Below, in pieces: positions 1 through 64,000 of a stretch of DNA of 64,000 nucleotides (within the stretch, counting starts at the first letter, position 1; each line of letters opens with the position of its first letter). The translations under genes were made by a program, and so were the position numbers. The stretch lies in assembly GCA_963803925.1 (NCBI GenBank), contig CAWDOM010000011.1, positions 49,949-113,948 on the forward strand, given 5' to 3'. Below the pieces are notes generated by a model, which saw nothing but the letters and a program-made list of their open reading frames with translations, ran no database searches and had not been told where the DNA came from. The stretch is from an uncultured Actinomycetota bacterium (lineage in GTDB: Bacteria > Actinomycetota > Thermoleophilia > RBG-16-64-13).

Positions 1-720
1 CGAACTCGACTGATCAACGCGTCCAGCCCGGCCGAATCTCCTGGGAGGAGTTCGAGAACAAGGGCTACTACATGGTGCCGGTGCCCGATGCGAGCGCACC
101 CCCGCGCTGCGCTGGTTCTCTGAAGACCGCAAGCGCGACACGCCGGGACGCCTGCAGATCGCCTCGGGCAAGATCGAGTTCGTGGCCTCGAGCCTCGAGC
201 GGTTCTCGACGCCGTCGGATCGAAGACCCCGGCCATGGGCCCGCAGTACCTACCGAGCTGGGAGGGTCACCACACCGGCAAGTTGACCGGCCGCTTCCCC
301 CTCCAGCTCGTCAGCCCCCATCCGCGGTTCTCGCTCCACACCATGAGCGACGGCAAAGACAGCTGGTCGAACGACATCAAGGATCACCGCACGCTCGTCG
401 ACGGTCATCACTACTGGGTGCTGCGGCTCAACAGCAAGGATGCCGCCGCCCGGGCGATCGCCGACGGCGACCTCGTCAAGGCCTTCAACGATCGCGGTGA
501 GGTCATCCTAGCCGCCCAGGTCACTGAGCGGGTGGCCCCCGGCACCGTGCACTGCTACGAGTCGGTAGCCGACTACATTCCCCTGGGCGAGCCCGGCTAT
601 TCTCCCGACATCGCGGGGTGCATCAACATCCTCACGCCGAAACGCTGGGTCACTCCGACCTCGACCGGCATGGCTCCAAACTCCTGTCTGATCGAGGTGC
701 AAAAATGGGCTTACGCTTAA
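1..720 (+). CDS. C-terminal part of a pyrogallol-phloroglucinol transhydroxylase-like molybdopterin (bis-MGD) large subunit. The 5' end lies outside the window, and the frame is broken near 100 and 232.
   Basis: ORF 235..720 (PSWEGHHTGKLTGRFPLQLVSPHPRFSLHTMSDGKDSW...CINILTP...CLIEVQKW) aligns with the C-termini of the intact paralogs at 11108..13645 and 51732..54365. Homologous upstream sequence (WEEFENKGYYMVPVP; ALRWFSEDRKRDTPGRLQIASGKIEFVASSLERF) continues in two other frames. Confidence 0.8.
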
Positions 721-745
721 TCCAAAGGGAGAGAATCCAAAGGGA
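719..745 (+). repeat. Direct repeat AATCCAAAGGGA x2 (3-nt spacer) in the 72-nt spacer upstream of the BKACE gene
   Basis: Read directly: taATCCAAAGGGAgagAATCCAAAGGGAag immediately after the stop codon at 718..720. Confidence 0.5.
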
Positions 746-792
746 AGACCTGATAGACGAACTGCTAAGGCACGACTGAAAGGAACGACCAC

Positions 793-1604
793 GTGAATCC
801 GATCATCACCGCCTCGCTCACCGGCCCGGCCGCCACCAAGAAAGAGACCCCGGCCATGCCCGGCTCCCCCGAGGAGATCGCGGAAGCCGCGAAGGGAGCC
901 TACGAAGCGGGCGCCGCCGTGCTGCACATCCACCTGCGCGACAACGATCAGTTCACGGCCGACCTCGACATCGCGAAGCGCACCGGGAACTGGCCCGAGG
1001 CGTGCCCCGGCATCGTGCAGCTGTCCACCGGCGGGGGATTCGCCTACGAGGAACGCATGCGCATCGTCGAGGCATTGCCGGCCATGGCGACCCTGAACCC
1101 CGCCACAATGACCATGGGCGACCACGAGTTTCGCAATCCGCCCAAGCAGATGCTGCAGCTCGCCGAGCGCATGCTCGAACTTGGCGTCAAGCCCGAGGTC
1201 GAGATCTACGACACCGGACACGTGAATCTCATGCTCGACCTGCTGAACCGCGGCCTCCTCACCGAGCCCTTGCAGGTCTCGTTCGTCATGGGCACCAAGG
1301 GCGGCATGCCGGCCGACCCCATGCTCCTGTCCTACTGCGTCCGGCAGCTTCCCCCAACACCAGTTGGCAGGTCATCGCAATCTCCAAGGCCAACCTGCCG
1401 CTGACCACCATCGGCTTGGCCATGGGCGGCAACGCGCGCGTGGGTCTCGAAGACACCATCTACATCCGTCCCAAGGAATTGGCCAAATCGAATGCGCAGC
1501 TGGTCGAGCAGCTCGTAGGCGTGGCGAAGTCGATGCAGCTCACCCCGGCGACCAAGGAAGAGGTCGTGGAGCGCCTGAAGCTGAAGCCCGAGCTGGTGAG
1601 GTAG
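793..1604 (+). CDS. Beta-keto acid cleavage enzyme family protein (DUF849/BKACE, 3-keto-5-aminohexanoate cleavage-like), with one frame break in the C5 run 1351..1355
   Basis: The N-terminal ORF 793..1404 (MNPIITASLTGP...AAVLHIHLRD...VQLSTGGG) and the frame ending at 1604 (SWQVIAISKANLPLTTIGLAMGGNARVGLEDTIYI) together give a full-length BKACE-like protein. GTG start with AAAGGAA upstream. Confidence 0.75.
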
Positions 1605-1661
1605 CAGCACACGGTTCAGAACGCTACTGGAGATCAAACATCTGCCACGTCGAGGTACGCC

Positions 1662-2359
1662 ATGGCGACAGCAAGCGAGATCATAGCGAGCGCCCGCACA
1701 GAGGCCCGCACCGTTCTCACCGAGATGGAATCCAAGCAGCTTCTGGTCAGTTCTCTGGGCATCCCCACGACTGAGATGGAGTTGGCGGCCTCCCGCGAGG
1801 AGGCCGTCACCCTGAGCAAGGCGATAGGGTATCCCTGCGTGCTCAAGGTCTTGTCGCGCGACATCTCCCACAAGAGCGACGCCGGCGGCGTCAAGGTGGG
1901 CTTGAAGAGCGAAGAAGAGGCTGGCGCAGGCCTACGACGCCATCATGGCGTCGTGCGTGGCCGCGTTCCTGATGCTGTTATCGAGGCGTGACGGTGCAGA
2001 ACATGGCGAAGCCGGGCTCGAGGTCATCATCGGCATGGCCACCGACCCGCAGTTCGGCCCGGTGCTCATGTTCGGTTTGGGCGGCGTGTGGGTGGAGGTG
2101 CTCAAAGACGTCAGCTTCAAGATCGCCCCGCTGACCCGGGGCGACGCCGCCAAGGCGGTGCGCGAGATGGGCCTCCGAGCTACTAGACGGCTTTCGCGGA
2201 TCGCAGCCGGTCGACAGAGCCGCGCTCGAAGATATCTTGATGCGCGTCTCAGACTTCGTCTCAAGAACCCCCAAAGTGAGAGAGATGGACCTCAACCCCA
2301 TCTTCGCCTACCCCGATGGAGCCATAGCCGTCGACGCCCGCGTGATCCTGGGAGAGTAG
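1662..2359 (+). pseudogene. ADP-forming acetyl/acyl-CoA synthetase beta (ATP-grasp) subunit, with at least five single-base frame breaks
   Basis: ATP-grasp region GYPCVLKVLSRDISHKSDAGGVKVGL. The continuation is split over three frames: AQAYDAIMAS / PDAVIE / GVTVQNMAKPG / LEVIIGMATDPQFGPVLMFGLGG / LLDGFRGSQPVDRAALEDILMRVSDF...MDLNPIFAYPDGAIAVDARVILGE, ending at the stop 2357..2359. Confidence 0.7.
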
Positions 2360-2361
2360 CC

Positions 2362-3746
2362 ATGCCGGCAAACACTGTCGAACAGATACGAAGGATCTTC
2401 AACGCCGAGTCGGTCGCCCTGGTGGGCGCCACCGACAAAGAAGGCAGCTTCGGACGCCTCTTCCTCGAGGGCATGCGCGACGCCGGCTGCAAGAAACTGT
2501 ATCCGGTGAACCCGAAGCGCGAGGAGGTCTTGGGTATCAAGGCCTACCCGAGCATCAGCGCTGTGCCGGAGAAGCTCGACGCGGCCATCTGCTCACCCCG
2601 CCTGATGCCGTGCTCGGTCTCGTCAAAGAGGCGGTCGAGAACCAGGTCGGGGGGGTGGTGGTGTTCGCCTCGGGCTTCGGCGAGATGGGCCCCGAAGGCA
2701 AGGAGCTCGAGCGCGAGATCGGGCGCATCGGGCGCGAGGGCGGCACGCGCGTGATCGGTCCGAACTGCTTGGGCTTCTTCAATCCGCGGGCAGGTGTGGT
2801 CACCTATCCACAGGTGCTCATGAAGGGTGTTCCCACCGAGGCCGGCACCATAGGCGGCTTCTCGCAGAGCGGCTCGTTCGTCGACTACCTAGTGTGGTTT
2901 CTCTCAGAGAAGGGCGTGCGCTTCAGCAGCGTTGTGAGCTGTGGCAATGAGTGCGACCTGGCTGCCGAAGACTACCTCGAGTACCTCGGTCAAGACGAGA
3001 ACACCAAGGTCATCGTGTCGTACATGGAAGGTGTGAAAGACGGCCGGCGCTTCTTCGAGGTGGCCCGAGAGGTGTCACGCCGCAAGCCGATCATCTTGTG
3101 GAAGGGCGGCATGAGCGAGCAAGGCGCCCGGGCAGCGGCCTCGCATACGGGCGCGCTCGCCGGCTCGGCCGCCATCTGGCAAGCCATGTTGAAGCAGGCC
3201 GGCATCGTCAGCGTCACCACCGTCGAGGAGGTGGTGGAGTGTGCCGTTGCCTTCAGCTTCCTGCCGCTACCAAAGGGCCGCAGGATCGCCCTCATCGGCG
3301 GCCAGGGCGGCACGGGTGTCGGCACGGCCGACAACTGCTACGCGGCCGGGCTGGAGCTACCTCGCCTCGAAGACCGCACCGTCGCCCGCCTCAGGGAGAT
3401 ACTTCCGCCCGTTGGGACCTCCGTGGGCAACCCAACCGACACCGGGGTGGCCTCCCTGCTCGACCCGGGTCTCTATGAGAAAGCCATAGAGATCGTTGCC
3501 GAGGATCGAGGTATCGACATGCTCCTCGTCATCTCGACTCCGGTGCAGGCGTGTCTCGAGTACGTGGCGGCAGCCGCGCACAAGGTCAGCAAGCCGCTGG
3601 CGGTCTCTGTGTTCGCTCTGCCCGAATCGGAGCCCGGCATCTACCGGTTCTTGAGCGAGCAGAAGGTGGCGGCCTACCCGGACCCGAGACGCGCGGTGAA
3701 CGCGCTTGCCCGCATGGCTGAGTACGCGGCGTTCCTTACAGAATAG
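2362..3746 (+). CDS. ADP-forming acetyl/acyl-CoA synthetase alpha subunit (CoA-binding plus succinyl-CoA-synthetase-like domains), with a frame break near 2595
   Basis: MPANTVEQIRRIFNAESVALVGATDKEGSFGRLF...YPVNPKREEVLGIKAYPS in one frame, then ORF 2610..3746 (VVFASGFGEMGPEGKELE...VIGPNCLGFFNP...HTGALAGS). The ATG lies 2 nt after the beta-subunit stop. Confidence 0.75.
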
Positions 3747-4231
3747 TGTCTTCGTTACGGAGACGACGTGGCCGGCCGCCTGATGTCAACCGGACGTGAT
3801 CGGAGGGTCCGCGTTCGCGGCCGCCGGCATGCTCTGAATGACGCCCCGCAGTGAGCGCGTCCCGCACTCGCCGGAGCAGGAGCCCGCGCCCCCGCGCTTC
3901 GGGCATCCCGCGGCGGTCGCATCCCCGCGGATATGATCCGCGCTGTCGCGCTCCCCGCTGCGCCCGAGGGCTCGGCGGCCATGAACCAGCGCGGGGTCCT
4001 GTTGCTGATGATGGTCATGGTGGGTCCCGGGATGCTCCCCGTGTTGCCCGTCGTGTGTATGGTGGCCGTGTCTGTGACCTCCGTGTCGGCGGTGGTCTGC
4101 GTGGGTTGGTCCTCGGTGGCGCATTTGCTTCTCCTGGATATAACGACATATCGCGATATATCGTATCACTCCGCTCGTGGGTGGGCACGGCGGCAGGCGA
4201 GTTCCATCGTGTATTCGGCGTGTCGGGGCTA

Positions 4232-4283
4232 TTGACTTTCGCCCGGCCGTGCGCTAGGCTGAGCAAACTTCGTATACGAAGTC
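4232..4283 (+). promoter_or_regulatory. Sigma70-like promoter TTGACT-17-TAGGCT, followed 9 nt later by the 14-mer TCGTATACGAAGTC, which sits inside the perfect 16-nt palindrome ACTTCGTATACGAAGT (4267..4282). Putative MarR operator upstream of the TRAP operon.
   Basis: Read directly. The same -35/-10/9-nt/14-mer architecture recurs at 7779..7830 upstream of the MarR gene. Confidence 0.6.
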
Positions 4284-4540
4284 TGATACGTAGGGCCGGA
4301 ATCATCAATCGGCACGTGCAGTGGCATTGTGAAGGTGCAGGAGCAGAGTGTTGACGCCAGATTCCAAGCAGATCACCTAGCCAGCACTCGCTGGCTTTCT
4401 GAATGCAGGAGAGTCCGATCTCGGCGCAGCCAATCAGACACTGGGAGGTGGACCTATAGAAGTAGTGCTGTACCGCACCACAGACGGCAAAAAGGACAGT
4501 TTGGTCAGTACTATTGGGGAAATGCTTTGGGAGGAGTGAG

Positions 4541-5779
4541 ATGAAAAAGACTACATGGGCCCTCACGCTCCTGGTTCTGGTGCTGGTGTTGGGCCTGGCT
4601 TCCTTCATGGCCGCGTGCGGCGAGGAGGAGCCCGCGACCACTACCGCCCCGCCGGCCACCACGGGCACGACCGCCGCCACGGCGACCACTGTTGCGCCCA
4701 CCACGACTGAAGCGCCTACCACCACAACCGAGGCCGGGGTTCCCGACACCGGGCAAACCTGGAACCTGAAATTCTCTTATGGTGTTCCCACGCGGGCCAG
4801 CTTGTATGCCGCCCAGCTGGAACCGTGGGCGAAGGCCGTTGAACAGGCGACCGGCGGCCGCGTGAAGATCGAGCACTACGCCGACGGCACCCTGGCGAAA
4901 GACGAGCAGCAGTACGACTTCCTGCTATCGGGCGCCAGCGACATCTCCGTGGTCGAGCCGGAGTACTCTCCGGGTATCTTCCCGGTGTTCGAAGTGGGGT
5001 CTTTGCCCAGACTGTTCCCCGACCCGGCAGTGGCTTCGGCGGTCATGTGGGATGTCGCCCAGAAGTACCCGGATGAGTTCGGCGAAGTGAAGCTTCTAGG
5101 CATTACCTGCATCTCGGGTGCGCAGTACGTCGGCAACGTGCCCGTGAAGGTTCCCGCCGACCTGAAGGGCGTCAAGATGCGCTCCGGTGGCAAGATCGAG
5201 AGTTGGATCCTCAATGCGATAGGCGCGGAGCCGATCGACATCACACTCGGCGATCTCGGCACCTCCATGGAGAGAGGCCTTGCTGACGGCGCCTTCCTCA
5301 GTTGGTCTATGGTCTTCGTTTCGGGCGCCAAGGACTACACGAAAGACCGCACCGTACTCGACCTCATGTACCGTCCGTGGTTCATCGTCATGAACCAGGA
5401 TGTGTGGGACTCCATGCCCGTCAAGATCCAGGAAGCCGTTCAGAGCGTGAGCGGTCAGATACCGTCGGTCATCTACTCTGTGGCCAACGAGGAAGTCACC
5501 CAGGGCGATAGGGCGACGCTGGAGATGCTCGGTGGCAAGACGGGCCTCCCGCCGATCTACGTGCCTACCGCGGAAGAGATGGCTCTGTGGAACGAAGCTG
5601 TCAAGCCGACATGGCAGATGTGGACAGACGAACTGTCGAAGTCCAAGAGCCCGTACGCCGCGAACGGCCAGGAGATCCTGGACTTCATCGCCGGCAAGGT
5701 CGCGGAATACAAGAGCTACTACGCCGACTACAAGGACGAGGCACAGCCGATTCTCGACGCTATGCCCAAGGAAGAGTAG
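4541..5779 (+). CDS. TRAP transporter substrate-binding lipoprotein (DctP family)
   Basis: GGAGGAG RBS 4 nt before the ATG at 4541. Signal peptide with lipobox LASFMAAC, a Thr/Pro-rich linker, then a DctP-like domain (WNLKFSYGVP...GGRVKIEHYADGTL...LPRLF). Confidence 0.85.
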   Translation: MKKTTWALTLLVLVLVLGLASFMAACGEEEPATTTAPPATTGTTAATATTVAPTTTEAPTTTTEAGVPDTGQTWNLKFSYGVPTRASLYAAQLEPWAKAVEQATGGRVKIEHYADGTLAKDEQQYDFLLSGASDISVVEPEYSPGIFPVFEVGSLPRLFPDPAVASAVMWDVAQKYPDEFGEVKLLGITCISGAQYVGNVPVKVPADLKGVKMRSGGKIESWILNAIGAEPIDITLGDLGTSMERGLADGAFLSWSMVFVSGAKDYTKDRTVLDLMYRPWFIVMNQDVWDSMPVKIQEAVQSVSGQIPSVIYSVANEEVTQGDRATLEMLGGKTGLPPIYVPTAEEMALWNEAVKPTWQMWTDELSKSKSPYAANGQEILDFIAGKVAEYKSYYADYKDEAQPILDAMPKEE

Positions 5780-5851
5780 GAGAGAGACCAGTCTTGCGAG
5801 GGTCGGCCCTGACTCCAGGTCGGGGCCGACCCGTTCAAAGAAAGGACCGCG

Positions 5852-6400
5852 ATGAGCGAGCATGGGCAAGTCGAGCCTGAAGCCGCGCCAGTTTCGAGCC
5901 TAGGCAGATTCGTTGCTTCTGTTGAACGGTTACTCAAGCCCTTCTATACGTGGGTCGCGTACATCGGGGCCGCCGCGTTGGGTCTCCTCATTCTCGCGGT
6001 CACCTACTCGATCATCGGCCGCCAATTTGGCGCGGCGCTTCCGGGTTCGCAGGAGTTGATCGAGCAGGCACTCGTGATCATGACCTTCACCGTCGTGGGG
6101 CTCGAGCACATGGGCCACGAAAAGATGACCGTGGATGTGATTACGCGCCGCTTTCCGCAGAGCGTTCAGAAGACCGTGGCCCCGATCATCTACGCGATAG
6201 CCGTGGCCATACTGGTCATGGCGACCTGGCAGCTCGCTGTCTGGGGCATGAAGGTGCAAGACCGGGGTCAGTCGACCATGGGGAGCCTCAGCCTGCCCGT
6301 CTACCCGTTTGCCTACTTGGCTACCTTCGGCATGGCAACGCTCATTCCCATCTGGCTCCTGCGGTTCTTGACTTCTATCGATAGGGCGGTGAGGAGATGA
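5852..6400 (+). CDS. TRAP transporter small permease (DctQ family)
   Basis: 182-aa protein with four hydrophobic segments, lying between the binding protein and the large permease. Its stop overlaps the next start (ATGA). Confidence 0.8.
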   Translation: MSEHGQVEPEAAPVSSLGRFVASVERLLKPFYTWVAYIGAAALGLLILAVTYSIIGRQFGAALPGSQELIEQALVIMTFTVVGLEHMGHEKMTVDVITRRFPQSVQKTVAPIIYAIAVAILVMATWQLAVWGMKVQDRGQSTMGSLSLPVYPFAYLATFGMATLIPIWLLRFLTSIDRAVRR

Positions 6401-7710
6401 CCGATCTCCCCTTGTGGGCTAGCGCCGTCATAGGGGCGGCGGCCTTCTTCATCCTGATGTTCCTGAGGTTGCATGTAGGGCTTTCCCTCATGGTGGCCGG
6501 ATTTGTAGGCTTCTCGCTGACTCGGGGCGTTGCGGCTGCGAAGGTGGGTCTATCGACCACAATATACGAGGTCGCCTCCTCACCGGTGCTGGTCATCATC
6601 CCTCTGTTCGTCGTCATGGGTGTGATAGCCGGCGAGGGCGGAACCATCCGCGCGGCCTTTGGCACCTTCCGCAGCGGGCTGGGGCATCTTCGCGGTGGCC
6701 TGGCTATGGCCACGGTCGGCTCGTGCGCCGCTTTTGGCGCCGTGTGCGGTGACAACATCGCAACGGCGGCGGTCATGAACAAGACCGCTCTTCCTGAGAT
6801 GAGACGGTACGGCTACAAGGACAGTTTTGCCTTCGGTTCCATAGCGGCCGGTGGCAATCTGGGCATCCTGATCCCCCCGAGTGCCGCCTTCGTGGTCTAC
6901 GGGTTCATCACCGAGACCTCCATCGGGGAGCTCTTCATCTCGGGCATCCTCCCGGGGATCATCCTCACCGTCATGTTCATGCTGCAGATCGCCATGCAAT
7001 GTAGGATGAATCCCTCACTATCCTCGAAGTACGAGCCTGAGAGCTGGCGGCAGAGGCTGGCCTCGCTCAAGGGCTTGACCGGTATCATCGTGGTCTTCGG
7101 GCTCGTCATGGGCGGCCTCATGGGCGGGTTGTTCACACCGACCGAGGCGGGCGCGGCGGGCGCGGTCGTGGTGGCAATCGTGAGTCTGTTCTACCGCCAG
7201 CTGTCCTGGAGGGGCCTGGGCCGCTCTCTGCTCGAGGCGGTACGGACCGCGGCCATGATCATGCTCCTGATCATGGGGGCCAGATACTTCAGTTACTTCC
7301 TGACCTCGACCGAGGTCGCCTCCAGCCTTTCGACCGCCCTCATCGAGGCCGACCTGAATAGGTACGTGGTCATGATCATGGTCTGCGTTCTGTATCTCAT
7401 TCTGGGCGCCCTAATGGACATCTGGTCGGTCATGATCATTACGCTGCCTATCTTTTTCGAACTGCTGACGTTCGAGTTGGGTTTCTCGCCGGTTCAACTC
7501 GGGGTGATCACCGTGCTCTGCATCATGATCGGGTGCATCACCCCACCGGTCGGCGTGGTGGTATTCACGCTCGCGGGCATGCACAGGGATGTGCCCATGT
7601 ACACCATATTCCGTGGAGTATGGCCGTTCGTCGCGACCATGTGCATCTTCCTGCTGATGCTGATCTTCGTACCACAACTCAGCACGTGGCTGCCTGGGCT
7701 GATGCAGTAG
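6397..7710 (+). CDS. TRAP transporter large permease (DctM family)
   Basis: 437-aa polytopic membrane protein with typical DctM length and a Gly-rich TM pattern. Translationally coupled to the DctQ gene. Confidence 0.85.
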   Translation: MTDLPLWASAVIGAAAFFILMFLRLHVGLSLMVAGFVGFSLTRGVAAAKVGLSTTIYEVASSPVLVIIPLFVVMGVIAGEGGTIRAAFGTFRSGLGHLRGGLAMATVGSCAAFGAVCGDNIATAAVMNKTALPEMRRYGYKDSFAFGSIAAGGNLGILIPPSAAFVVYGFITETSIGELFISGILPGIILTVMFMLQIAMQCRMNPSLSSKYEPESWRQRLASLKGLTGIIVVFGLVMGGLMGGLFTPTEAGAAGAVVVAIVSLFYRQLSWRGLGRSLLEAVRTAAMIMLLIMGARYFSYFLTSTEVASSLSTALIEADLNRYVVMIMVCVLYLILGALMDIWSVMIITLPIFFELLTFELGFSPVQLGVITVLCIMIGCITPPVGVVVFTLAGMHRDVPMYTIFRGVWPFVATMCIFLLMLIFVPQLSTWLPGLMQ

Positions 7711-7778
7711 AAGCGCCGGCTGCCGGCCGCAGGGTGGACGACCGCGTAGCCATGACGGGCAGGCCAGGGAGGTCGCCG

Positions 7779-7830
7779 TTGACATTCGGCCTGGCCTACG
7801 ATAGGCTGACTGAACATCGTATACGAAGTC
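7779..7830 (+). promoter_or_regulatory. Sigma70-like promoter TTGACA-17-TAGGCT, followed 9 nt later by TCGTATACGAAGTC. Putative autoregulatory MarR operator.
   Basis: Read directly. The 14-mer is identical to 4270..4283 and sits at the same distance from the -10 element. Confidence 0.6.
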
Positions 7831-7926
7831 GTATCCGTTTGTATATGCGACTGCCTGCGCGGCGGGCGTTCGACGAAGACAAGAACGCTGGCGGAGGCGC
7901 GAAATTGTTCCAGATCGGGGAGTGAG

Positions 7927-8469
7927 ATGGCAGCGAACGAGGACGAGGCAAGTGGCCAGGACGAGTACTTCGTGTTGTGGACGCTGATCGCCCAGACCAA
8001 GGACGCCATCTTGAAGGCGCGCGAACGTGACTACTCGCGCTACGGGATCACCAACGAGAGAAGGGCCATCCTCTACACGATCCAGAAGAACGGTGGGCAC
8101 ACCACGCCCGTAGAGATCGCCCGGCATCTGTTCAGGGAGATCCACACGGTGACCGAGATGCTGAAGCGAATGGAGGCGTCGGGACTGTTGGAGAGGTATG
8201 AGGGCTCCGGCAGGTCGAAGGTGGAAGTCAGGCTGACCGACAGGGGGCTGGATGTCTTCAATCAGTCGCGACACAACGAGACCGACAGGCGGATCTTCTC
8301 GGTTCTCGCGAAGGACGAGAGAGAGCGCCTCGAGTCGTACCTCTTGAAGCTCCGGACCAAGGTTCTCGAAGATCTAGGCATCCCCGAGTGGCAACGCGAT
8401 GCCGCTCTGTATAGGAGTCAGAAGCTAAGTGGAGCGTCTGGACTGTATCTTCAGAAAGGAGAGAAATAG
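7927..8469 (+). CDS. MarR-family transcriptional regulator
   Basis: Winged-helix region ERRAILYTIQKNGGHTTPVEIARHLFREIHTVTEMLKRMEASGLLER...VEVRLTDRG. GGGAG RBS. Confidence 0.85.
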   Translation: MAANEDEASGQDEYFVLWTLIAQTKDAILKARERDYSRYGITNERRAILYTIQKNGGHTTPVEIARHLFREIHTVTEMLKRMEASGLLERYEGSGRSKVEVRLTDRGLDVFNQSRHNETDRRIFSVLAKDERERLESYLLKLRTKVLEDLGIPEWQRDAALYRSQKLSGASGLYLQKGEK

Positions 8470-9623
8470 TGAGTCATCAGTTAGGAATCCCCAAACGGGC
8501 GCTGAACGCGCTCGTACAAATGATCGACTACGATGCCCAGGTCAAGCCGGGCATGGAGGTCGTCATCCTGGCGCACGTCGACGGTCTCTACGGCAGCGAC
8601 AACCTCGTCGACGAACAGGCCATGAGCTGGACCCAAGCTGTGGTGCAATCACGCGGAGCCAACTGCTCGATCCTCTGGATCGACGAGGTGATGAAGGCCC
8701 ACGAGTGGCGCCTGCCGCCCATCGTCAAGGGCGCCATCGCCAACGCCGACCTGTTCATCAATACTTCGCTCGACCTGGCCATCGAAGAGGTCGCCGAGTT
8801 CCGCAAGTACATCGAAGAGGTCAAGACCTGGTACGTGCGCATGTTCCCCGTCACGGCGCCGCTCCTCATGACCGAGTGGGCCCAGACGCCGCACGAACTG
8901 GTGGTCATGGTCCGGCACGTGAGCTCCGATCCTTTCATGACCCACGAGGCCAAATGGACGATGACCGATCCCAATGGCACCCAGCTTGAGGGCTACAGCC
9001 TTGATCCGGTGCAGCGCCCCGGCATCCCCGGCATGCCATACAACTCTTGGCGCAGAGACGCGAGCCACTACATCCCCTATCCGGAGTGGGTCCACCCGCC
9101 GATCAACAGCAAGGACGTCAACGGCGTCTTCTACTTCAACTGCATGCTGCCCTGGTGGTCGCGCTACATGGATCTTCCCCCAGCCTGGGCGGAACTCGTG
9201 CGCGTCGACGTCAAGGACAGCCGTATGGCCAAGATCTCGGGCGGCAAGGAAGCCGACGCGATCAACCGCTTCCTGAAGATGATGGAGGGCAAGGTCGGCG
9301 ACGGCATCTGGAAGTTCGACACTTTCCACTTCGGCATCCACCCGAACGCGAAGGTCACCGACGCTGAGTGCCCGAACGCCATCTACAAGCGGATCATCGA
9401 TCACTCGCACCACTCGAACCTGCACTGGCACATCGGGTCGGCGCCGGCAAATGACAACTACCACTACTATCCGCACATCACCGCCGATATCCGCAACGCC
9501 ACCCTGACGGTCAACGGCAAGCTCGTCTACGACAAGGGCTATCTCGAGTGCCTGCAGGATCCGAGGGTGCTCGAGGTTGCGGCCAAGTATCCCGACCTTC
9601 CCGGCATCCCCGAGAAGCTGTAG
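8469..9623 (+). CDS. Conserved hypothetical metalloenzyme-like protein. It possibly has an aminopeptidase-T (M29) / NicX-like fold, but the function is unknown.
   Basis: 384-aa ORF with a GTG start overlapping the MarR stop (taGTG). His-rich candidate metal motifs HFGIHPNA and DHSHHSNLHWHIGSA. The fold assignment is from memory only. Confidence 0.6.
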   Translation: MSHQLGIPKRALNALVQMIDYDAQVKPGMEVVILAHVDGLYGSDNLVDEQAMSWTQAVVQSRGANCSILWIDEVMKAHEWRLPPIVKGAIANADLFINTSLDLAIEEVAEFRKYIEEVKTWYVRMFPVTAPLLMTEWAQTPHELVVMVRHVSSDPFMTHEAKWTMTDPNGTQLEGYSLDPVQRPGIPGMPYNSWRRDASHYIPYPEWVHPPINSKDVNGVFYFNCMLPWWSRYMDLPPAWAELVRVDVKDSRMAKISGGKEADAINRFLKMMEGKVGDGIWKFDTFHFGIHPNAKVTDAECPNAIYKRIIDHSHHSNLHWHIGSAPANDNYHYYPHITADIRNATLTVNGKLVYDKGYLECLQDPRVLEVAAKYPDLPGIPEKL

Positions 9624-9652
9624 GGAATCGGACGAGAATCAGGAGAAGAGGT

Positions 9653-10846
9653 ATGAGCAAGGAAAAGCGTCTGATCGCCTACGTGGGGCGCAATCACGTC
9701 GACAAGTTCGAGGGCGGGGGCATCTCGGTCTTCGAAGTGAGCAAGGACGGCAGCAGCATCACTCCCCTCGCCGGTGGCGTGGAGGAGATGCCGAAAAGGG
9801 CGGGGTATCTCACGTACGCGGCAAAGGCCCACGTCCTCTACTCGGTCGACGAGCGGAAGACCGATGGACGTGGACCCAAGAAGCCGGCTTCATGCGTGAT
9901 GTCGTTCAAGGTGGATCCGCAGTCCGGAAAGCTGACCTTTCTGAACCAGCAACCCACCGTGGGAGCGATGCCGGCTTCCATCATCGTGGACGAGGAGAAG
10001 AAACTCCTCTTCACCGCGAACCACGGCTTCTTCGATCATGTGGTGAAGGCGGTCGAGATCGCCGCCGGCAAATGGGTGGAGAAGTTCGAGTACGACGATT
10101 CGACGGTCGTGCAGTACGGCATCGAAGCCGACGGTTCAATCGGTGAAGTCCAAGACGTGCATGTACTCGCCGGATACGGCACCGACCCGAACGATTCTCC
10201 CCAGGGCGGGGGGCACGCCCAGGCCAGCCCTCACGCGCACATAGTCGTGATCGACCCGACGGGCACATTCCTGGTGGTGTGCGAGAAGGCAGGGGAGCGG
10301 ATCTACGTCTACCGCATCGGAGGAAGGAGACTGCAGCTCGCCTCCGTCTACCAATGCCCGGCGGGGACCGGTCCTCGGCATGCTGCCTTCGATCTGAACA
10401 CAGGCCGCATGTTCATGACCTGTGAGTTCTCTTCTGAGCTGTGGTCGTTCGATTTCGACGCGACCAGCGGTGTCCTGACGTTCGTCGACAAGCAATCGAC
10501 GCTTTCCGGCTTCACGGGACGCAACGAGACGGCCACCCTGCAGGTGCATCCGAACGGCCGCTTCGTGTATATGAACAACCGGGGACAAGACGACGTCGTC
10601 TGGTACGGCATCTCCGAGGATGGTCATCTGACGAAGGCCGGACGGGTCGAACTCAGCAAGTCTGGCGATCCGAAAGACGCGACCCGCTGCATGACGCTCT
10701 CGCCCGACGGCGCGTTCCTGCTCGTCCCGGACCGCCCGGCGGATGTGATCCGGTCGTATGCGGTCGATGCGAATGATGGAAGCCTGAAGGTTCTGGCCGA
10801 AGTCCCCGTAGAGAACCCGGTATTCATCCAGTTCGTCGAGCTCTAA
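9653..10846 (+). CDS. Seven-bladed beta-propeller lactonase-like protein (6-phosphogluconolactonase/Pgl-type family)
   Basis: AGGAG RBS before the ATG at 9653. Repeated blade-like segments (YSVDE..., LFTANHG..., FLVVCEKAGERIYVYRI, GPRHAAFD, HPNGRFVYMNNRG, LSPDGAFLLVPDR). Confidence 0.7.
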   Translation: MSKEKRLIAYVGRNHVDKFEGGGISVFEVSKDGSSITPLAGGVEEMPKRAGYLTYAAKAHVLYSVDERKTDGRGPKKPASCVMSFKVDPQSGKLTFLNQQPTVGAMPASIIVDEEKKLLFTANHGFFDHVVKAVEIAAGKWVEKFEYDDSTVVQYGIEADGSIGEVQDVHVLAGYGTDPNDSPQGGGHAQASPHAHIVVIDPTGTFLVVCEKAGERIYVYRIGGRRLQLASVYQCPAGTGPRHAAFDLNTGRMFMTCEFSSELWSFDFDATSGVLTFVDKQSTLSGFTGRNETATLQVHPNGRFVYMNNRGQDDVVWYGISEDGHLTKAGRVELSKSGDPKDATRCMTLSPDGAFLLVPDRPADVIRSYAVDANDGSLKVLAEVPVENPVFIQFVEL

Positions 10847-10863
10847 CCGGCCTGGCGAGTGTG

Positions 10864-10902
10864 CTTCCGGCCCCCTAGGGGGCTCCCCCCGGGGGCCGGA
10901 AG
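10864..10902 (+). terminator. GC-rich hairpin with a 12-bp stem (CTTCCGGCCCCC / GGGGGCCGGAAG) after the lactonase-like gene. No clear U-tract.
   Basis: Inverted repeat read directly, 18 nt downstream of the stop at 10846. Confidence 0.5.
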
Positions 10903-11000
10903 CAGAAGAACCTCACCGGTACGATTCAGGTCCACCCCTCCGCCTGGTTGCTGAGATCGAGTCGGAGAAGCTGCCCACAAAGAAGATCGAGGTAGGTACT

Positions 11001-11111
11001 ATGCCGTGTCTCAACAAGGCCTGCGTGCCGCATGACGACGAGGCCATGGAGATCATTGAACAGGCTGTAGCCGACAACCGGCGCACCGTGCATGACGTGG
11101 GCGCGCGATGA
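11001..11111 (+). CDS. Candidate 36-aa small ORF (MPCLNKACVPHDDEAMEIIEQAVADNRRTVHDVGAR) translationally coupled to the first transhydroxylase-like gene
   Basis: GAGGT RBS 7 nt upstream of the ATG at 11001. Its TGA overlaps the ATG of the next gene (ATGA at 11108..11111). It is below the length cut-off of the ORF track. Confidence 0.35.
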   Translation: MPCLNKACVPHDDEAMEIIEQAVADNRRTVHDVGAR

Positions 11112-13645
11112 GCGAGGAGACGGTCCACATACAGTGCACAGTGGGCGGCCCCGTCAGGGTGTACGTCAAGGACGGCGTCATCACACGGATGCGTCCGATC
11201 GTCTTCGACGAGACCGACGCCCCGTCTTGGACCATCGAGGCGAGAGGCAAGGAGTACACCCCGCCGCGTAAGACCACGCTGCAGAGTTACGAAGTGCCCG
11301 AGCGGCAGCGTGTCTACGAGAATCGTATCCACTATCCCATGCGCCGCAAGCACTTCGACCCCAACGGCGACCGGCATCCGGAGCTCCGCGGCAAAGACGA
11401 GTACGTGCGCATCAGTTGGGACGAAGCCCTCGACTTGGTCTCCGGGGAGATCACCCGCATCCGCGAGACGCACGGTGCGGCAGCCATCACCGCCATGACT
11501 TCCTCGCACCACAACTGGGGCTTTTTGCACTACAAGCTCGGGCCGCTGGGGCGTTTCTTCAACATCCTCGGCTACAGCATGTGTCTCGACAACCCCGACA
11601 GTTGGGAGGGTTGGCACTGGGGCGCCACGCATACCTGGGGCTACTGGTGGCGCCTGGGTCATTGCGAGCAGTCGGAACTCCTCCAGGATGCGTTGAAGCA
11701 CACCGAGCAGGTGATCTTCTGGTCGGTCGATCCCAACAGTACCTCGTACATGTACAGTGGCCAGGAGAACCTCATTTGGCGCCACTGGATGAAAGAACTG
11801 GGCATCCAGTTCGTGGTCATCGACCCCTACAACAACTGCACCATGAGCACCATGGGCGACAGGTGGATCGCGCCGCGACCGGGCACCGATGCCGCGTTGG
11901 CCGAAGCCATCGCCCACGTGTGGCTCACCGAGGACACCTACGATCACTTCTTCGTCGAGAACCGTACTCACGGCTTCGACGAGTGGAAGAAACACATCCT
12001 TGGCGAGACCGACGGTCTGCCGAGAAATCCGCAGTGGGCCGCGCCGATCTGCGACCTGCCGGCGAGCACCATCACGGCGCTGGCCCGGGAGTGGGCGGCC
12101 AAGAAGACCATGCTCGCCGTGGGGAGCATCTTCGGGGCTACCGGCGCCTGCCGGCAGGCCTTCGCCACCGAGTGGGCCCGGCTCTGCATCTACCTCATGG
12201 CCATGCAAGGCTTCGGTAAGCCGGGCGTGAACTTCTGGGGCGGCACGGCCGGGGCGGCCCCCATCGACTACCGCTTTCATATGTTCGGTTACTCCGACAA
12301 CGGCTGGGATGCCTTCGGCGCCGTGGGCGAGAAGTCGTACTTCCCCCAGCACAACCCGGTCACCCAGAAGACCTACCGCATTCTGCTGCCCGACATCGTC
12401 ATGGACCCGCCCGTGAGCTGGATCGGGGAGGGCTTCTGCGGCAACTCCATCGAGCAGCAGTTCCACCGCTTCACCTGTCCTGAAGATGGCCCGAACGGCG
12501 CCCCGATCAAGATGATCCACCGCCACGGCGGCTCGTTCATAAGCACCATGACCGAGACCAACAAGTGGGTGCGGATGTACCAGCATCCCAATCTCGAGTT
12601 CGTGGTCATGCAGGACTGCCATTGGCAGAGCGAGACCAAGTTCGGCGATGTGATTCTCCCGGCGACCACCAACTTCGAGCACTCCGATCTCTCGGAGTGG
12701 GGCGCGGCGGGCGGCTACGGCTTCAACGATTTCAACAGCAACCACCGGGTGTGTATCTACCAGCACAAGTGCATCGAGCCACTGTGGGAATCCAAGCCCG
12801 ATTACGAGATCTACACGCTTCTGGCGGAGAGGCTGGGGTTCAAAGACCAGTACACCGAGGGCCACGACTTCGAAGACTGGAATCGCATCGTGTTCGAGAA
12901 GTCCGATCTGCCGAAGTACGTCAGCTACGAGGATTTCAAGAACAAGGGCTACTTCGTCGTACCGGCCATGCCGCCCGACGAAGAACCCCGGGTCTCGTTC
13001 CGGTGGTTCTACGAAGGCCGGCCGAGTGACTTGTACTCCGAGGACAGAACGCCGCCAGGCCCACCGCAGACAGGAGTGGGTCTGGCCACGCCTTCGGGCA
13101 AGGTCGAGTTCGTGTGTCAGACGCTGCAGGCGTTCGATCCCGACGACCAGGAGCGCCCGCCCATGGCGCGCTACATCCCCAGTTGGGAGGGCTACAACAC
13201 CACCGAGCTCACCGGCGAGTACCCGTTGCAGCTCATCAGCCCGCACCCGCGATTCTCGTACCACACGCACAACGACAACAAGAGCCACTGGCTCGACGAC
13301 ATCCCGCAGCACCGGGTCAAGAAAGGTGGCTACGCGTGGTGGCCGGTGCGTATCCATCCGTCGGATGCGGAGTCTCGTGGCGTCAAGGACGGAGACATAG
13401 TCAAGATGTACAACGGCCGGGGCACCGTCTTGTGCGCCGCGCATGTGACAGAGCGGGTCCGCCCTGGCACCGTGCACTCCTATGAGGCCGCCGCCAAGTA
13501 CGACCCGCTGGAGCCGGGCGTGGCCGGCAGCCCCGATAGGGGCGGTTGCGTCAACCTTCTTTCTCCGAGTCGAATCGTTTCGAAGAACGTGCCGGGCGAA
13601 GCTCAGAACTCATGCCTGGTCGAGATAGCCAAGTGGGAGGCCTAA
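11108..13645 (+). CDS. Pyrogallol-phloroglucinol transhydroxylase-like molybdopterin (bis-MGD) large subunit, paralog 1
   Basis: 845 aa with no Tat signal and no N-terminal Cys cluster. Hallmarks match my memory of the Pelobacter acidigallici enzyme: GGPVRVYVKDGVITRMRPI, APSWTIEARGKEYTPPRKT, NPDSWEGWHWGATHTWG, LPATTNFEHSDLSEW, SPHPRFSYHTH, GGCVNLLSP. Confidence 0.85.
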   Translation: MSEETVHIQCTVGGPVRVYVKDGVITRMRPIVFDETDAPSWTIEARGKEYTPPRKTTLQSYEVPERQRVYENRIHYPMRRKHFDPNGDRHPELRGKDEYVRISWDEALDLVSGEITRIRETHGAAAITAMTSSHHNWGFLHYKLGPLGRFFNILGYSMCLDNPDSWEGWHWGATHTWGYWWRLGHCEQSELLQDALKHTEQVIFWSVDPNSTSYMYSGQENLIWRHWMKELGIQFVVIDPYNNCTMSTMGDRWIAPRPGTDAALAEAIAHVWLTEDTYDHFFVENRTHGFDEWKKHILGETDGLPRNPQWAAPICDLPASTITALAREWAAKKTMLAVGSIFGATGACRQAFATEWARLCIYLMAMQGFGKPGVNFWGGTAGAAPIDYRFHMFGYSDNGWDAFGAVGEKSYFPQHNPVTQKTYRILLPDIVMDPPVSWIGEGFCGNSIEQQFHRFTCPEDGPNGAPIKMIHRHGGSFISTMTETNKWVRMYQHPNLEFVVMQDCHWQSETKFGDVILPATTNFEHSDLSEWGAAGGYGFNDFNSNHRVCIYQHKCIEPLWESKPDYEIYTLLAERLGFKDQYTEGHDFEDWNRIVFEKSDLPKYVSYEDFKNKGYFVVPAMPPDEEPRVSFRWFYEGRPSDLYSEDRTPPGPPQTGVGLATPSGKVEFVCQTLQAFDPDDQERPPMARYIPSWEGYNTTELTGEYPLQLISPHPRFSYHTHNDNKSHWLDDIPQHRVKKGGYAWWPVRIHPSDAESRGVKDGDIVKMYNGRGTVLCAAHVTERVRPGTVHSYEAAAKYDPLEPGVAGSPDRGGCVNLLSPSRIVSKNVPGEAQNSCLVEIAKWEA

Positions 13646-13648
13646 GGA

Positions 13649-16184
13649 ATGGCAGAGCAAGAATTCATCAACTGCGGCATCGGGGCCATGCTGAAGGTCA
13701 CCGTCAACGACGGCGTGATCACCCGCATGCGCCCGCTTCGCCTGACCGAAGAAGACGGAGGTCGCTGGACTATCGAAGCCAAGGGCAAGAAGTTCTCCGA
13801 CCCGCGAAAGACTACGATCAACCCGTTCAACATAGCCGAGCGTATGCGGGTCTATGCCGACAACCGCATCAAGTACCCCATGAAGCGAAAGAACTTCGAT
13901 CCCGACGGCGAGCGGCACCCCGAACTGCGGGGCAAGGACGAGTACGTGCGCATCTCCTGGGAAGAGGCCTACGACATCTATGTCAAAGAGATCACACGCG
14001 TGCGCGAGGCCTACGGGCCGGCCGCGGTGACGGCCTTCGTTTCGTCCCATCACAACTACGGCCTGCTCTACTACAAGATGGGCCCCATGCCCCGCTTCTT
14101 CAACATCCTGGGTTATACGCAGCTGCTGGACAACCCCGATTCGTGGGAGGGCTGGCACTGGGGCAGCATGCATACCTGGGGTTGGTACTGGCGCTTCGGC
14201 CAGTGCGACAACTTCGACATGCTGTCGGAGGCCATGAAGAACACCGAACAGGTGATCTACTGGTCGGTCGATCCGAACACCTCAGCCGGCGGCTATGGCG
14301 GCCAGGAGACCGTGATTTGGAGGGAATGGCTCCGGGAGCTGGGCATCACAGGCATCTTCATCGACCCGTACTGTAACGCTACCTCGGCGCACATGGCCGA
14401 CAAGTGGCTGGCTCCCCGGCCGGGCACCGACGCCGCCCTGGCTCAGGCCATCGCATACCAGTGGATCGTCGACGATACCTACGACCACTGGTTCGTCGAG
14501 AACCGCACCGTCCACTTCGACGAGTGGAAGGCCTACATCATGGGCGAGACCGATGGGGTGCCCAAGTCCGCCGACTGGGCGGCTCCCATCTGCGACATCC
14601 GCGCGCATACCATCCGGGCGGTCGCCCGGCAGTGGGCCTCTAAGAAGAGCATGCTGGCCTGCGGTTCGCAGTATGGAACAGCGGGGGCCTGCCGTAACTC
14701 GTACGCCACCGAATGGGCCAGCCTCATGATCCACCTCATAGCCATGCAGGGCATCGGCAAGGAGGGCGTGAACATCTGGGGCGGCACCGCGCACGGCGCT
14801 CCCCTCGACATGAGCTTCAAGAGCGCCGGTTACTCCGACGTGGGCTGGGACGTCTTCGGTCTCGTCGCCAAACAGGCGACCTTCCCCGATCGCAACACCG
14901 TCACCCAGAAGGTGTACCGCATCTCTCTGCCGGAGGCCATTCTCGATGGCCACATCGAGTGGCTGGGCGAGGGCTTCTGCGTGCAGTACCCGACCCAGCA
15001 GTTCAAGCCCATGCAGTACCCCGAGCCAGGCCCGAACGGCGCCGAGATCAGAATGATCCACCGCCACGGCGGCTCCTTCATCTCCACCATGACCGACACC
15101 AGCAAGTGGGTGCGCATGTACCAGTCGCCCAAGCTGGAGTTCGTTGTCATGCAGGACTGCCACTGGCAGAGCGAGACCAAGTTCGGCGACCTCATCTTCC
15201 CGGCGTCGACGAACTTCGAGCACCAGGACATCTCGGAGTGGGCCCAGCCCGGCGGATACGGCAACGGCAACGTCAACTGCAACCACCGCATCTTGATGTT
15301 CCAGCAGAAATGCATCGAGCCCCTGTGGGAATCGAAGCCCGACTACCAGATCTACTGCGAGCTGGCCGAGCGTCTCGGCTTTCTCGAGGAGTACACCGAG
15401 GGCAACTCCGAAGAGGATTGGATCAAGAAGGTCTTCGCCTACACCGACCTGCCCAAGTACGTCTCGTACGAGGATTTCAAGAAGAAGGGCTACTTCGTGG
15501 TGCCGGCGCTGCCCGAGGACTACAAGCCCACCGTATCGAATCGTTGGTACTACGAGGGCCGGCCCGTCGACACCCCCGACCGCTTCAATCCCCTAGCGGG
15601 AACCGACAAGGCCACCGAGATGGCCACCCCGAGCGGCAAGATCGAGTTCGTTCGCGACCGTCTCAAGGAGTTCTTTCCCGACGATGAAGAGCGCCCGCCC
15701 ATGCCGCGCTACATCCCGCTCTACGAAGGCCACGAGACCACCGGCCTCGTGGACAAGTACCCCCTGATCCTGATGACGCCGCACACGAAGTACTCCTATC
15801 ACACCCATCAGGACAACAAGATCCTGTGGCTCAACGACATACGGCAGCATCGCATTGTGAAAGACGGCTACCCGTACTGGCCGATGCGCCTGAACCCGGC
15901 CGACGCCGAGGCGCGGGGCATCAAGGATGGCGACATCGTCATGGTCTACAACGACCGAGCCAGAGTACTCGGCGTGGCCTTGGTGACCGAACGCTGCCGT
16001 CCAGGAATGGTGCACTCGTACCAGGCGGCTGCCAAGTACGATCCGCTTCAGCCGGGCGTTCCTCGAGTCGATCGACCGGGGCGGGTGCGTGAACCTGCTG
16101 TCGCATTCGCGCATGACCAGCAAGAACGCCTACGGCGAAGCCAACATGTCGTTTCTCGTAGAAGTCCGCAAGTGGGAGGCATAG
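13649..16184 (+). CDS. Transhydroxylase-like molybdopterin large subunit, paralog 2. One frame break near 16060..16068 displaces the last ~40 codons.
   Basis: Collinear with paralog 1 through ...VHSYQAAAKYDPLQPGV. The conserved tail SIDRGGCVNLLSHSRMTSKNAYGEANMSFLVEVRKWEA then continues in the +1 frame to the TAG at 16182..16184, whereas the uncorrected ORF runs to 16210. Confidence 0.8.
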
Positions 16185-16188
16185 TCAA

Positions 16189-17019
16189 GTGGCCAGATAT
16201 GGAATGGTGATCGACGTCAAGAAGTGCGTGGGGTGCTACAACTGCTTCCTCACCTGCCGCGATGAATACGCCGGCAACGAGTATCCCGGCTATTCCGCCG
16301 CCCAGCCCATGAGCGGCATGAACTGGACCAAACTGCTCGAGATCGAGCGGGGTCAGTACCCTCATGTCAAGGTCGCCTACGTGCCGGTTCAGTGCAACCA
16401 CTGCGACGCCCCCTCGTGCCTGAAGCTCGACCAGACCGGGGCCATCTACCGGCGGTCCGACGGCATCGTCGTGATCGACCCGCAGAAGGCCAAGGGCAAC
16501 AAGGAGTTGGCCGGTCTCTGCCCCTACCGTCAGATCGAGTGGAACGAGGAGGCGCAGGTCGCGGCGAAATGCACCATGTGCGCTCATCTTCTCGATGCGG
16601 GTGAGCCGGAACCGCGGTGCGTGGAATCGTGCCCGAGCGGGGCGCGGATATTCGGCGATCTGGACGACCCGAGCAGCGAGGTGGCGAAACGTGTCGCGGC
16701 GGGTGCGAATGAGGTCTTCCATCCCGAGTACGCGCTCAAAGAGAAGCTCACCTATCTGAATATCCCGAGGAAGTTCGTGGCGGGCACGGTCGTTCTCGGC
16801 GACGTGGATGAAGTGGCTGTCGGCGCCGACGTGTCTCTGGCCGCCGGCGGCGAGACCCTCACCACCAAGACCAACGGCTTCGGCGACTTCGAGTTCGAGG
16901 GTCTGGCCGACAACGCGAAGTACACGGTCACCGTCACGGCTCCCGGCTACAAGATCGCGAGCTGCGAGACCAAGACCTCCAAGGACGTGTACCTGGGCGA
17001 GATCGTTCTCACCAAGTAG
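16189..17019 (+). CDS. Transhydroxylase-like small (beta) subunit: a 3x[4Fe-4S] ferredoxin domain plus a C-terminal Ig-like/carboxypeptidase-regulatory-like domain
   Basis: Cys motifs CVGCYNCFLTC, CNHCDAPSC and CTMCAHLL...CVESCP. The C-terminal beta-sandwich-like segment is TTKTNGFGDFEFEGLADNAKYTVTVTAPGYK. GTG start preceded by GGGAGG. Confidence 0.85.
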   Translation: MARYGMVIDVKKCVGCYNCFLTCRDEYAGNEYPGYSAAQPMSGMNWTKLLEIERGQYPHVKVAYVPVQCNHCDAPSCLKLDQTGAIYRRSDGIVVIDPQKAKGNKELAGLCPYRQIEWNEEAQVAAKCTMCAHLLDAGEPEPRCVESCPSGARIFGDLDDPSSEVAKRVAAGANEVFHPEYALKEKLTYLNIPRKFVAGTVVLGDVDEVAVGADVSLAAGGETLTTKTNGFGDFEFEGLADNAKYTVTVTAPGYKIASCETKTSKDVYLGEIVLTK

Positions 17020-17058
17020 GCTGGAGCTACACCTTTCGAGCGACGAAGCGAGTGTGAC

Positions 17059-18534
17059 ATGGCCGGAATAGCCTCCTACGGAGCGTACATACCGTTCTAC
17101 AGACTGAGCCGGGCCGAGATCGCCCGGGCCTGGGGTGGCGGCGGAACGGCCGGAGAACGGGCTGTCGCCAACTACGACGAAGACAGTCTCACCATGGCTG
17201 TAGCCGCCGCTCGGGATTGTCTCGCGGGTATCGATCGCGCTTGCGTGCAGGGGCTCGATTTTGCCTCCACGACCGCCCCTTACAAGGAGAAGCAGAGCGC
17301 AGCCCTCATCGCCGCGGTCCTGGGACTGCCGCCGGGAACAGTCACCATGGACTTCTCCGGGTCCCTGCGGAGCGGTACGAACGCCCTGAAAGCGGCGTTG
17401 GACGCGGTGATGAGCGGCTCTGCGAAAGGCGTCCTGGTGTGTGCTGCGGACACCCGTCTCGGCTATCCTGCGGGGCAGGCCGAGATGAGCTTCGGCGACG
17501 GCGCCGCGGCGTTGCTCGTCAGCGCGAGCGACACCGTCGCCGAAGTGACGCGTTTCGAAAGCACGTACCACGAGATCCAGGACGTGTGGCGCTCCGACCG
17601 CGACACGTTCGTCCGCTCGGCCGAGGAGCGCTTCTCCATGGACGAGGGCTACGTCCGCGTGATGACCTCGGCTCTGTCGGCGACCCTCAAGAAGCACCAG
17701 CTCGCGGAAACCGACATCGCACACGTCGCGATCAACGCACCCAACCTCCGTCAACTGAAGGCCGTCGCCAAGAAGGTAGGCGTCGACGACAAGTGCCGGC
17801 ACCTCGAGGCCATGCACGCCGGAGTCGGCGACACCGGTTGCGCTCAGAGCCTCATGGGGCTGGTCGGCGCTTTGGAACAGGCGTCCCCGGGCGACACGAT
17901 CCTCTTGGGAAGCTACGGCAACGGCTGCGACACGGCTGTGCTCGAGACCACAGAGCTGATAGCTGGGCTCAGCGACCGGAGGGGCATCAAAGGGCATCTC
18001 GCCTCAAAGACCAGCCTGCCCAACTACAACCAGTACCTGCGCTTTCGCGATCTCATCATCACGCAGCCGCCGGCCCGCCCGGCTCTCGAGATACGCATGC
18101 CCTCGCCCGCGGCCCAGTGGCGCGAGGCGCCGTGGGAGCTGCGTCTGACCGGCACGAGGTGCACGCGCTGCGGCACGCCGCAGTATCCGCCGCAACGGGT
18201 GTGCGTGCAGTGCCAAGCCAAAGACGAGATGGAGCCCTACAGCTTCCAGGATGTACCAGCCAAGGTGTTCTCGTTCTCGCACGACTATGTCATGGAGACC
18301 ATCGATCCGCCCGTGACGGTTGTGTTCGTCGATTTCGAGGGCGGCGGCCGCGTCATGTGCGACATGACCGACCGCGACCCGGCCGCGATCGAGGTCGGGC
18401 AGCCGCTCGAGTTCACCTTCAGGCGGCTCTACTACGTCGGGGGCATCTACAACTACTGGTGGAAGTGCCGGCCCCCGCGAACGGCGGACGCGCCAGACGG
18501 CCCGTCCGCACCTGGGGAGGCGAGCCGTGGATAG
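17059..18534 (+). CDS. HMG-CoA-synthase-like condensing enzyme fused to a C-terminal DUF35 (Zn-ribbon plus OB-fold) domain
   Basis: The N-terminus GIASYGAYIPFYRLSRAEIARAWG...NYDEDSLTMAVAAARDCL is archaeal-type HMGCS-like. The C-terminus CTRCGTPQYPPQRVCVQCQ...VTVVFVDFEGGGRVMCDMTD is DUF35-like. Confidence 0.75.
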   Translation: MAGIASYGAYIPFYRLSRAEIARAWGGGGTAGERAVANYDEDSLTMAVAAARDCLAGIDRACVQGLDFASTTAPYKEKQSAALIAAVLGLPPGTVTMDFSGSLRSGTNALKAALDAVMSGSAKGVLVCAADTRLGYPAGQAEMSFGDGAAALLVSASDTVAEVTRFESTYHEIQDVWRSDRDTFVRSAEERFSMDEGYVRVMTSALSATLKKHQLAETDIAHVAINAPNLRQLKAVAKKVGVDDKCRHLEAMHAGVGDTGCAQSLMGLVGALEQASPGDTILLGSYGNGCDTAVLETTELIAGLSDRRGIKGHLASKTSLPNYNQYLRFRDLIITQPPARPALEIRMPSPAAQWREAPWELRLTGTRCTRCGTPQYPPQRVCVQCQAKDEMEPYSFQDVPAKVFSFSHDYVMETIDPPVTVVFVDFEGGGRVMCDMTDRDPAAIEVGQPLEFTFRRLYYVGGIYNYWWKCRPPRTADAPDGPSAPGEASRG

Positions 18535-19711
18535 CATCAAAGACAGAGTCGCCATCGTGGGCATGGGCTGCGTGAAGTTCGGCGAGAACTGGAGCAAGAG
18601 CCTCGAGGACATGATCATCGACGCGGCCTTCGAGGCCTTCGACGACGCGGGCATAGGGCCCAAGGACATTCAGGCCGCCTGGTGGGGCAGCGTGTTCGCC
18701 GGCGAGTCGAGTTCGATCATGGCCCATCCGCTCAAGCTCGCCTACATCCCGGCGACACACGTGGAGAACCAGTGCGCCACGGGGTCGGAGGCCATCCGCG
18801 GCGCCGCCTACGCGGTCGCGGCCGGCATCTACGACGTCGTCCTCGCCGTTGGGGCGGAGAAGCTGAAAGACACAGGCTACTCGGGCCTGCCGCAGACCCG
18901 TCCGGTCGCCACCTGGAGCTACCGCATCACCACTCAGACCCCGGCAGCCGGCTTCGCCATGATGGCGACCGGCTACTTCGCCAAGTACGGTCTGACCTTC
19001 GACGAGGGTAAGAGGCTCCTAGGCGCGATCGCCGTCAAGAACCACCACAACGGTTCGCTCAATCCCAAGGCTCACTTCCAGCGGGAGATCACCTTGGAGC
19101 AGGCCATAGGGGCACCCATGATCGCCTACCCCCTCGGTCTCTACGACTGCTGTGGCGTGAGCGACGGCGCCGCGGCCGCCATCATCTGCCGGGCCGACCT
19201 AGCCAAGAAGTTCCGGCCCGATCCCATCTATATCAAGGCCGCGACTATCTGTCAGGGCGCGCGTGAAGGCTGGCTGAGCCAGTCGTACGACCTGGCGCAC
19301 GTGGAGGAGACCTACCGCGGTGGCGTGGCCGCCTACGCTGAGGCCGGCATCAAAGACCCGCGCAAGGAAATCAGCGTCGCAGAGGTGCACGACTGCTTCT
19401 CGATCACCGAGTTGACCATCATGGAAGACCTGCAGTTCAGTCCTCGCGGGAGAGTACGCGACGATATCGAGGCCGGGACCTTCACGCTCGAGGGTGAGCT
19501 ACCCGTCAACACCGACGGCGGACTGAAGTGCTTCGGCCACCCGATCGGGGCGACAGGACTGCGCATGCTCTACGAGGTCTACAAGCAACTTCAGGGCAAG
19601 GCCGGCGAGCGCCAGGTCAAGAACCCGCGGCTCGGATTGACGCACAACCAAGGCGGAGAACCGGGCTCGGCCACGGTGAGCGTGTTGATCGCCGGCAACG
19701 AACTGGGGTAG
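18527..19711 (+). CDS. Thiolase (SCP-x / archaeal acetoacetyl-CoA thiolase type)
   Basis: VAIVGMGCVKFGE...NQCATGSEAIRGAAYAVAAG...NTDGGLKCFGHPIGATGLRMLYE. The GTG start overlaps the upstream gene by 8 nt. Confidence 0.85.
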   Translation: MDSIKDRVAIVGMGCVKFGENWSKSLEDMIIDAAFEAFDDAGIGPKDIQAAWWGSVFAGESSSIMAHPLKLAYIPATHVENQCATGSEAIRGAAYAVAAGIYDVVLAVGAEKLKDTGYSGLPQTRPVATWSYRITTQTPAAGFAMMATGYFAKYGLTFDEGKRLLGAIAVKNHHNGSLNPKAHFQREITLEQAIGAPMIAYPLGLYDCCGVSDGAAAAIICRADLAKKFRPDPIYIKAATICQGAREGWLSQSYDLAHVEETYRGGVAAYAEAGIKDPRKEISVAEVHDCFSITELTIMEDLQFSPRGRVRDDIEAGTFTLEGELPVNTDGGLKCFGHPIGATGLRMLYEVYKQLQGKAGERQVKNPRLGLTHNQGGEPGSATVSVLIAGNELG

Positions 19712-19808
19712 GCGCACGGCGGCGCCGCGACCGTGGCGGTGAGATCGCCGTCTCGTCCGCTCTCCGGCCGCCGGCACTGCCCTCGGCCCCGTCTGGGCCG
19801 CTAGCGTC

Positions 19809-21302
19809 CTAGACGTTCACCTTGACGGGCGCGGGCTTCTGCCCGGCATGCCGGAGTTCGCTCGACCTGATGCTGAGTACGGCGGCGATCGAGACCACGG
19901 CCATCGCTCCCGTGATCAGAGCCGACCACGTGAAAGTCACATCGGCAGGAAAGAACTGGGTCTCGATACCCTTCGGCGTCGTCACTTCGACGGCCACGAG
20001 TCGCAGCGTGAGCATGTAGCCGACCACCGCCGCGGCCACCGAGCAGCCGATGCCGGCGGCGCAGTTGTAGACGGTGCCGAGGACTACGCCCTTCCCGGGC
20101 TCCACGGCCTCGGCGGCTACCGCGTAGCTGGCTGAGCCGGCAAAGGAGGCGGGCACTCCGTTGAGCGCCAGCCACAGCACGATGAGCCACAACGAGCCGT
20201 GCGCGAACGCCATCCCGAAGCCGCCCAGACTGAAGAGCATGCCGAGAAGCATCGTCCCCTTGGGCCCAAGCCTCCGCATGACCGACGAGGCGGTGGGCGA
20301 GACCAGAGACATCACCACCGCGGGTACGGCGAGCGCTAGGGAGACCACGAAGATGCTCTTGCCGAAGCCGAACCCCGACGACGTGGGGGTCTGCAGCAGG
20401 TACGGCAAGAACGACGCCGGGATTATGAATCCCAGCGCTATGGTCAACCAGACCACCACTCCCTGCCACGCTCCCGTCCGCTTGAGCAGCCGCAGGTCGA
20501 TAAGCGGACGGCTCGAGCGCAGCTCCCACAGCACCCAGCCGGCGAGTAACGCCACGCCAGGTAGAAGCATGCCGAGCAGCTTGCCGCTGTTCCACCCCCA
20601 GGAGTTGGCCTGACTTAGCGGCACGAGTATCAACACGGTCCAGGCGACAAGCCCCACGCAGCCGGCATAGTCGATCCGCACGCCCTTGGCGCGCGGCGTC
20701 TCCTTGATGAAACCGAAGGTCAAGATCAGGTCGAGCGCCGCGGCCGCGGTCAAGATCCAGAACAGAGTGCGCCAATCGCCTCCCGTGCGCCAGATCAGGC
20801 CGCTCAGCAGGTAGGCGAGTACGGCGCCCAATCCCATGGCGAGAACGATCATGCTCATGGCCCGGCGCATGGCCTCTCCCCGCCAGAAGTTGGCGACGAT
20901 GCCGATGGAGAGTGCCTGGATGGCCATGGAGACCCCTTGGATCACCCGTCCGGTGATGAGCATGGAGAGGTTGGTGGCGAGGGCCGCGATGACGCTGCCC
21001 ACGAGCAGGAGGCTGAGCGCGACTCCCAACATCCGCCGGTTGCCAACGACGGCGCCCAGCGCCGCGGCCACCCCGCCTGCCCCCGCGGCTATCACATGAA
21101 AGCCGGCCATGGTCCAGACGACCTGGTTGATCGGACGGCCGAATTCCTGCGAAAGCGACAGCATCTGCGGAAATAGGCAGACGCTCGCGATGTTGACGAG
21201 GATCGTGGCGAGCATCAGGGTGCCCACTACCAGCCAGCCGCTGCGGCCGAGCGTAGTCCTTGCTTCCAAGACGGCGGCGGACGCCCTCTGCGGGTCTGTC
21301 AC
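19809..21302 (-). CDS. MFS transporter, 14-TMS DHA2/EmrB-like
   Basis: 497-aa polytopic protein. The GTG start overlaps the stop of the upstream glycyl-radical enzyme gene (GTGA). Confidence 0.8.
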   Translation of the reverse strand: MTDPQRASAAVLEARTTLGRSGWLVVGTLMLATILVNIASVCLFPQMLSLSQEFGRPINQVVWTMAGFHVIAAGAGGVAAALGAVVGNRRMLGVALSLLLVGSVIAALATNLSMLITGRVIQGVSMAIQALSIGIVANFWRGEAMRRAMSMIVLAMGLGAVLAYLLSGLIWRTGGDWRTLFWILTAAAALDLILTFGFIKETPRAKGVRIDYAGCVGLVAWTVLILVPLSQANSWGWNSGKLLGMLLPGVALLAGWVLWELRSSRPLIDLRLLKRTGAWQGVVVWLTIALGFIIPASFLPYLLQTPTSSGFGFGKSIFVVSLALAVPAVVMSLVSPTASSVMRRLGPKGTMLLGMLFSLGGFGMAFAHGSLWLIVLWLALNGVPASFAGSASYAVAAEAVEPGKGVVLGTVYNCAAGIGCSVAAAVVGYMLTLRLVAVEVTTPKGIETQFFPADVTFTWSALITGAMAVVSIAAVLSIRSSELRHAGQKPAPVKVNV

Positions 21303-23719
21303 GCCAGCTCTAGTTCGGTGCGTCTGATCACGTCATCCTGCATGTCTTTGTGGAGTTCGACGAAGTAGGAGCTGAAGCCTGCGATGCGCACCACCAGGTC
21401 CTTGTGCTCTTCGGGGTGGAGTTGGGCCAGTTTGAGCGTCTCGGCGTCGGTGATGTTGAACTGCAGCTCCATGCCGTCGAGGTCGAAGTAGGTCTGGATG
21501 AGCGAGACGAGCTTCTCCTTGCCTCCGCCCTCCAGCGCCTTGGGATGGAACTTCATGTTGAGAAGCGTGCCGTTGGCGTTGTGCCGGTGGTCGATGCGCA
21601 GGGCCGACTTGAGAGTCGAGATGGGGCCGTTGGTGTCGAGGCACTGGATGGGGGATATGCCGTCCGACAGCGGGTCACCCGTGTGCCGCCCGTCAGGCGT
21701 CGCCCAAGTCAGCTTGCCCCACAGCACGTGGGTGGCGACGGGGTAGAGCCCGGCGTTCCAGTTGTTGCCGCGCGGCCCGACGCAGGAGCGCACCTTGTCG
21801 GCGATCACCTTCGAGAGCCATTCAGCGATCTCGTCCGGATATTCGAGGTCGTTGCCGTAGTGCGGCACCTCCGAGATGAGGCGGCGGCGCAGGTGTTCCT
21901 GGTCCTGCCAGTTGGTCATGACCGCGTCGTAGAGCTCCCGGGCAGTGCACAGCTTCTGGTCGAACACCGCGTACTTGATAGTGGCAAGGCTGTCGACCAC
22001 CGTGCCGATGCCGACGCCCGCGAAGCCCGTGCCGTTGAACCGTGCTCCGCCCCACATGACGTCCTTGCCGCTCTCGAGGCAACCGTCGACGGTCGCCGAC
22101 ACGATCGGTAGAGGCATGTGGTAGCGGGCGACGATCTCGCGGACGCCGGTGAAGGCGACCTGCCAGTCGATGAAGTGCTCGATCTGCTGCTTGAGGGCTT
22201 CGCGCACCTCGTCGAAGCTCCCCATATCGTAGAGGTAGCCGGTGGCGAGCCCTGTGCGGCGCATAGGGGCGCCGCCCCAGTCGGGCATGGGATTGGCGCC
22301 GTCGTTGATGGCGAGGAGCAGAGCGCTGGGAATGCGCCAGAACGACTCCTGGCCCGGGCCTCCGCAGGCCGGCCAGTCGTCGCCGCAGCCGCCGGGCTCC
22401 ACACAGCCGATGAGGCAGTAGTTGCGGGCCGATTCCAGCGACATCCCCCGGTCGACGAGCGCCGGGATGATCACCTTGTCGCTCTCGAAGGTCGGCACCC
22501 CGCCGTTGACCCGGGTCGACTCGATAGCGATATCCCACAGCTTGTCGGGGGTGCCCTCGTGGATGCGGAGTGACATGGGCGGATCGTGCAGCTTGAGGCG
22601 TCGCGAGGCCTCGAGCAGCATGTAGCTGACCTCGTTGGTGGCGTCGGCCCCGTCTTTGCCGATTCCGCCAATGGTGATGAGTTGGCCCGAGGTGTAGCCG
22701 CTGGCCGACTGGGTGGCGACGCTCGACCAGACCTTGTTCATCTCGGCCACCTTGAGGCAGAAGAGGTCGACGATCTCCTGCGCGCGCTCGCGCGTGATTC
22801 GCCCGGCCGCGAGGTCCGCCTCGTAGAAGCTCCCGAGATACTGGTCTACGCGGCCGAAGCTGAGGCCGTGCAGGTTGCCGTCGTGCGAGAGGCCGATCTG
22901 GTAGAGGAACATGGCCTGCACGGCTTCGACGAACGTGCGCGCCGGGTTCTCCATGATCCAGTCAAGTCCCGCGGCCATGCCTGATAACTCGGCGCGACGG
23001 ACGTCGTCGTCGCACTCCTCGGCTTGGCGGCGGCACTCAGCCGCGTAGCGCTTCGCGAGGACGATCATGGCGTCGCACACGATGGTGACCGCGCGGTAGA
23101 ACTGCTCCTTTTCGGCGTCGTTGCCGTACAGCCTGCCCTTCATGGCGTCGAGCTTGGCCTGCGCCTCGCGCTTGATAGCCCCGAATCCCTTGCGGATGGC
23201 CTTGTCGTAGTTGGCGCAGAAGTGGCCCACCGGGCCGCCGGCGACCTCCTTGTCGCGAAAGGTGACCACACCGTTGCCGACGATGTCGGAGAACTCGGGT
23301 GGCAAGGCGTCGGTGGTCAGGCGGCTCAAGTCGTTCGTCCGCCAGAACTCCTCCTGCCGCATGAAGTAGTCGACGTCCTCCTGGTCGATATCGTACGGAT
23401 CGAGGGGGCGGTCGAAGAACAGGCCGCTCTTGATCTCGTCCCACATCCAACCGACCGAGTACTCGGGGTAGAGCGCCGTAGCGCGATACGACGAGCCCAA
23501 CTCACCCACGATGACCTCGTCGTCGTTTACGAGAAACGGGATGTTCTCGCAGATGTTGAGCAGGCTCTTCGCCCGCTTGATCATCGGCGGCATGGCCGGA
23601 TTGGCCTTGTAGAACTCGGTGACCAGTCTGAACCGCTCCATGCAGACCTTGGGCTTGGTCTCGCGGTACCGGTGGCGGATGCGGGCCACCCGCGGGCTGA
23701 TGGGGGAGAACTCATACAT
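21299..23719 (-). CDS. Glycyl radical enzyme (PFL2/glycerol-dehydratase-like clade), paralog 2
   Basis: 806 aa starting at MYEFSPISPRVARIRHRYRETKP with a GAGGAGGA RBS. Catalytic Cys loop LIGCVEPGGCG and glycyl radical motif VVRIAGFSSYFVEL. The longer 1228-aa ORF call is an out-of-frame run-on into the upstream gene. Confidence 0.9.
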   Translation of the reverse strand: MYEFSPISPRVARIRHRYRETKPKVCMERFRLVTEFYKANPAMPPMIKRAKSLLNICENIPFLVNDDEVIVGELGSSYRATALYPEYSVGWMWDEIKSGLFFDRPLDPYDIDQEDVDYFMRQEEFWRTNDLSRLTTDALPPEFSDIVGNGVVTFRDKEVAGGPVGHFCANYDKAIRKGFGAIKREAQAKLDAMKGRLYGNDAEKEQFYRAVTIVCDAMIVLAKRYAAECRRQAEECDDDVRRAELSGMAAGLDWIMENPARTFVEAVQAMFLYQIGLSHDGNLHGLSFGRVDQYLGSFYEADLAAGRITRERAQEIVDLFCLKVAEMNKVWSSVATQSASGYTSGQLITIGGIGKDGADATNEVSYMLLEASRRLKLHDPPMSLRIHEGTPDKLWDIAIESTRVNGGVPTFESDKVIIPALVDRGMSLESARNYCLIGCVEPGGCGDDWPACGGPGQESFWRIPSALLLAINDGANPMPDWGGAPMRRTGLATGYLYDMGSFDEVREALKQQIEHFIDWQVAFTGVREIVARYHMPLPIVSATVDGCLESGKDVMWGGARFNGTGFAGVGIGTVVDSLATIKYAVFDQKLCTARELYDAVMTNWQDQEHLRRRLISEVPHYGNDLEYPDEIAEWLSKVIADKVRSCVGPRGNNWNAGLYPVATHVLWGKLTWATPDGRHTGDPLSDGISPIQCLDTNGPISTLKSALRIDHRHNANGTLLNMKFHPKALEGGGKEKLVSLIQTYFDLDGMELQFNITDAETLKLAQLHPEEHKDLVVRIAGFSSYFVELHKDMQDDVIRRTELELA

Positions 23720-23763
23720 CGTGGGACTATCCTCCTCGGGTTCCGGGAGCGGGTCTGGACCTG

Positions 23764-26202
23764 CTAGAACTGGTTCTCGGTGCGGCTGATGATGTCGTTC
23801 TGCATGCGCTCGCTGAGTTCGACGAAGTAGGCCGAGTAGCCCGCGATGCGTACGACCAGGTTGCGATAAGCAGCGGGGTCTTTCTGCGCGGCCCGCATGT
23901 CGTCGGCGCTGACCACGTTGTACTGCACCTCCAGGCCGCCCTGCTCGAAGTAGGCCTTGGTGATGTCGCGCAACTTGGCCGAGCTCTGCTCGCCACGCAA
24001 CGCGGTCGGGTGGATCTTGAGGTTGACCGCGATGCCATCGAGGAAGTGGCTGTGGTCGAAACAGCACTCCGAGGCGAAGACCCCGGTGGGGCCGCGGAGG
24101 TCGCGGCCCTGGGCCGGCGACGCCGCGTCGGCCAGCGGCTCCCCGGTCTTGCGCCCGTCGGGCGTCGCCCAGGTGTGGGCTCCTTGGGCCACGTGGTCGG
24201 CGGCGCCGTATAGACCGGCCTTGTAGATGTCGCTCCGCTCGCCCGTCATCTGGCAGCAGGTGTCGTAGTAGAGGTCGCAGATCCAGGTCATCTGCTCGTC
24301 GGCGTACGGGTCGCCGTTGCCGAAGTGGGGCACTTCGCTCAGAATCCTCTGCCGCAGCGGCTCGTGTCCCTCCCAGTCGCACATGTAGGCGTCGTACAGC
24401 TCCCGGGCGGTGCAGAGCTTCTTGTCGAAGACCATGTACCTGATGGTGGTGAGCGAGTCGGCGACCGTGGCGAGGCCGGTAGCCGTACCGCCGAACGAGT
24501 TGTACGTGGCTCCGCCCCGCACGCAGTCGCGGCCCGATTCCATGCAGCCTTCGATAGAGATTGAGAGTGCCGGGTGGGGAGCGACGATCATGGCCATGTA
24601 CTCGCCGTAGTTGTTCATGCTCACCAGCCAGCGCATGAAGTGCTCTACCTGGATCTTGACGGCGGCCTTGACCTCGTCGAACGACTCCATGTCGTAGAGA
24701 TGCCCGGTCTTCAGAGTGCTGCTGTGGCCGTTCACCGGGTTGACGCCGTCGTTCAGCGCCAGCGTGAGGATCACCCCGTAGTGGATGGTGGCTTTGCAGT
24801 TCGATCCGTTCGGCGCGGGGTAATCGTTGCCCGAGCCGACGATCTCCTGGCAGCCGATCAGGCTGTAATCGCGGGCGTCGCGCAGCGAGAAGCCCCGTTT
24901 GACCAGCGCCGGCGCGATGACTTCGTCGTTCTGGAACAGTGGCAGACCGCCGACCAGCTTGGTCATCTCGATCGCCCGCGCCCACAGCTCATCGGGCGTG
25001 TTCTCGTGGATACGTATGGAGATCGTCGGATCGTGCAGCAGTAACCCGCCCATGGAGTCGAGCACCATGTAGGTCACGGGGTTCGTCGCGTCGTCCCCGG
25101 TCTCGGGGACGACGCCCCCGATGGTGGTGTGCTGGTAGGTGTTGCCCACGCCGACGATCTCGTTCAAGAAGGGCGGCGCCGCCCGGTAGAAGCAGTTGGC
25201 CTTGAGGAGAAAAGCATCGACGATCTCGTGCGCCTCGGCCAGGGTGAGACGTCCGGCCTCGAGGTCGGCCTCGAGGAAGGGCCATGTGTACTGGTCGAAG
25301 CGGCCGAAGGCCAGGGCCGGGTAGCGCGCGTCCATGTAGAGCAGTAGCTGGTACATGACGGTGGCCTGCACCGCTTCCCAGAAAGTGCGGGCCGGTTTCT
25401 CCGAGATCCAGTCGAGGCTTTCGGCCATGCGCTGCAACTCGGCTACTCGGACCGGGTCGTCACCCGTCGCGGCCTTCTCGCGGCAGGTCTGCGCGTAGCG
25501 CTTGATCATCGCCGTGGCGGCATCGCAGGCGAGCGTGGCGGCCTCGTAGAACAGGTACTTCTCGGTGTCGCCGCCCATGAGGTTTCCGTGGTGGGCGTCG
25601 ATCCAGCCGGCCGCCTGCTTGCGGATGGCCGCGTAGCCCACGTTGACGATCTTCGGGTAGCCGGCGGTGAGATGCCCACTGGGCAGGTCGCCGATGGGCA
25701 CGCCGGGGAAGAAGCTCGAGGCCCCGATCGCGCTCCATTCCTCGAAGCCGTCGGGATACCAGGCGTCCATGCAGGCCGAGACTGTGTTGCCCTTCCAGAA
25801 GTCGCGTATGGAGTAGAGCTTGTCCCTCTCCGCTTCGCTGATGGTCAGCCTGGTGCCCATGTCGTCGCGGTGGTAGAGCCCGTCGTCTCCACGCAGCCAC
25901 AGGCCGCCCCTGTCGAACTCCTCGTAGAACCAGGAGTTGCCGTACTCGGGCCACATGGCCGAGCCGAGGAAGCTGGTGCCGAAGTTGCCGACGATGAGCT
26001 CGAAGTCTTCGACGCGGCACGTCATCCGCGAGCAGACGTCGTACGTGGCACGCGCCCGCTTGATGTCGGGGGGCGCGAGGAGGTTTCTCCGGTACGATTC
26101 GGTGACGTTGACGGCGCGCTCGGCGTCGACCGCGATCACCCTGTCGCGGACGAGCTCCCTCATCTGGGCTATCCGGTCGGTCACGGGCCGGGGTTCAGGC
26201 AT
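23764..26202 (-). CDS. Glycyl radical enzyme (PFL2/glycerol-dehydratase-like clade), paralog 1
   Basis: 812 aa starting at MPEPRPVTDRIAQMRELV with a GGAGAGGGTGG RBS. Cys loop LIGCQEIVGSG and glycyl radical motif VVRIAGYSAYFVEL. Confidence 0.9.
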   Translation of the reverse strand: MPEPRPVTDRIAQMRELVRDRVIAVDAERAVNVTESYRRNLLAPPDIKRARATYDVCSRMTCRVEDFELIVGNFGTSFLGSAMWPEYGNSWFYEEFDRGGLWLRGDDGLYHRDDMGTRLTISEAERDKLYSIRDFWKGNTVSACMDAWYPDGFEEWSAIGASSFFPGVPIGDLPSGHLTAGYPKIVNVGYAAIRKQAAGWIDAHHGNLMGGDTEKYLFYEAATLACDAATAMIKRYAQTCREKAATGDDPVRVAELQRMAESLDWISEKPARTFWEAVQATVMYQLLLYMDARYPALAFGRFDQYTWPFLEADLEAGRLTLAEAHEIVDAFLLKANCFYRAAPPFLNEIVGVGNTYQHTTIGGVVPETGDDATNPVTYMVLDSMGGLLLHDPTISIRIHENTPDELWARAIEMTKLVGGLPLFQNDEVIAPALVKRGFSLRDARDYSLIGCQEIVGSGNDYPAPNGSNCKATIHYGVILTLALNDGVNPVNGHSSTLKTGHLYDMESFDEVKAAVKIQVEHFMRWLVSMNNYGEYMAMIVAPHPALSISIEGCMESGRDCVRGGATYNSFGGTATGLATVADSLTTIRYMVFDKKLCTARELYDAYMCDWEGHEPLRQRILSEVPHFGNGDPYADEQMTWICDLYYDTCCQMTGERSDIYKAGLYGAADHVAQGAHTWATPDGRKTGEPLADAASPAQGRDLRGPTGVFASECCFDHSHFLDGIAVNLKIHPTALRGEQSSAKLRDITKAYFEQGGLEVQYNVVSADDMRAAQKDPAAYRNLVVRIAGYSAYFVELSERMQNDIISRTENQF

Positions 26203-26351
26203 CGCGCCACCCTCTCCGCAGTCTCTCCGCTTCACTGAGATCCTCTCTAATGAACAAGAATCATTATGCCCCAGGAGCCATCGCGAATGTTGGCCTCTGC
26301 TCCCCTGGCTGTGAGACTCTTTGAGTACACCGCGCGAAGGGAGGAGACTCC

Positions 26352-27137
26352 GTGGCACAGATGGACTACGAGAACCGGCACAAGCTGAAGCCGCACGACT
26401 TCTCGGCGCTCGACGATTTCGACTTCAGGTACGCGCCGGTCGGCTTCAAGTTCTTCAACGTGGAGGGCGATCTGGAGGGACTCGGCCTCGCGCCGCTCGA
26501 GGGCAAGATGTCCTGGTGCAGCATGCTCCGCGAAGCGCAAGAGGGCCTGTCGTTCTACGCGGTCGCCGAGAACCACAGTTGCGAACCTGGCCTCTTCTTA
26601 CCCGGTCATCGTCCCGTTGATCCTTTGGCCGCCAGTGGGCGCATCGGCACGGCGTTCGACATCTTTCCCGACGAGCGCGCCAATCGCCGCATTTACAAGC
26701 ACCTGAGCTACCTGGCGGAGGGCTCTGTCTACGCGAGCGGTTTCGCCCCGGTCGCGAAACTCACCTTCGAGCCCGACCTCCTCATCGTCGCCTGCGACAC
26801 CATGGACCAGGGGGAGCGGTTACTGCGCGCTACCCAATGGGATACGGGCGACAGGATTCGCAGTGAGATGACCTACGTGATCGGCTGCAACTGGCTGTTC
26901 ACCTATCCCTACGTTTCCGGCGACATCAACACGGTATGGACGGGCATCTGCCACGGCATGACCGGCTACGATCTCTATCCGGCCGGCCTGCCCATCGTGA
27001 GCGTCCCTTGGAACCACTTCGATCGCGTGCTTCGCAACATCCGCGAGATGCCGCCCAAGCTTCCGGCGCATACCGCCGAGCGGGCGGAATCGCATCGCCG
27101 TGGCGAGCGGCGGCTGGGAGTGGAGGGGATCATCTGA
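26352..27137 (+). CDS. DUF169-family protein
   Basis: 261-aa ORF with a GTG start after GGGAGGAG. The pattern FRYAPVGFKFF...SWCSMLREAQEG...HSCEPG...GCNWLFTYPYVSG matches my memory of DUF169 (COG2043). It is divergent from the GRE operon. Confidence 0.6.
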   Translation: MAQMDYENRHKLKPHDFSALDDFDFRYAPVGFKFFNVEGDLEGLGLAPLEGKMSWCSMLREAQEGLSFYAVAENHSCEPGLFLPGHRPVDPLAASGRIGTAFDIFPDERANRRIYKHLSYLAEGSVYASGFAPVAKLTFEPDLLIVACDTMDQGERLLRATQWDTGDRIRSEMTYVIGCNWLFTYPYVSGDINTVWTGICHGMTGYDLYPAGLPIVSVPWNHFDRVLRNIREMPPKLPAHTAERAESHRRGERRLGVEGII

Positions 27138-27261
27138 TGAGGCTCCTGGAGCGGGGTAGGCTCGACCCCGGCCCGGGGCATCTGGAGGCCCTGCCGCGCC
27201 AGACCGGCTATGCTAGGATGCAGCGCGGTCCCGGAGCCGTCCCCGTCCAGTCTGAGGGAGA

Positions 27262-28782
27262 ATGATCGAGTACTTCGACACGCGAGCGTACCTGGCTGAG
27301 TCCCTACCCTTCAGGGACGTCATTCTTCAAGGCATGGCCCCCGGTGGCGGTCTGTTCGTGCCCGCGCGGGCGCCGCAACTCGACCTTGCCGGCATCCTCG
27401 CCCTGGGCGGTCTGCCGTACTGGCAGCGGGCGGCTGTCGTGTACTCGCGCTTCGAACTGGGGTTGCCCGAGGACGAGATCGCCGAGATCGCCCGCACCGC
27501 CTACGGCGCCAACTTCGATCATCCCGATGTCGCCGCGCTGCGCGACATCGGCGGCAACCGCCACTTCCTCGAACTGTGGCATGGGCCCACGCTCGCCTTC
27601 AAAGACATGGCGTTGCAGTGCATGCCTCTGTTCTTCTCGGAGGCATTGGAGTACGCGGCCGCGCAGGGCCGGCCTGAAAGCGACCGCCTCATCTTGGTCG
27701 CTACCTCTGGAGACACGGGGGTGGCGGCGCTCAGCGGCTACGCCGACGTGCCTCACGTGAAGATAGCCGTGTGCTACCCCAGCGGCGGGGTGTCGCCGGT
27801 GCAGCAACGTCAGATGACCACCATGCCCGGTGGCAACCTCACCGTCTTCGAGGTCGAGGGCGACTTCGACGCCTGCCAGCGGTCGGTCAAGGCCGTCTTC
27901 GCCGACCAGGCCTTCGCCCAGGAGTTGTTCGATGGCCACGGTCTTCGCCTCTCGTCGGCCAACTCCATCAACTGGGGCCGCCTGCTGCCGCAGATCGTCT
28001 ACTACCTCAGCGGCTACGCCGATCTGGTCGCGCGGGGTTTCTGCGCGCCGGGAGCCCCGATCGACATCTGCGTGCCCAGCGGCAACTTCGGCAACATCCT
28101 CGCGGCCTACTACGCCAAAGCCATGGGCTTACCGGTGGGCCGGCTCATCTGCGCGTCCAACGCCAACCATGTGTTGCCCGACTTCTTCTCCACCGGCGCC
28201 TACGACATCTCGTCGCGCTCGTTGGTGAAGACGGCATCGCCGTCGATGGACATCCTGGTGTCGTCGAACCTCGAGCGGCTGCTCTTTGAGCTTCGTCGCG
28301 ACGGGCGGTGGGTGGCCGGACTCATGCGGCAGCTGAGTTCCACCGGGGTGTTCCGCCTGGACCGCGATGCCTTGGATCTGGTGGCGCGCGATTTCGTCGC
28401 CGACTGGGTCGATACCGAGACATGCCTGAGGACCATCGGCCTAGTCTTCGACCAGACCGGCTACCTGCTCGACCCGCATACGGCCGTGGGATGGGAGGTG
28501 GCCCGCAGGATGGGGGGCGACAATCCGACCCTGATCATCTCCACCGCGCACTGGAGCAAGTTCCCGGCCGACGTGCTGCGTGGCCTGAAGGGTCTTCGGC
28601 CCGACGAGGTGGTCGAAGAGGACGAGTTCGAGTTGGTTTCGACTATCGAGAAGCTTGCGCCGGGCAATCCCGCGCCTGACATGGTGCGCGAGATGGCGGG
28701 GCGCGAGGTGCGCTTCGACAATCGCGTGGCGGCGGGCACGGAGTCGCTGGAGAGGGCTCTCACAAACTGGCTCTCGGAGTAG
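27262..28782 (+). CDS. thrC: Threonine synthase (long form)
   Basis: GMAPGGGLFVP...FLELWHGPTLAFKDMALQ...VATSGDTGVAA...SANSINWGRLLPQIVYY. Confidence 0.85.
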   Translation: MIEYFDTRAYLAESLPFRDVILQGMAPGGGLFVPARAPQLDLAGILALGGLPYWQRAAVVYSRFELGLPEDEIAEIARTAYGANFDHPDVAALRDIGGNRHFLELWHGPTLAFKDMALQCMPLFFSEALEYAAAQGRPESDRLILVATSGDTGVAALSGYADVPHVKIAVCYPSGGVSPVQQRQMTTMPGGNLTVFEVEGDFDACQRSVKAVFADQAFAQELFDGHGLRLSSANSINWGRLLPQIVYYLSGYADLVARGFCAPGAPIDICVPSGNFGNILAAYYAKAMGLPVGRLICASNANHVLPDFFSTGAYDISSRSLVKTASPSMDILVSSNLERLLFELRRDGRWVAGLMRQLSSTGVFRLDRDALDLVARDFVADWVDTETCLRTIGLVFDQTGYLLDPHTAVGWEVARRMGGDNPTLIISTAHWSKFPADVLRGLKGLRPDEVVEEDEFELVSTIEKLAPGNPAPDMVREMAGREVRFDNRVAAGTESLERALTNWLSE

Positions 28783-28884
28783 GGGCGCGATCGCGGGGCC
28801 GTGCCGCCGCCACCCGCCGGCGCGCGACCGCCACACCCGCCGCGACCGCCTCGACCTGCGCGTCGACGCTGCCGCTCGTGTCGG

Positions 28885-30552
28885 TCAGAAGTCGCGATAC
28901 TCCTTGTAGAGTCCTGTGGCCCCCTTGGGCGACGCGCCCTGTTTCTCGGTCTCCTGGAGCCGCCCCTCACCGTCGTAGCAGCGCACGGCGAAATAGTGCC
29001 TGGCGGCGCTGAACGGCCAGTCGAAGCGCCAGACGACCCAGGTCATCGGCGAGAGGGGCTCCCGCAGCGTGGCAGATTGCCACGGCTGCTCGTCCACCTG
29101 GATCTCCACCCTTGATATGCCCCGGGCGCCGGAGAAGGCTATGCCGCCGATAGGCACGTAGGTCGTCCCGTCGCGGGTGACGAGCGACTTGGTCGCCACA
29201 GTGTCGATGACGGTCGTCGCGCGTACCTCAGCCGTCTCGTCCCAGCCGCGCGAGACCCAGTAGCCCGGCACCGAGTCGGAGAGCAGGCTGACCCGCGTGA
29301 TCCACTTCGGCTGCTTCATGCCATACCGGCCGGGAATATGGATGCGGAGCGGAAAGCCGTGCTTGAAGGGGAGCGGTCTGCCGTCCCAGGCATACGTAAG
29401 CAAGACGCGGGGGTCGTCGCGAACGAGATCGAGTTCGATCTCCTCATCGAAGCCGTCGTCGGAATAGATGTGGGCGAAGCGGGCGTCGACCAGGGGCTCG
29501 GCTTCAGCGAGCACGTCGCGCAGGGGAGTCCCGGTCCACAGCGTGGTAGCGATGAGGGGCCCCCCGATCACGTTGTCGATGCACGACAACGTGATGAAAT
29601 GGCTGTCCCTGGGGAAGTCGTCTCGAAGCTGGTCCAATGTCAGCGCGAGCGGCTTCTCTACGGCTCCGTCGACGATCAAGCGCCACTCACTCTCGACGAT
29701 CTCGGGTACGTCAAGGTTGATGTCGACACGGAAGTGATCGTCCACCGGGGTATATTCCGGACGGGTGCCGGGGGCCGGTTCGACCGGGGAGTCGTCGTTC
29801 GGGAACGATGTCTGTCCGACCGGGGAGTCGCCGATGTCGGGAGCCTCGGCGCGGAGTACCTGACCGACGCCCGCTCCGGCCACGACGATCGTGGCGGCAA
29901 GCCCGCCCATCTCGATCAGAAAGCGCCTGCGGCTGATGGCCCGCGCTTCGGCTTCGACCAGGTCCGCGCGCGCCTCGGCACGTGCGTCATCGCTCGCCGG
30001 AGCCACGGCCCCGGCGCTCTGTGTGGCGGCCCGCGCGCGACCGGGCAAGGCTACCCGATGGAGCCGGCTCACGCCCCATCCCCAAGCCATCCACAGCACC
30101 AGCGCCAAGACCGCATAGCCGGCCTTACCTGCCGCACTCGCCGGAACATCCCGGAACAAGGCCGCCATGGTGCTGAAGGCGCCGAGGCCGGCCCCGAGCG
30201 TCAGCCCGTAGGCGGTGATCCGCCGGCGTGACGTCGGCCGCGCGAGTGCGAAGAAGAGTAGGGCGACGATCGATGTCGCGATGAAGAACGAGGCGACGGC
30301 CAGCACCTGCTCGGCGGTCTTGCTTGTCTCCGCGACGTCGAATCCCAGGCCGGTCAGTACTGAGAGCGTGGTATCGAGGCCGAAGACCACGACGCGTCCG
30401 GGCAGCGCTCTGATCAGCCACTCGAACACGGCGTAGGGTACGAAGGGGAGCCCGGCGAGCCAGCCGATGCCGAACGCCCCAAGGAGCGGCGCGGTGAGCA
30501 GGGCTCCGGCGGCGAGGCCTGTGACGCCACGTTTCAATCCGGGAAGTATCAT
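28885..30552 (-). CDS. Sulfite-oxidase-family molybdopterin oxidoreductase with an N-terminal polytopic membrane domain
   Basis: About 190 aa of hydrophobic N-terminus, an internal SRRRFL segment, then a SUOX-like catalytic domain (HFITLSCIDNVIGG...GFPLRIHIPGRYGMKQPKWI) and a dimerisation-like domain. Confidence 0.75.
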   Translation of the reverse strand: MILPGLKRGVTGLAAGALLTAPLLGAFGIGWLAGLPFVPYAVFEWLIRALPGRVVVFGLDTTLSVLTGLGFDVAETSKTAEQVLAVASFFIATSIVALLFFALARPTSRRRITAYGLTLGAGLGAFSTMAALFRDVPASAAGKAGYAVLALVLWMAWGWGVSRLHRVALPGRARAATQSAGAVAPASDDARAEARADLVEAEARAISRRRFLIEMGGLAATIVVAGAGVGQVLRAEAPDIGDSPVGQTSFPNDDSPVEPAPGTRPEYTPVDDHFRVDINLDVPEIVESEWRLIVDGAVEKPLALTLDQLRDDFPRDSHFITLSCIDNVIGGPLIATTLWTGTPLRDVLAEAEPLVDARFAHIYSDDGFDEEIELDLVRDDPRVLLTYAWDGRPLPFKHGFPLRIHIPGRYGMKQPKWITRVSLLSDSVPGYWVSRGWDETAEVRATTVIDTVATKSLVTRDGTTYVPIGGIAFSGARGISRVEIQVDEQPWQSATLREPLSPMTWVVWRFDWPFSAARHYFAVRCYDGEGRLQETEKQGASPKGATGLYKEYRDF

Positions 30553-30629
30553 TCGGTGAAGGTTACAGCATCATGGCAGAAAGCGCTGCAAAAGGAGAGA
30601 TGTTTCTCCGCCGGCCCGGGCCTGGGGCG

Positions 30630-31064
30630 TCAGAAGGCGCCGATCTGGCAGTTCTTGACCTTGAGGCCCATCGCTTCACAGGCGGCCGACACGCCCATCT
30701 TCTGAGTATCAAGGTCGCGGGCGATCTTCCAGCACGCGGCGCAGGTGATGCGGCCCTCGACGACGCTCTCTTCGATCCGCCGGCGTAGCTCGTCGGAGAC
30801 CTCCGCGGCTGGTCTGACGGTCCTCTTCTCGGGCGAGTACCCGAAGAGACCCATCTGGCACTCGATCACGCGGAATTCCAGCAGATCAGCGGTCGTGCCG
30901 ACCTCGGCAGGCGAGGCGCCCAACTCGTGAGCCACTTCGTGGGCGGCCGTGCAGGTAACCCGTCCGTCGTCCGCGATCTGTTTCAGCGCGGCGGCGACAC
31001 TGGGATCGGGCGGCGTGCCCGCGGGGTGTTTCGCGGCGTAGTGTCCGGCGTATTCATGGGGCAT
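30630..31064 (-). CDS. Hypothetical protein built from two tandem ~60-aa Cys-containing repeats
   Basis: GGAGG RBS before the ATG at 31064. Repeat 1 is GRVTCTAAHEVAHELGASPAEVGTTADLLEFRVIECQMGLFG; repeat 2 is GRITCAACWKIARDLDTQKMGVSAACEAMGLKVKNCQIGAF. Confidence 0.6.
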   Translation of the reverse strand: MPHEYAGHYAAKHPAGTPPDPSVAAALKQIADDGRVTCTAAHEVAHELGASPAEVGTTADLLEFRVIECQMGLFGYSPEKRTVRPAAEVSDELRRRIEESVVEGRITCAACWKIARDLDTQKMGVSAACEAMGLKVKNCQIGAF

Positions 31065-31214
31065 GACGGGCCTCCGGGTCACATGGTCATGGATCTCGGC
31101 AGGGTGCTCTCCAGTCGAACCCGAAGCATATATCATTGCGAGAAGGAAGGCCGGAATGGAGGCAGACACGGCCGCCGCGGCACCGCGCGGGCGCGCCTCA
31201 CAAGGAGGAACCAC

Positions 31215-31625
31215 ATGAACTACGTGGCCATCTGGTTCGCAGCGTTCTTCGGCATCAGCTTCATCGATGCGCTCTGGCACCTCGTGCTGTTCGGCTGGGC
31301 CTACCGCCCCGGTTTCAGGCTCGTCGCGCGCTCCCGCGACGGCAAGATGTCGCTTCAGCCCCTACCGGGACTCCTGTCGCAGATCTTGGTGGTCAGCGCG
31401 CTGGTGGTGCTCACCATCCTCAGCGTCAGGGCCGGACAGGGCTACCCCGTCAACTTCCTGGTCGGCGCTTTGGGAGGCGTACTCGCTATCAGCGTCTACG
31501 GACTCGTGAACCAGGCTCTCATCAAAGACTGGACTTGGAGACTGACCATGCTCGAGGTCGTCTGGGGGCCGATCATCGGCGGGGTCGGGTCGCTCTTCAT
31601 CGCCTGGATGTACCGAGTCATCTGA
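31215..31625 (+). CDS. Small integral membrane protein (possibly DUF2177-like)
   Basis: AAGGAGGAA RBS before the ATG at 31215. 136 aa with four hydrophobic helices (MNYVAIWFAAFFGISFIDALWHLVLFGW...). Confidence 0.6.
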   Translation: MNYVAIWFAAFFGISFIDALWHLVLFGWAYRPGFRLVARSRDGKMSLQPLPGLLSQILVVSALVVLTILSVRAGQGYPVNFLVGALGGVLAISVYGLVNQALIKDWTWRLTMLEVVWGPIIGGVGSLFIAWMYRVI

Positions 31626-32977
31626 GGCTCTGCCACTCGAAAAGGCGCACCGTATCGTCGAGGATGAACGCGACGTGCCGGGCCGCCGTCGAGATGGGGG
31701 CCACGAAGTACGGGTCGAGCGGCGTGGTGCCCAGGACCTGCTCGTGCAGGCCGTCGTAGCCGCGGACCGACCAGGTCGTAGGCGGTCTCGCCGTCGATCT
31801 CCACCGCGCGGAAGTACGCGGCATAGGTGGGGCCTGCCGTGGGGAAGTCGCCGAGAAGGTCGATCTCCCAAGTGCGTTCGCCCGCGAGGTCGGCGCCCAT
31901 GAGACCGTTCTCCCAGTAGACCAAGGTGCTGCCCGACGCTGAGGGCAGCCAGGCCTCCTGGCCGATCTGCCTGGGCATGCCCACCGGGCCGAGAGATACC
32001 ACATAGGTGCCGGCGGAGAACGCGAGGTGTTCGATCGCCTCTTCCCAGGCCACGTACCCGTTGGAGAGACTATAGGTCCAGGCGAGGTCGCCGAACATGT
32101 CGGCCGGCGCCGACGATACCAGTTCGGCGGGCTCGTCGGTGGGTATGCCTCTGTCGTCTATCTCCAGTAGGTAGACGTGCTGGTACCAGTATTCCTCGGG
32201 GCTGAAATCCGAGGGTTCGTGTTCGATCCATGTAAGCCATCGCCCGGCAACCTGTGGGGAGGCCATCGGGCTTTCGCCCGGCTGAACCTGGGCCACCGTC
32301 TTCGGTCCGCGGGGCAGCCGGTAGGCGCAGATGGACGTATCGACGTAGTCGTACGTGTCGGGGTCTTCATCACCCTCCCTCCAGACCACCAGGCGGCCGT
32401 CGAGGTCTGCCTCGGGGGGGATGGCGCCCTCAACGGGCAGGGGGTCGTAGCCGTCGGATCCGAAGGAGTAGGCGTAGAGCGCGTAGCCGGCTCCGGAGTT
32501 GGCCTCTACGATGAGCGCCTCGTCGGACACGCTGACTGAATACGCCCCTTGCGGCGTAGCAGGCACAGTCACCTCCACCCACCGGCCCGAGGAGTCACCC
32601 GGTCTTCCGGCCGGTACGGTCGCCGGCGGAGAGGTTGTCGACGAAGTGGGGAGCGTGGCGGGGCTGCTGGTCGCGGTGGTAGGGGTGGGCACGGTGGTGG
32701 TAGTCGTCTTGACGACTACGGTGGTCGTGTCCGTGGGGCCGCCTCCATCCCTATCGAGCAAGACCAGCGGCAGAGCGACGGCCGCGGCGATGATGATCGC
32801 GGCCGCGGCGCCGGCGCCGATCCAGAGGCCGGTACGGGATCTCCGGGGTGGAGGAGGCGGCGGCGGTGGAGGAGGCGGTGGCGGGGATGACGGGGCGAGA
32901 CCGGCATTCGCGCCGCACTCAGCGCAGAAGAGCGTTCCCTCAGGCATCGGGCTGCCACAGCTCTTGCAGAACATCAT
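31618..32977 (-). CDS. Zinc-ribbon, poly-Pro, single-TM, Thr-rich-linker extracytoplasmic protein, with a frame break near 31775
   Basis: GGGAGG RBS. MMFCKSCGSPMPEGTLFCAECG, a P14 run, a TM helix, and a Thr-rich linker. The C-terminus continues in another frame (SVRGYDGLHEQVLGTTPLDPYFVAPISTAARHVAFILDDTVRLFEWQSLR) to the stop at 31618. Confidence 0.6.
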
Positions 32978-33124
32978 GGGACCTCCCGGCGGCGTGTGGC
33001 CCTGTCTGATCACAGTGTATCGCCGGCGTGCCTATGGGGCGAGCGGCCGCCCGGGCCGTCTTCCCGGGTCTCGCGCGGTGTTAGATTGGGTAAGAACGGA
33101 AGACGCACGTAAGGAGCCAAGCGT

Positions 33125-35230
33125 ATGGGCGAGGACCTCGGCGATCGGGTGGTCAGAACCATCTGCCAGGAGTGTGGCAATTCGTGCGGCATGTCGGTGC
33201 ATGTGGAGAACGGCCGGGCGGTGCGTGTCGAACCGGCGCCTGACTCTCGCGGAGCGTCGGCGAGATTCTGCCCGCGGGCGACGGCCGGTCTCGAGCGCCT
33301 CTATTCTCCCTACCGCCTTCTCTATCCGCTGAAGCGTCTGGGCGCCAAGGGAGAGGGCAGGTGGCAGCGCATCTCCTGGGATGAGGCTCTCGACACAGTG
33401 GCCGCCAGATTCCTGGCAGCCAAGCGCGACCACGGGGCCGAGTCGGTCGCTCTCGCCAAGGGCATCTACTGCAGGCAGGCCGACTGGGTCTCTCGCTTGG
33501 GCAACGCGTTCGGCACGCCCAATGTCACCAGCATCGACAACACGTGCTACGTGCCGAGCGCCGCCGGCAGGCTCATCACCTATGGTTTCGACGGCATGCC
33601 CGATCTGGCGGGGCGCCCCGAGTGCCTGCTGCTATGGGGCAACAGCCCGAACCCGCCGCTGCGACCGGGGGCCAAGCTCATCGTGGTCAATGTCCTCGAA
33701 ACGGCTGCGGCCAAACGGGCCGACGTGTGGCTGCGGCCTCGTCCCGGTAGCGATCTCGCCCTGGCACTCGCTATGCTCAACGTGATAGTCACCGAGCATC
33801 TCTACGACGAAACTTTCGTCGAGAACTGGACCGTCGGCTTCGACAGGCTGGCGGAGCACGTTCGCGACTACACGCCCGAGCTGACGGCCGAGATCACGTG
33901 GGTGCCCGCCGAGCGGGTCTACGAGGCGGCGCGCATGTTCGCCGCCGGCCGGCCTGGATGCCTGTGGAACGGCAACGCGAGCGACGACACCTACAACAGC
34001 ACCCAATGCGCCCGGGCCTTCGCCATACTGCAGGCGATCTGCGGCGATCTCGATGTGCCTGGAGGCACCTGCGAAGCTAGGGGAACCATACTTGGTGAGG
34101 GCACGGGGCGCGACATCCTCCGTCACATGCTGGCGCCCGAGCAGGAGGCGAAGAAGCTTGGAGCCGGCGCGGGCTACTTGCCTCCGACCGCGCTGTGGGA
34201 TTCGATCGTGTGGAAGCCGGTCGAGGTTCGGCCTCAACACGTGCTGACGGCCATTCTCGAGGAGGAGCCGTACCCGGTGAGGGTGCTGGGAGTCTTCGGC
34301 AGCAACCCCCTGCTCACCTGGAGCAACTCGCGGAGAGTCTACGAGGCCCTCAAGCGGGTGGACTTTCTCGTGGTCACCGACCTGGTGAAGACCCCGACTG
34401 CCGCGATGGCCGACATCGTGTTGCCGGCGGCTTCGTACCTGGAGACCGACGCGGTGCTGACCACGGGCCCGGGAGTTCGGGGCTGTCACCTCGAGGCGCA
34501 GCAGAGGGTGGTGCAGATTGGGGAATGCCGCTCCGACCTCGAGATCATTCGGGAGCTTGCCGACAGGCTGGGGCTCGCCGGCCTCTTCGCCCCCGATCTT
34601 GAAGGTCTTCTCGACCGGTACCTGGAGCCGATGGGCATGACTTTCGCCGAACTCCGTCGCTCGCCCGGCGTTGTCTCGTCGTCGGCCCGCTTCCGAAAGT
34701 TCACGGACGGAGGTTTCAACACCCCCTCGGGTAGGGTGGAGATCTATTCGAGTCTCTGCGAGCAATGGGGATACGAACCACTGCCCGTCTACCACGAGCC
34801 CGAAGAGACGCCGCTCAGCGCGCCGGAGTTGCTTGCCGAGTACCCACTGGTGCTGACGAACAGCCACGAAGCGGAGTACGTGCACTCACAAGATCGCTAT
34901 CTCGACGAGATCCGCGCGCTCAAACCCGAGCCACAGGTGATCATCCACCCGGAGACCGCCGCGACCCTCGGCATCGCCGAGAACGATCTGGTGTACATAG
35001 AGAGCAGGCGGGGCCGGATCGCGCAGAGGGCCACACTCGATGCCGGCATCGATCGCCGGGTTGTGAGCGTGGGCCACGGCTGGTGGTTCCCCGAAGAGGG
35101 CGAAGGCACGATGTTCGCGTGGGATAGGGCCAATCTGAACGTACTCACCGACGATGGCCCCCCGTATAGTCCCGAGATGGGCTCGCCGAAGATGCGGGGC
35201 TTTCTTTGCAGGGTATACAAGGCCGGATAG
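33125..35230 (+). CDS. Cytoplasmic molybdopterin (bis-MGD) oxidoreductase with an N-terminal [4Fe-4S] motif. Substrate unknown.
   Basis: CQECGNSCG...FCPR cluster motif, ISWDEALD, a candidate Mo-ligand region NTCYVPSAAG, and a C-terminal beta-barrel domain (VIIHPETAATLGIAENDLVYIESRRGRI). No Tat signal. Confidence 0.8.
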   Translation: MGEDLGDRVVRTICQECGNSCGMSVHVENGRAVRVEPAPDSRGASARFCPRATAGLERLYSPYRLLYPLKRLGAKGEGRWQRISWDEALDTVAARFLAAKRDHGAESVALAKGIYCRQADWVSRLGNAFGTPNVTSIDNTCYVPSAAGRLITYGFDGMPDLAGRPECLLLWGNSPNPPLRPGAKLIVVNVLETAAAKRADVWLRPRPGSDLALALAMLNVIVTEHLYDETFVENWTVGFDRLAEHVRDYTPELTAEITWVPAERVYEAARMFAAGRPGCLWNGNASDDTYNSTQCARAFAILQAICGDLDVPGGTCEARGTILGEGTGRDILRHMLAPEQEAKKLGAGAGYLPPTALWDSIVWKPVEVRPQHVLTAILEEEPYPVRVLGVFGSNPLLTWSNSRRVYEALKRVDFLVVTDLVKTPTAAMADIVLPAASYLETDAVLTTGPGVRGCHLEAQQRVVQIGECRSDLEIIRELADRLGLAGLFAPDLEGLLDRYLEPMGMTFAELRRSPGVVSSSARFRKFTDGGFNTPSGRVEIYSSLCEQWGYEPLPVYHEPEETPLSAPELLAEYPLVLTNSHEAEYVHSQDRYLDEIRALKPEPQVIIHPETAATLGIAENDLVYIESRRGRIAQRATLDAGIDRRVVSVGHGWWFPEEGEGTMFAWDRANLNVLTDDGPPYSPEMGSPKMRGFLCRVYKAG

Positions 35231-35281
35231 CCGGCCTGCCGGGAGCGTAGGTCGTCGGCGTTCTGTCGTCTCGGTAGAGCA

Positions 35282-37468
35282 CTACTGCGGTACCGAAGCG
35301 TCCCCCTCGACGAGTTGCTTGATCTTGCAGAGCGAGTGGTTCCATACGACGTCGTGGGCGAACCTGGGAAAGAACCATCTGACGAGCGCCGAGAACGGCC
35401 GGCGGAGGAGCCCCCGTCCCGGGTTGAAGTCGAAGCCGACGTATGTGGTGAGCAGGTTCAGTCCCGGCTTGATCTCTCCGATGTCGAACGCGAACACGCC
35501 GCCCTGCCCGAACCCGCTGAGAATGCGGTAGAGCAGGTAGCGGCCCTCGACCACCCGCGTTAGGGCCAGATCGAACGACAGACCCAAGGGTACGATGTAG
35601 CGGATGGTGGTGCCCACTTCGTTCGGAGACCCCGCGGTTCTCGTGATCTTGATGAAGCGGGGCTTGAAGTAGGCTCGATCGGCGTCGCCGAACGCGCCCA
35701 GTTCGCGCACTATCGCCTCCCTTCCCGCGCGTATGCGGATGGAGAACAACCGCTCCACCTGCGGAGGCCGTTCTGGGGGGTCGAGGCCGAGCATGGAGAA
35801 GAGCTGCTGCCGCTTGGGTCCGACTTCTTCGGCGGGTACGCCCACCGGATAGCGCCCGACTTCTGACCAGTCGAGCCCGAAGACGAACTCGGTCAGGCGA
35901 TCGAGCAACGTCATGACCAGCCCGCCCACGAGAATCAGCCAGAGCGAGGCGGGATGCAGCATGCCCCGCAGTATGCTGGCGTAGCTGTCGTCGCCGCTGG
36001 CTATGTGCCAGAGCACTATCGAGAGTCGCCGCTTGCGGGGCATCCGGTCCATGCGCTCGCTGAACACAGCTCTGTAGAACACGCGGCTGAGCGCCGGCCG
36101 GCCGAACAGCGAGTGGCTGAGCGCGAAGATTACGCGTCCGTAGCGGTTGTCAGTCTGGAGTCGCTTGACGACCGGCTCGTAGCAGCGGGCCAGGGTCGCC
36201 CGGTCGATGCCCTGGTCGAGCGCGCAGTCGGCCACGGCCGAGGCTGTGACGTAGGCCGAGTAGAGCCCGTCCTTGTACAAGCGGGACACGGCCATGTCGC
36301 CAGTCAGCGCGATCCTCGAAGCAGAGGGGTGCCGGGCGGCTCCGACCGTCATGTTGGGGTGGCAACAGCAGCCGACCTCGACGTTCGCGTTCGGCGGAAG
36401 AAGACGGCGGATGTGGGGGAGTTCAAGGAAGCGGCGGACGATGGGAACGCAACTCGAGCTGGGCGCGTGGTCTACGGTCTTGCCGAGAAGCACTACCGTC
36501 ATCCACGTGTCTTTGGGTATGAGCGAAGCCATTTCGATCCGCAGGTCGGTGGAGCCGTGCTGCGCGAAGTGCACCTCTCCGTTCAACGGGACCATGAGAC
36601 CGTCTTCGGCGAGGATCTCGGCGATGACGGTCCGCCGCACTCTAGGGGGCCGCAGACCGGGCATGAGATCGCGCAGCGTGCTGAAGAGCGGATCGACTGT
36701 CAGGTCGGTGCCGGGCGAACGGTTCACACCCGCGGCTACGACCAAGAAGTCGGCCTCGATGGTCTCCGCGGCGGCCTCGTGACCCAGTATCGGTGTTCGA
36801 TACGTCACCACCGGGCGTCCCTCGTCGGAGTAGCGTACTTCATCGACCTCCGCCGTGATCACCTGGGCTCCCTCCTTGACCGCCGTGGCGAGCAAGAAGG
36901 TATCGAAGTTCTCGTAGCGGTCGGCGCGGCTGCGCGGACGCGAACCGCGGAACACCGAGTACATACGTCTGTCGGGCGGCACCGCCAGCGGGATGCTCTT
37001 CCAGTCGCCGTGGATGACCACCTCGTCGGCCTCGCTCTCGATCACCTCCCGCGGCGGGACGATCGCGTTCTCGACCAGGATGTCGTTCAACCGGGGCGAG
37101 ATGCCGCCCGCGCAGTAGTTGCAGCCCTCCCACGAGGTGAAGGGCGCCGGCGAGTAGAAGCAGATCTCGTTCTTGCGCTCGAGAACGATCACGCGCGGAG
37201 AGCGGCCGAGCGCGCGGGCTCTGCGCAAGAACCGTATGCAGAAGAACGAGCCGGCAGGGCCGCCGCCGACGACAACAACCGTTGCCGCGTCGGGCAGCGT
37301 CAGCCGCTCGGGCTTGGTCCTGCTGGTGAGGCTCGCGATGCGAGCGATGTCCGCCTCCCTGAGCGTCGTCTCGAGGAGCACCTGCCTGGGAGGGTAGCAC
37401 GCCCGCCGGCGCCCACGCGGCGGCGTGCGGAATCCGCGAGAGCGGACTCCCGCCGGCGGTGGTCGCAC
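35282..37468 (-). CDS. FAD-dependent oxidoreductase (geranylgeranyl-reductase-like N-terminal half) with a ~300-aa uncharacterised C-terminal extension. The start codon is uncertain.
   Basis: Dinucleotide-binding motif VVVVGGGPAGSFF. A long continuous 728-aa ORF whose C-terminal half I could not assign to any family. Confidence 0.6.
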   Translation of the reverse strand: MRPPPAGVRSRGFRTPPRGRRRACYPPRQVLLETTLREADIARIASLTSRTKPERLTLPDAATVVVVGGGPAGSFFCIRFLRRARALGRSPRVIVLERKNEICFYSPAPFTSWEGCNYCAGGISPRLNDILVENAIVPPREVIESEADEVVIHGDWKSIPLAVPPDRRMYSVFRGSRPRSRADRYENFDTFLLATAVKEGAQVITAEVDEVRYSDEGRPVVTYRTPILGHEAAAETIEADFLVVAAGVNRSPGTDLTVDPLFSTLRDLMPGLRPPRVRRTVIAEILAEDGLMVPLNGEVHFAQHGSTDLRIEMASLIPKDTWMTVVLLGKTVDHAPSSSCVPIVRRFLELPHIRRLLPPNANVEVGCCCHPNMTVGAARHPSASRIALTGDMAVSRLYKDGLYSAYVTASAVADCALDQGIDRATLARCYEPVVKRLQTDNRYGRVIFALSHSLFGRPALSRVFYRAVFSERMDRMPRKRRLSIVLWHIASGDDSYASILRGMLHPASLWLILVGGLVMTLLDRLTEFVFGLDWSEVGRYPVGVPAEEVGPKRQQLFSMLGLDPPERPPQVERLFSIRIRAGREAIVRELGAFGDADRAYFKPRFIKITRTAGSPNEVGTTIRYIVPLGLSFDLALTRVVEGRYLLYRILSGFGQGGVFAFDIGEIKPGLNLLTTYVGFDFNPGRGLLRRPFSALVRWFFPRFAHDVVWNHSLCKIKQLVEGDASVPQ

Positions 37469-37558
37469 GTAAGCGAGAAGCCCGGGTACTCCCGGGCTTC
37501 TCGCGCAACAAGACCATGTGGGCGGCCGGCTTCGCGGGCCGCCCCGTGAGAGGGTCTC

Positions 37559-39153
37559 CTAACTGTTGAGGATGGCCTCGGCTTCCTCGCGGTAGGCGTC
37601 CATGAGGTAGGGGATGCCGGTGACCTTGGCGCACTCCTCGGTGAGGCTCATCAGGTCCTCGCGGGCTGATCGCCGGGACGTTGAAGCAGCGGGCCCCGGC
37701 CATGAGCTGCTGCAGGCCGACTCGGAGCTTCTGCGCATAGCTGTAGATGCCGATGGCGCCCAGCGGGATGTTCTTCATCTCGTCCTTGCCGACGATGTCG
37801 ACCACTTCTTCGTAGCACACGAAGATCTCTTCGGGCGTGGTGCCGAACTGGCTGACGGTCTTGGGCAGGCCGCCGTTCTTCATCCACACGGCCGATGTTC
37901 TTGCCGACCATGCCGGGGATCATCAGGGCCCGGCCCATGCAGACGGCCTTGACGAACGGTGCGCCCAGGGCCAGGGCCTTGAAGATGTCGTCTTCGCTGC
38001 TGAAGCCGCCGGCAAAGGCGATGTCGGGCACGCGCTCGCCCCTCGCCGCCAGACTTGGCCGCGAACTCGGCCGCGGCCGCATGCAGGTAGAGGCTGGGCA
38101 TGCCCCATTCCTCCATCATGCGCCACGGGCTCATGCCGGTGCCGCCGGGAGCGCCGTCGATGGTCAGCAGGTCGATCTTGGCCTCGCAACCCCACTTGAT
38201 GGCCATGGCCAGCTCGCGCAGGCCGTACGCGCCGGTCTTCAGGGTGATCCGCTTGAAGCCGAGGTCGCGCAGCCGCTGGCACTCGGCGAGGAAGCCCTCT
38301 TCGTCGATGAAGCCGAGCCGGCTGTGGCGCTCGAATTCCTTGATCGCGCCGTCTTTGAAGGCGGCCTGAGTGATGGGATCGGACGGATCGGGCGTGACGA
38401 TGTAGCCGCGCTTCTGCAGTTCCAGCGCCCGTTCGAGGCGAGTCGACCTTGATCTCGCCGCCGATGCACTTGGCGCCCTGGCCCCACTTCAGCTCGATGG
38501 TCTCGAGCCGTGCTTCTTGATGACGTATTCGGCCACTCCCAGACGGGTGTCCTCGACGTTCATCTGGACGAGGATCTCGCCGTAGCCGCGATGGTAGCGC
38601 GATAGGTCTCGATGCGGCGGTCCATGTCCGGGCGCGAAGCTGACCTTGCCCTGCGCGTCGAACTCGAGCTCGGGTCGATGCCCGCACACGTTCTCGCCGC
38701 AGACCAGGGTGACACCGCTGATGGCCGCGCCCACGGCGAAGTGCTCCCAGTTCTTCCGGGCGATCTCGGTGGAGCCGAGCGCCCCGGTGAACACGGGCGC
38801 CAGCATCTTGACCTTGTTGTCCCAGCCGTACTCGGTCTGCACGCTCACGCGGGGAACGTGCATGTGTCGGAGTTGGCCTCCACTCCTTCGGGCAGACCCT
38901 CGCCGCCCAGCGCGTAGCCCTGGATGTTCAGGTGGGAGTAGTCGATCGGGTAGTCCTTGTCGCCTCCGGCGGTTATCTCGCCGAAGGGTCCGGGGTAGAT
39001 GAGCTCGCGGCCACGGAAGGTGGCCTTGAAGACCTCGCAGTTGCCGCTGCAGCCGTCGATGCAGCGAGTGCAGAGGCCCGAGCCGGGGACCACGCTGCGC
39101 GAGCGGTTCGACGTCTGGGAAACGTCATTCGCATTGGGTTGCTGTAGATTCAC
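37559..39153 (-). pseudogene. Archaeal-type glutamate-synthase large-subunit-like FMN protein (GltB domain family), broken by about eight frame shifts
   Basis: Homologous segments are spread over all three frames: CTRCIDGCSGNCEVF / LAPVFTGALGSTEIA...VQMNVEDTRLGVAEYVIKKHG / ETIELKWGQGAKCIGGEIKV / LERALELQKRGYIV...KRITLKTGAYGLRELAMAIKWGCEAKIDLLTIDGAPGGTGMSPW / ERVPDIAFAGGFSSEDDIFKALALGAPFVKAVCMGRA / WMKNGGLPKTVSQFGTT...LQQLMAGARCFNV / EDLMSLTEECAKVTGIPYLMDAYREEAEAILNS, ending at the stop. Confidence 0.7.
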
Positions 39154-39181
39154 GACGTACTCCTTCTTGCTAGATCGGCCG

Positions 39182-39889
39182 TTAACGTGTCGAAAGCAGA
39201 CCGCGCAACTGCCACTGCGCGCACTGGAAACCTCGTCCCAGCTCGCACTGGATGCACGTGTCGGGGATGTTCTCGACCATCGAGCGCTGCGATTCGCAGA
39301 GACCGCAGATGTAACCCTCAGACCGGGGTCCGGGGCACGGGGTGATGGTCATGGGGCAGACCTCGACGCAGTTGTGGCAGCGCTTGCAGAGGTCGGGCCG
39401 TTGGTAGAAGGGGAGGGCGACATGCCGGTCGCTGCCCCTGCCCACAAAGCCGAGCGAGTGCGACTGCCAGATCTCTCCGCACACCCGGACGCACCGGCCG
39501 CAGAGAACGCAGTCGTGGTTGCGCAGGGGGTAGCGCGAGCGTGTCACGCCCACACGCGCGGCCAGGTCTTGAATGGCCCGTGAGTTGGGCGCTTCCGCCA
39601 GCAGCAACTCGACGATGTTCCTGCGGGCGCGCACGGCCGCTTCGGAGTGGGCCTCGACGACGAGTCCTTCGCGGGCCTCCAGGGTGCACGACGCGGTCAT
39701 CGTGCGCCGGCCGCCCTCCACCACCTCGGCGATGCACACCCGGCAGGCCCCGCTGGGGCTCACGCCGGGCATGTGGCACAGGTTGGGAATGCAGATTCCG
39801 ACAGACAGGGCCGCGTCGAGCACGCTCGAACCCTCGAGAGCGCTGATCGTCGCCCCGTCTACCGTGATAGTCACCATCTTCTTTGCCAT
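39182..39889 (-). CDS. [2Fe-2S] plus [4Fe-4S] ferredoxin-like protein resembling the N-terminal module of NuoG/HndD
   Basis: AAGGAGG RBS. MAKKMVTITVDGATISALEGSSVLDAAL...CHMPGVSPSGACRVC...CVLCGRCVRVC...CKRCHNCVEVCP. Confidence 0.75.
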   Translation of the reverse strand: MAKKMVTITVDGATISALEGSSVLDAALSVGICIPNLCHMPGVSPSGACRVCIAEVVEGGRRTMTASCTLEAREGLVVEAHSEAAVRARRNIVELLLAEAPNSRAIQDLAARVGVTRSRYPLRNHDCVLCGRCVRVCGEIWQSHSLGFVGRGSDRHVALPFYQRPDLCKRCHNCVEVCPMTITPCPGPRSEGYICGLCESQRSMVENIPDTCIQCELGRGFQCAQWQLRGLLSTR

Positions 39890-39900
39890 GGCTGCCTCCT

Positions 39901-41745
39901 TCAGGTCCTGCTGATAGCTTCGGAGGGGCAGGCGTCGACACAGATGCCGCACCTCTGGCAGAGCTCTGGGACGATGCGGAAGGCGTCGTCTTCGACGATG
40001 GCCGCGTGCGGGCAGGCGTCGGTGCACGAGCCGCACATGGTGCAGAGGTCGGGGTCGATCTCGTACGTCGACAGCGCCGTGCAGACTCCGGCCGGACAGA
40101 CATGGCTCTCGATGTGCGCCTTGTACTCGTCTTCGAAGTAGCGGAGCGTAGAGAGCACCGGGTTGGCCGCCGTCTTGCCGAGCGCGCAGAGCGAGCCGAC
40201 CGACATGGTCCAGGCCAGGTCTTTGAGAGTCTCGAGTTGCTCCTTGCGGCCTCGTCCCTCGGTGATATCGGTGAGGATCTCGAGCATGCGGTCGGTGCCC
40301 AACCGGCAGGGCGTGCACTTGCCGCACGACTCCTCATTGAGGAACTTCATGAAGTACTTCGCCACATCGACCATGCAGGCCGAGCTGTCCATGACCACCA
40401 TGCCGCCCGAGCCCATCATCGATCCGGCCTGAGAGAGCGCCTCGTAGTCTACGGGCAGGTCGAACAGCGAGGCGGGTAGGCAACCACCAGAGGGGCCGCC
40501 GGTCTGCACCGCCTTGATCGGCTTGCCGTTCTGCTGGCCTCCACCGATGTCGAACACGATCTCACGGAGCGGTGTGCCCATCTCGACCTCGATGAGCCCC
40601 GTGTTCTTCACCTGGCCGGTGAGGGCGAAGACCTTGGTGCCTTTGCTGAGCTCGGTGCCCTTCGCGGCGAACCAGGCGGCTCCGTTGGAGACGATCTTCG
40701 GCACGTTGGCCCAGGTCTCCACGTTGTTGAGGTCGGTGGGTTGATCGAGGTAGCCGCGCTCCACGGTGTGGATGTCTTTGGCCCGTGGTTCGCCGACCTC
40801 GCCCTGGAGCGAAGCCATGAGGGCCGTCGACTCTCCGCACACGAACGCTCCGCCGCCGCGGGCCACTTTGACGTCGAAGTCCAGGCCAGAACCAAGGATG
40901 TTCTCGCCCAGCAGGCCGTACTCGCGCGCCTGCTCTATGGCCCGGCGGACGTGCTCGACCGCGAGGGGGTACTCGTTGCGCACATACACGTAACCCTTAG
41001 CTGCTCCTATGGCATGGGCGCCGATGATCATCCCCTCGAGCACCGAGTGCGGATTGCCCTCGAGAAGGCTGCGATCCATGTACGCTCCGGGGTCGCCCTC
41101 GTCGGCGTTGCACACCACGTAGCGTGTCGATCCGGCCGCGGCGCGGGTCTGAGCCCACTTCCTGCCGGTCGGGTAGCCGCCGCCGCCCCGGCCTCTCAGG
41201 CCTGAGGCGCTGATCTCGGCGATGACTGTCTCGGGGTCGAGCAGGAGCGCCTTGGCGAGGGCGTCGTAGCCGCCGGCCGCTATGTAGTCGTCGATACTGG
41301 TCGGCGCTAGACGGCGGTTGTCGGCCATGAGACAGCGCTGCTGGGCCGCATAGAACGGGATGTCGGCCTCGTGCTGCACGGTCTTGCCCGACACTGGGTC
41401 GATGTACAGCAACTCTTCGACGGTCTCGCCGTTCACTAGGGTGCGCGACACGATCTCGGGCACATCCTCCGGCCGGATATGGCGGTAGAAGATGCCCGCG
41501 GGCTCGATGATCGCGAGAGGGCCCTGTTCGCAGAAGCCGTGGCACCCGGTGAGACGGAGCAGGACCCTGTCGTTCAGACCGTTCTGCTCGAGTGCCTCGG
41601 CCATGGCCTCGGCGACCGGTAAGCAGCCACAGGCGCGACACGCGGTGCCGGCGCACATGGTCACGGTCAGTTCGTACGCGTCGCGCTTCTCGGCCAGCTC
41701 ACGCCGGTGATCGGCGAGCGACTTCATGTCGGGAAGTTTAGGCAT
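39901..41745 (-). CDS. NuoF/HndC-like NAD(H)-binding FMN/Fe-S flavoprotein with an N-terminal thioredoxin-like [2Fe-2S] domain and C-terminal 2x[4Fe-4S]
   Basis: GLRGRGGGGYPTGRKW (FMN/NADH site), ESCGKCTPCRLG, and the C-terminal CTMCGSCTDACP...CQRCGICVDACP. The start at 41745 overlaps the upstream stop; an alternative ATG exists at 41775. Confidence 0.85.
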   Translation of the reverse strand: MPKLPDMKSLADHRRELAEKRDAYELTVTMCAGTACRACGCLPVAEAMAEALEQNGLNDRVLLRLTGCHGFCEQGPLAIIEPAGIFYRHIRPEDVPEIVSRTLVNGETVEELLYIDPVSGKTVQHEADIPFYAAQQRCLMADNRRLAPTSIDDYIAAGGYDALAKALLLDPETVIAEISASGLRGRGGGGYPTGRKWAQTRAAAGSTRYVVCNADEGDPGAYMDRSLLEGNPHSVLEGMIIGAHAIGAAKGYVYVRNEYPLAVEHVRRAIEQAREYGLLGENILGSGLDFDVKVARGGGAFVCGESTALMASLQGEVGEPRAKDIHTVERGYLDQPTDLNNVETWANVPKIVSNGAAWFAAKGTELSKGTKVFALTGQVKNTGLIEVEMGTPLREIVFDIGGGQQNGKPIKAVQTGGPSGGCLPASLFDLPVDYEALSQAGSMMGSGGMVVMDSSACMVDVAKYFMKFLNEESCGKCTPCRLGTDRMLEILTDITEGRGRKEQLETLKDLAWTMSVGSLCALGKTAANPVLSTLRYFEDEYKAHIESHVCPAGVCTALSTYEIDPDLCTMCGSCTDACPHAAIVEDDAFRIVPELCQRCGICVDACPSEAISRT

Positions 41746-42250
41746 GGGCCGCCACCTCGACTCCCTCTGGGGCATCTTGACCGGCTTCCTGGTCGGCCGC
41801 GCGCACATCCTTGAGAAGCTGCGAAAGCTTCTCGGCGTTCACGTGGTCGTGATAGACACCGTCGAGTACGACGACCGGGCCGAGCGCACACGCGCCCAAG
41901 CAGTTGACCGTCTCGAGGGTGAAGGCCCCGTCGGCGGTGGTGCATCCCGGCTCGATATCGAGCCGGGCGGTGAGCTCGTCGAGCAGCCTGGGCGCCCCGC
42001 GGACATGGCAGGCGGTACCGTCACATACCGTGAGCACGTGGCGTCCCCTGCGGACCAAGCTGAAGGCTTTATAGAAGTTCGCCAATCTGAACACTTCGAT
42101 CAGCGGGACTTCAAACGATTCGGCTACACGACGGAGCGCTTCCTCGGGCAGGTACCCGAACGACGCCTGCACGTCTTGCAAGACCTCCATGATGTCGAAC
42201 GGCTCGAGGCCGCGGTTCTCGAGGATGGTCTCTAGGTCACTCAACTCCAT
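41738..42250 (-). CDS. NuoE/HndA-like thioredoxin-fold [2Fe-2S] subunit
   Basis: GGAGGAGG RBS before the ATG at 42250. VLTVCDGTACHVRGA...ETVNCLGACALGP. Confidence 0.85.
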   Translation of the reverse strand: MELSDLETILENRGLEPFDIMEVLQDVQASFGYLPEEALRRVAESFEVPLIEVFRLANFYKAFSLVRRGRHVLTVCDGTACHVRGAPRLLDELTARLDIEPGCTTADGAFTLETVNCLGACALGPVVVLDGVYHDHVNAEKLSQLLKDVRAADQEAGQDAPEGVEVAAHA

Positions 42251-42429
42251 GGCCTCCTCCAAGTGCTCGGATGCGTGCGCCGCTCTCGCCACGGACCCTC
42301 CGTGCCTTGCGCCCAGCGGCTGGTCGTTGCCGACCAACATACAGTGCGACTACCGGCGGTCGCTCGGAGCCAGCTTTCACGGTGGTTTGCGCCCTGTCTG
42401 CGGCTTGTCCACCACTTCGCCCACGCTAG

Positions 42430-42653
42430 CGGCATCACATTGCCGTGCAATGTAGCAATACGGAAAGAGATTAGCAAGATTAGCAGCGATAACCTGACCG
42501 CGGCGTTGACGACAATACGGCCGAATTGCCGCAACCAAGCGGCAACCTGACACGACAGGTATCTGCCGCATAGAGCGGGTCTTGAGGGCTTACGAGGTTG
42601 TGAACGAGCCTCAGTACGGGCCAAACAGCCGCCGTATACCGGCAAAATTGCCG
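42430..42653. promoter_or_regulatory. Set of related palindromes (CGGCA-N6-TGCCG at 42430..42445, CGGCCGAATTGCCG at 42518..42531, CGGCAAAATTGCCG at 42640..42653) in the 447-nt divergent region between the NuoE-like operon and the NrpR-like gene
   Basis: Read directly. ATTGCCG recurs three times. There are also direct repeats ATTAGCA(A/G) at 42470..42486 and GCAACC at 42531/42541. Confidence 0.4.
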
Positions 42654-42697
42654 CTTCGCGCCCGTCAGACCGGCACGTTTCTGGTAGGATATGCGGC

Positions 42698-43708
42698 ATG
42701 AGGGAGCGAACCGAAGAGAAGCGCACCGCGATCTTGCGCATCCTCCGTGAGGCCGAGAAGCCCCTCGGCAGCTCGAGGATAACCGAGCGGCTGGCCGCCA
42801 TGGGCCACGACATCAGCGAGAGGACGGTCAGGTTCCACCTGCTCGACATGGACAAGCTGGGCTGGACTCAGAATCTCGGCAGGCACGGCCGCTCGATCAC
42901 CCAGCGCGGACTGAACGAGCTCGACGATACGAGGGGCTTCGAGAAGGTGGGCATCTTGTCGGCCAAGATCGACCAGATGACCTACAAGATGGATTTCGAC
43001 CTCGTCAAGAAGACCGGCACCGTGGTGGTCAACGTCAGCGTCATCCCTCGCGATCAACTCGAGCGCTCGATCCCCCTCATGACCCAGGTCTTCTCCGCCG
43101 GCTACGCCATGGGCAAGCTGATCGGGTTCCTGCGGCCGGGCGAGCAGATCGGCAAGATGGCCGTACCCGAGGGGAGCATCGGCATCGCCACCGTCTGCTC
43201 GATCACGGTGAACGGCGTGCTGGTGGCTCACGGCATTCCTACCAACTCGCGCTTCGGGGGCCTGCTCGAACTCCGCGACCACAAGGCTGTGCGCTTCGCC
43301 GAGTTCATCAACTACGACGGCACCACCCTCGATCCCCTGGAGATCTTCATACGTAGTGTCATGACCGACTACGTCGGCGCCACTCGTAACGGCAACGGGC
43401 TCATCGGAGCGAGCTTTCGCGAAGTGCCCGCCGACAGCCGCGATCATGTGCTGGAGCTGGCCCTCCAGATGGAGAAGGTAGGGCTCGGCGCCATCTCGAT
43501 GGTGGGGTGGCCGGGACAGCAGCTGCTCGAGATACCCGTGAGCGAGGGCCGTCTGGGTATCGTGGTGATCGGCGGGCTCAATCCGGTGGCCATTCTCGAG
43601 GAGAAGGGCATCCGTGTCTACCGCACCGGCGCGCTGGCCGGCCTAATCGACTACGACCGGCTTTTCAGCTACGAGGAGTTGAGCGAGCAGGCCCGGGCGC
43701 TCGACTGA
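42698..43708 (+). CDS. nrpR: NrpR-like transcriptional repressor (winged HTH plus two DUF128/NrpR regulatory domains)
   Basis: ILRILREAEKPLGSSRITERL...ISERTVRFHLLDMD...GIATVCSITVNGVLVAHGIPTNSRFGGLLEL...INYDGTTLDPLEIFI...GASFREVP...IGGLNPVAILEEKGI. This matches my memory of the euryarchaeal NrpR family. Confidence 0.8.
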   Translation: MRERTEEKRTAILRILREAEKPLGSSRITERLAAMGHDISERTVRFHLLDMDKLGWTQNLGRHGRSITQRGLNELDDTRGFEKVGILSAKIDQMTYKMDFDLVKKTGTVVVNVSVIPRDQLERSIPLMTQVFSAGYAMGKLIGFLRPGEQIGKMAVPEGSIGIATVCSITVNGVLVAHGIPTNSRFGGLLELRDHKAVRFAEFINYDGTTLDPLEIFIRSVMTDYVGATRNGNGLIGASFREVPADSRDHVLELALQMEKVGLGAISMVGWPGQQLLEIPVSEGRLGIVVIGGLNPVAILEEKGIRVYRTGALAGLIDYDRLFSYEELSEQARALD

Positions 43709-43769
43709 CGGGCGCGAGACGCGGTCGCGCCGCGCAGGCCCGGGCGAAACCGGCCGGCCGCCGGCCCGG

Positions 43770-44819
43770 CTACTCGCCGGGCGGCGCCCAGCTCGCCACG
43801 TACTCCAGACCCGCTCGTCCCCCCTCGCCGGTCTCACCGGGCGCCGGCGGGTCGACCACCCAGCCGCCGGACAGCCCCCGCTCACGTGCGACCAGGTCGA
43901 AGTGGCACATGGCGATGCCCATGTCGACACGCTGCAGGTCGGCGAGGCGCAAGAGCGCGAAGGTAGCGGTGCCTTTGCCGTAGCCCTTGGTGCGTTGCAG
44001 ATAGAAGTGCCAGGTCTCGCCGCGCCTGAGGATGCGCCATGGCTGTTTGTTCGACGCCGACGGGGCCCAGCGCAGCGCATCGAGAACGGGGGCGAACGCG
44101 GCGGCTCCGGGGTCTGTGTTCGGAGCGGCCGTCGCTGCCGCGTGGGTGCCGGCCGCGGCCCGGGTCCCGGCGGCGGTCCCGGCGGCGCCGGCCCCGGCCG
44201 CGCCGCCCACGCCCGCACTCGCGCCGCCCACGCCCGCCCCCGCGGGTTCGAGCGGCTGCTCGAACGTGCCGTCGAAGAAGAGCTGCTCGGGCGGCAGCCG
44301 GTGGTGGCTGCCGGCCTTCTGTCTCGCCCACGCTTTCTTGCTGCCCTCGGTCGGGTAGCCCACCGCCGCGACCGCCGGCACGATGTCGTCGCGGGTCGCG
44401 CCGATCTTGCGCGCGAACGAGCTCTTGCTGAAGGTGCCACCGAGCCAGCAGGTCTGCAGGCCGAGATCGGTCGCGGCAAGCACAGCGTGCTCGAGCGAGT
44501 AGCCGTAGTCCTCGAGGTCCTTGGGAGCGCGCTCAGCCGCTCCGACCAGGAATCCCGGGGCGTCCTTGATGAAGCCGTAGGTGCCCAGGCCTTTCAGCGA
44601 CGCCCTGTCGTCGGCCGTGGCGGCCACGAGCGACACACGCACCCGGCTGCCGAGCGGCCCGGGATCGAGTGTGGCGAGGAACGCCTCGAGCTCCCGCTGG
44701 ACGGCATCGTCGATAGGCTGGTCGACGTAGGCTCGACAGGAGTATCGGCGGCTCACCAGCTCCGAAATGGGGCTTCTCAAGGTATTCCTCCTGCATTCTC
44801 GCTCGCACAATGTTGTCAA
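43770..44819 (-). CDS. Nitroreductase-family protein carrying a ~55-aa Ala/Gly/Thr-rich low-complexity insert. An alternative TTG start at 44780 follows AGGAGGAA.
   Basis: RRYSCRAYVDQPI...ASLKGLGTYGFIKDAPGFLV...LEHAVLAATDLGLQTCWLGG...ALRWAPSASNKQPW. The insert is encoded by short tandem DNA repeats at 44163..44237. Confidence 0.75.
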   Translation of the reverse strand: MTTLCERECRRNTLRSPISELVSRRYSCRAYVDQPIDDAVQRELEAFLATLDPGPLGSRVRVSLVAATADDRASLKGLGTYGFIKDAPGFLVGAAERAPKDLEDYGYSLEHAVLAATDLGLQTCWLGGTFSKSSFARKIGATRDDIVPAVAAVGYPTEGSKKAWARQKAGSHHRLPPEQLFFDGTFEQPLEPAGAGVGGASAGVGGAAGAGAAGTAAGTRAAAGTHAAATAAPNTDPGAAAFAPVLDALRWAPSASNKQPWRILRRGETWHFYLQRTKGYGKGTATFALLRLADLQRVDMGIAMCHFDLVARERGLSGGWVVDPPAPGETGEGGRAGLEYVASWAPPGE

Positions 44820-44859
44820 CTACCTCTATCATATGAGACCTTGACCAGACCCGTTCGAT

Positions 44860-45021
44860 CTAGGAGGCTGCTGGAAGACGAAGTCCCGGCCGCGAGAACG
44901 TGCCAGGCGGCGCAATACGGCGTCCTCAGTCGCGTAAATGGCGCTGCTATTCACGCTCTTTGCGTCCCTGTCTTGTGCATGGCGGTCGCGTCCCCGTGGC
45001 GAACGTCCTATTTCAACAGCC
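44860..45021 (-). mobile_element. Copy A of a ~162-nt MITE-like repeat, intergenic, in inverted orientation relative to copy B
   Basis: The reverse complement of 44860..45008 aligns with 49734..49883 with 18 mismatches and 1 gap over ~149 nt (~87% identity by hand alignment). The ends resemble imperfect terminal inverted repeats: AGGCYGCTGG(G)AG ... C(T/C)CAGCAGCCT. Confidence 0.7.
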
Positions 45022-45066
45022 GATCGGGTCACCTGAAGTCGTGGAGTCCGACACAAGAGGAAGCAG

Positions 45067-46503
45067 ATGATCAAGTTCAGTGAGCGCCAGCTCAAAACGC
45101 CCAAGTACATGCGGCCCGTGTATTTGGTCACCGCGGGCCAGTCCAAGTACGGCAGGGCGATCCCGGAGAAGCGCACCGAGGAGTTGTGTGTCGACGCCTT
45201 CCGAATGGCGGCGCAGCTCATCAACAAGACTCCGGCCGAGTTGAAGCGCTACATCCACTCCTGCTACTACGGCCATTTCGCCGATCACTTCGGCGATCAG
45301 CTCTTGGGCGAGGCCGTTATCCACGACCGTCTCGGCCTCGATCCCCTCGGCAACGTCGGCATCAAGTCGGGCGGCGCCACCGGTGGCTCGACCCTGTGGG
45401 AAGCGGCCAAGGCCGTCGCCTCCGGTTATTCCGACTGCGTGCTCGCCATGGGCTGGGAGCGCATGGACGAAGTCCCTACCGACGAGGGCAACTTCCTCAT
45501 CGCCTCCGCCGCCGACCGTGACTGGGAATCCCCCATGGGCCAGATCTACACCGGCTACTACGCGGTCATGGCTCAGAAGTACTGGCAGGTGTTCGGCAAG
45601 GCCGAGGCCTCGTTCCGCCGCACGCTCGCCGAGATCTCGGTGAAGCACCACGGCTACGCCCGCTTCAACCCGTTCGCCCACGGCCCCATGAAGATCACCG
45701 TCGACGACGTTCTCATGTCGCCCCTGGTCGCCGATCCGCTGCGTGCCCTCGACTGCTGCCTCATGAGCGTCGGGTCGGCGTGCGCGATCCTCTGCGACGA
45801 AGAGACGGCCATGGAGCTGACCAAAGACAGCCCCAACAAGCCGCTCCGCATCTGGGTCACCGCCGGCTCGCACACGCTCCGTCCGGCCGACCGCCGCGCC
45901 ATGGAGATCCCGCTGCTGCCGCACGAGGCGCCCGATCAGTACAAGAACCTGGCCAAGGAATTCCCGGGCGGCGAACGCTATCCCGGCTTCACCGGCTTCC
46001 TCGCCGCGCGCATGGCCGCCTACTACGCCTACCGCATGGCCGGCGTCACGAATCCCACCGACGACTTCGACGTCATCGAGCTGCACGACGCCTTCACCAT
46101 CAGCGACGTGCAGACGTACGAGGACATCGGCCTGCGGCCCTACGGCCACGGCCGTGACTTCGTCGAGTCGGGCGACTGCTACCACACCAACCCACACACA
46201 GGCCAGCCGGGCAAGCTGCCGTCGAACCTGTCGGGCGGCCTCATCGGCTGCATGCACGCGGTGGGCGCGAGCGGCATCATGCAGGTGTTCGAGATCGCCA
46301 GCCACATCTGGGGACGCTGGGCCGAGCTGCACGGCGACCAGAAGCGGTGGGACGAGTTCGGCCGCGAGAAGCCCGAGGACTGGACCGACCTGCAGGTCAA
46401 GGACGCCCACCGGGCGCTGTCGGTCAGCCACGCGGGTGTCGGATCGCACGTCACGGCGACCGTCCTCATGGACCCCGATCATCTTCTGAACAAAGACGCG
46501 TGA
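45067..46503 (+). CDS. Thiolase-like protein (SCP-x / BbsB-like, non-canonical)
   Basis: 478 aa. VYLVTAGQSKYGR...DCVLAMGWERMDE...LDCCLMSVGSACAILCDEE...SNLSGGLIGCMHAVGASGIMQVFE. Followed by a DUF35 partner gene. Confidence 0.75.
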   Translation: MIKFSERQLKTPKYMRPVYLVTAGQSKYGRAIPEKRTEELCVDAFRMAAQLINKTPAELKRYIHSCYYGHFADHFGDQLLGEAVIHDRLGLDPLGNVGIKSGGATGGSTLWEAAKAVASGYSDCVLAMGWERMDEVPTDEGNFLIASAADRDWESPMGQIYTGYYAVMAQKYWQVFGKAEASFRRTLAEISVKHHGYARFNPFAHGPMKITVDDVLMSPLVADPLRALDCCLMSVGSACAILCDEETAMELTKDSPNKPLRIWVTAGSHTLRPADRRAMEIPLLPHEAPDQYKNLAKEFPGGERYPGFTGFLAARMAAYYAYRMAGVTNPTDDFDVIELHDAFTISDVQTYEDIGLRPYGHGRDFVESGDCYHTNPHTGQPGKLPSNLSGGLIGCMHAVGASGIMQVFEIASHIWGRWAELHGDQKRWDEFGREKPEDWTDLQVKDAHRALSVSHAGVGSHVTATVLMDPDHLLNKDA

Positions 46504-46516
46504 GAGAGGCCGACCA

Positions 46517-47107
46517 ATGAGCCAATACGGACAAGTTCAAGTCAAGGACGGCCGCTATAAGTTCCGCGGCGACTTCCACCGTCTCGAGCAGCACATGCCC
46601 ATCCGCGACGCCGACGCTGACTGGAAGCTGGTCGGAGTCACCAAGCCGCGCGACATGACCTACGTGCATACGTACGGCGCCGAGGCCCCCTTCTTCGAGT
46701 CGCTGTCGCAGGGCAAGCTGCTCGCCACCAAGTGCGAGAACCCCGACTGCGAGGCCAACGGCTCCATCTTCCAGCCGTTCCGCATCTTCTGCCCCGACTG
46801 TCTGGGCACCAACACGGTCATCGACATGACCGACCTCGCCAAGAAGACGGCGACCGTGCACACCTTCATGGTCTGCATGCGTTCGGGCGCCTTCAACATG
46901 CTCGACAAGCCCATCCGCTTCATCAACATCGAGTTCAAGGGCGTCTCAACGATCCTCTTCAGCTACCTGCTGCTCGGCGAGCCGCAGATCGGCATGAAGG
47001 TGGTGCCGGTGTTCAAGCGCGCCAACCCCACCTACACCATCCTGGACCTGTCCTGGGTGCCGGCGGGCACGGCGGCCGACGCGCTGCCGGAAGGGTTCTA
47101 TTTCTAG
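46517..47107 (+). CDS. DUF35 (Zn-ribbon plus OB-fold) protein, partner of the preceding thiolase-like protein
   Basis: KCENPDCEANGSIFQPFRIFCPDC followed by an OB-like C-terminus (TVHTFMVC...FINIEFKGVSTILFSYLL). Confidence 0.7.
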   Translation: MSQYGQVQVKDGRYKFRGDFHRLEQHMPIRDADADWKLVGVTKPRDMTYVHTYGAEAPFFESLSQGKLLATKCENPDCEANGSIFQPFRIFCPDCLGTNTVIDMTDLAKKTATVHTFMVCMRSGAFNMLDKPIRFINIEFKGVSTILFSYLLLGEPQIGMKVVPVFKRANPTYTILDLSWVPAGTAADALPEGFYF

Positions 47108-47156
47108 AGGTTAGCGACGCCCGCTTCGACGGGCCGACACGAAAGCCACAGATGAC

Positions 47157-47183
47157 GGGGTCCGGCGCGAAGCGCCGGACCCC
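47157..47183 (+). terminator. Perfect 12-bp GC-rich hairpin (GGGGTCCGGCGC-GAA-GCGCCGGACCCC) downstream of the DUF35 gene
   Basis: Read directly. It is followed by gatgctt, so there is only a weak U-tract. Confidence 0.55.
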
Positions 47184-47204
47184 GATGCTTGCATGAACGA
47201 GATA

Positions 47205-47250
47205 TTGACGCGTAAACGTACGTAAGTTACGATTTGTACGTAAACACGTA
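47205..47250 (+). promoter_or_regulatory. Promoter TTGACG-17-TACGAT overlapped by repeated GTACGTAA / CGTAAAC operator-like motifs, upstream of the antitoxin-toxin pair
   Basis: GTACGTAA at 47218..47225 and 47236..47243. CGTAAAC at 47211..47217 and 47239..47245. The palindromic core is ACGTACGT. Confidence 0.5.
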
Positions 47251-47276
47251 GGCTGCAGCACATGAGGGGGCGTTTC

Positions 47277-47531
47277 ATGACCAGTATGCCGATTACCGCC
47301 GCGCGCGACGACCTGTCAGAGGTCGTCAATCGTGTTGCCTACAGCAAAGAACGCATCTGCCTGACACGTCACGGCAAAGACGTGGCTTGCGTGGTCTCGG
47401 TTGAAGAAGCGAAACTGCTCGACCTCCTCGAGGACAGGCTTGATCTCTCTGACGCCCTAGAGGCTCTCAAAGAAATGCGAGAGCAGGGCTCTGTCTCGTG
47501 GGATGATCTCAGGGCCGACCTTGGCGTGTAG
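47277..47531 (+). CDS. Phd/YefM-family type II antitoxin (an alternative upstream ATG exists at 47262)
   Basis: MTSMPITAARDDLSEVVNRVAYSKERICLTRHGKDVACVVSVEE. GAGGGGG RBS 6 nt before the ATG at 47277. Confidence 0.8.
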   Translation: MTSMPITAARDDLSEVVNRVAYSKERICLTRHGKDVACVVSVEEAKLLDLLEDRLDLSDALEALKEMREQGSVSWDDLRADLGV

Positions 47532-47540
47532 CGCGCGTCC

Positions 47541-47846
47541 ATGGCTCATCGCATCGAGGTCAGCCCCGCGGCGGCGCGGCAACTGAAGAGGATCGATCGA
47601 CGCGTTCTACCCCAGATTGCGGCGAAGATTGACTCGCTGGCCAACGAGCCCAGACCGCACGGTTGCGAGAAACTGAGTGGGTATGACGACCTGTATCGAG
47701 TGAGAGTTGGAGACCACCGAATCGTGTATGGGGTGGAAGACCAGTTCGTGCTAGTCGTCGTTCTCAAGGTGGGGAATCGGGCCGATGTCTATCAGCGCAT
47801 ACGCGACAGCGATCTCGACTTCTTACGAAGGTTGGTGGGCATGTAG
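47541..47846 (+). CDS. RelE/ParE-family type II toxin
   Basis: IEVSPAAARQLKRIDRRVLPQIAAKIDSLANEPRPHGCEKLSGYDDLYRVRVGDHRIVYGVEDQFVLVVVLKVGNR, beginning 9 nt after the antitoxin stop. Confidence 0.8.
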   Translation: MAHRIEVSPAAARQLKRIDRRVLPQIAAKIDSLANEPRPHGCEKLSGYDDLYRVRVGDHRIVYGVEDQFVLVVVLKVGNRADVYQRIRDSDLDFLRRLVGM

Positions 47847-47939
47847 TTGGCACAAGGGGGAGTCGCGGCAGCCCGATCACTTGGGGCCGTCGTCCTTGGT
47901 ATCTTGGAGTCAGTCGAGACTCGCCGAAAGGAAGGGTCT

Positions 47940-48920
47940 ATGTTGAGGAACTATGAGGTGCTGAGCGGTGACGTCAATTTGCTGGGCGTCGTCAAAGCCA
48001 AGAAGGTCATCGGTCGCTACCTGAACCGTACCAATCTGACCTACTACTCGGAGTTGTCGCGTCTGATTGGCTGCGAGGCCTACGTCAAGCACGAGAACCA
48101 CAATCCCACCGGATCGTTCAAGATCCGCGGGGCGCTCAACTTCTTCCACCACATGTCCAAGGAAGAACTCGAGGCCGGCGTGCTGGTGGCGACCCGGGGC
48201 AATCACGGCTTGGCCATGGCCTGGGCGGCCCGTTGGTTCAACGTACCCTGCACGGTCGTTGTGCCTGAGGGCAACAATCCCGAGATCAACCGCATCGTGG
48301 AGAGCTTCGGCGCCGATCTCATCGTGCACGGCAGCGACTTCTACGACGCCCAGTCGTACTGCGACGAGCTGGTCGACAGCGCCGGCTACTACTACGTGGA
48401 GCAGGGCAACGAGCCCGAGATCCTCAATGGCCTAGGCACCATGGGCCTCGAGATCTTCGAGGACCTTCCGGACGTCGACGTGATCATCGTTCCCATCGGC
48501 GGAGGTTCGGGGTGTGCCTCGCTGCTGAAGGTGGCTCAGGCGGTCAATCCCAAGGTGGAGATCATCGGCGTGCAGCCTGAGCGCGCGGCGGCCTTCTACG
48601 ACTCCTGGAAGAAAGGCGAGTGGACCACCATCGAGACAGCTCAGACGGTGGCCGACGGTTTGGCGGCGCGCAGTGTGTTCCAACTGCCCTACGCCATCAT
48701 GAAAGACCGCATCAGCGACGTGGTGCTGCTGACCGAAGACGAGATCCTCGGCGGCATCCGTCTGGCGCTGCAGTCCACGCATAACCTGGCCGAGGGGGCG
48801 GGCGCCGCGAGCATCGCCGGCGCGGTCAAGATCAGCGACCGGCTGGCCGGCAAGAAGGTGGCGCTGATCATGTCGGGCGGCAACCTGGATCACGCGCACT
48901 TGGTGCAGGCTTTGGCCTAG
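47940..48920 (+). CDS. PLP-dependent threonine ammonia-lyase / serine-threonine dehydratase family protein (short form)
   Basis: HENHNPTGSFKIRGALN (PLP lysine motif), VATRGNHGLAMAWAA, IVPIGGGSGCAS. ATG at 47940 after GGAAGGG. Confidence 0.8.
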   Translation: MLRNYEVLSGDVNLLGVVKAKKVIGRYLNRTNLTYYSELSRLIGCEAYVKHENHNPTGSFKIRGALNFFHHMSKEELEAGVLVATRGNHGLAMAWAARWFNVPCTVVVPEGNNPEINRIVESFGADLIVHGSDFYDAQSYCDELVDSAGYYYVEQGNEPEILNGLGTMGLEIFEDLPDVDVIIVPIGGGSGCASLLKVAQAVNPKVEIIGVQPERAAAFYDSWKKGEWTTIETAQTVADGLAARSVFQLPYAIMKDRISDVVLLTEDEILGGIRLALQSTHNLAEGAGAASIAGAVKISDRLAGKKVALIMSGGNLDHAHLVQALA

Positions 48921-49071
48921 CGGCCGGCAGGATCTGGACATCGGCAAAGCCAGCAAGCCCGGCAAGAACCCGAAGACGGCGTCTGTCACAGCGGGCGCCT
49001 TGGACGCGGCCGCACCGACCGGCCGCGCCGCGCTTACCAAAGCCGCGCCCTCACAGCTCGGCTCCGCGCCG

Positions 49072-50541
49072 ATGATCGTCCCCGACGGCTATGTCGAGGT
49101 GCAACGTCTGATCGAGGCGGGCTCTCCGCTGGTGTTCGTCTCGGGCAACGCCGGCACCGGCAAGACCACCCTCATCCGCTACCTGAGGGAGAACCTCGAC
49201 CTGCGGAGCGTCGTGCTGGCCCCGACCGGCGTGGCGGCGCTGAATGCCGGCGGCGCTACCATCCACTCGTTCTTCCGCTTCCCTCCCCGCATCCAAGATC
49301 TGCGCGACATCCGCGTGCCGGCCGACGCCCGGCTCTACCAGAGGCTGGAGTTGCTCATCATCGACGAAGTCTCCATGGTTCGGGCCGACATCCTCGACAG
49401 CATCGACGTGTTCCTCCGCGAGTGTCAGGGGTGCTCCCGGGCGTTCGGCGGCGTGCAGCTCGTGCTGCTGGGGGACATGTTCCAGCTGCCTCCTGTGGTC
49501 TCGAGCGCCGAACGCGACATTTTCGCCACCCGCGGCTACGCGAGCCCCTACTTCTTCAGCGCGCAGTCGCTGCAGGACGTTCCCCTGGCGCACGTCGAGC
49601 TGGACGAGGTGTTCCGGCAGACCGACCGGGAGTTCATCTCGCTACTCAACCGGCTGCGCGTTGGCGACGGCACCGCGGCGGCAGTGGAAGAGATCAACCG
49701 CCATTGTTTGCGAGAAAGCAGGCCGCTGGGAGACGACGTTTCGCCGCGAGGGCGCGACTGGCACGCGCAAGACAAGGACGCAAAGAGCGTGAATACCAGC
49801 GCTATTGACGCGACTGAGGACGCCGTATCGCGCCGCCTAGCGCGTTCTCGCGGCCGGGACCTCGTTTCTCAGCAGCCTCCTAGCTCCGACCACGAGATCA
49901 CCCTCACCTGCACGAACAAGGTCGCGGACGATCTCAACGAGGCGGCCATGGCCGCTCTCGATGCTGAGGCGGCGGTGTTCGTGGGTGAGTCGGAGGGCAA
50001 GTTCAAGCTCGACGGCGACCGGCTGCCCTCGCCCCTCGAACTGCGCCTCAAGGTGGGCGCGCGGGTGATGTTCACCCGGAACGACGAGTCGGCGCGGTGG
50101 GTCAACGGGACTCTGGGCGAGGTGACCTTCCTCGGCGGCACGCGTGTGGAGGTGACGCTCACCGACGGCAGCGCCCACGACGTGGAGCGCGTCACCTGGC
50201 AGACCTACGAGTACCGGTTGGACCGCGACGCCGACCGCATCGTCGCCGACGAGGTCGGACACTACAAGCAGTTCCCGCTGATGCTGGCCTGGGCGGTCAC
50301 TATCCACAAGAGCCAGGGCAAGACACTCGGCAACGTGCTGGTCGACTTCGGCTCGGGAGCCTTCGCGCCCGGGCAGGCGTACGTGGCGCTCAGCCGCTGC
50401 CGGTCGCTGGAGAGCCTCCGGCTGGCCCGGCCGCTGCGGGCGTCGGACGTGCGGTGCGATATGCGCATACGGCGGTTCTACCAGGTGCTGGCGGCGGCGC
50501 AGGGGCGGTTGAGCGAGGGCGAGGCCGGCGGCGGCTGGTGA
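49072..50541 (+). CDS. Pif1/RecD-like SF1 helicase interrupted in-frame by repeat copy B. The start is uncertain; the ORF opens at the TTG at 49000.
   Basis: Walker A VSGNAGTGKTT, LLIIDEVSMV, LVLLGDMFQLPPV, VTIHKSQGKTL, YVALSRCRSLESLRL. An extra ~50 aa (SPRGRDWHAQDKDAKSVNTSAIDATEDAVSRRLARSRGRDLVSQQPP) lies between the helicase motifs. Confidence 0.8.
   Translation: MIVPDGYVEVQRLIEAGSPLVFVSGNAGTGKTTLIRYLRENLDLRSVVLAPTGVAALNAGGATIHSFFRFPPRIQDLRDIRVPADARLYQRLELLIIDEVSMVRADILDSIDVFLRECQGCSRAFGGVQLVLLGDMFQLPPVVSSAERDIFATRGYASPYFFSAQSLQDVPLAHVELDEVFRQTDREFISLLNRLRVGDGTAAAVEEINRHCLRESRPLGDDVSPRGRDWHAQDKDAKSVNTSAIDATEDAVSRRLARSRGRDLVSQQPPSSDHEITLTCTNKVADDLNEAAMAALDAEAAVFVGESEGKFKLDGDRLPSPLELRLKVGARVMFTRNDESARWVNGTLGEVTFLGGTRVEVTLTDGSAHDVERVTWQTYEYRLDRDADRIVADEVGHYKQFPLMLAWAVTIHKSQGKTLGNVLVDFGSGAFAPGQAYVALSRCRSLESLRLARPLRASDVRCDMRIRRFYQVLAAAQGRLSEGEAGGGW
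49720..49883 (+). mobile_element. Copy B of the ~162-nt MITE-like repeat, located inside the helicase ORF, which stays open through it
   Basis: See copy A. The ends are AGGCCGCTGGGAG (49720..49732) and CTCAGCAGCCT (49868..49878). Confidence 0.7.
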
Positions 50542-50608
50542 GCGGCAGACCTACAGATCGTCCTCCGACAACTCGGCCATCTTCATCAGGTGATGCTGGA
50601 GACTGGGC

Positions 50609-50812
50609 TCATACGGCGATTTCGACGATCCGATCATGCTCTCCCGGGGTGATCGTGGCGACGTCGACCGAAAGGCAGCCCTCGACCGCCTCGTACAAGT
50701 TCTTGAGCAGCTCTTCGAAGGTCTCACCCTGCGTGCAGCAACCGGGGATGGCCGGGACCTCAGCCCAGAACCCGCCCTCTTCCGCCTCGTGGACTACTAT
50801 CTTCAGCTTCAT
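50609..50812 (-). CDS. hicB: HicB-family (UPF0150) antitoxin with no recognisable HicA partner nearby
   Basis: MKLKIVVHEAEEGGFWAEVPAIPGCCTQGETFEELLKNLYEAVEGCL. Confidence 0.75.
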   Translation of the reverse strand: MKLKIVVHEAEEGGFWAEVPAIPGCCTQGETFEELLKNLYEAVEGCLSVDVATITPGEHDRIVEIAV

Positions 50813-50816
50813 GAGT

Positions 50817-50849
50817 CTCCTCTCAGCGGCTTCCTGTCGCTGAGAGGAG
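50817..50849 (-). promoter_or_regulatory. 12-bp hairpin whose 3' arm (CGCTGAGAGGAG) contains the hicB Shine-Dalgarno, 4 nt before the ATG. It may also act as a terminator for the upstream small-subunit gene.
   Basis: Inverted repeat CTCCTCTCAGCG / CGCTGAGAGGAG read directly. Confidence 0.4.
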
Positions 50850-50916
50850 TATACCCCGGCGTATCTGGAGCTACCGCAGAGCCGTCGCGGACAGGGCTCC
50901 GCCCGCTATGTAACCC

Positions 50917-51732
50917 TCAGATCTCGAAATCTCCGGCGTCGACGGAGGCGCCGCGGATCGTCACCTTGGCAAGCTCTTTTCCTTCGGCCTCGAGCGTGTA
51001 TTCGCCGTCCGAGAGCCCGTCGAAGCGGAATTCGCCGAACATGTCGCTTATCAGTTGAGCCGTCGAGTCCGCCCCTTTGAGCGTGACCACCACAGCGGGG
51101 GCGACGTCGCCGCCCTTCAGCACCTGCCCCGCGATGAAGTTCTTCGTGAAGCGGTGCAGGTTCTTGTACCAGACGTGCGGCTTCGCGACTATCTCAGCCT
51201 TGTAAGCGGCAAAGTCCTCCGCCTCTACCCGCTTCGCGAACGCCTCCGGCTCCTCGCGGACGAAGGACATCGCTCCCGTCGGGCAGGTGTGCACGCAGCG
51301 CGGCATGGCGGGCTCCCAGGAGGCGTCGTCCAGAAGGTGCGCGCAGAAATCGCACTTCTGCGAGAGCTGCTCCTCCTCGTTCCACCAGATGGCGCCGTAC
51401 GGGCAGAAGCCAGAGATGTCCTTTCCCCTTCCGCCTTCGAGATCGAAGATCACGATGCCGTCCTCGCGGACGCTCACGAAGTCGCCCCCCTTGGCGCACG
51501 GCGGGTTTTCGCACTGCAGACAGGGCTTCGGCAGAAAGGCCGTGTCGATGCGGTCGTTCTGTCCGCGCTCATGCCGGAGGATATCCATCCAGCGATGGCC
51601 GTGCCTCGGCATGGGCGCCTGGTACGGGGCCCAGTCGTTCTCGGCGTGTTCGTCCTGGCAGGCCAAGAAGCAGTTGTTGCAGTCGTGGCACTTGGCCACG
51701 TCGATGATCATGTAGTTCTGTTTCATCGCCAT
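50917..51732 (-). CDS. Transhydroxylase-like small (beta) subunit, second copy
   Basis: MAMKQNYMIIDVAKCHDCNNCFLACQDEH...CLQCENPPC...CDFCAHLL...CVHTCP plus the C-terminal Ig-like segment FGEFRFDGLSDGEYTLEAEGKE. The ATG overlaps the large-subunit stop (TAATG). Confidence 0.85.
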   Translation of the reverse strand: MAMKQNYMIIDVAKCHDCNNCFLACQDEHAENDWAPYQAPMPRHGHRWMDILRHERGQNDRIDTAFLPKPCLQCENPPCAKGGDFVSVREDGIVIFDLEGGRGKDISGFCPYGAIWWNEEEQLSQKCDFCAHLLDDASWEPAMPRCVHTCPTGAMSFVREEPEAFAKRVEAEDFAAYKAEIVAKPHVWYKNLHRFTKNFIAGQVLKGGDVAPAVVVTLKGADSTAQLISDMFGEFRFDGLSDGEYTLEAEGKELAKVTIRGASVDAGDFEI

Positions 51733-54365
51733 TACCTTCCGTTCCACTTCTCGACCTGCACCAGGCAATGCTCGGTGGTCATGCCGGTGGCGTACTTCGA
51801 CAGCGTGCGTGACGGCGTCAGAAGGTTGATACAACCGGCGCGGTCGTCCGATTCCCCGGGCGTGCCCAGAGGATCGTACTCGGCGCAACTCTCATAGCAG
51901 TGGCACGTGCCCTTCGGCACCCGCTTCGTGATGCGGCAGCAGAAGATGACCGCGCCGCGCTCGTTGTACGCGCGGATGAGGTCGCCGTCCTTGATGCCGC
52001 GCTCCTCCGCGTCGGCCGCGTTCATGCGGAAGATCCAGTAGTAGTGCCCGTCGACCACTACGCGATGGTCCTTGACGTCGTTGAGGAACGAATCCTTCGC
52101 GTCGCCCATGGTGTGGAACGAGAAGCGAGGATGCGGCGAGACCACGGCGAGGGGATAGTCCTTGAACCTCTCCGTGTGGTGCCCTTCCCACGATTCCAGG
52201 TACATGGGCATGAGGGGCCGTTCCGTGTCGTCGGTGTCGTGATGCCCGAAACGCTTCAGGCTGTTCGAGACGAACTCGATCTTGCCCGACTGCGTCTGGA
52301 GACCCTTGCACCCGATCGTCTCGCTCGGCTTGATATGCGAGATCCAACCGCGCGTATCCTGCGGCCGATCCTCGTAGAACCACCGGTAGGGCGGCGCGTC
52401 GGGCGCTTTCTTGTCCACAGGGACGATGAAGTACTTCTTCTCCTTGAACTCGTCCCAGCTCATCTGGGTCGGCATATCGGAGACGTTGTAGATCGCTTCG
52501 CACCAGTCGAGCGTGTCCTTGCCGTCGGAGAACACCTCGCCGAGACCCAACCGCTTACACACCTCCCAGAAGATGTGGTAGTCGCTCATGGACTCGCCCA
52601 GCGGCTTGACGCACTGCTCCTGGAGCACGATGAACCTGTGGTTCGCTTGGTTGTGGCTGTCGGGGTTGTAACCGGAGTTGCTCGCCCACTCGCTGACGTC
52701 CCAACGCTCGAAGTTGGTGCAGGCCGGGAGGATGACGTCGGCGAACTTCGTCTCACCCTCGAACCAGATGGACTGCGAGACCACCATCGGCAGGTTCTTC
52801 GTGCGGTACATCTTCACGTAGCGGTTGGTGGAGCCCATGGTGCCGATCTGCGAACCGCCGTACTTGTAGAGCAGATGCATCTTCGCGTAGCCGTCGGCTG
52901 GGTAGTGGTAGCGATGGAACTGCTGCTCGATGCTGGCGCCCACGAAGCCGCGCCCGCTCCACTCCGTGTAGCCGTCCAAGATGGACTCTGGCAGAAGCAG
53001 ACGGTCCAGATGCGCACCGGCGGCCGTCACGATATTGGTGCCCGTCGGATGGTTGCCCGTGCCGTGCGCGAACAACCGTGGCGCCAACGCGAAAGCCGCT
53101 GCCGAGTTCTCGGGGTCGCCACCGATGCCGCCGTCCGCGTAGCCGGGGAAGTAGAAGTCGCTGTCGACCGGCGCGCCCTCGGTCGTGCAGTAGAGATTGA
53201 CGCCCGGTTTGCCCAGGCCCTGCATGGCGATGAGGGCGATCATCATGCGCGACCAGTCCATGCCGATGGGGCTCCGGCAGCAGCCTCCCCATCCGCCCTT
53301 GCCGCCGGCGGCGAGCATGGTGCGGTGCTTCGCCCACTCGCGGGCGAGCGCGCGGATGTCGTGCGCCTTCAGCTTGCACTCCGCAGCCGCCCAGTCGGGG
53401 GTCTTCGGCACGCCGTCGGTCTCGCCGAGGATGTACTTGGTCCATTCATCGAAGCCATGCGTATGCGTGGCTACGTATTCCTTGTCATACGTACCTTCGG
53501 TGATCCACACATAGGCGATGGCGGCGGCCAGCGCCGCGTCGGTACCCAGCTGCGGGCTGAACCACTTGCCGCCGCAAAGCGCGTTCGTGTGGTTGTAGTG
53601 CGGGTCGATGAAGATGAACTTGATGCCCAGTTCCTGCAGCCACTGCCGGCGCACCGTGCTCTCGAATCCGCCGTAGATGCCGCCGGTCGTCTCAGGGTCG
53701 CTCGACCACCACACGATCATTTCGCAGTTCTGGATGCAGTCGACGAATCCGTCGGTCTGTTCGGCGTTGCCGAGGCGGGCGCTGTGTCCCCACATGTGGA
53801 TCGCGCCCCAGTGCCAGCCGTCCCAGCTGTCGGGGTTGTGGTCGACCATGGACGCCCCGATGGTGTTCATGAAGCGGGGCAACAGGGAATGCCGGTAGTT
53901 CACAAGCGCCCACGTGTGATGCGAGGAGCACTCGATCACTACCGAGCCCGGACCGACCTCGCGCTTGCAGTACGTGATCTCGTCGGCCACCATGTCGAGC
54001 GCTTCGTCCCAAGAGATGCGCTCATACCCGGGATACTGAGGATCTCCGCCGGGCTGCGGCGTGCCCCTCAGCTCCTCGTTGCGCTCGCCCCTCGGGTCGA
54101 AGCCAATCCGCTTGAGCGGGTAGAGCAGCCTCTTGTCGGAGTGGACGTACGACTTGGACGCGGCCGTGATGGGCGTCATCGTCGACTTGCGCGGCGGCGA
54201 GAACGTCCGCCCGTGCGCCTCGATCTTGTATGAGGGGGCGTCCTCGCCGGTCAGGTCGATCGGCGTCACCCGCACGATCTTGTTCTCCTCTTCGTCCACG
54301 TAGACCCAGCACGGCCCGCCGGTAGTCAACTGGGACTTTCTTACGAGCTTCCTGTTATCAGACAT
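51732..54365 (-). CDS. Pyrogallol-phloroglucinol transhydroxylase-like molybdopterin large subunit, paralog 3. This is the copy closest to my memory of the Pelobacter acidigallici enzyme.
   Basis: 877 aa. GGPCWVYVDEENKIVRVTPID, APSYKIEAHGRTFSPPRKS, NPDSWDGWHWGAIHMWG, SQSIWFEGETKFADVILPACTNFERWDVSEW, GESMSDYHIFWEVCKRLG, SPHPRFSFHTMGDAKDS, DRAGCINLLTP. GAGGTGATGGC before the ATG. Confidence 0.9.
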   Translation of the reverse strand: MSDNRKLVRKSQLTTGGPCWVYVDEEENKIVRVTPIDLTGEDAPSYKIEAHGRTFSPPRKSTMTPITAASKSYVHSDKRLLYPLKRIGFDPRGERNEELRGTPQPGGDPQYPGYERISWDEALDMVADEITYCKREVGPGSVVIECSSHHTWALVNYRHSLLPRFMNTIGASMVDHNPDSWDGWHWGAIHMWGHSARLGNAEQTDGFVDCIQNCEMIVWWSSDPETTGGIYGGFESTVRRQWLQELGIKFIFIDPHYNHTNALCGGKWFSPQLGTDAALAAAIAYVWITEGTYDKEYVATHTHGFDEWTKYILGETDGVPKTPDWAAAECKLKAHDIRALAREWAKHRTMLAAGGKGGWGGCCRSPIGMDWSRMMIALIAMQGLGKPGVNLYCTTEGAPVDSDFYFPGYADGGIGGDPENSAAAFALAPRLFAHGTGNHPTGTNIVTAAGAHLDRLLLPESILDGYTEWSGRGFVGASIEQQFHRYHYPADGYAKMHLLYKYGGSQIGTMGSTNRYVKMYRTKNLPMVVSQSIWFEGETKFADVILPACTNFERWDVSEWASNSGYNPDSHNQANHRFIVLQEQCVKPLGESMSDYHIFWEVCKRLGLGEVFSDGKDTLDWCEAIYNVSDMPTQMSWDEFKEKKYFIVPVDKKAPDAPPYRWFYEDRPQDTRGWISHIKPSETIGCKGLQTQSGKIEFVSNSLKRFGHHDTDDTERPLMPMYLESWEGHHTERFKDYPLAVVSPHPRFSFHTMGDAKDSFLNDVKDHRVVVDGHYYWIFRMNAADAEERGIKDGDLIRAYNERGAVIFCCRITKRVPKGTCHCYESCAEYDPLGTPGESDDRAGCINLLTPSRTLSKYATGMTTEHCLVQVEKWNGR

Positions 54366-54418
54366 GCCATCACCTCATGGATCTCACAACCAACCACTGA
54401 CTCGAGTAGATCAGTCGC

Positions 54419-54446
54419 ATACTAGCGGTCGGTCGCCAGTATACAA
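54419..54446 (-). promoter_or_regulatory. Candidate promoter TTGTAT-16-TAGTAT (minus strand), ~50 nt upstream of the transhydroxylase-like operon
   Basis: Read directly on the reverse complement. It contains a GTATAC core, as the MarR operators do, but otherwise matches them poorly. Confidence 0.35.
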
Positions 54447-54480
54447 GAACGGATGAAAGCGGCATCTTCGCTCCACCCGG

Positions 54481-54915
54481 TTAGAAGAAGGCCTCGCACT
54501 CCATTCCCAGCGCGACGGCTGCCTGGGCCATCACCCGGTCGGCGGTGGCCAGGGTCGAGATGCCTGCCGCCCGCATCGTGCCGAGATGCAGGGCGTCAAG
54601 AGTGCGGAGCGCGATCTCCGGGTGAGAACCGAGTAGCGACTCCGCTATCAGAAACGATTCAACGGTGTGGGGGAGTAGCACAAGGTGGCCCCCGGCCAAG
54701 TCACCTTCGAATGTCGCGATCACCTTGCCCTGCGTCACGACGTCGCTATGGCCCTCTCTGGCCCGCCGCGCCGCAAGCGACTTCATCTCGACCTTCGTGA
54801 GGAGGCTGATATAGACGGGATGGACGGACCTCACGTAGTCCTCAACATCCTGGGATCGCGATTCGTTCACATACCACTTGGCCAGAGCGCTGGTGTCGAA
54901 GTAGGCGCCCGGCAC
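54481..54915 (-). CDS. vapC: PIN-domain toxin (VapC family)
   Basis: MPGAYFDTSALAKWYVNE...LDALHLGTMRAAG...LATADRVMAQAA. Acidic PIN residues are at typical positions. Confidence 0.8.
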   Translation of the reverse strand: MPGAYFDTSALAKWYVNESRSQDVEDYVRSVHPVYISLLTKVEMKSLAARRAREGHSDVVTQGKVIATFEGDLAGGHLVLLPHTVESFLIAESLLGSHPEIALRTLDALHLGTMRAAGISTLATADRVMAQAAVALGMECEAFF

Positions 54916-54917
54916 GG

Positions 54918-55136
54918 CTATCCTCTCTCGCGATCGCGTCTGACCAGCTCTTCGCTCGGGACGGATAGGTACGGCATGCTCTCGCGCAGGTCGGAATGAC
55001 TCGGAGCAGACCGGGACGGACCAGGAGCGACGAGCTTGGCAAGCACGCGTCCGTGCCGGGTTATCAGGATCTCCCGGTCGCCTTCGACGATCTCTCCCAG
55101 CGAGGAAAGGGAGTCGCGCAACTGCCGAATGGACAT
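54918..55136 (-). CDS. Type II antitoxin partner of VapC (Phd/YefM-like N-terminus)
   Basis: MSIRQLRDSLSSLGEIVEGDREILITRHGRVLAKLV. Its stop lies 2 nt before the vapC start. The longer ORF call (to 55178) has no better RBS. Confidence 0.7.
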   Translation of the reverse strand: MSIRQLRDSLSSLGEIVEGDREILITRHGRVLAKLVAPGPSRSAPSHSDLRESMPYLSVPSEELVRRDRERG

Positions 55137-55169
55137 GGTACGCACTTTGACTCTCCGGCAGATGGGGCT

Positions 55170-55200
55170 TTGTGACACAATCAGTGTTATTGTGTCACAA
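55170..55200 (-). promoter_or_regulatory. Perfect 12-nt inverted repeat TTGTGACACAAT-N7-ATTGTGTCACAA upstream of the antitoxin-vapC operon (putative operator)
   Basis: Read directly. Each arm is itself near-palindromic (TTGTG-A-CACAA). Confidence 0.6.
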
Positions 55201-55333
55201 ACGGCGGCCCGTCACAAGACACCCCGCCGCTAACGCCCCGCGCGCGACCGATGGCTCGCGACCCAACGCTGATTCAAGCATGCCGGCGATCTTCCGAGGC
55301 GGACCTAACCGGATCTGAACCAGGGTAGCGCCG

Positions 55334-56236
55334 CTACTCCGCTGCCCGGTAGTACCCCGCCCACTTGGCGTCAATCCGGGCCTGCACGTCGGCCACCTGC
55401 TCCTCGGTCATCACCCTGAAGCGTGACTGCGTCTTCAGGTAGTCGGCGACCGGCACCAGGCGCCGTTTCTCCACCAGTTTCTCCGACGCCCCGGTCAGCC
55501 TGAACTCGCCGCGCTCCACTTCGTAAAGGTCGAAGTAGCCGGTCTCGATGGCCAGGCGGCCGATCTTGATGGAGTAGCGCGGATCGAAGCCCCAGCCGGG
55601 CGGGCAGGGCGTGTGGATGTGGATGTACTTGGTGCCCTGCATCTCGACGGCCTTCTTGATCTTGTCGAAGAGGTCGAGCGGATAGGCGGCCGAAGCCGTG
55701 GCCACGTAGTCGATGCCGTGGGCGGCCATGATGGCGGGAACGTCCTTCTTCTGTTGGAGCTTGCCCTTGAAGGGCGTGTTGGCGGTGATGGCTCCCTGGG
55801 GAGTGGTGCCCGAGCGCTGCACGCCGGTGTTCATGTAGCCCTCGTTGTCGTAGCACATGAACAGGAAGTTGTCGCCCCGCTCGGCCGCGCCCGAAAGGGC
55901 CTGGATGCCGATGTCGGCCGTGCCCCCGTCGCCCGCCCAGCCGACCACCTTGATGTGGTCGCGCCCCTGGGCCTTGAGCGCCTCGATGACGCCGGTGGCC
56001 GCGGCCGCTGTCGAAGCGAAGGTGACATTCAGACAGGGCAGCTTGGTCGAAGTGACCGGAAAGAGTCCCTGTAGCACGGTCAGACAACTGGGCGGCACCA
56101 CCAAGATGGTTTCGGGGCCCAACGCCTTGAGGCCGATGCGGTAGGCGATGCTGAGTCCGCAGCCGGTGCAGGCGCGGTTGCCGGGCTGTACGTACTCCTC
56201 CCTGGGGAGGGTGAGAATCGTCGTCTTTGCAGTCAT
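55334..56236 (-). CDS. porB: 2-oxoacid:ferredoxin oxidoreductase beta subunit (TPP-binding)
   Basis: ACTGCGLSIAYRIGLKAL...GWAGDGGTADIGIQALSGAAERG...MCYDNEGYMNTG. Confidence 0.85.
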   Translation of the reverse strand: MTAKTTILTLPREEYVQPGNRACTGCGLSIAYRIGLKALGPETILVVPPSCLTVLQGLFPVTSTKLPCLNVTFASTAAAATGVIEALKAQGRDHIKVVGWAGDGGTADIGIQALSGAAERGDNFLFMCYDNEGYMNTGVQRSGTTPQGAITANTPFKGKLQQKKDVPAIMAAHGIDYVATASAAYPLDLFDKIKKAVEMQGTKYIHIHTPCPPGWGFDPRYSIKIGRLAIETGYFDLYEVERGEFRLTGASEKLVEKRRLVPVADYLKTQSRFRVMTEEQVADVQARIDAKWAGYYRAAE

Positions 56237-56253
56237 CGTAAGGACTCCTCAAA

Positions 56254-56414
56254 GAGGCTGCTGGAGCATGACGTCTCGCCGCCAGAGCGTGCTGGGCATG
56301 CGGGGGAGGAGGACGCAGGGAGCTCTCGTAGCAGCGCTACGGGTGCGACCGAGGATGTGCTGGCCCGCCGCTCAGTGCGCTCTGGTGGCCGGGAGCTCAT
56401 GCTACTGCAGCCTC
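56254..56414 (-). mobile_element. Copy C, a diverged member of the MITE-like repeat family that fills the porA-porB spacer
   Basis: 161 nt bounded by GAGGCTGCTGGAG (56254..56266) and CTACTGCAGCCTC (56402..56414), an 11/13 inverted match. The first ~49 nt are ~71% identical to the same end of copy A (35/49 by hand). Confidence 0.5.
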
Positions 56415-56415
56415 G

Positions 56416-57615
56416 TCATAGCTTGATTCCGATCCAGTTGGGACCAGCTTGGGGCGTTCCGGCGATGGCGTCGCGTACGGTGTTCGCCAAGTCGGCGGTG
56501 CGGATCTCGCGGCCGCCGATGCCGGCCACGAGCCCCCTCACCGGCGGGGCGCCGCCGTTGCCCGCGGCGTGGTCGTAGAGCGCGGCCTTGACGTCGGAGC
56601 ACAAGGCGCCTTCGTAGCCATACGAGATCGCCTTCTCGATGACGATCACGCCGCGCTTGCCGAGCAGCGCCTCCGCCACGGCGGTGTCGGGGAAGGGGCG
56701 ATAGAACCGGATTCCCGTCACGCCGACTTTGACGCCTTCGGCCCGCAGGGTGTCGATGACGTCGTGGAGTTGGTAGGTGAGTGAGCCCATGCCCACTACC
56801 ACGTGTTCCGCGTCGTCACAGCGGTAGGGCTCGAGCAGGGCGTTGCCGCCCCGGCCGAGTATCTTGGCGTACTCATCCTCGATCTCTTGGGCTACGATCA
56901 ACGCCGACCGCATGTCTTCTTGCAGTAGGTAACGTATCTCCATATAGCCGTGAGCCACCTCGCCCATGACGTCCACGCGTGTATCGGGCAGCGTCACGGT
57001 GTTGAGACTGGCCGGGTTAGCCGGATCGAGGGGATAGGCCGGCCTGAAGGGCTTGAGGAACGTGTTCACCTTGTCTTCGTCTGGGACCTCGAACGGCATG
57101 TAGGTGTGCGACAGCAGGTAACCGTCGTAGCAGACCATGACGGGGATGCTCACCGCCTCGGCGAGCGCGAAGGCCTTGAGCACGCCGTCGATGATCTGCT
57201 GGTGGTCGCAGGCGTGGATCTGGATCCAGCCCGTGTCGCGCTGCGAGGTGGAGTCCTGGTGGTCGTTCCAGATGTTCCAGGGGGCGCCCACGGCTCGGTT
57301 GACCACGCACATGACTATCGGCAGGCGGGCGCCCGCGGCCCAGTGCACCTGCTCGTGCATGTAGAGCAGGCCATTGGCGCTGGTCGCGGTGAATGTCCGG
57401 GCCCCGGTGGAACTCGCCGCGATGCAGGTGGCGAGGGCCGAGTGCTCGCTCTCGACCATGACGTACTGCGCCTTCATCTCGCCGGCCTCGATGAACTCCG
57501 AGAGTTTCTCGGTGAGCGGGGTCTGCGGCGTGATGGGGTAGGCGGCGATGACCTGGGCCTGCGCCAGCTTCACGCCGATGGCGGCGGCGACGTTGCCGTT
57601 CTCGATTATGTGCAT
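56416..57615 (-). CDS. porA: 2-oxoacid:ferredoxin oxidoreductase alpha subunit
   Basis: MHIIENGNVAAAIGVKLAQAQVIAAYPITPQTP...SEHSALATCIAASSTGARTFTATSANGLLYMHE. The start overlaps the porD stop by 10 nt. Confidence 0.85.
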   Translation of the reverse strand: MHIIENGNVAAAIGVKLAQAQVIAAYPITPQTPLTEKLSEFIEAGEMKAQYVMVESEHSALATCIAASSTGARTFTATSANGLLYMHEQVHWAAGARLPIVMCVVNRAVGAPWNIWNDHQDSTSQRDTGWIQIHACDHQQIIDGVLKAFALAEAVSIPVMVCYDGYLLSHTYMPFEVPDEDKVNTFLKPFRPAYPLDPANPASLNTVTLPDTRVDVMGEVAHGYMEIRYLLQEDMRSALIVAQEIEDEYAKILGRGGNALLEPYRCDDAEHVVVGMGSLTYQLHDVIDTLRAEGVKVGVTGIRFYRPFPDTAVAEALLGKRGVIVIEKAISYGYEGALCSDVKAALYDHAAGNGGAPPVRGLVAGIGGREIRTADLANTVRDAIAGTPQAGPNWIGIKL

Positions 57616-57953
57616 GGCCGGGCTCCGTCGAGTGAGCAGGCTTCGGGCTCGTTGTCGCCCTCGTGCCACTCGGCCTCGTCGATCATGGTGATGGCCTTGG
57701 TGGGGCACTCCTCGGCGCAGATGCCGCAGCCCTTGCAGTACTCATAGTCGATGGTCGGCGGGATGGTGCGTGTGATCACGCAGTCGGGGCAGTAGAGCCA
57801 GCAGATGAAGCAGGCTTCCGCGCCGCGCTTTGCCGGAGTACAGGTCTCGGTGTTGAGCACGGGGCGCTGGACGCGCCACGACCCGGTACGGCCGCCGTCA
57901 CCGGGGCCCGAGAGGCTGTGAGAAGTCTTGTAGCGATATCCCCGGGTGCCCAC
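57606..57953 (-). CDS. porD: 2-oxoacid:ferredoxin oxidoreductase delta subunit (2x[4Fe-4S])
   Basis: CFICWLYCPDC...CKGCGICAEECP. The GTG start overlaps the porG stop (TAGTG). Confidence 0.8.
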   Translation of the reverse strand: MGTRGYRYKTSHSLSGPGDGGRTGSWRVQRPVLNTETCTPAKRGAEACFICWLYCPDCVITRTIPPTIDYEYCKGCGICAEECPTKAITMIDEAEWHEGDNEPEACSLDGARPCT

Positions 57954-58567
57954 TAGCTGCTCCCCATGGCGGTATTCTCATAGGCGAGCTTGGCCGCCTG
58001 TGAGTTGGCCTGCGGCTTCTTTGATCGGAACTCGGTCTCGATCTCCTCGACGACCACCTCGAACGGCACTGGCGGCTGCCGGAAGACGGAGTCTCTGCCG
58101 CGCGACGAAACGTCGCCTCCAACCAGCCTGAGCGCATCGAAGGCCTTGCACAGCGACCCGATGATGCCCGAGTTCACTCGGCCGTGCGGCAGCCCCGCGT
58201 CGACCGAGAGAGCGGTGACGTCGGCCACCGCGAGCTTCATGCCGTCGAAGTCGTAGCTGCCGTACGGCTTGGGGGTGTTGAGCACGATCAGGCCGCCCGG
58301 CTTGAGCCCGCCGGTGACGTCGGCCTCGGTCAGGAGCAGGTGGTCGAGCACCACCACGATGTCGGGCGTCTCGATGGGGGAGATGTCGTAGATCTTCTCC
58401 TTCGCCAGTTTGAGCGAGGTGAAGACGGGGGCGCCCCGGCGCTCAGTGCCGAATGTGGGGGCCATGACCACTCCCGTATATCCGGAACGGAAGGCGGCGG
58501 TGGCGAATATCTTCGCCGCCGTGATGGCGCCCTGGCCGCCTCTGCCGTGCCAACGGATCTCAATCAT
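57953..58567 (-). CDS. porG: 2-oxoacid:ferredoxin oxidoreductase gamma subunit
   Basis: MIEIRWHGRGGQGAITAAKIFATAAF...VMAPTFGTERRGAPV. AGGAAG RBS. Confidence 0.8.
   Translation of the reverse strand: MIEIRWHGRGGQGAITAAKIFATAAFRSGYTGVVMAPTFGTERRGAPVFTSLKLAKEKIYDISPIETPDIVVVLDHLLLTEADVTGGLKPGGLIVLNTPKPYGSYDFDGMKLAVADVTALSVDAGLPHGRVNSGIIGSLCKAFDALRLVGGDVSSRGRDSVFRQPPVPFEVVVEEIETEFRSKKPQANSQAAKLAYENTAMGSS
58071..58114 (-). repeat. Copy D, a short (~45 nt) derivative of the MITE-like repeat inside porG. It has the left ~35 nt and right ~9 nt of the element joined, with the centre missing.
   Basis: 58071..58105 matches 44863..44897 at 29/35 positions. 58106..58114 matches the other end of copy A (45000..45008). 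It encodes DVSSRGRDSVFRQPP, echoing SRGRDLVSQQPP in the helicase copy. Confidence 0.5.
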
Positions 58568-58681
58568 TGGGATCTTCCTACTGTGTCGTGAACTGCGCGC
58601 AAGGTATTCTACAGAGTCTGCGGCGATTTCGCGGCTACTGAACGATGAAGCCATGGCTGCGCAGACAGGCGTGCCGGCAGC

Positions 58682-59476
58682 ATGGGAGGTCAGATAGGCG
58701 ACATGTACATCGAGTTGGAGAACAAGGGCGACGGGGTGTTTCTTCTCACCATCAACCGGCCCGACGCTCTCAATGCCATGAACGCGACCATGCTAAGCGA
58801 GATGGCCGAGGCCATCGCCCGCGTGGAGGGCGACTGCGAGGCGAGCGTGTTGGTGATCACCGGTACCGGCAGAGCGTTCATCGCCGGCGCCGACATCGCT
58901 CACATGAAGAGCCTGACGCCCGGAGAGGCTACGGCCTGGTCGGAACTCGGTCAGAAGACTGTGGGCATGCTCGCGGGCATGAAGAAGCCCGTCATCGCCG
59001 CTATCAACGGCTACGCTCTCGGTGGCGGTACCGAGTTGGCCCTCGCGTGCGACATCCGTGTAGCCTCCGAGAAGGCGGTGTTCGGGCAACCGGAGGTGAA
59101 GCTGGGCATGATCGCGGGGTTCGGCGGCACTCAGCGCCTGCCGCGTCTGGTCGGGCCCGGCATGGCGAAGGAGATGCTGCTCACCGGCGACCACTACGAT
59201 GCCACCGCAGCCCTGCGGATGGGCCTGGTGAACCATGTGGTGCCTGACCACGAACTGTTGACCTACTGTCTCGACATGGCCAAGCGCATCGCCGCCCGCG
59301 GCCCGAAGGCGGTCCAGCTCAGCAAGGAGGCCGTCGATCGCGGGCTCGACCTCAGTCTATCCAGGGCCTTGGAGCTTGAATCTGAGTTGTACGGATCGGT
59401 GTTCTGCACCGACGAACCGTGTGAGGGTTGTGGAGCATTCTTAGAGAAGAGGGAACCGAAGTGGACTTCAGACTGA
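58682..59476 (+). CDS. Enoyl-CoA hydratase (crotonase family). An alternative ATG exists at 58703.
   Basis: FLLTINRPDALNAMN...TGTGRAFIAGADI...INGYALGGGTELALACDIRVAS. Confidence 0.85.
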   Translation: MGGQIGDMYIELENKGDGVFLLTINRPDALNAMNATMLSEMAEAIARVEGDCEASVLVITGTGRAFIAGADIAHMKSLTPGEATAWSELGQKTVGMLAGMKKPVIAAINGYALGGGTELALACDIRVASEKAVFGQPEVKLGMIAGFGGTQRLPRLVGPGMAKEMLLTGDHYDATAALRMGLVNHVVPDHELLTYCLDMAKRIAARGPKAVQLSKEAVDRGLDLSLSRALELESELYGSVFCTDEPCEGCGAFLEKREPKWTSD

Positions 59477-60601
59477 CAGACGACCAGCAGATGATCAGGG
59501 ACAGCGTTCGCGACTTCTCCCAGAACGAGATCGTCCCCAGGGCCGCCGAGATCGACAAGACCGGTGAGTTCCCGCTCGACATCATCAAGAAGATGAGCGG
59601 TCTCGGCCTCATGGGGCTGCCGATCGCCGAGGAGTACGGGGGCGCCGGCGCCGACTACACCAGCTACTGCCTCGCCCTCGAGGAGATCAGCCGGGCGTGC
59701 GGCTCCACCGGTCTAACTTACGAGGCCCACATCTCGCTGGGCTGCATGCCCATCTACTACTTCGGCACCGAGGAGCAGAAGCGGAAGTACCTGCCGCAGC
59801 TGTGCAGCGGCGAGGCCATCGGCTCCTTCGGTCTGACCGAGCCCGAGGCCGGGTCCGACGCCGGCGGCACCAAGACGACCGCCGTGCTCGACAATGGCGA
59901 GTGGGTCATCAACGGCTCGAAGATCTTCATCACCAACGCGAGCTACGCCAAGTTCGTCACCTGCACGTGCCTCACCGACAAAGGCCAGGGCACGCGGGGC
60001 ATCAGTGCCATCATCGTGCCGACCGACTCCAAGGGCTTCACCTGTCGCGCCGGCTTCGAGAAGCTGGGTCTTCATGGCTCAAACACCACAGAGCTGTTCT
60101 TCGACAACGTGCGGGTGCCCGAAGAGAACTTGGTCGGCAAGCGGGGCGAGGGCTTCAAGCAGTTCCTCAAGGTGCTCGACGGCGGGCGTATCGCCATCGG
60201 GGCAATGGGGGTCGGCATCGCCCAGGCCTGTCTCGACGCCGCCCTCAAGTACGCCAAGGAGCGCGTGCAGTTCGGCCAGCCCATCGGCAAGTTCCAGGCC
60301 GTGCAGTTCAAGCTGGCCGACATCGCCATGAACGTCGAGCTGGCGCAGGCACATGTACCTGAAGGCGGCGTGGCTCAAGGACACCGGCCAGCCCTACGCG
60401 CTGGAGGCCAACTACGCAAAGCTGTTCGGCTCGGAGATCTCCACCAAGGCAGCGCTCGAGGCCATCCAGATCCACGGCGGCTACGGCTACATCAAGGAGT
60501 TCCCGGTGGAGCGCTACCTGCGCGACGCCAAACTGCTCGAGATCGGCGAGGGCACGTCGGAAGTCATCAGACTGGTCATCGCGCGGAGTCTCGGCCTGTA
60601 G
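59461..60601 (+). CDS. Acyl-CoA dehydrogenase (butyryl-CoA dehydrogenase-like), with a frame break near 60344..60347
   Basis: [24 protein letters not shown]...[16 protein letters not shown]...[20 protein letters not shown]. The C-terminus continues in ORF 60353..60601 (YLKAAWLKD...[32 protein letters not shown]). Confidence 0.8.
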
Positions 60602-60637
60602 GCGGGAGTCCCGCCGCGCGGCGGGCGATAGAGCGAG

Positions 60638-60679
60638 AGAGGCCCCGCGGGATCGCAGATCCCGCGGGGCCTCTTTGTC
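60638..60679. terminator. Intrinsic-terminator-like hairpin with a 17-bp stem (AGAGGCCCCGCGGGATC-GCA-GATCCCGCGGGGCCTCT) followed by TTTGT, between convergent genes
   Basis: Read directly. Confidence 0.7.
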
Positions 60680-60764
60680 ACTGGGCCAGGTTCGCGGCGG
60701 CGCCGAGTCGCGCCCGGCGGCGCGCGAGGCTACGCCGCGGCCGGCGCCCGATGCCGCCGGCGAT

Positions 60765-61433
60765 TCAGTGACGCCAGGAACAGGTAGCCTGGTTGGCGCA
60801 GAACTCGCAGGGAGAGCCGACCGTGGTGGCCGTGTAGCCGGGGCCGATGCCGATGAGGAGCGAGGCCGACTTCTGGGGGACGAGCATGCCTGCCTCGGTC
60901 AGGCTCACGCCGATCGCAGTCACATCCACGTGGCCGCAGAGCGCTTTCTGCTCGCTGAGGGCCCAGCCGGAGAGCTGCCCCGGGGCGAGCTCGGCGCCCA
61001 CTCCCCAGCCGCGCCCGGCGGCCTCGGCCTCGGCGAGGCGGCGCACCCGGGTCATCACGGCGTCGAGCGCGAAGACCCCGGCCTCGCCCAGCATGTAGCC
61101 GTCGAGGTTGCGACCTGTCGCCATGAGCTCCCGGGCCTCCTGCTCGAGGGCGCCGCCGATGGTGCAGACCGCGACGCATGCCAAGTCGGCTTCGTCCATG
61201 AGGTGGGCGTGTCTCCCCAGGTGCAGTCGAGTCCCCCCGAGGAGTACCAGGTCTTTCTCGCCACGACGCGACGGTAGCCACTCGTACGCGAGAGCGGGAC
61301 CGGCGAGACGACCCGCCTCGCCGACCGCCCAGCGGGCCGAGCCGCGAACGGTCTCGTGCTGCAGCCTTTGCCCCGCCTGATCCTCGAACAGGGCGAAGTC
61401 CAGGTCCAAAGTCATGTCGGTGATGGTTGGCAT
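60765..61433 (-). CDS. Stand-alone protein resembling the methionine synthase B12 activation domain (Met_synt_B12-like)
   Basis: ELAPGQLSGWALSEQKALCGHVDVTAIGVSLTEAGMLVPQKSASLLIGIG resembles the PGYP...Q..LF.LL...IG..LTES..M.P..SVSG signature as I remember it. Confidence 0.5.
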   Translation of the reverse strand: MPTITDMTLDLDFALFEDQAGQRLQHETVRGSARWAVGEAGRLAGPALAYEWLPSRRGEKDLVLLGGTRLHLGRHAHLMDEADLACVAVCTIGGALEQEARELMATGRNLDGYMLGEAGVFALDAVMTRVRRLAEAEAAGRGWGVGAELAPGQLSGWALSEQKALCGHVDVTAIGVSLTEAGMLVPQKSASLLIGIGPGYTATTVGSPCEFCANQATCSWRH

Positions 61434-61499
61434 GAGGACATTGTTCCATTGAACGGCGCCGGTTGGTAGCCGGCAGGCGGCGGGCGGCCGGGCGCGGCG

Positions 61500-62603
61500 C
61501 TATTTGCCGGCGATGGGCAGTACGTTCTTCGCGCGCCGCACGTTCGACCAACCGAGGTGGCGCTCGATGGTCGCGGGGATTCTGTCGGGCGGCAGGACGA
61601 ACCTCGCCCCCTTGAGCTTGATGGCCTCTCCCGGCATGCCGTGGACCACCGAGGTCTCCTCGTCTTGGGCGATGGTCACGGCGCCTTGGTCACGCATCTG
61701 GCGTAGCTCCTTCGCGCCGTCTCTGCCCATGCCGGTGAGCAAGACGCCTATGGCGCCGCTGCCGTAGCGGAGGGCCACAGAGCGGAAGAGCACCGAGACC
61801 GACGGCCGCGATGCGTTCTCGGGCGGATCGTCGTTCAGCAAGAGGCGGCCCGACGCGTCGACCACCATGTGCCGGTCGTCGGGAGCGAAATAGACCACGT
61901 CTGGCTCGATGGGCATGCCGTGCTCGCCCACGGCGATGCTGACTCCGGTCGAGTCGGCCAGCCAGCTCACAAGGCTCTTCTGAAAGCCCTTGCTGAGGTG
62001 CTGCACTACGACGATTGGCACCGGAAAGGGCCGGTGTAGGCCGCTGAATATGGTCTGCAACACCGGCGGTCCGCCGGTGGAGGCTCCGATGGCTACGATA
62101 TCAATGCGGCCCGCGGAGAACGTGTTCTGGGTCGGTGTCACCTGCGGCTCGCCGGCGCCGGCTCTCTGCGAGTTCTCGCGCCGCCTGACCACCTTCACCT
62201 CCGACATGGCCCGCACCACACGGATGAGATCGCTGTCGCGGTTCCGGCCGTGATCGCCGGGGCTCCATTGCACGAGCGCGACCGCCCCCGTCTCGAGAGC
62301 GCTGGCCTCCAGCTCGGGGGCTGTCTCCTTGCCCTGTTTGGTGAGCATCACCACGGGCACCGGATACTGGCGCATCATGTCGGCGACCAGCGCGAAGCTC
62401 CCGGGCTTGGGCATGTCGCAATCGACGAGAATCAGGCTGGGCGACAGCTCGCCGACGAGGCGCAGCGCTTTGTCGGCCGTTCCGGCTTCGTCGATCACAT
62501 CGATTTCGGCCGCTGTGTCGAACAAGCGGCGAAGCTGCTCGCGCGCCGCGGGCGAGCGGTCAACGATCAGCAGTCTGACCGCGCCTTGCGAACTCTTGGT
62601 CAC
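61500..62603 (-). CDS. cheB: Chemotaxis response regulator protein-glutamate methylesterase
   Basis: The REC domain (LLIVDRSPAAREQL...ILVDCDMPKPGS) plus the CheB esterase domain (IVAIGASTGGPPVL...VVVQHLSKGF...LLTGMGRDGA...TSVVHGMP). Confidence 0.9.
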   Translation of the reverse strand: MTKSSQGAVRLLIVDRSPAAREQLRRLFDTAAEIDVIDEAGTADKALRLVGELSPSLILVDCDMPKPGSFALVADMMRQYPVPVVMLTKQGKETAPELEASALETGAVALVQWSPGDHGRNRDSDLIRVVRAMSEVKVVRRRENSQRAGAGEPQVTPTQNTFSAGRIDIVAIGASTGGPPVLQTIFSGLHRPFPVPIVVVQHLSKGFQKSLVSWLADSTGVSIAVGEHGMPIEPDVVYFAPDDRHMVVDASGRLLLNDDPPENASRPSVSVLFRSVALRYGSGAIGVLLTGMGRDGAKELRQMRDQGAVTIAQDEETSVVHGMPGEAIKLKGARFVLPPDRIPATIERHLGWSNVRRAKNVLPIAGK

Positions 62604-64000
62604 AGAAGGCTCCGCGCCGTTTCGAGAAGCGTGCCCTGCGTGAACGAGCTCTTGGTCAGGTAGGCGTTCGCGCCCACGTCTATGCCGCGCTCCTTCTGTT
62701 CCTGCGTTTCCATGCCGGTGACAAGCATGACCGGCATGCGGGAGAGACGCGTATCGGTGCGGATCTTGCTCGTCAGCTCGAAGCCGTCCATGCGCGGCAT
62801 CTCGATGTCGCTGATCACGAGGTCGAAGTCTTCCTCGCGCAGGGCCAAGAGGGCGTCGACACCGTCGACGGTCGGCTTGACGTAGTAACCCGCGGCCTCG
62901 AGCACGTTCTTGAGGAGCATGCGCGACGTGATGGAGTCCTCCACCACGAGCACGGCCTTTCTCGACTCGGCTCCGTTGGCGCCGGGGGAGTCGGAACGGC
63001 GGCCGTGGCGCGCGCCGGCGGCGGCCGACTGCAGGAGGTCGGCTATGTTCATGATGGGTACGACCTTGCCCGACCCGATGATGGTGCCCCCGGCGATGTT
63101 GCGCACCCGTACGAGCTGAGGACCGAGGGTCTTCACCAGGACCTCCTGCTCGCCGATGATGCGGTCGACTGCGAAGGCCACCCGATCGTCCCCGCTTCCG
63201 GCCACGACGGCCTGGAGGTAGTCGGAGGCGCTACGCTGCGGCTTGAGCGGAAGGTCGAGCACTTCGTGCAGGTAGACCAGCGGCAGGGTGTGTCCTTCGA
63301 GCTGGATGGTCTCGCGATTCTCGACAAGGCGTATGTCGGCTCTGCGCACCCGTACCACCCGGTCGACACTGACGACCGGCATGACGAACGGCCAGTCGCT
63401 CACCTGGGCGAGGATGCCGCGAGCGGTCGCCAGAGTCGCGGGCACTGTGATCCGGAACAGAGTCCCTTTGCCGTGCTCGGTCTCGACCGATACCGTGCCG
63501 CCCAGATAGTCGACCTTCTCCTCGACGATCGCCATGCCGAGACCCCTCCCCGAGACCTGCGACACTACGGTGCTGGTGGAGAGGCCCGAGGCGAAGACCA
63601 AGCGCAAGGCTTCGGCGTCGTCGGTGGCTTCGAGCTGGCCCTGAGTGCGGAGTCCGTCGCGTACGGCGGTCTCGCGCAGCAGTCGCACATCGATACCTCC
63701 GCCATCGTCGGAGACGCATATCTGGATCTTGTTGTTCTCGAGCTGGGTCACAGCTACGGCGATGCGACCGCGGGCCGGCTTGCCGAGGCTTTGCCTGGTG
63801 TCGGAGGCCTCGATGCCATGGTCGACAGCGTTGCGGAGGATATGGGTCAGGGGATCCTTAAGGTTCTCGATGACCCGTTTGTCGATCTCGATGTCGGCGC
63901 CGGTGATCAGCAGTTCGGCCTGTTTGCCGCGGCTGCGGGCGAGATCGCGCACCATCTTGGGGAAGCTCGAGAGGAGCGAAGCCACCGGGAGCATGAGGAC
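62600..64000 (-). CDS. cheA: CheA histidine kinase, 5'-partial (the gene continues beyond the window end), with a C-terminal fused receiver domain
   Basis: HATPase region (LTHILRNAVDHGIE...DDGGGID...GRGLGMAIV), a CheW-like domain, then REC (LVVEDSITSRMLL...LVISDIEMPRMDGFELT). The stop overlaps the cheB start. Confidence 0.85.
   Translation of the reverse strand, partial: VLMLPVASLLSSFPKMVRDLARSRGKQAELLITGADIEIDKRVIENLKDPLTHILRNAVDHGIEASDTRQSLGKPARGRIAVAVTQLENNKIQICVSDDGGGIDVRLLRETAVRDGLRTQGQLEATDDAEALRLVFASGLSTSTVVSQVSGRGLGMAIVEEKVDYLGGTVSVETEHGKGTLFRITVPATLATARGILAQVSDWPFVMPVVSVDRVVRVRRADIRLVENRETIQLEGHTLPLVYLHEVLDLPLKPQRSASDYLQAVVAGSGDDRVAFAVDRIIGEQEVLVKTLGPQLVRVRNIAGGTIIGSGKVVPIMNIADLLQSAAAGARHGRRSDSPGANGAESRKAVLVVEDSITSRMLLKNVLEAAGYYVKPTVDGVDALLALREEDFDLVISDIEMPRMDGFELTSKIRTDTRLSRMPVMLVTGMETQEQKERGIDVGANAYLTKSSFTQGTLLETARSLL

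Follow-up and report, generated by a model that had tools for sequence, protein, structure and literature searches.

The 64-kb stretch of DNA analyzed here (the window), from an uncultured soil actinobacterium, carries what we read, with a probability of roughly 60%, as a catabolic operon of two distinct, uncharacterized glycyl radical enzymes (GREs) of the CXE class and a DHA2-like MFS transporter, in which the activase gene has been deleted while the enzymes are retained and activated in trans. The data show that the ancestral operon had the order GRE1-activase-GRE2-MFS, with a single radical-SAM activase serving both GREs, and that a clean deletion of the activase gene in the window lineage left GRE1 and GRE2 13 to 200 nt apart and under strong purifying selection. 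As a further, proposed step, both enzymes would still be in use, activated by a glycyl radical activase encoded elsewhere in the genome.

Operon anatomy and enzyme class

GRE1 (23764-26202, minus strand; 812 amino acids) and GRE2 (21299-23719, minus strand; 806 amino acids) match the PFL-like domain over its full length (PF02901; E values of 7e-152 and 1e-177, respectively) as well as the Gly_radical domain (PF01228; 4e-25 and 2e-28). Checking the translations places the GRE1 Cys loop, G450-C451-Q452-E453, at 24844-24855 and its glycyl radical loop, R785-I-A-G788-Y, at 23836-23850, both on the minus strand; the corresponding GRE2 loops, G438-C439-V440-E441 and R778-I-A-G781-F, lie on the same strand at 22397-22408 and 21374-21388. 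His177 of GRE1 and His166 of GRE2 complete the set of marked residues. The superfamily Gly loop, R-[VI]-x-G-[FYW], is thus present near the C terminus of both proteins, and it is kept across both of their clades. Between the two genes lies a 44-nt spacer (23720-23763, minus strand) with a GAGGAGG ribosome-binding site, at the position where sister lineages carry an activase gene of about 1 kb. An earlier sequence-only reading of this DNA had described two complete GREs with Gly and Cys loops, separated by 44 nt; the domain matches and translations bear this out, and the gap is exact.

The reading frame of the MFS transporter (19809-21302, minus strand) begins with a GTG that shares bases with the GRE2 stop codon TGA (GTGA). 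The start/stop coupling that had been proposed on this basis stands as far as the overlap goes; the start codon itself is uncertain, since orthologous MFS genes begin 10 to 150 nt downstream of GRE2. Such orthologues, 74 to 84% identical, follow GRE2 in loci L089, L090, L093 and L151 (76% in L093). A hydropathy scan gives about 14 hydrophobic segments, in line with the 14 transmembrane segments first proposed, and the protein scores 97.7 bits against the DHA2 model TIGR00711 (cut-off, 230). The same reading had the paralogues acting on an imported compound, but import is an assumption, since this MFS subfamily is mostly of the efflux type. On the other side of the operon, a 149-nt divergent intergenic region (26203-26351) separates GRE1 from a gene for a 261-residue DUF169 protein (26352-27137, plus strand; PF02596), which confirms the divergent neighbor described previously; thrC comes next on the same strand. 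A scan of the intergenic region for sigma-70-type consensus sites returned none, a scan that is uninformative for an actinobacterium with 65% GC. Several neighboring genes of the window carry frameshifts, which look like long-read indel errors; the GRE/MFS operon is spared.

The CXE motif defines the GRE eliminases and isomerases, with a variable X and a Glu that bonds to the hydroxyl of the substrate, as set out in part of a 2026 review (PMC13450708). GRE1 (C451-Q-E453) and GRE2 (C439-V-E441) both carry it, which assigns them, by sequence, to the CXE (1,2-eliminase/isomerase) class. The Gln of GRE1 had been singled out as an oddity; it is not aberrant, the X being variable in that same account and CQE being invariant in the whole family. 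Indeed, CQE is found in 73 of 76 GRE1-like proteins, the other three being regex matches at an earlier, noncatalytic site. GRE1 homologues, 49 to 88% identical, are spread across phyla, and on these alignments GCQE is the invariant signature of a large, uncharacterized GRE clade. Judged by their signatures, GCQE[IV]xGxGxD[YFW] and GCVEP...[DE]W, GRE1 and GRE2 define two large uncharacterized clades, whose carriers include soil Actinomycetota, Acidobacteriota, acetogens and rumen or gut Clostridia. The two proteins are 43% identical, with near-identical Gly loops (RIAG[Y/F]S[A/S]YFVEL).

In keeping with the sequence-only reading, neither protein is an orthologue of a characterized GRE: both fall below every NCBIfam equivalog cut-off. 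Among the CutC, HypD, HpfG, HpsG, IAD, HPAD and PFL equivalogs, the best scores are 461 bits for GRE1 and 556 bits for GRE2, in both cases with the HpfG model, against cut-offs of about 1,000 to 1,150; the glycerol dehydratase model TIGR01774 gives 517 and 574 bits, respectively, against a cut-off of 678. Choline trimethylamine-lyase CutC, the isethionate sulfite-lyases IslA/IseG, the DHPS enzymes HpfG/HpsG and hydroxyproline dehydratase HypD also belong to the CXE eliminases of the PFL2 family, and their activases have a ferredoxin domain, but GRE1 and GRE2 reach only about half of their cut-offs of 1,000 to 1,100, and the operon has no sulfonate- or choline-pathway context.

CutC and glycerol dehydratase are the best PDB sequence matches of GRE2. 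The B12-independent glycerol dehydratase of Clostridium butyricum (1R8W) and 1,2-propanediol dehydratase (5I2A) have in common with GRE1 and GRE2 the fold, the class, the G-C-x-E Cys loop and a Gly loop of the RVxG[FY] type, and the general acid His164 has its counterpart in both proteins. Similar chemistry would be expected, with hydrogen abstraction at the carbinol carbon, loss of the beta group and a carbonyl product. The similarity is nevertheless limited, with phmmer scores of only 432 to 523 bits, a Gln following the Cys in GRE1 and no microcompartment genes near the window operon. We take the active-site set of glycerol dehydratase (1R8W) to be His164, His281, Ser282, Tyr339, Asp447 and Tyr640. 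By alignment, GRE1 keeps equivalents of His164 and Tyr640 only, His281, Ser282 and Tyr339 being replaced by Pro, Ala and Gly, so that its chemistry may differ from simple diol dehydration. GRE2 keeps those of His164, His281, Tyr339 and Tyr640 and has a Gly at position 282, the Asp447 equivalent being ambiguous because of an insertion of 4 to 6 residues past the Cys loop.

The YbiW/PflD isomerases and the HpyG/HpzG pairs provide precedents for paralogous GREs whose substrates are stereoisomers or close relatives of one another, and for the radical cleavage of a C-O ether bond beta to a carbinol, as described in part of the review (PMC13450708). Sequence scores against these proteins are 302 to 405 bits. 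GRE1 and GRE2 are no simple stereo-variants of each other, given their 43% identity and different Cys-loop signatures. The literature that we searched held no biochemical data on any member of either clade, and no description of them in work on GREs in connection with Acetobacterium, lignin or aryl ethers, polyphenols, O-demethylases or phenylpropanoids. A tetrahydrodaidzein reductase that has been reported as "glycyl radical" seems to have no bearing on these clades.

The absent activase and proposed activation in trans

The sequence-only reading had found no activase in the 64 kb, and four tests agree. The sole CxxxCxxC in the coding frames belongs to a 2-oxoacid:ferredoxin oxidoreductase subunit, where it forms a ferredoxin-type site; a tblastn search of the 64 kb with the activase of an orthologous locus returned Fe-S motif matches only; an HMM built from 25 activases gave a best E value of 0.04 against all open stretches of the window; and a Pfam scan of 30 window open reading frames detected no Radical_SAM domain. 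The radical-SAM activase (CxxxCxxC) that usually adjoins a GRE is thus missing from the window, which spans 64 kb of a 384-kb contig.

The absence had been presented as a feature of the system; comparison with related loci shows instead that the ancestral operon was GRE1-activase-GRE2(-MFS) and that the deletion is specific to one lineage. At least ten related loci of Actinomycetota (L001, L004, L005, L006, L011, L030, L086, L087, L088, L092, L093 and L094) have the activase gene inserted between GRE1 and GRE2, and L093 has the orthologous MFS gene as well. The activase-less form occurs in four independent assemblies, the window, L085, L089 and L090, with GRE1-GRE2 spacers of 44, 46, 13 and about 200 nt, respectively. 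In a neighbor-joining tree, the window and L085 group with 100% bootstrap support and join the activase-bearing P0004/L088 with 96%. All three fall within a larger actinobacterial clade, supported at 100%, in which the basal members have the activase. On this phylogeny the activase-less assemblies form a clade inside an activase-bearing one, so that the absence is a derived, lineage-specific deletion. Searches of the four spacers for activase remnants, by blastn and tblastn against five activase genes, found nothing beyond chance; the start of a spacer resembles the last activase codons at 9 of 12 bases, a likeness too weak to count as a remnant. More broadly, half of the GRE1-family loci with full flanks (19 of 38) have no activase within 10 kb. 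A metagenome scan with GRE2 recovered orthologous loci only in L092 to L094, L100, L130 and L151; most of its matches belong to other GRE clades, at 34 to 49% identity.

Comparisons inside the activase-less clade give dN/dS values of 0.106 (GRE1), 0.093 (GRE2) and 0.178 (MFS gene), at dS of about 0.55 to 0.87, compared with 0.153 for the housekeeping gene thrC, and all four activase-less assemblies have kept the catalytic motifs intact. These substitution patterns indicate that both GREs are under strong purifying selection after the activase loss, although a dN/dS of about 0.1 averages the whole divergence and is compatible with a very recent loss of function. Since the GREs are still under purifying selection, activation in trans, by an activase encoded elsewhere in the genome, is the likeliest reading.

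Sharing of activases has precedents. GrcA is activated by PflA, which is encoded non-adjacently to the TdcE and GrcA genes. Escherichia coli TdcE likewise relies on the activase of another GRE, being activated by PFL-AE, and the specificity of activases for their partner enzymes has barely been studied, according to sections of the 2026 review (PMC13450708; section 2.5 for TdcE). The Gly loops of TdcE and GrcA are identical to that of PFL, whereas for the window GREs the trans-acting activase is hypothetical.

Genomic companions and alternative readings

The pairing of GRE1 and GRE2 recurs across phyla, in Actinomycetota, Bacillota and Negativicutes, in different gene orders: GRE1-GRE2-AE in Paenibacillus, GRE1-FeADH-GRE2-AE in Acetobacterium and GRE2-AE-GRE1 in Lachnospiraceae. 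The Paenibacillus pair is adjoined by Fe-ADH, aldehyde dehydrogenase, phosphotransacylase and acetate-kinase-like genes, and four loci contain aldehyde:ferredoxin oxidoreductase genes. Corrinoid-methyltransferase components are found in 21 loci and OYE-type ene-reductases in 14. In the window, homologues of pyrogallol hydroxytransferase (transhydroxylase) adjoin the operon; in L005, GRE1-AE-GRE2 has a member of this Mo-enzyme family as its neighbor, and the synteny between L089 and the window extends only to the Fe-S beta subunit. These neighbors suggest the catabolism of plant polyphenols or methoxy-aromatics, the hints being heterogeneous across taxa and unspecific to one substrate. Candidate substrates suggested by gene content across about 85 loci would be plant-derived hydroxylated or methoxylated compounds (side chains derived from polyphenols or lignin) or diols and polyols, and the alcohol and aldehyde dehydrogenase, phosphotransacylase and kinase neighbors in other taxa would fit a carbonyl product of the GRE pair, as an indirect hint.

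The DUF169 protein is a clear member of its family (88 bits against PF02596, cut-off of 27; profile positions 7 to 208 of 209). Its gene lies divergently beside GRE1 in the window, L085 and L089, with thrC adjacent in the window and L089. Although tblastn with the window protein found no match in 82 loci, clustering combined with Pfam and HMM scans detected divergent DUF169 genes in eight further GRE1-family loci, which speaks against a chance neighbor. In total, about 12 of about 85 GRE1-family loci contain DUF169, their gene arrangements falling into at least five different architectures, and this distribution marks the family as a repeated neighbor of the GRE1 clade. The co-occurrence for which the sequence-only reading had proposed a check is thus borne out in part. 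A 76%-identical orthologue sits in a locus without a GRE. The family has three invariant cysteines. The AlphaFold model has a pLDDT of 93 and no Foldseek neighbor in the PDB (best E value, 0.12; TM score, 0.19), a search of PDB sequences gave no match, and the papers that mention DUF169 hold no functional information. In L050, L053 and L064 the gene is found among corrinoid-methyltransferase genes, which suggests a link to the corrinoid module.

That two paralogous GREs are so tightly linked, recur together in Actinomycetota, Bacillota (Paenibacillus, Acetobacterium, Lachnospiraceae) and Negativicutes and share one activase in relatives might be taken to mean that they form an obligate hetero-oligomer, either with one catalytic and one structural or regulatory subunit or with shared active sites. 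We consider this unlikely. A GRE2-like gene is missing from the surrounding 10 kb in about 60 of 79 GRE1-family loci; in Sporomusa acidovorans the two genes lie on opposite strands, about 7 kb apart, and come with an activase each; and the full catalytic set in both proteins means that neither looks like a degenerate subunit. Characterized PFL-like GREs, moreover, dimerize through a conserved homodimer interface, as outlined in the review (PMC13450708, section 4.4). Of the two options offered earlier, a hetero-oligomer or two sequential activities, an obligate complex is thus unlikely, given that about three-quarters of GRE1 homologues have no GRE2 nearby. Alternatively, the GREs could be decaying relics, no longer activatable after the activase loss and drifting into pseudogenes, as the 64 kb without an activase and the frameshifts in neighboring genes might imply. 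This is very unlikely: both reading frames are intact over 4.9 kb, the Gly, Cys and Glu are kept in every activase-less assembly, dN/dS (0.09 to 0.13 at dS of about 0.55 to 0.7) is as low as in activase-bearing relatives (0.095 to 0.10) and below that of thrC, and the frameshifts have the look of sequencing errors that leave the operon untouched.

DUF169 might replace or assist the missing activase, either by forming the glycyl radical in a novel way or as a repair or chaperone factor, given its conserved divergent position in the activase-less clade, its recurrence in several architectures, its invariant cysteines and its confident predicted fold without a solved relative. We regard this as highly improbable, as DUF169 sits beside canonical activases in other loci (adjoining them in L050, L053, L060, L063 and L068, and in the same locus in L064). 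It has neither the CxxxCxxC motif nor a radical-SAM domain, the orthologue in the GRE-free locus speaks against such a role, and in the metagenome-assembled genome RBG_16_64_13 its orthologue lies on a different contig from GRE1-AE-GRE2. Its other neighborhoods point the same way, with thrC adjacent on its own strand in the window and L089, the corrinoid-methyltransferase surroundings in three loci and URO-D genes flanking it in L050 and L053. Lastly, the probable indel errors in the window could be thought to reflect a collapsed or misjoined region, making the activase absence an assembly artefact. The chance of this is practically negligible: the same junction, in which a short spacer joins the stop of GRE1 to the start of GRE2, recurs in assemblies of separate projects, GCA_021815245.1 (NCBI), ERZ25039462 (ENA), 3300063139 (JGI) and the window, with spacers of different lengths (46, 13, about 200 and 44 nt) and diverged flanks.

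Proposed chemistry and significance

Under our preferred reading, deletion of the activase gene with activation in trans, the radical formed on Gly788 of GRE1 or Gly781 of GRE2 would be relayed to Cys451 or Cys439, and the resulting thiyl radical would take a hydrogen from the carbinol carbon of the substrate. Glu453 (GRE1) or Glu441 (GRE2) would deprotonate the hydroxyl, the ketyl radical would expel the beta leaving group (OH, OR or similar), and return of the hydrogen would yield an aldehyde or ketone. Most probably, GRE1 and GRE2 would convert two related substrates or consecutive intermediates, rather than work as an obligate complex.

We speculate further that GRE1, its GRE2 partner, DUF169, the corrinoid O-demethylase-type methyltransferases and the OYE-type ene-reductases may constitute an undescribed anaerobic radical pathway acting on the side chains of lignin or polyphenols, a reading that we hold to be rather unlikely. 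Such a pathway might, for example, cleave C-O bonds beta to a benzylic or aliphatic carbinol (in arylglycerols, beta-aryl-ether-type compounds and related plant diols), with the resulting enone or aldehyde being reduced in the next step. The aerobic Lig pathway would then have an oxygen-independent counterpart.

GREs carry out chemistry that is otherwise closed to anaerobes, and every newly assigned GRE clade has so far led to a new pathway, as for choline, hydroxyproline, sulfonates and anhydro-sugars. The GRE1 and GRE2 clades recurrently associate with each other, with demethylase, ene-reductase and aldehyde-processing genes and with the unstudied DUF169 family, and several cultured carriers, among them Sporomusa acidovorans, Acetobacterium species, Paenibacillus puldeungensis, Alkalibaculum, Alkalibacter and Sporobacter termitidis, would make their function testable. 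Loss of the activase gene by a clean deletion, combined with continued purifying selection on the GREs, amounts to a natural experiment on activase-partner specificity, and the activase-less lineage would, if the radical pathway proposed above exists, also provide a natural test case for the cross-activation of GREs by a non-cognate activase.

Anatomy and classification of the tandem glycyl radical enzymes

Three consecutive minus-strand genes of the window encode two glycyl radical enzymes (GREs), GRE1 (23764-26202, 812 aa) and GRE2 (21299-23719, 806 aa), each with full-length Pfam PFL-like and Gly_radical domains, and an MFS transporter (19809-21302, 497 aa counted from a GTG). The GRE1-GRE2 spacer measures exactly 44 nt and carries a GAGGAGG ribosome-binding site. 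A DUF169 protein (26352-27137, plus strand, 261 aa) is encoded divergently from GRE1, with 149 nt between them, and threonine synthase lies downstream of it on the same strand. Coordinates and Pfam assignments thus bear out the layout described by the sequence-only reading, and a three-frame reading of the window found the four-gene block free of frameshifts. This GTG overlaps the GRE2 stop; because orthologous MFS genes in related loci begin 10 to 150 nt downstream of GRE2, the proposed GTGA-coupled start is plausible rather than established.

GRE1 (G-C451-Q-E453 and R-I-A-G788-Y) and GRE2 (G-C439-V-E441 and R-I-A-G781-F) are 43% identical, and thus closer to each other than to any GRE of known structure. 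In the PDB they match best, at 392 to 528 bits, glycerol dehydratase 1R8W, CutC and 9RCO, an entry that carries no name. Neither protein reached the curated cut-off of any NCBIfam equivalog, and both stayed short of the 678 bits required by the PFL2/glycerol-dehydratase subfamily model (517 and 574). According to a 2026 review of GREs (PMC13450708), the CXE motif is kept by all characterised C-O, C-N and C-S eliminases and by newer isomerases, its Glu binding a substrate hydroxyl; both window enzymes contain it. The Gln of the GRE1 loop, to which the sequence-only reading had drawn attention, is simply the X of CXE: the loop GCQE[IV][TV]G[SC]G.D[YFW] occurs in 73 of the 76 recovered GRE1-like proteins, the other three being regex artefacts. 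Aligned with glycerol dehydratase, both enzymes retain the general-acid His (H177 in GRE1, H166 in GRE2) together with the equivalent of Tyr640. The equivalents of His281 and Tyr339 are retained in GRE2 as well; in GRE1 the positions of His281, Ser282 and Tyr339 are occupied by Pro, Ala and Gly. On this alignment, GRE2 looks dehydratase-like with an altered pocket, and the GRE1 active site would be more different within an unchanged mechanistic frame.

GRE1-like proteins (49 to 88% identical) come from Actinomycetota, Acidobacteriota, Dehalococcoidales, Desulfobacterota, acetogens, Paenibacillus and rumen/gut Clostridia, and GRE2-like proteins form a second clade with the signature GCVEP...[DE]W. 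Both clades are absent from the characterised GREs covered by the review (PMC13450708) and from the literature found. Rumen/gut Oscillospiraceae and Lachnospiraceae carry two to three tandem paralogues of the GRE1 ("CQE") clade, 55 to 57% identical to GRE1; such tandems occur in locus L035 (5010-12448) and likewise in L065, L077, L078 and L040, which suggests diversification over a family of related substrates. In a cultured strain of Sporomusa acidovorans (L002, CP155571.1, 613-3029), the GRE2-like gene is called as 756 aa plus a separate 54-aa Gly_radical fragment, possibly reflecting a frameshift just before the glycyl-radical loop.

Genes of the two clades are neighbors in about 18 of 79 species-level loci: as GRE1-activase-GRE2 in Actinomycetota, GRE1-GRE2-activase in Paenibacillus puldeungensis, GRE1-Fe-alcohol dehydrogenase-GRE2-activase in Acetobacterium, GRE2-activase-GRE1 in Lachnospiraceae, and as two separate activase-GRE units in S. 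acidovorans. Recurrent pairing in several gene orders supports a functional link. The pair had been proposed to form a hetero-oligomer or to catalyze sequential reactions. Because most GRE1 homologues are solitary or lie beside further GRE1 paralogues, without GRE2, and because both partners hold complete catalytic sets, an obligate heteromer seems less likely to us than a pair of reactions that are related or follow one another.

Loss of the activase gene

Four independent tests agree with the earlier observation that the window encodes no radical-SAM activase. A CxxxCxxC scan of its coding frames matched only one ferredoxin-type site, located in an oxidoreductase subunit; an orthologous activase as tblastn query retrieved Fe-S motif matches only; an unfiltered search of all open stretches of at least 70 aa with a profile built from 25 activases gave a best E of 0.04; and Pfam scans of 30 window ORFs returned no Radical_SAM domain.

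The nearest relatives are uncultured Actinomycetota. In all relatives of 75 to 84% identity with both sides of the junction readable, an activase, a radical-SAM protein with a ferredoxin insert, lies between GRE1 and GRE2, and its start often overlaps the GRE1 stop where readable. This order is found in L001, L004, L005, L006, L011, L030, L086, L087, L088, L092, L093 and L094. In L093, moreover, an orthologue of the window MFS (76% identity) directly follows GRE2. The ancestral operon was therefore GRE1-activase-GRE2-MFS. An assembly artefact as the cause of the missing gene is ruled out, because the window's junction without an activase recurs in three further assemblies, which stem from different projects: L085 (NCBI GCA_021815245.1, 46-nt spacer, DUF169 likewise divergent), L089 (ENA ERZ25039462, 13-nt spacer) and L090 (JGI 3300063139, spacer of ~200 nt). 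In a neighbor-joining tree of GRE1 proteins, the window and L085 form a clade (100% bootstrap) with the activase-bearing P0004/L088 as sister (96%). All of them fall within a larger actinobacterial clade (100%), in which the remaining branches, among them the basal one with L005, bear activases. The deletion is therefore derived. No activase remnants were detectable in the spacers of the activase-less loci. Ordinary evolution thus accounts for the missing activase: in this lineage the gene was cleanly deleted from an operon that normally includes it.

L089 and the window share synteny that begins at thrC and DUF169, runs to the MFS gene and, beyond an insertion, continues from the thiolase/DUF35 genes to the start of the Fe-S beta-subunit gene. 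The insertion (L089 14651-19372, between the MFS and thiolase genes) encodes a polyferredoxin-like protein, a second MFS transporter and a two-component system, which could be an operon regulator that the window lacks.

In the activase-less clade, both GRE genes are intact with all catalytic motifs kept. Between the window and L089 (dS ~0.55 to 1.0), dN/dS is 0.106 for GRE1, 0.093 for GRE2, 0.178 for the MFS gene, 0.085 for DUF169 and 0.153 for the housekeeping gene thrC; for the GREs, comparisons among relatives that bear the activase give equal values (0.095 to 0.10). The simplest reading is that GRE1 and GRE2 are still used and, we infer, would be activated in trans by an activase encoded elsewhere. 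Activation in trans is reasonable, because the Gly loops of the two enzymes are almost identical and one activase serves both in the relatives' operons. It also has a precedent in TdcE, activated by the PFL activase according to the review (PMC13450708), and 19 of 38 GRE1-family loci with full 10-kb flanks have no nearby activase.

A recurrent DUF169 companion

With the window DUF169 protein as the tblastn query (E 1e-8), no DUF169 gene was found in 82 loci. This apparent absence was overturned by clustering, Pfam and an HMM scan, which revealed divergent members in L030, L033 (two), L050, L053, L060, L063, L064 (two) and L068. Together with the window, L085 and L089, DUF169 accompanies about 12 of ~85 loci in at least five architectures, including three Lachnospiraceae loci in which it lies immediately upstream on the same strand (DUF169-GRE-activase). 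The co-occurrence suggested for checking is found and, for a small family, may well exceed chance. Canonical activases co-occur with DUF169, so it does not replace the activase. One DUF169 orthologue (76% identical) occurs in a locus without any GRE, and in RBG_16_64_13 the orthologue and the GRE operon are on different contigs. DUF169 lies between URO-D genes in L050 and L053, and shares L064 with corrinoid-protein and pterin-binding methyltransferase genes.

The AlphaFold model of the protein is confident (pLDDT 93) and has no structural neighbor in the PDB. Three cysteines are invariant in the family, which also shows an R-x-N-R-R motif; positions invariant across 50 homologues include Cys56, Cys77, Cys179, Arg109, Asn111, Arg112 and Arg113 (window numbering). 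Such a trio of cysteines, in a fold that has no relative of known structure, hints at a site for a metal or cluster.

Genomic context and candidate substrates

In Paenibacillus, the pair is preceded by genes for an Fe-alcohol dehydrogenase, an aldehyde dehydrogenase, a phosphotransacylase, an acetate-kinase-like protein, two MFS proteins and a PucR-type regulator, the classical toolkit for disproportionation of an aldehyde product; in Acetobacterium, an Fe-alcohol dehydrogenase gene separates the GREs. Over all loci, the commonest neighbor is the activase (23 loci), followed by OYE/2,4-dienoyl-CoA-reductase-type ene-reductases (14), two subgroups of URO-D-family methyltransferase-like proteins (12 and 11), short-chain dehydrogenases and Opp-type ABC transporters (10 each), and corrinoid proteins, pterin-binding methyltransferases and aldehyde:ferredoxin oxidoreductases (4 each). 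At least one component of an O-demethylase-type corrinoid methyltransferase system is present in 21 loci. Among the carriers are Acetobacterium, Sporomusa, Sporobacter termitidis, Alkalibaculum, Alkalibacter, Desulfatiglans and Syntrophorhabdales, all described as degraders of methoxy-aromatic or aromatic compounds. The window operon adjoins two tandem pyrogallol hydroxytransferase large-subunit homologues and an Fe-S subunit, with HMG-CoA-synthase-like/DUF35 and thiolase-like genes after the transhydroxylase genes, and the same Mo-enzyme family adjoins GRE1-activase-GRE2 in L005. Combined, the dehydrogenase, methyltransferase, ene-reductase, carrier and transhydroxylase clues point to plant-derived hydroxylated or methoxylated substrates, no single clue being decisive. 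An imported substrate had been envisaged; the transporter is DHA2-like, a subfamily known mostly for efflux, so that it could either import the substrate or export a toxic product.

Other window genes deserve mention. Three full-length pyrogallol-phloroglucinol transhydroxylase large-subunit homologues (the first matching PDB 4V4C with 846 bits, E 2e-253), two Fe-S beta subunits with a CarboxypepD_reg domain and, at the window start, the C-terminal part of a further, fourth large subunit form a set (11105-13645, 13649-16210, 16189-17019, 50917-54365 and 124-720) that is unusually rich for one 64-kb stretch. Nearby lies a beta-keto acid cleavage enzyme (BKACE, PF05853; 769-1404), of the family to which triacetate acetoacetate-lyase, an enzyme of anaerobic phloroglucinol breakdown, is assigned. 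Thiolase-like proteins accompanied by DUF35/OB-fold proteins form two sets (17059-19711 and 45037-47107). The first set, fused to an HMG-CoA-synthase-like domain, is similar to the thiolase/HMGCS/DUF35 complex of archaeal type. Directly flanked by the transhydroxylase genes on one side and the GRE operon on the other, it is syntenic in L089 and may process a ring-cleavage product, e.g., a beta-diketo acid. The three-frame reading located frameshifts in otherwise conserved genes at ~1355, ~2130, ~2600, ~16070 and ~60355. They affect the BKACE gene, the ADP-forming acyl-CoA synthetase (at least two), the second transhydroxylase large subunit at its C terminus and the acyl-CoA dehydrogenase, and reflect indel errors of long-read sequencing or else genuine pseudogenes. 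An NrpR-type regulator (42551-43708; PF01995 NRD1_2 plus HTH_12), of a family best known from archaeal nitrogen regulation, adjoins NuoE/NuoF-like electron-transfer genes (39182-42349) in this actinobacterial context. Four sizeable ORFs with coding-type GC3 had no Pfam match at E <= 1e-5: 8415-9623 (no NCBIfam match either), 30630-31361, 35282-37558 (758 aa) and 60765-61499.

The finding of the sequence-only reading is real, and its most striking element, the missing activase, is explained by ordinary deletion. Of continuing interest is the system itself: two large GRE clades, uncharacterised but each defined by a signature, that keep company with one another and recurrently with DUF169, in gene neighborhoods that suggest the anaerobic processing of aromatic compounds from plants.

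Follow-up and report, generated by a model that had tools for sequence, protein, structure and literature searches.

The locus described here lies in the window, the whole 64,000-nucleotide stretch of DNA that was analysed; its host is an uncultured soil actinobacterium. It comprises a regulatory gene, nrpR, divergent from NuoE-like, NuoF-like and NuoG-N-terminal-like genes across a spacer of 446 bp (42252-42697), and all four genes are real at the coordinates assigned by a sequence-only reading of this DNA, which had covered 39182-43708. A GltB-like FMN protein, placed in the same operon by that reading, is indeed encoded directly after bfuA, but its gene lies outside this interval and its frame is broken, a point that the reading had passed over. 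In the window, the gaps within bfuC-bfuB-bfuA-GltB-like are at most 28 nt or are replaced by overlaps.

42698..43708, + strand: nrpR, NrpR-family regulator of 336 aa, winged HTH plus one NRD1_2 unit (Pfam HTH_12, NRD1_2; 3NEK)
41738..42251, - strand: bfuC, NuoE/HydC-like, thioredoxin-like [2Fe-2S] protein of ~171 aa (Pfam 2Fe-2S_thioredx, 149.8 bits)
39901..41745, - strand: bfuB, NuoF/HydB-like (Pfam domains; full-length alignment to solved BfuB/HydB)
39182..39889, - strand: bfuA, minimal HoxU/NuoG-N-terminal-like ferredoxin (Pfam Fer2_4, Fer4_7, Fer4_Nqo3; 9MQX_A)
37559..39153, - strand: GltB-FMN-domain-like gene, frame-broken here (orthologue comparison; Pfam PF01645)
33125-35230, strand opposite to the bfu operon: Mo-bisPGD oxidoreductase of 701 aa, 4 kb from BfuCBA

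The profile matches confirm the regulator as a genuine member of the NrpR family, as had been proposed: HTH_12 scores 62 bits and NRD1_2 (PF01995) 268 bits (cut-off 25), the latter match spanning model positions 1-236 of 238, and the solved NrpR-like domain 3NEK is matched at 87.6 bits. No other PF01995 gene is present in the 3.29-Mb assembly. NrpR of Methanococcus maripaludis and NrpRI of Methanosarcina mazei are euryarchaeal repressors of nif and glnA that are released by 2-oxoglutarate. Binding of NrpR to nif and glnA promoters is 2-oxoglutarate-dependent (PMC9765008) and, by analogy, the window NrpR is presumably 2-oxoglutarate-responsive as well. The presence of NrpR in a bacterium is no anomaly: more than 3000 clusters of bacterial homologues are found at E ≤ 1e-3, their named matches span many phyla, and the best 120 clusters show 61-88% identity. 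Since NrpR-family proteins are common in bacteria, the label "archaeal-type", under which the regulator had been presented as an oddity, overstates the case. Like archaeal NrpR, the window protein combines a winged HTH with NRD1_2 in the same Pfam architecture, contains a 3NEK-like domain, is associated with multiple palindromic operators and adjoins nitrogen-assimilation genes. Unlike it, it resides in a bacterial host with a sigma-70 type promoter, and the bacterial regulators apparently serve one locus each, the target being, in place of nif/glnA/amt, a single divergent transcription unit that encodes GDH or the GltB-like protein, the latter with or without Bfu. Our literature search returned no biochemistry of any bacterial NrpR, nor of the GltB-like enzyme family.

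The divergent spacer contains three predicted operators and two promoter elements:

42640..42653, unstranded: predicted operator O1, CGGCAAAATTGCCG, 14-bp palindrome, 0 mismatches, GGCA core 57 nt before the nrpR ATG
42518..42531, unstranded: predicted operator O2, CGGCCGAATTGCCG, one mismatch, about -180 from the nrpR ATG
42430..42445, unstranded: predicted operator O3, CGGCATCACATTGCCG, 16-bp N6 form, read from the sequence
42449..42477, - strand: predicted promoter of the bfuCBA-gltB-like operon, -35 TTGCTA (42477-42472), 17-nt spacer, extended -10 TGCTACATT (42457-42449)
42682..42690, + strand: extended -10-like box TGGTAGGAT, conserved; 7 nt separate it from the nrpR ATG

The methanogen NrpR operator is GGAA-N6-TTCC, a motif that we did not find in the spacer; the bacterial half-site is instead GGCA/TGCC, with N4 and N6 spacing. 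O1 is the only perfect copy of its palindrome genome-wide, and the majority of the 80 NrpR loci surveyed below have its GGCA-N4-TGCC equivalent at about -58, with an O2-equivalent site at about -190 in relatives. These positions are fixed, and the 450 nt preceding nrpR contain GGCA-N4-TGCC at 84 times its density in the remainder of the loci. The motif occurs in all three kinds of locus, GltB-like, Bfu and GDH. The N6 form, GGCA-N6-TGCC, lies immediately 3' of a -35/-10 pair upstream of nrpR at 62 sites (80 loci plus the window), and this holds for each type of target (GltB-like, Bfu, GDH). In the window, this site (O3) overlaps the position at which transcription of the divergent operon is predicted to begin. 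We infer this promoter and its start position from boxes that are kept in a nine-relative alignment and across phyla; a consensus promoter scanner scores the promoter below threshold. On the other side, GGTA of the TGGTAGGAT box does not vary in alignment A4 and the A/T positions of the box hardly do, and the nrpR transcript is possibly leaderless. Because the genome contains a single convincing operator cluster, the reach of NrpR here looks local, not that of a global nitrogen regulator.

The synteny survey covered 80 bacterial NrpR loci from many phyla. The gene most often found beside nrpR is GltB-like (50/80): it is directly divergent from nrpR without Bfu in 32 loci, including minimal nrpR plus GltB-like cassettes amid unrelated neighbours, and follows BfuC-B-A, in constant order, in 18. 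These 18 loci carry at least five phylum labels, with GltB-like identities of 46 to 100% falling into two divergent GltB-like clades. A further 18 of the 80 loci have a GDH gene (Pfam ELFV_dehydrog) at the nrpR-divergent position, and none of the 80 combines GltB-like and GDH. In the NrpR tree, the partner type has switched at least eight times on well-supported branches, as in the sister pairs L015 (Bfu)/L016 (GDH) and L070/L078. Thus, the pairing of NrpR with NuoEF-like genes, as first noticed, recurs in 18 of the 50 loci with a GltB-like gene, but the conserved partner is the GltB-like or GDH gene and the NuoEF-like module is an optional add-on. The GDH fold is unrelated, using pyridine nucleotide directly (NAD(P)-glutamate dehydrogenase) without Fe-S, FMN or a Bfu partner; however, it occupies the same divergent slot, with the same operators and an identical promoter-operator layout, and we therefore argue that the two enzymes do the same physiological job. 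The suggestion that the regulator-target pairing hints at nitrogen assimilation is borne out by these partners, by the conserved operators on the target promoter and by locus L020, where BfuCBA is followed by two Amt genes.

Because the NuoE-, NuoF- and NuoG-N-terminal-like proteins match solved electron-bifurcating complexes end to end, we renamed them BfuC, BfuB and BfuA, following the family criteria of PMC9304861. Based on its motifs, the trio is identical in cofactor architecture to electron-bifurcating BfuCBA (HydCBA-type) modules. In BfuC, which contains the [2Fe-2S] domain, the frame is open over 41738-42340, with the likely true start at 42251, where GGAGG precedes the ATG as in the orthologue (171 aa). 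BfuB (frame 39901-41808, likely start 41745 from orthologue comparison) comprises an N-terminal 2Fe-2S thioredoxin-like domain, Complex1_51K (FMN/NADH site), SLBB, NADH_4Fe-4S and two C-terminal Fer4 motifs, and can be aligned from end to end, all cluster motifs and their cysteines included, with 9MQX_B (760.8 bits), 7T2R_B (709.8) and 8A6T_B (706.9). Read from its translation, BfuA has a [2Fe-2S] motif, two CxxCxxCxxxC motifs and a Cys-rich tail; it is minimal and free of a catalytic domain, like the "Type 2" enzymes (PMC9304861) and the 247-aa 9MQX_A (119 bits), itself part of an electron-bifurcating plug (PMC12318220). The module differs from known BfuABC/HydABC-type complexes (WOR-Bfu 9MQX, NiFe-HydABCSL 7T2R, HydABC 8A6T, NfnABC 9N5U) in its presumed third-substrate subunit, here an FMN TIM barrel of the glutamate synthase FMN-domain superfamily. 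Neither "glutamate" nor "GltB" occurs in the text or the searched supplement of the Bfu survey (PMC9304861). The Stn/NfnABC transhydrogenases likewise join a NuoEF-type core to a glutamate-synthase-system protein (PMC7483475); their partner, however, resembles the small subunit GltD (FAD/NADPH), whereas the one in the window resembles the FMN domain of GltB, the large subunit.

The GltB-like orthologues are stand-alone proteins of 525-535 aa. The intact orthologue P0121 passes the Pfam cut-off for Glu_synthase (PF01645) at 48.9 bits, a weak and partial match (model positions 197-309 of 369), and the AF2 model is a TIM barrel (pLDDT 77). Foldseek lists the GltS FMN domain 1OFD among the matches (TM 0.46, 17% identity) without singling out glutamate synthase, lactate monooxygenase, glycolate oxidase, IDI-2 and IMPDH scoring similarly (TM range 0.36-0.46). 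Two segments, ELKWGQGAK.IGGE and DGAPGGTGMSP, correspond to IKIAQGAKPGEGG and DGGTGAAP of a same-genus canonical GltB, and the QGAK substrate loop and DG..GGTG..SP motif are invariant in the family. Compared with GltB/Fd-GltS (1OFD, 1LLW, 1EA0), the amidotransferase, central and GXGXG domains are all missing, and an invariant N-terminal CxxCxxxCxxxC is found in place of the Cx5Cx4CP 3Fe-4S motif. The family profile retrieves no glutamate synthase from the PDB sequences, and hhalign against one canonical FMN domain gives 10% probability. We thus reject a true glutamate synthase: of the "glutamate-synthase-like" assignment, distant homology to the FMN domain stands while the other defining parts are missing. 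Nor is the gene a simple GOGAT replacement, since genus relatives that have it often also encode a canonical 1500-aa GltB. The window genome also encodes a GDH at another site, where no operator is present.

As assembled, the GltB-like gene has no open reading frame, its conserved segments being spread over all three frames. Compared with the intact 530-aa orthologue of L002/L003, ten single-base indels are present:

after 38850, 38602 and 38508, - strand: deletions
38629, 38438, 38053, 37891 and 37665, - strand: insertions
within 38669-38686, - strand: a compensating +1/-1 pair

These are most likely errors of long-read metagenome assembly and not biology because: (i), with the indels removed, dN/dS is normal (0.12 vs 0.07-0.11 in intact orthologue pairs), (ii), the genome contains ~570 frame switches (about 573 on the same strand and away from stops, in patches) and, (iii), in sister long-read MAGs, bfuB or the GltB-like gene is interrupted by one or two frameshifts. 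The sole glnA locus in the assembly is likewise split across three frames.

We consider it fairly probable that a presumably 2-oxoglutarate-responsive repressor controls a Bfu-coupled, ammonia-dependent glutamate-forming enzyme whose indels are an assembly artefact. The winged HTH and NRD sensor protein would bind the three palindromes; occupancy of O3 (16-bp GGCA-N6-TGCC) would cover the transcription start of the leftward operon, O2 and O1 (14-bp CGGCA-N4-TGCC), on the nrpR side, would probably serve autoregulation and cooperative binding, and 2-oxoglutarate would release the repressor as in archaea. The operon supplies a HydABC-type core for NADH and ferredoxin and a ~530-aa Fe-S/FMN TIM-barrel enzyme, the most probable reaction of which is the reductive amination of 2-oxoglutarate with free ammonia to glutamate. 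Glutamate formation by the flavin enzyme is probable because GDH fills the same position elsewhere and the QGAK and DG..GGTG..SP loops are kept. Electrons may come from ferredoxin in the stand-alone enzyme and, with BfuCBA, from NADH, with ferredoxin possibly taking part through bifurcation or confurcation. The potential of the Glu/2-OG couple lies far above that of NADH, so the usual Bfu scheme, with its intermediate-potential third substrate, does not fit; an iminoglutarate-type high-potential acceptor would need NADH as the bifurcating donor.

The regulation may be right and the substrate wrong: the true substrate of the FMN enzyme could be a different 2-oxo, 2-hydroxy or imino acid, such as 2-hydroxyglutarate or another amino-acid-derived imine, in which case bacterial NrpR would sense a different ligand. 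We regard this as unlikely, though it deserves real weight, as glutamate synthase ranks slightly below alpha-hydroxy-acid oxidases and lactate monooxygenase in Foldseek, Pfam FMN_dh is matched weakly, the cysteine motif is exchanged and the gene shares genomes with canonical GltB and GDH. Against it, GDH alone swaps in repeatedly at the NrpR-controlled position and never alongside GltB-like, Amt genes lie within the L020 operon, and the invariant loops are those of the glutamate synthase FMN domain.

Alternatively, the gene may be a genuine pseudogene, one of very recent origin, in a decaying NrpR/Bfu locus, perhaps since the GDH at C14 suffices. Ten indels fall within 1.6 kb while the flanking 1.8-kb bfuB and a 2.2-kb flavoprotein gene are open, O2 is one mismatch off consensus, and no sequencing run containing the window was found, the few matches being weak (at most 0.10 of words). 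Natural gene decay should, however, bring many more substitutions than indels, and the indel-free identity of about 82% is, like dN/dS, in line with intact orthologues; with the patchy frame switches, which include the only glutamine synthetase gene, and the sporadic breaks in the same operon of sister MAGs, decay appears improbable. That BfuCBA serves the nearby molybdopterin oxidoreductase, as a formate-dehydrogenase-type Bfu, or acts alone as an NADH:ferredoxin module seems very improbable. Fdh-type Bfu enzymes are common (PMC9304861), the Mo enzyme is 4 kb away, and at L067 and L020 Bfu genes adjoin nrpR with no GltB-like gene within the sequence examined. Yet formate-dehydrogenase ownership, which the sequence-only reading had itself raised, finds a Mo enzyme on the opposite strand that reaches no NCBIfam cut-off (Fdh-alpha 251 vs 666 bits) and is missing from orthologous loci, whereas the bfuC-bfuB-bfuA-GltB-like order recurs across phyla and in both GltB-like clades.

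The regulator at this locus belongs to the NrpR family. The product of nrpR combines a winged HTH (HTH_12, residues 11-75, 62 bits against a cut-off of 21.4) with one full NRD1_2 unit (PF01995, model positions 1-236 of 238, 268.2 bits against a cut-off of 25), and it matches the solved structure 3NEK at 87.6 bits. Both Pfam scores lie far over their thresholds, which bears out the NrpR-type regulator with an HTH domain proposed in the sequence-only reading. No other PF01995 gene occurs in the assembly (3.29 Mb, 14 contigs, 88% complete). A literature search returned no paper on a bacterial NrpR, and to our knowledge the protein has been studied in methanogens only. The region has a G+C content of 64-67% and spurious ORFs are numerous; Pfam likewise upholds the calling of nrpR and of three electron-transfer genes (NuoE-, NuoF- and NuoG-N-terminal-like) on the opposite strand, here named bfuC, bfuB and bfuA. 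The genes are arranged as follows:

33125-35230, + strand: molybdopterin (bis-PGD) oxidoreductase, 701 aa
35282-37468, - strand: flavoprotein, 728 aa, N-terminal half geranylgeranyl-reductase-like (FAD)
37559-39153, - strand: GltB-like gene, frame-broken as assembled
39182-39889, - strand: bfuA
39901-41745, - strand: bfuB
41738-42251, - strand: bfuC
42698-43708, + strand: nrpR, 336 aa
43770-44819, - strand: nitroreductase, TM1586-type (Pfam, 108 bits)

The three electron-transfer genes encode a module of the electron-bifurcating Bfu family. BfuC is a thioredoxin-type [2Fe-2S] protein (PF01257, 149.8 bits). BfuB (614-635 aa) is NuoF-like, with the FMN/NADH site and the NuoF-type [4Fe-4S] cluster, and, in addition, a [2Fe-2S] domain at the N-terminus and two [4Fe-4S] motifs at the C-terminus. 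Over its full length it aligns with BfuB/HydB subunits of electron-bifurcating complexes of known structure (760.8 bits with 9MQX_B, 709.8 with 7T2R_B and 706.9 with 8A6T_B) and all its Cys motifs, the N-terminal [2Fe-2S], the NuoF [4Fe-4S] and the C-terminal 2x[4Fe-4S], align with those of 9MQX_B and 7T2R_B, while NuoF and Nqo1 of Complex I reach just ~330-350 bits and cover the core alone. BfuA (235 aa) is a HoxU/NuoG-N-terminal-like ferredoxin with Fer2_4 and Fer4 matches, and so has the [2Fe-2S] and [4Fe-4S] clusters through which a BfuA would be connected with a third-substrate module; its best match is the minimal 247-aa BfuA 9MQX_A (119 bits), from the entry of the WOR-Bfu "electron-bifurcating plug" paper (PMC12318220), and inspection revealed no His-ligated cluster motif in it, which fits Type 2. 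By the class definitions of the Bfu survey (PMC9304861), the trio is, at the level of sequence, a BfuBC core accompanied by a BfuA of Type-2-like form, to which a separate third-substrate subunit would be attached. The accessible parts of the text and supplement of that survey contain no mention of a glutamate synthase-like partner. Little or no space separates the genes: bfuC overlaps bfuB by 8 nt, 11 nt lie between bfuB and bfuA, and bfuA is followed after 28 nt by the GltB-like gene, which has an AAGGAG ribosome-binding site.

The GltB-like protein belongs to a very large family, with at least 8000 scored candidates, all at E<=1e-5. The best 120 of these are 78-94% identical and come from bins labelled Actinomycetota, Planctomycetota, Methylomirabilales and Dehalococcoidales, with ~80% identity between bins labelled Actinomycetota and Planctomycetota. 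The source annotation is "FMN-binding glutamate synthase family protein"; no NCBIfam model exists for the protein and the Pfam match to PF01645 is partial (48.9 bits, cut-off 20.4). Searching PDB sequences with the protein and with a 21-member profile yielded no glutamate synthase, and either nothing or de novo TIM barrels only. The AF2 model is a TIM barrel (pLDDT 77) for which Foldseek retrieved FMN TIM-barrel enzymes in general, including lactate monooxygenase, glycolate oxidase, IDI-2, IMPDH and the glutamate synthase GltS 1OFD (TM 0.46, 17% identity). The relationship to GltB is visible in the substrate-loop motifs: the family-invariant ELKWGQGAK.IGGE and DGAPGGTGMSP have their counterparts, IKIAQGAKPGEGG and DGGTGAAP, in the canonical GltB of a genus relative, and the QGAK and DG..GGTG..SP motifs are common to the family and to the canonical GltB of the genus. 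Whereas canonical GltB carries the Cx5Cx4CP motif of the 3Fe-4S cluster, all 21 aligned GltB-like members lack it, and they share instead an invariant N-terminal CxxCxxxCxxxC (C28, C31, C35 and C39). The class II (Ntn) amidotransferase domain and the central and C-terminal GXGXG beta-helix domains of glutamate synthase are also absent from the protein, and neither PF00310 nor PF01493 is found anywhere in the assembly. Because it is devoid of these domains and of the 3Fe-4S motif, the GltB-like protein is a homologue of the FMN domain and not a glutamate synthase as defined; the original description as a GltB-like FMN protein holds for PF01645 and the shared motifs and goes no further. Nor is it a simple replacement of GOGAT, since genus relatives often have both the GltB-like protein and a canonical 1500-aa GltB.

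The GltB-like gene is real, as the sequence-only reading had it, but it lies beyond the interval which that reading delimited and its frame is broken: the conserved peptide segments are spread over all three frames. Taking as reference the intact 530-aa orthologue of a relative (L002/L003, NrpR 84% identical), the window lacks a single nucleotide at three places (after 38850, 38602 and 38508), has a single one inserted at five (38629, 38438, 38053, 37891 and 37665) and contains one compensating +1/-1 pair. None of the sequencing runs contains the window itself (the GltB-like stretch gives weak matches only, sharing <=0.10 of words, to conserved words of relatives, and bfuB gives none), which leaves some room for a very recent pseudogene. 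We nevertheless regard gene decay as quite improbable and the indels as most likely an assembly error of a long-read MAG because: (i), once the indels are taken out, dN/dS relative to L003 amounts to 0.12, next to 0.07-0.11 for pairs of intact orthologues and 0.08-0.14 for the neighbouring nrpR and bfuA; (ii), a codon-position HMM counting same-strand switches located over 15 nt away from a stop, which recovers the breaks in the GltB-like gene, detected ~573 frame switches in the whole assembly (0.17 per kb), strongly clustered in patches (e.g. 10 in C7:35000-40000 and 8 in C9:140000-145000, two other contigs); (iii), the assembly's only glutamine synthetase locus (PF00120, C8:21413-22394, outside the window) is split over three frames and has an in-frame TGA, damage of the same kind and probably also an assembly error; and (iv), in the closest relatives, long-read MAGs with isolate names starting MFD, the operon likewise contains one or two frame breaks. 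A criterion based on coding segments that lack a stop at the 3' end proved too loose, as it picked out 1828 of 3292 segments, and was dropped. With the breaks in the GltB-like gene and in glnA most likely errors, gene-loss claims from this and similar long-read MAGs need to be checked against reads.

A link to nitrogen assimilation comes from 80 bacterial NrpR loci, on contigs drawn from one genome per species. The GltB-like gene is directly divergent from nrpR in 32 of them, and in 18 others nrpR stands by bfuC-B-A and the GltB-like gene, a cassette of constant gene order whose arrangement relative to nrpR varies; the pairing of NrpR with NuoEF-like genes recurs well beyond this contig. Glutamate dehydrogenase (GDH; Pfam ELFV_dehydrog) occupies the same place in a further 18 loci, and the GltB-like gene and GDH never occur together (0/80). 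Bfu genes without a GltB-like gene are found at two loci (L020 and L067), neither partner is present in the available sequence of two (L013, a truncated contig with BfuC/B, and L021) and the upstream sequence is too short in eight. At L020 (574-4085, a Phycisphaerae MAG), bfuC-bfuB-bfuA are followed on the same strand, opposite nrpR, by two ammonium transporter (Amt) genes, and the 8 kb available contain no GltB-like gene. Minimal cassettes of nrpR and the GltB-like gene amid unrelated neighbours also exist, which indicates that the FMN enzyme can work without Bfu. Well-supported branches of the NrpR tree carry at least 8 changes of partner type, and sister pairs with different partners include L015 (Bfu and GltB-like) with L016 (GDH), and L070 with L078. 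This comparison, together with the candidate operators shared by these loci, strengthens the main point first drawn from the regulator-target pairing, namely a role in nitrogen assimilation.

Methanococcus-type NrpR operators have the form GGAA-N6-TTCC. No such site occurs in the 446-bp divergent spacer, and the single one in the window lies inside bfuA at 39786, for a chance expectation of 0.52. A different element is conserved: ATTGCCG/CGGCAAT lies upstream of nrpR at 60 of the 80 loci, and palindromes of the form GGCA-N4-TGCC, A/T-rich in the centre, reach within the 450 nt preceding nrpR 84 times the density that they have in the remainder of the loci. Their positions are about -58 and -190, and they occur at GltB-like, Bfu and GDH loci alike. 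A 16-bp form, GGCA-N6-TGCC, directly follows a -35/-10 pair facing the target gene (62 sites in the 80 loci and the window). The conserved palindromes keep to set positions and occupy the target promoter whether GDH, GltB-like or Amt genes lie beside them. The spacer contains:

42640-42653: O1, candidate operator, perfect palindrome
42518-42531: O2, candidate operator, one mismatch
42477-42449, - strand: predicted leftward promoter, TTGCTA-17-TGCTACATT, start inside O3
42430-42445: O3, candidate operator, 16-bp N6 form

A TGGTAGGAT box, conserved and ending 7 nt short of the nrpR ATG, suggests that the nrpR message is leaderless. These putative promoters were assigned by cross-locus conservation; the spacer gave no hit with a consensus promoter scanner. 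A riboswitch or attenuator in the ~190-nt bfuC leader was rejected (no Rfam match at E<=1, fold z-score 0.02). In the genome, O1 is the only perfect 14-mer, and the other non-coding GGCA-Nx-TGCC sites were discarded as operators on account of their GC-rich spacers. Copies of GGCAATATTGCC at C11:31577 and C11:36140, upstream of the window, were likewise discarded: each lies in one arm of a 310-bp, 93% identical inverted duplication (C11:31427-31737 and 35990-36300) that looks like two paralogous coding segments rather than NrpR sites. As the genome yielded no second convincing operator and its GDH gene (on contig C14) has none, NrpR looks like a local regulator here.

Sequence analysis and comparison establish to which families the proteins belong, that the operon and the candidate operators at the target promoter are conserved, and that exchange with GDH has occurred. 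These results frame a mechanism in which NrpR would repress the bfuCBA-GltB-like operon and itself, 2-oxoglutarate would act as inducer by analogy with archaeal NrpR (PMC9765008), BfuCBA would feed electrons from NADH, possibly with ferredoxin, and the FMN enzyme would reduce the imine formed from 2-oxoglutarate and ammonia. The 2-oxoglutarate/glutamate chemistry is assigned to the FMN enzyme mainly because of its repeated in-place exchange with GDH, which is among the stronger kinds of comparative evidence. Since the Glu/2-OG+NH3 couple (about -130 mV) lies far above NADH, bifurcation would need NADH as donor, iminoglutarate as high-potential acceptor and ferredoxin as low-potential acceptor, and the energetics of this reaction roughly balance. 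Such a scheme, admittedly speculative, differs from the arrangement of the usual Bfu enzymes. The possibly electron-bifurcating, glutamate-synthase-like complex proposed at the outset is supported in part, by the Bfu assignment and the GDH exchange, but the enzyme is not a true glutamate synthase. It is tempting to speculate, although we give the idea a rather low probability, that the GltB-like protein gives anaerobes a third way of assimilating ammonium, one that has escaped recognition so far: a glutamate synthase driven by ferredoxin, dependent on ammonia and independent of ATP, exchangeable with GDH under a bacterial NrpR/2-oxoglutarate switch, whose Bfu form would bifurcate NADH electrons to iminoglutarate (exergonic) and ferredoxin (endergonic), conserve energy and constitute a new Bfu class.

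Two things are new here, each of a known kind: a presumed NrpR circuit in bacteria that uses an operator code of its own, and a Bfu module joined to a new partner. If this is correct, NrpR would in addition regulate genes widely among bacteria, with GGCA-N4/N6-TGCC as its operator code and devoted to the step from 2-oxoglutarate to glutamate; the Bfu family would gain a biosynthetic member linked to nitrogen assimilation, and a very abundant, strongly conserved protein carried in databases under a family name would gain a concrete functional hypothesis. The operators, the promoter layout and a candidate effector make the bacterial NrpR reading directly testable.

The flanking 728-aa flavoprotein and the nitroreductase were considered as parts of the system and set aside, neither being present at orthologous loci. 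The flavoprotein gene starts ~90 nt past the GltB-like gene, with a weak hairpin between them, and ~300 C-terminal residues of its product have no assignment. Convergent to it, the 701-aa molybdopterin oxidoreductase scores below every NCBIfam cut-off, its best matches being PhsA-like and Fdh-alpha-like. The nitroreductase gene occupies a 1.36-kb stretch, absent in the closest relative, between nrpR and a thiolase gene; in that relative the thiolase gene lies ~100 nt after nrpR; at another locus, L083, an unrelated nitroreductase adjoins the GltB-like gene. Among the comparison loci, L053 is a 2.5-kb contig binned as Promethearchaeota (an Asgard archaeon) whose NrpR hardly differs from the one in a Thermodesulfobacteriota MAG (L065; branch lengths 0.03-0.05), and it is probably a mis-binned bacterial contig. 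Two single MAGs, JBLIRO01 (L032/L061) and CAYZZY01 (L031/L062), each contain two nrpR paralogues, one paired with a GltB-like gene that stands alone (~68% identity to the reference) and the other paired with BfuCBA and a divergent GltB-like protein (~46% identity).
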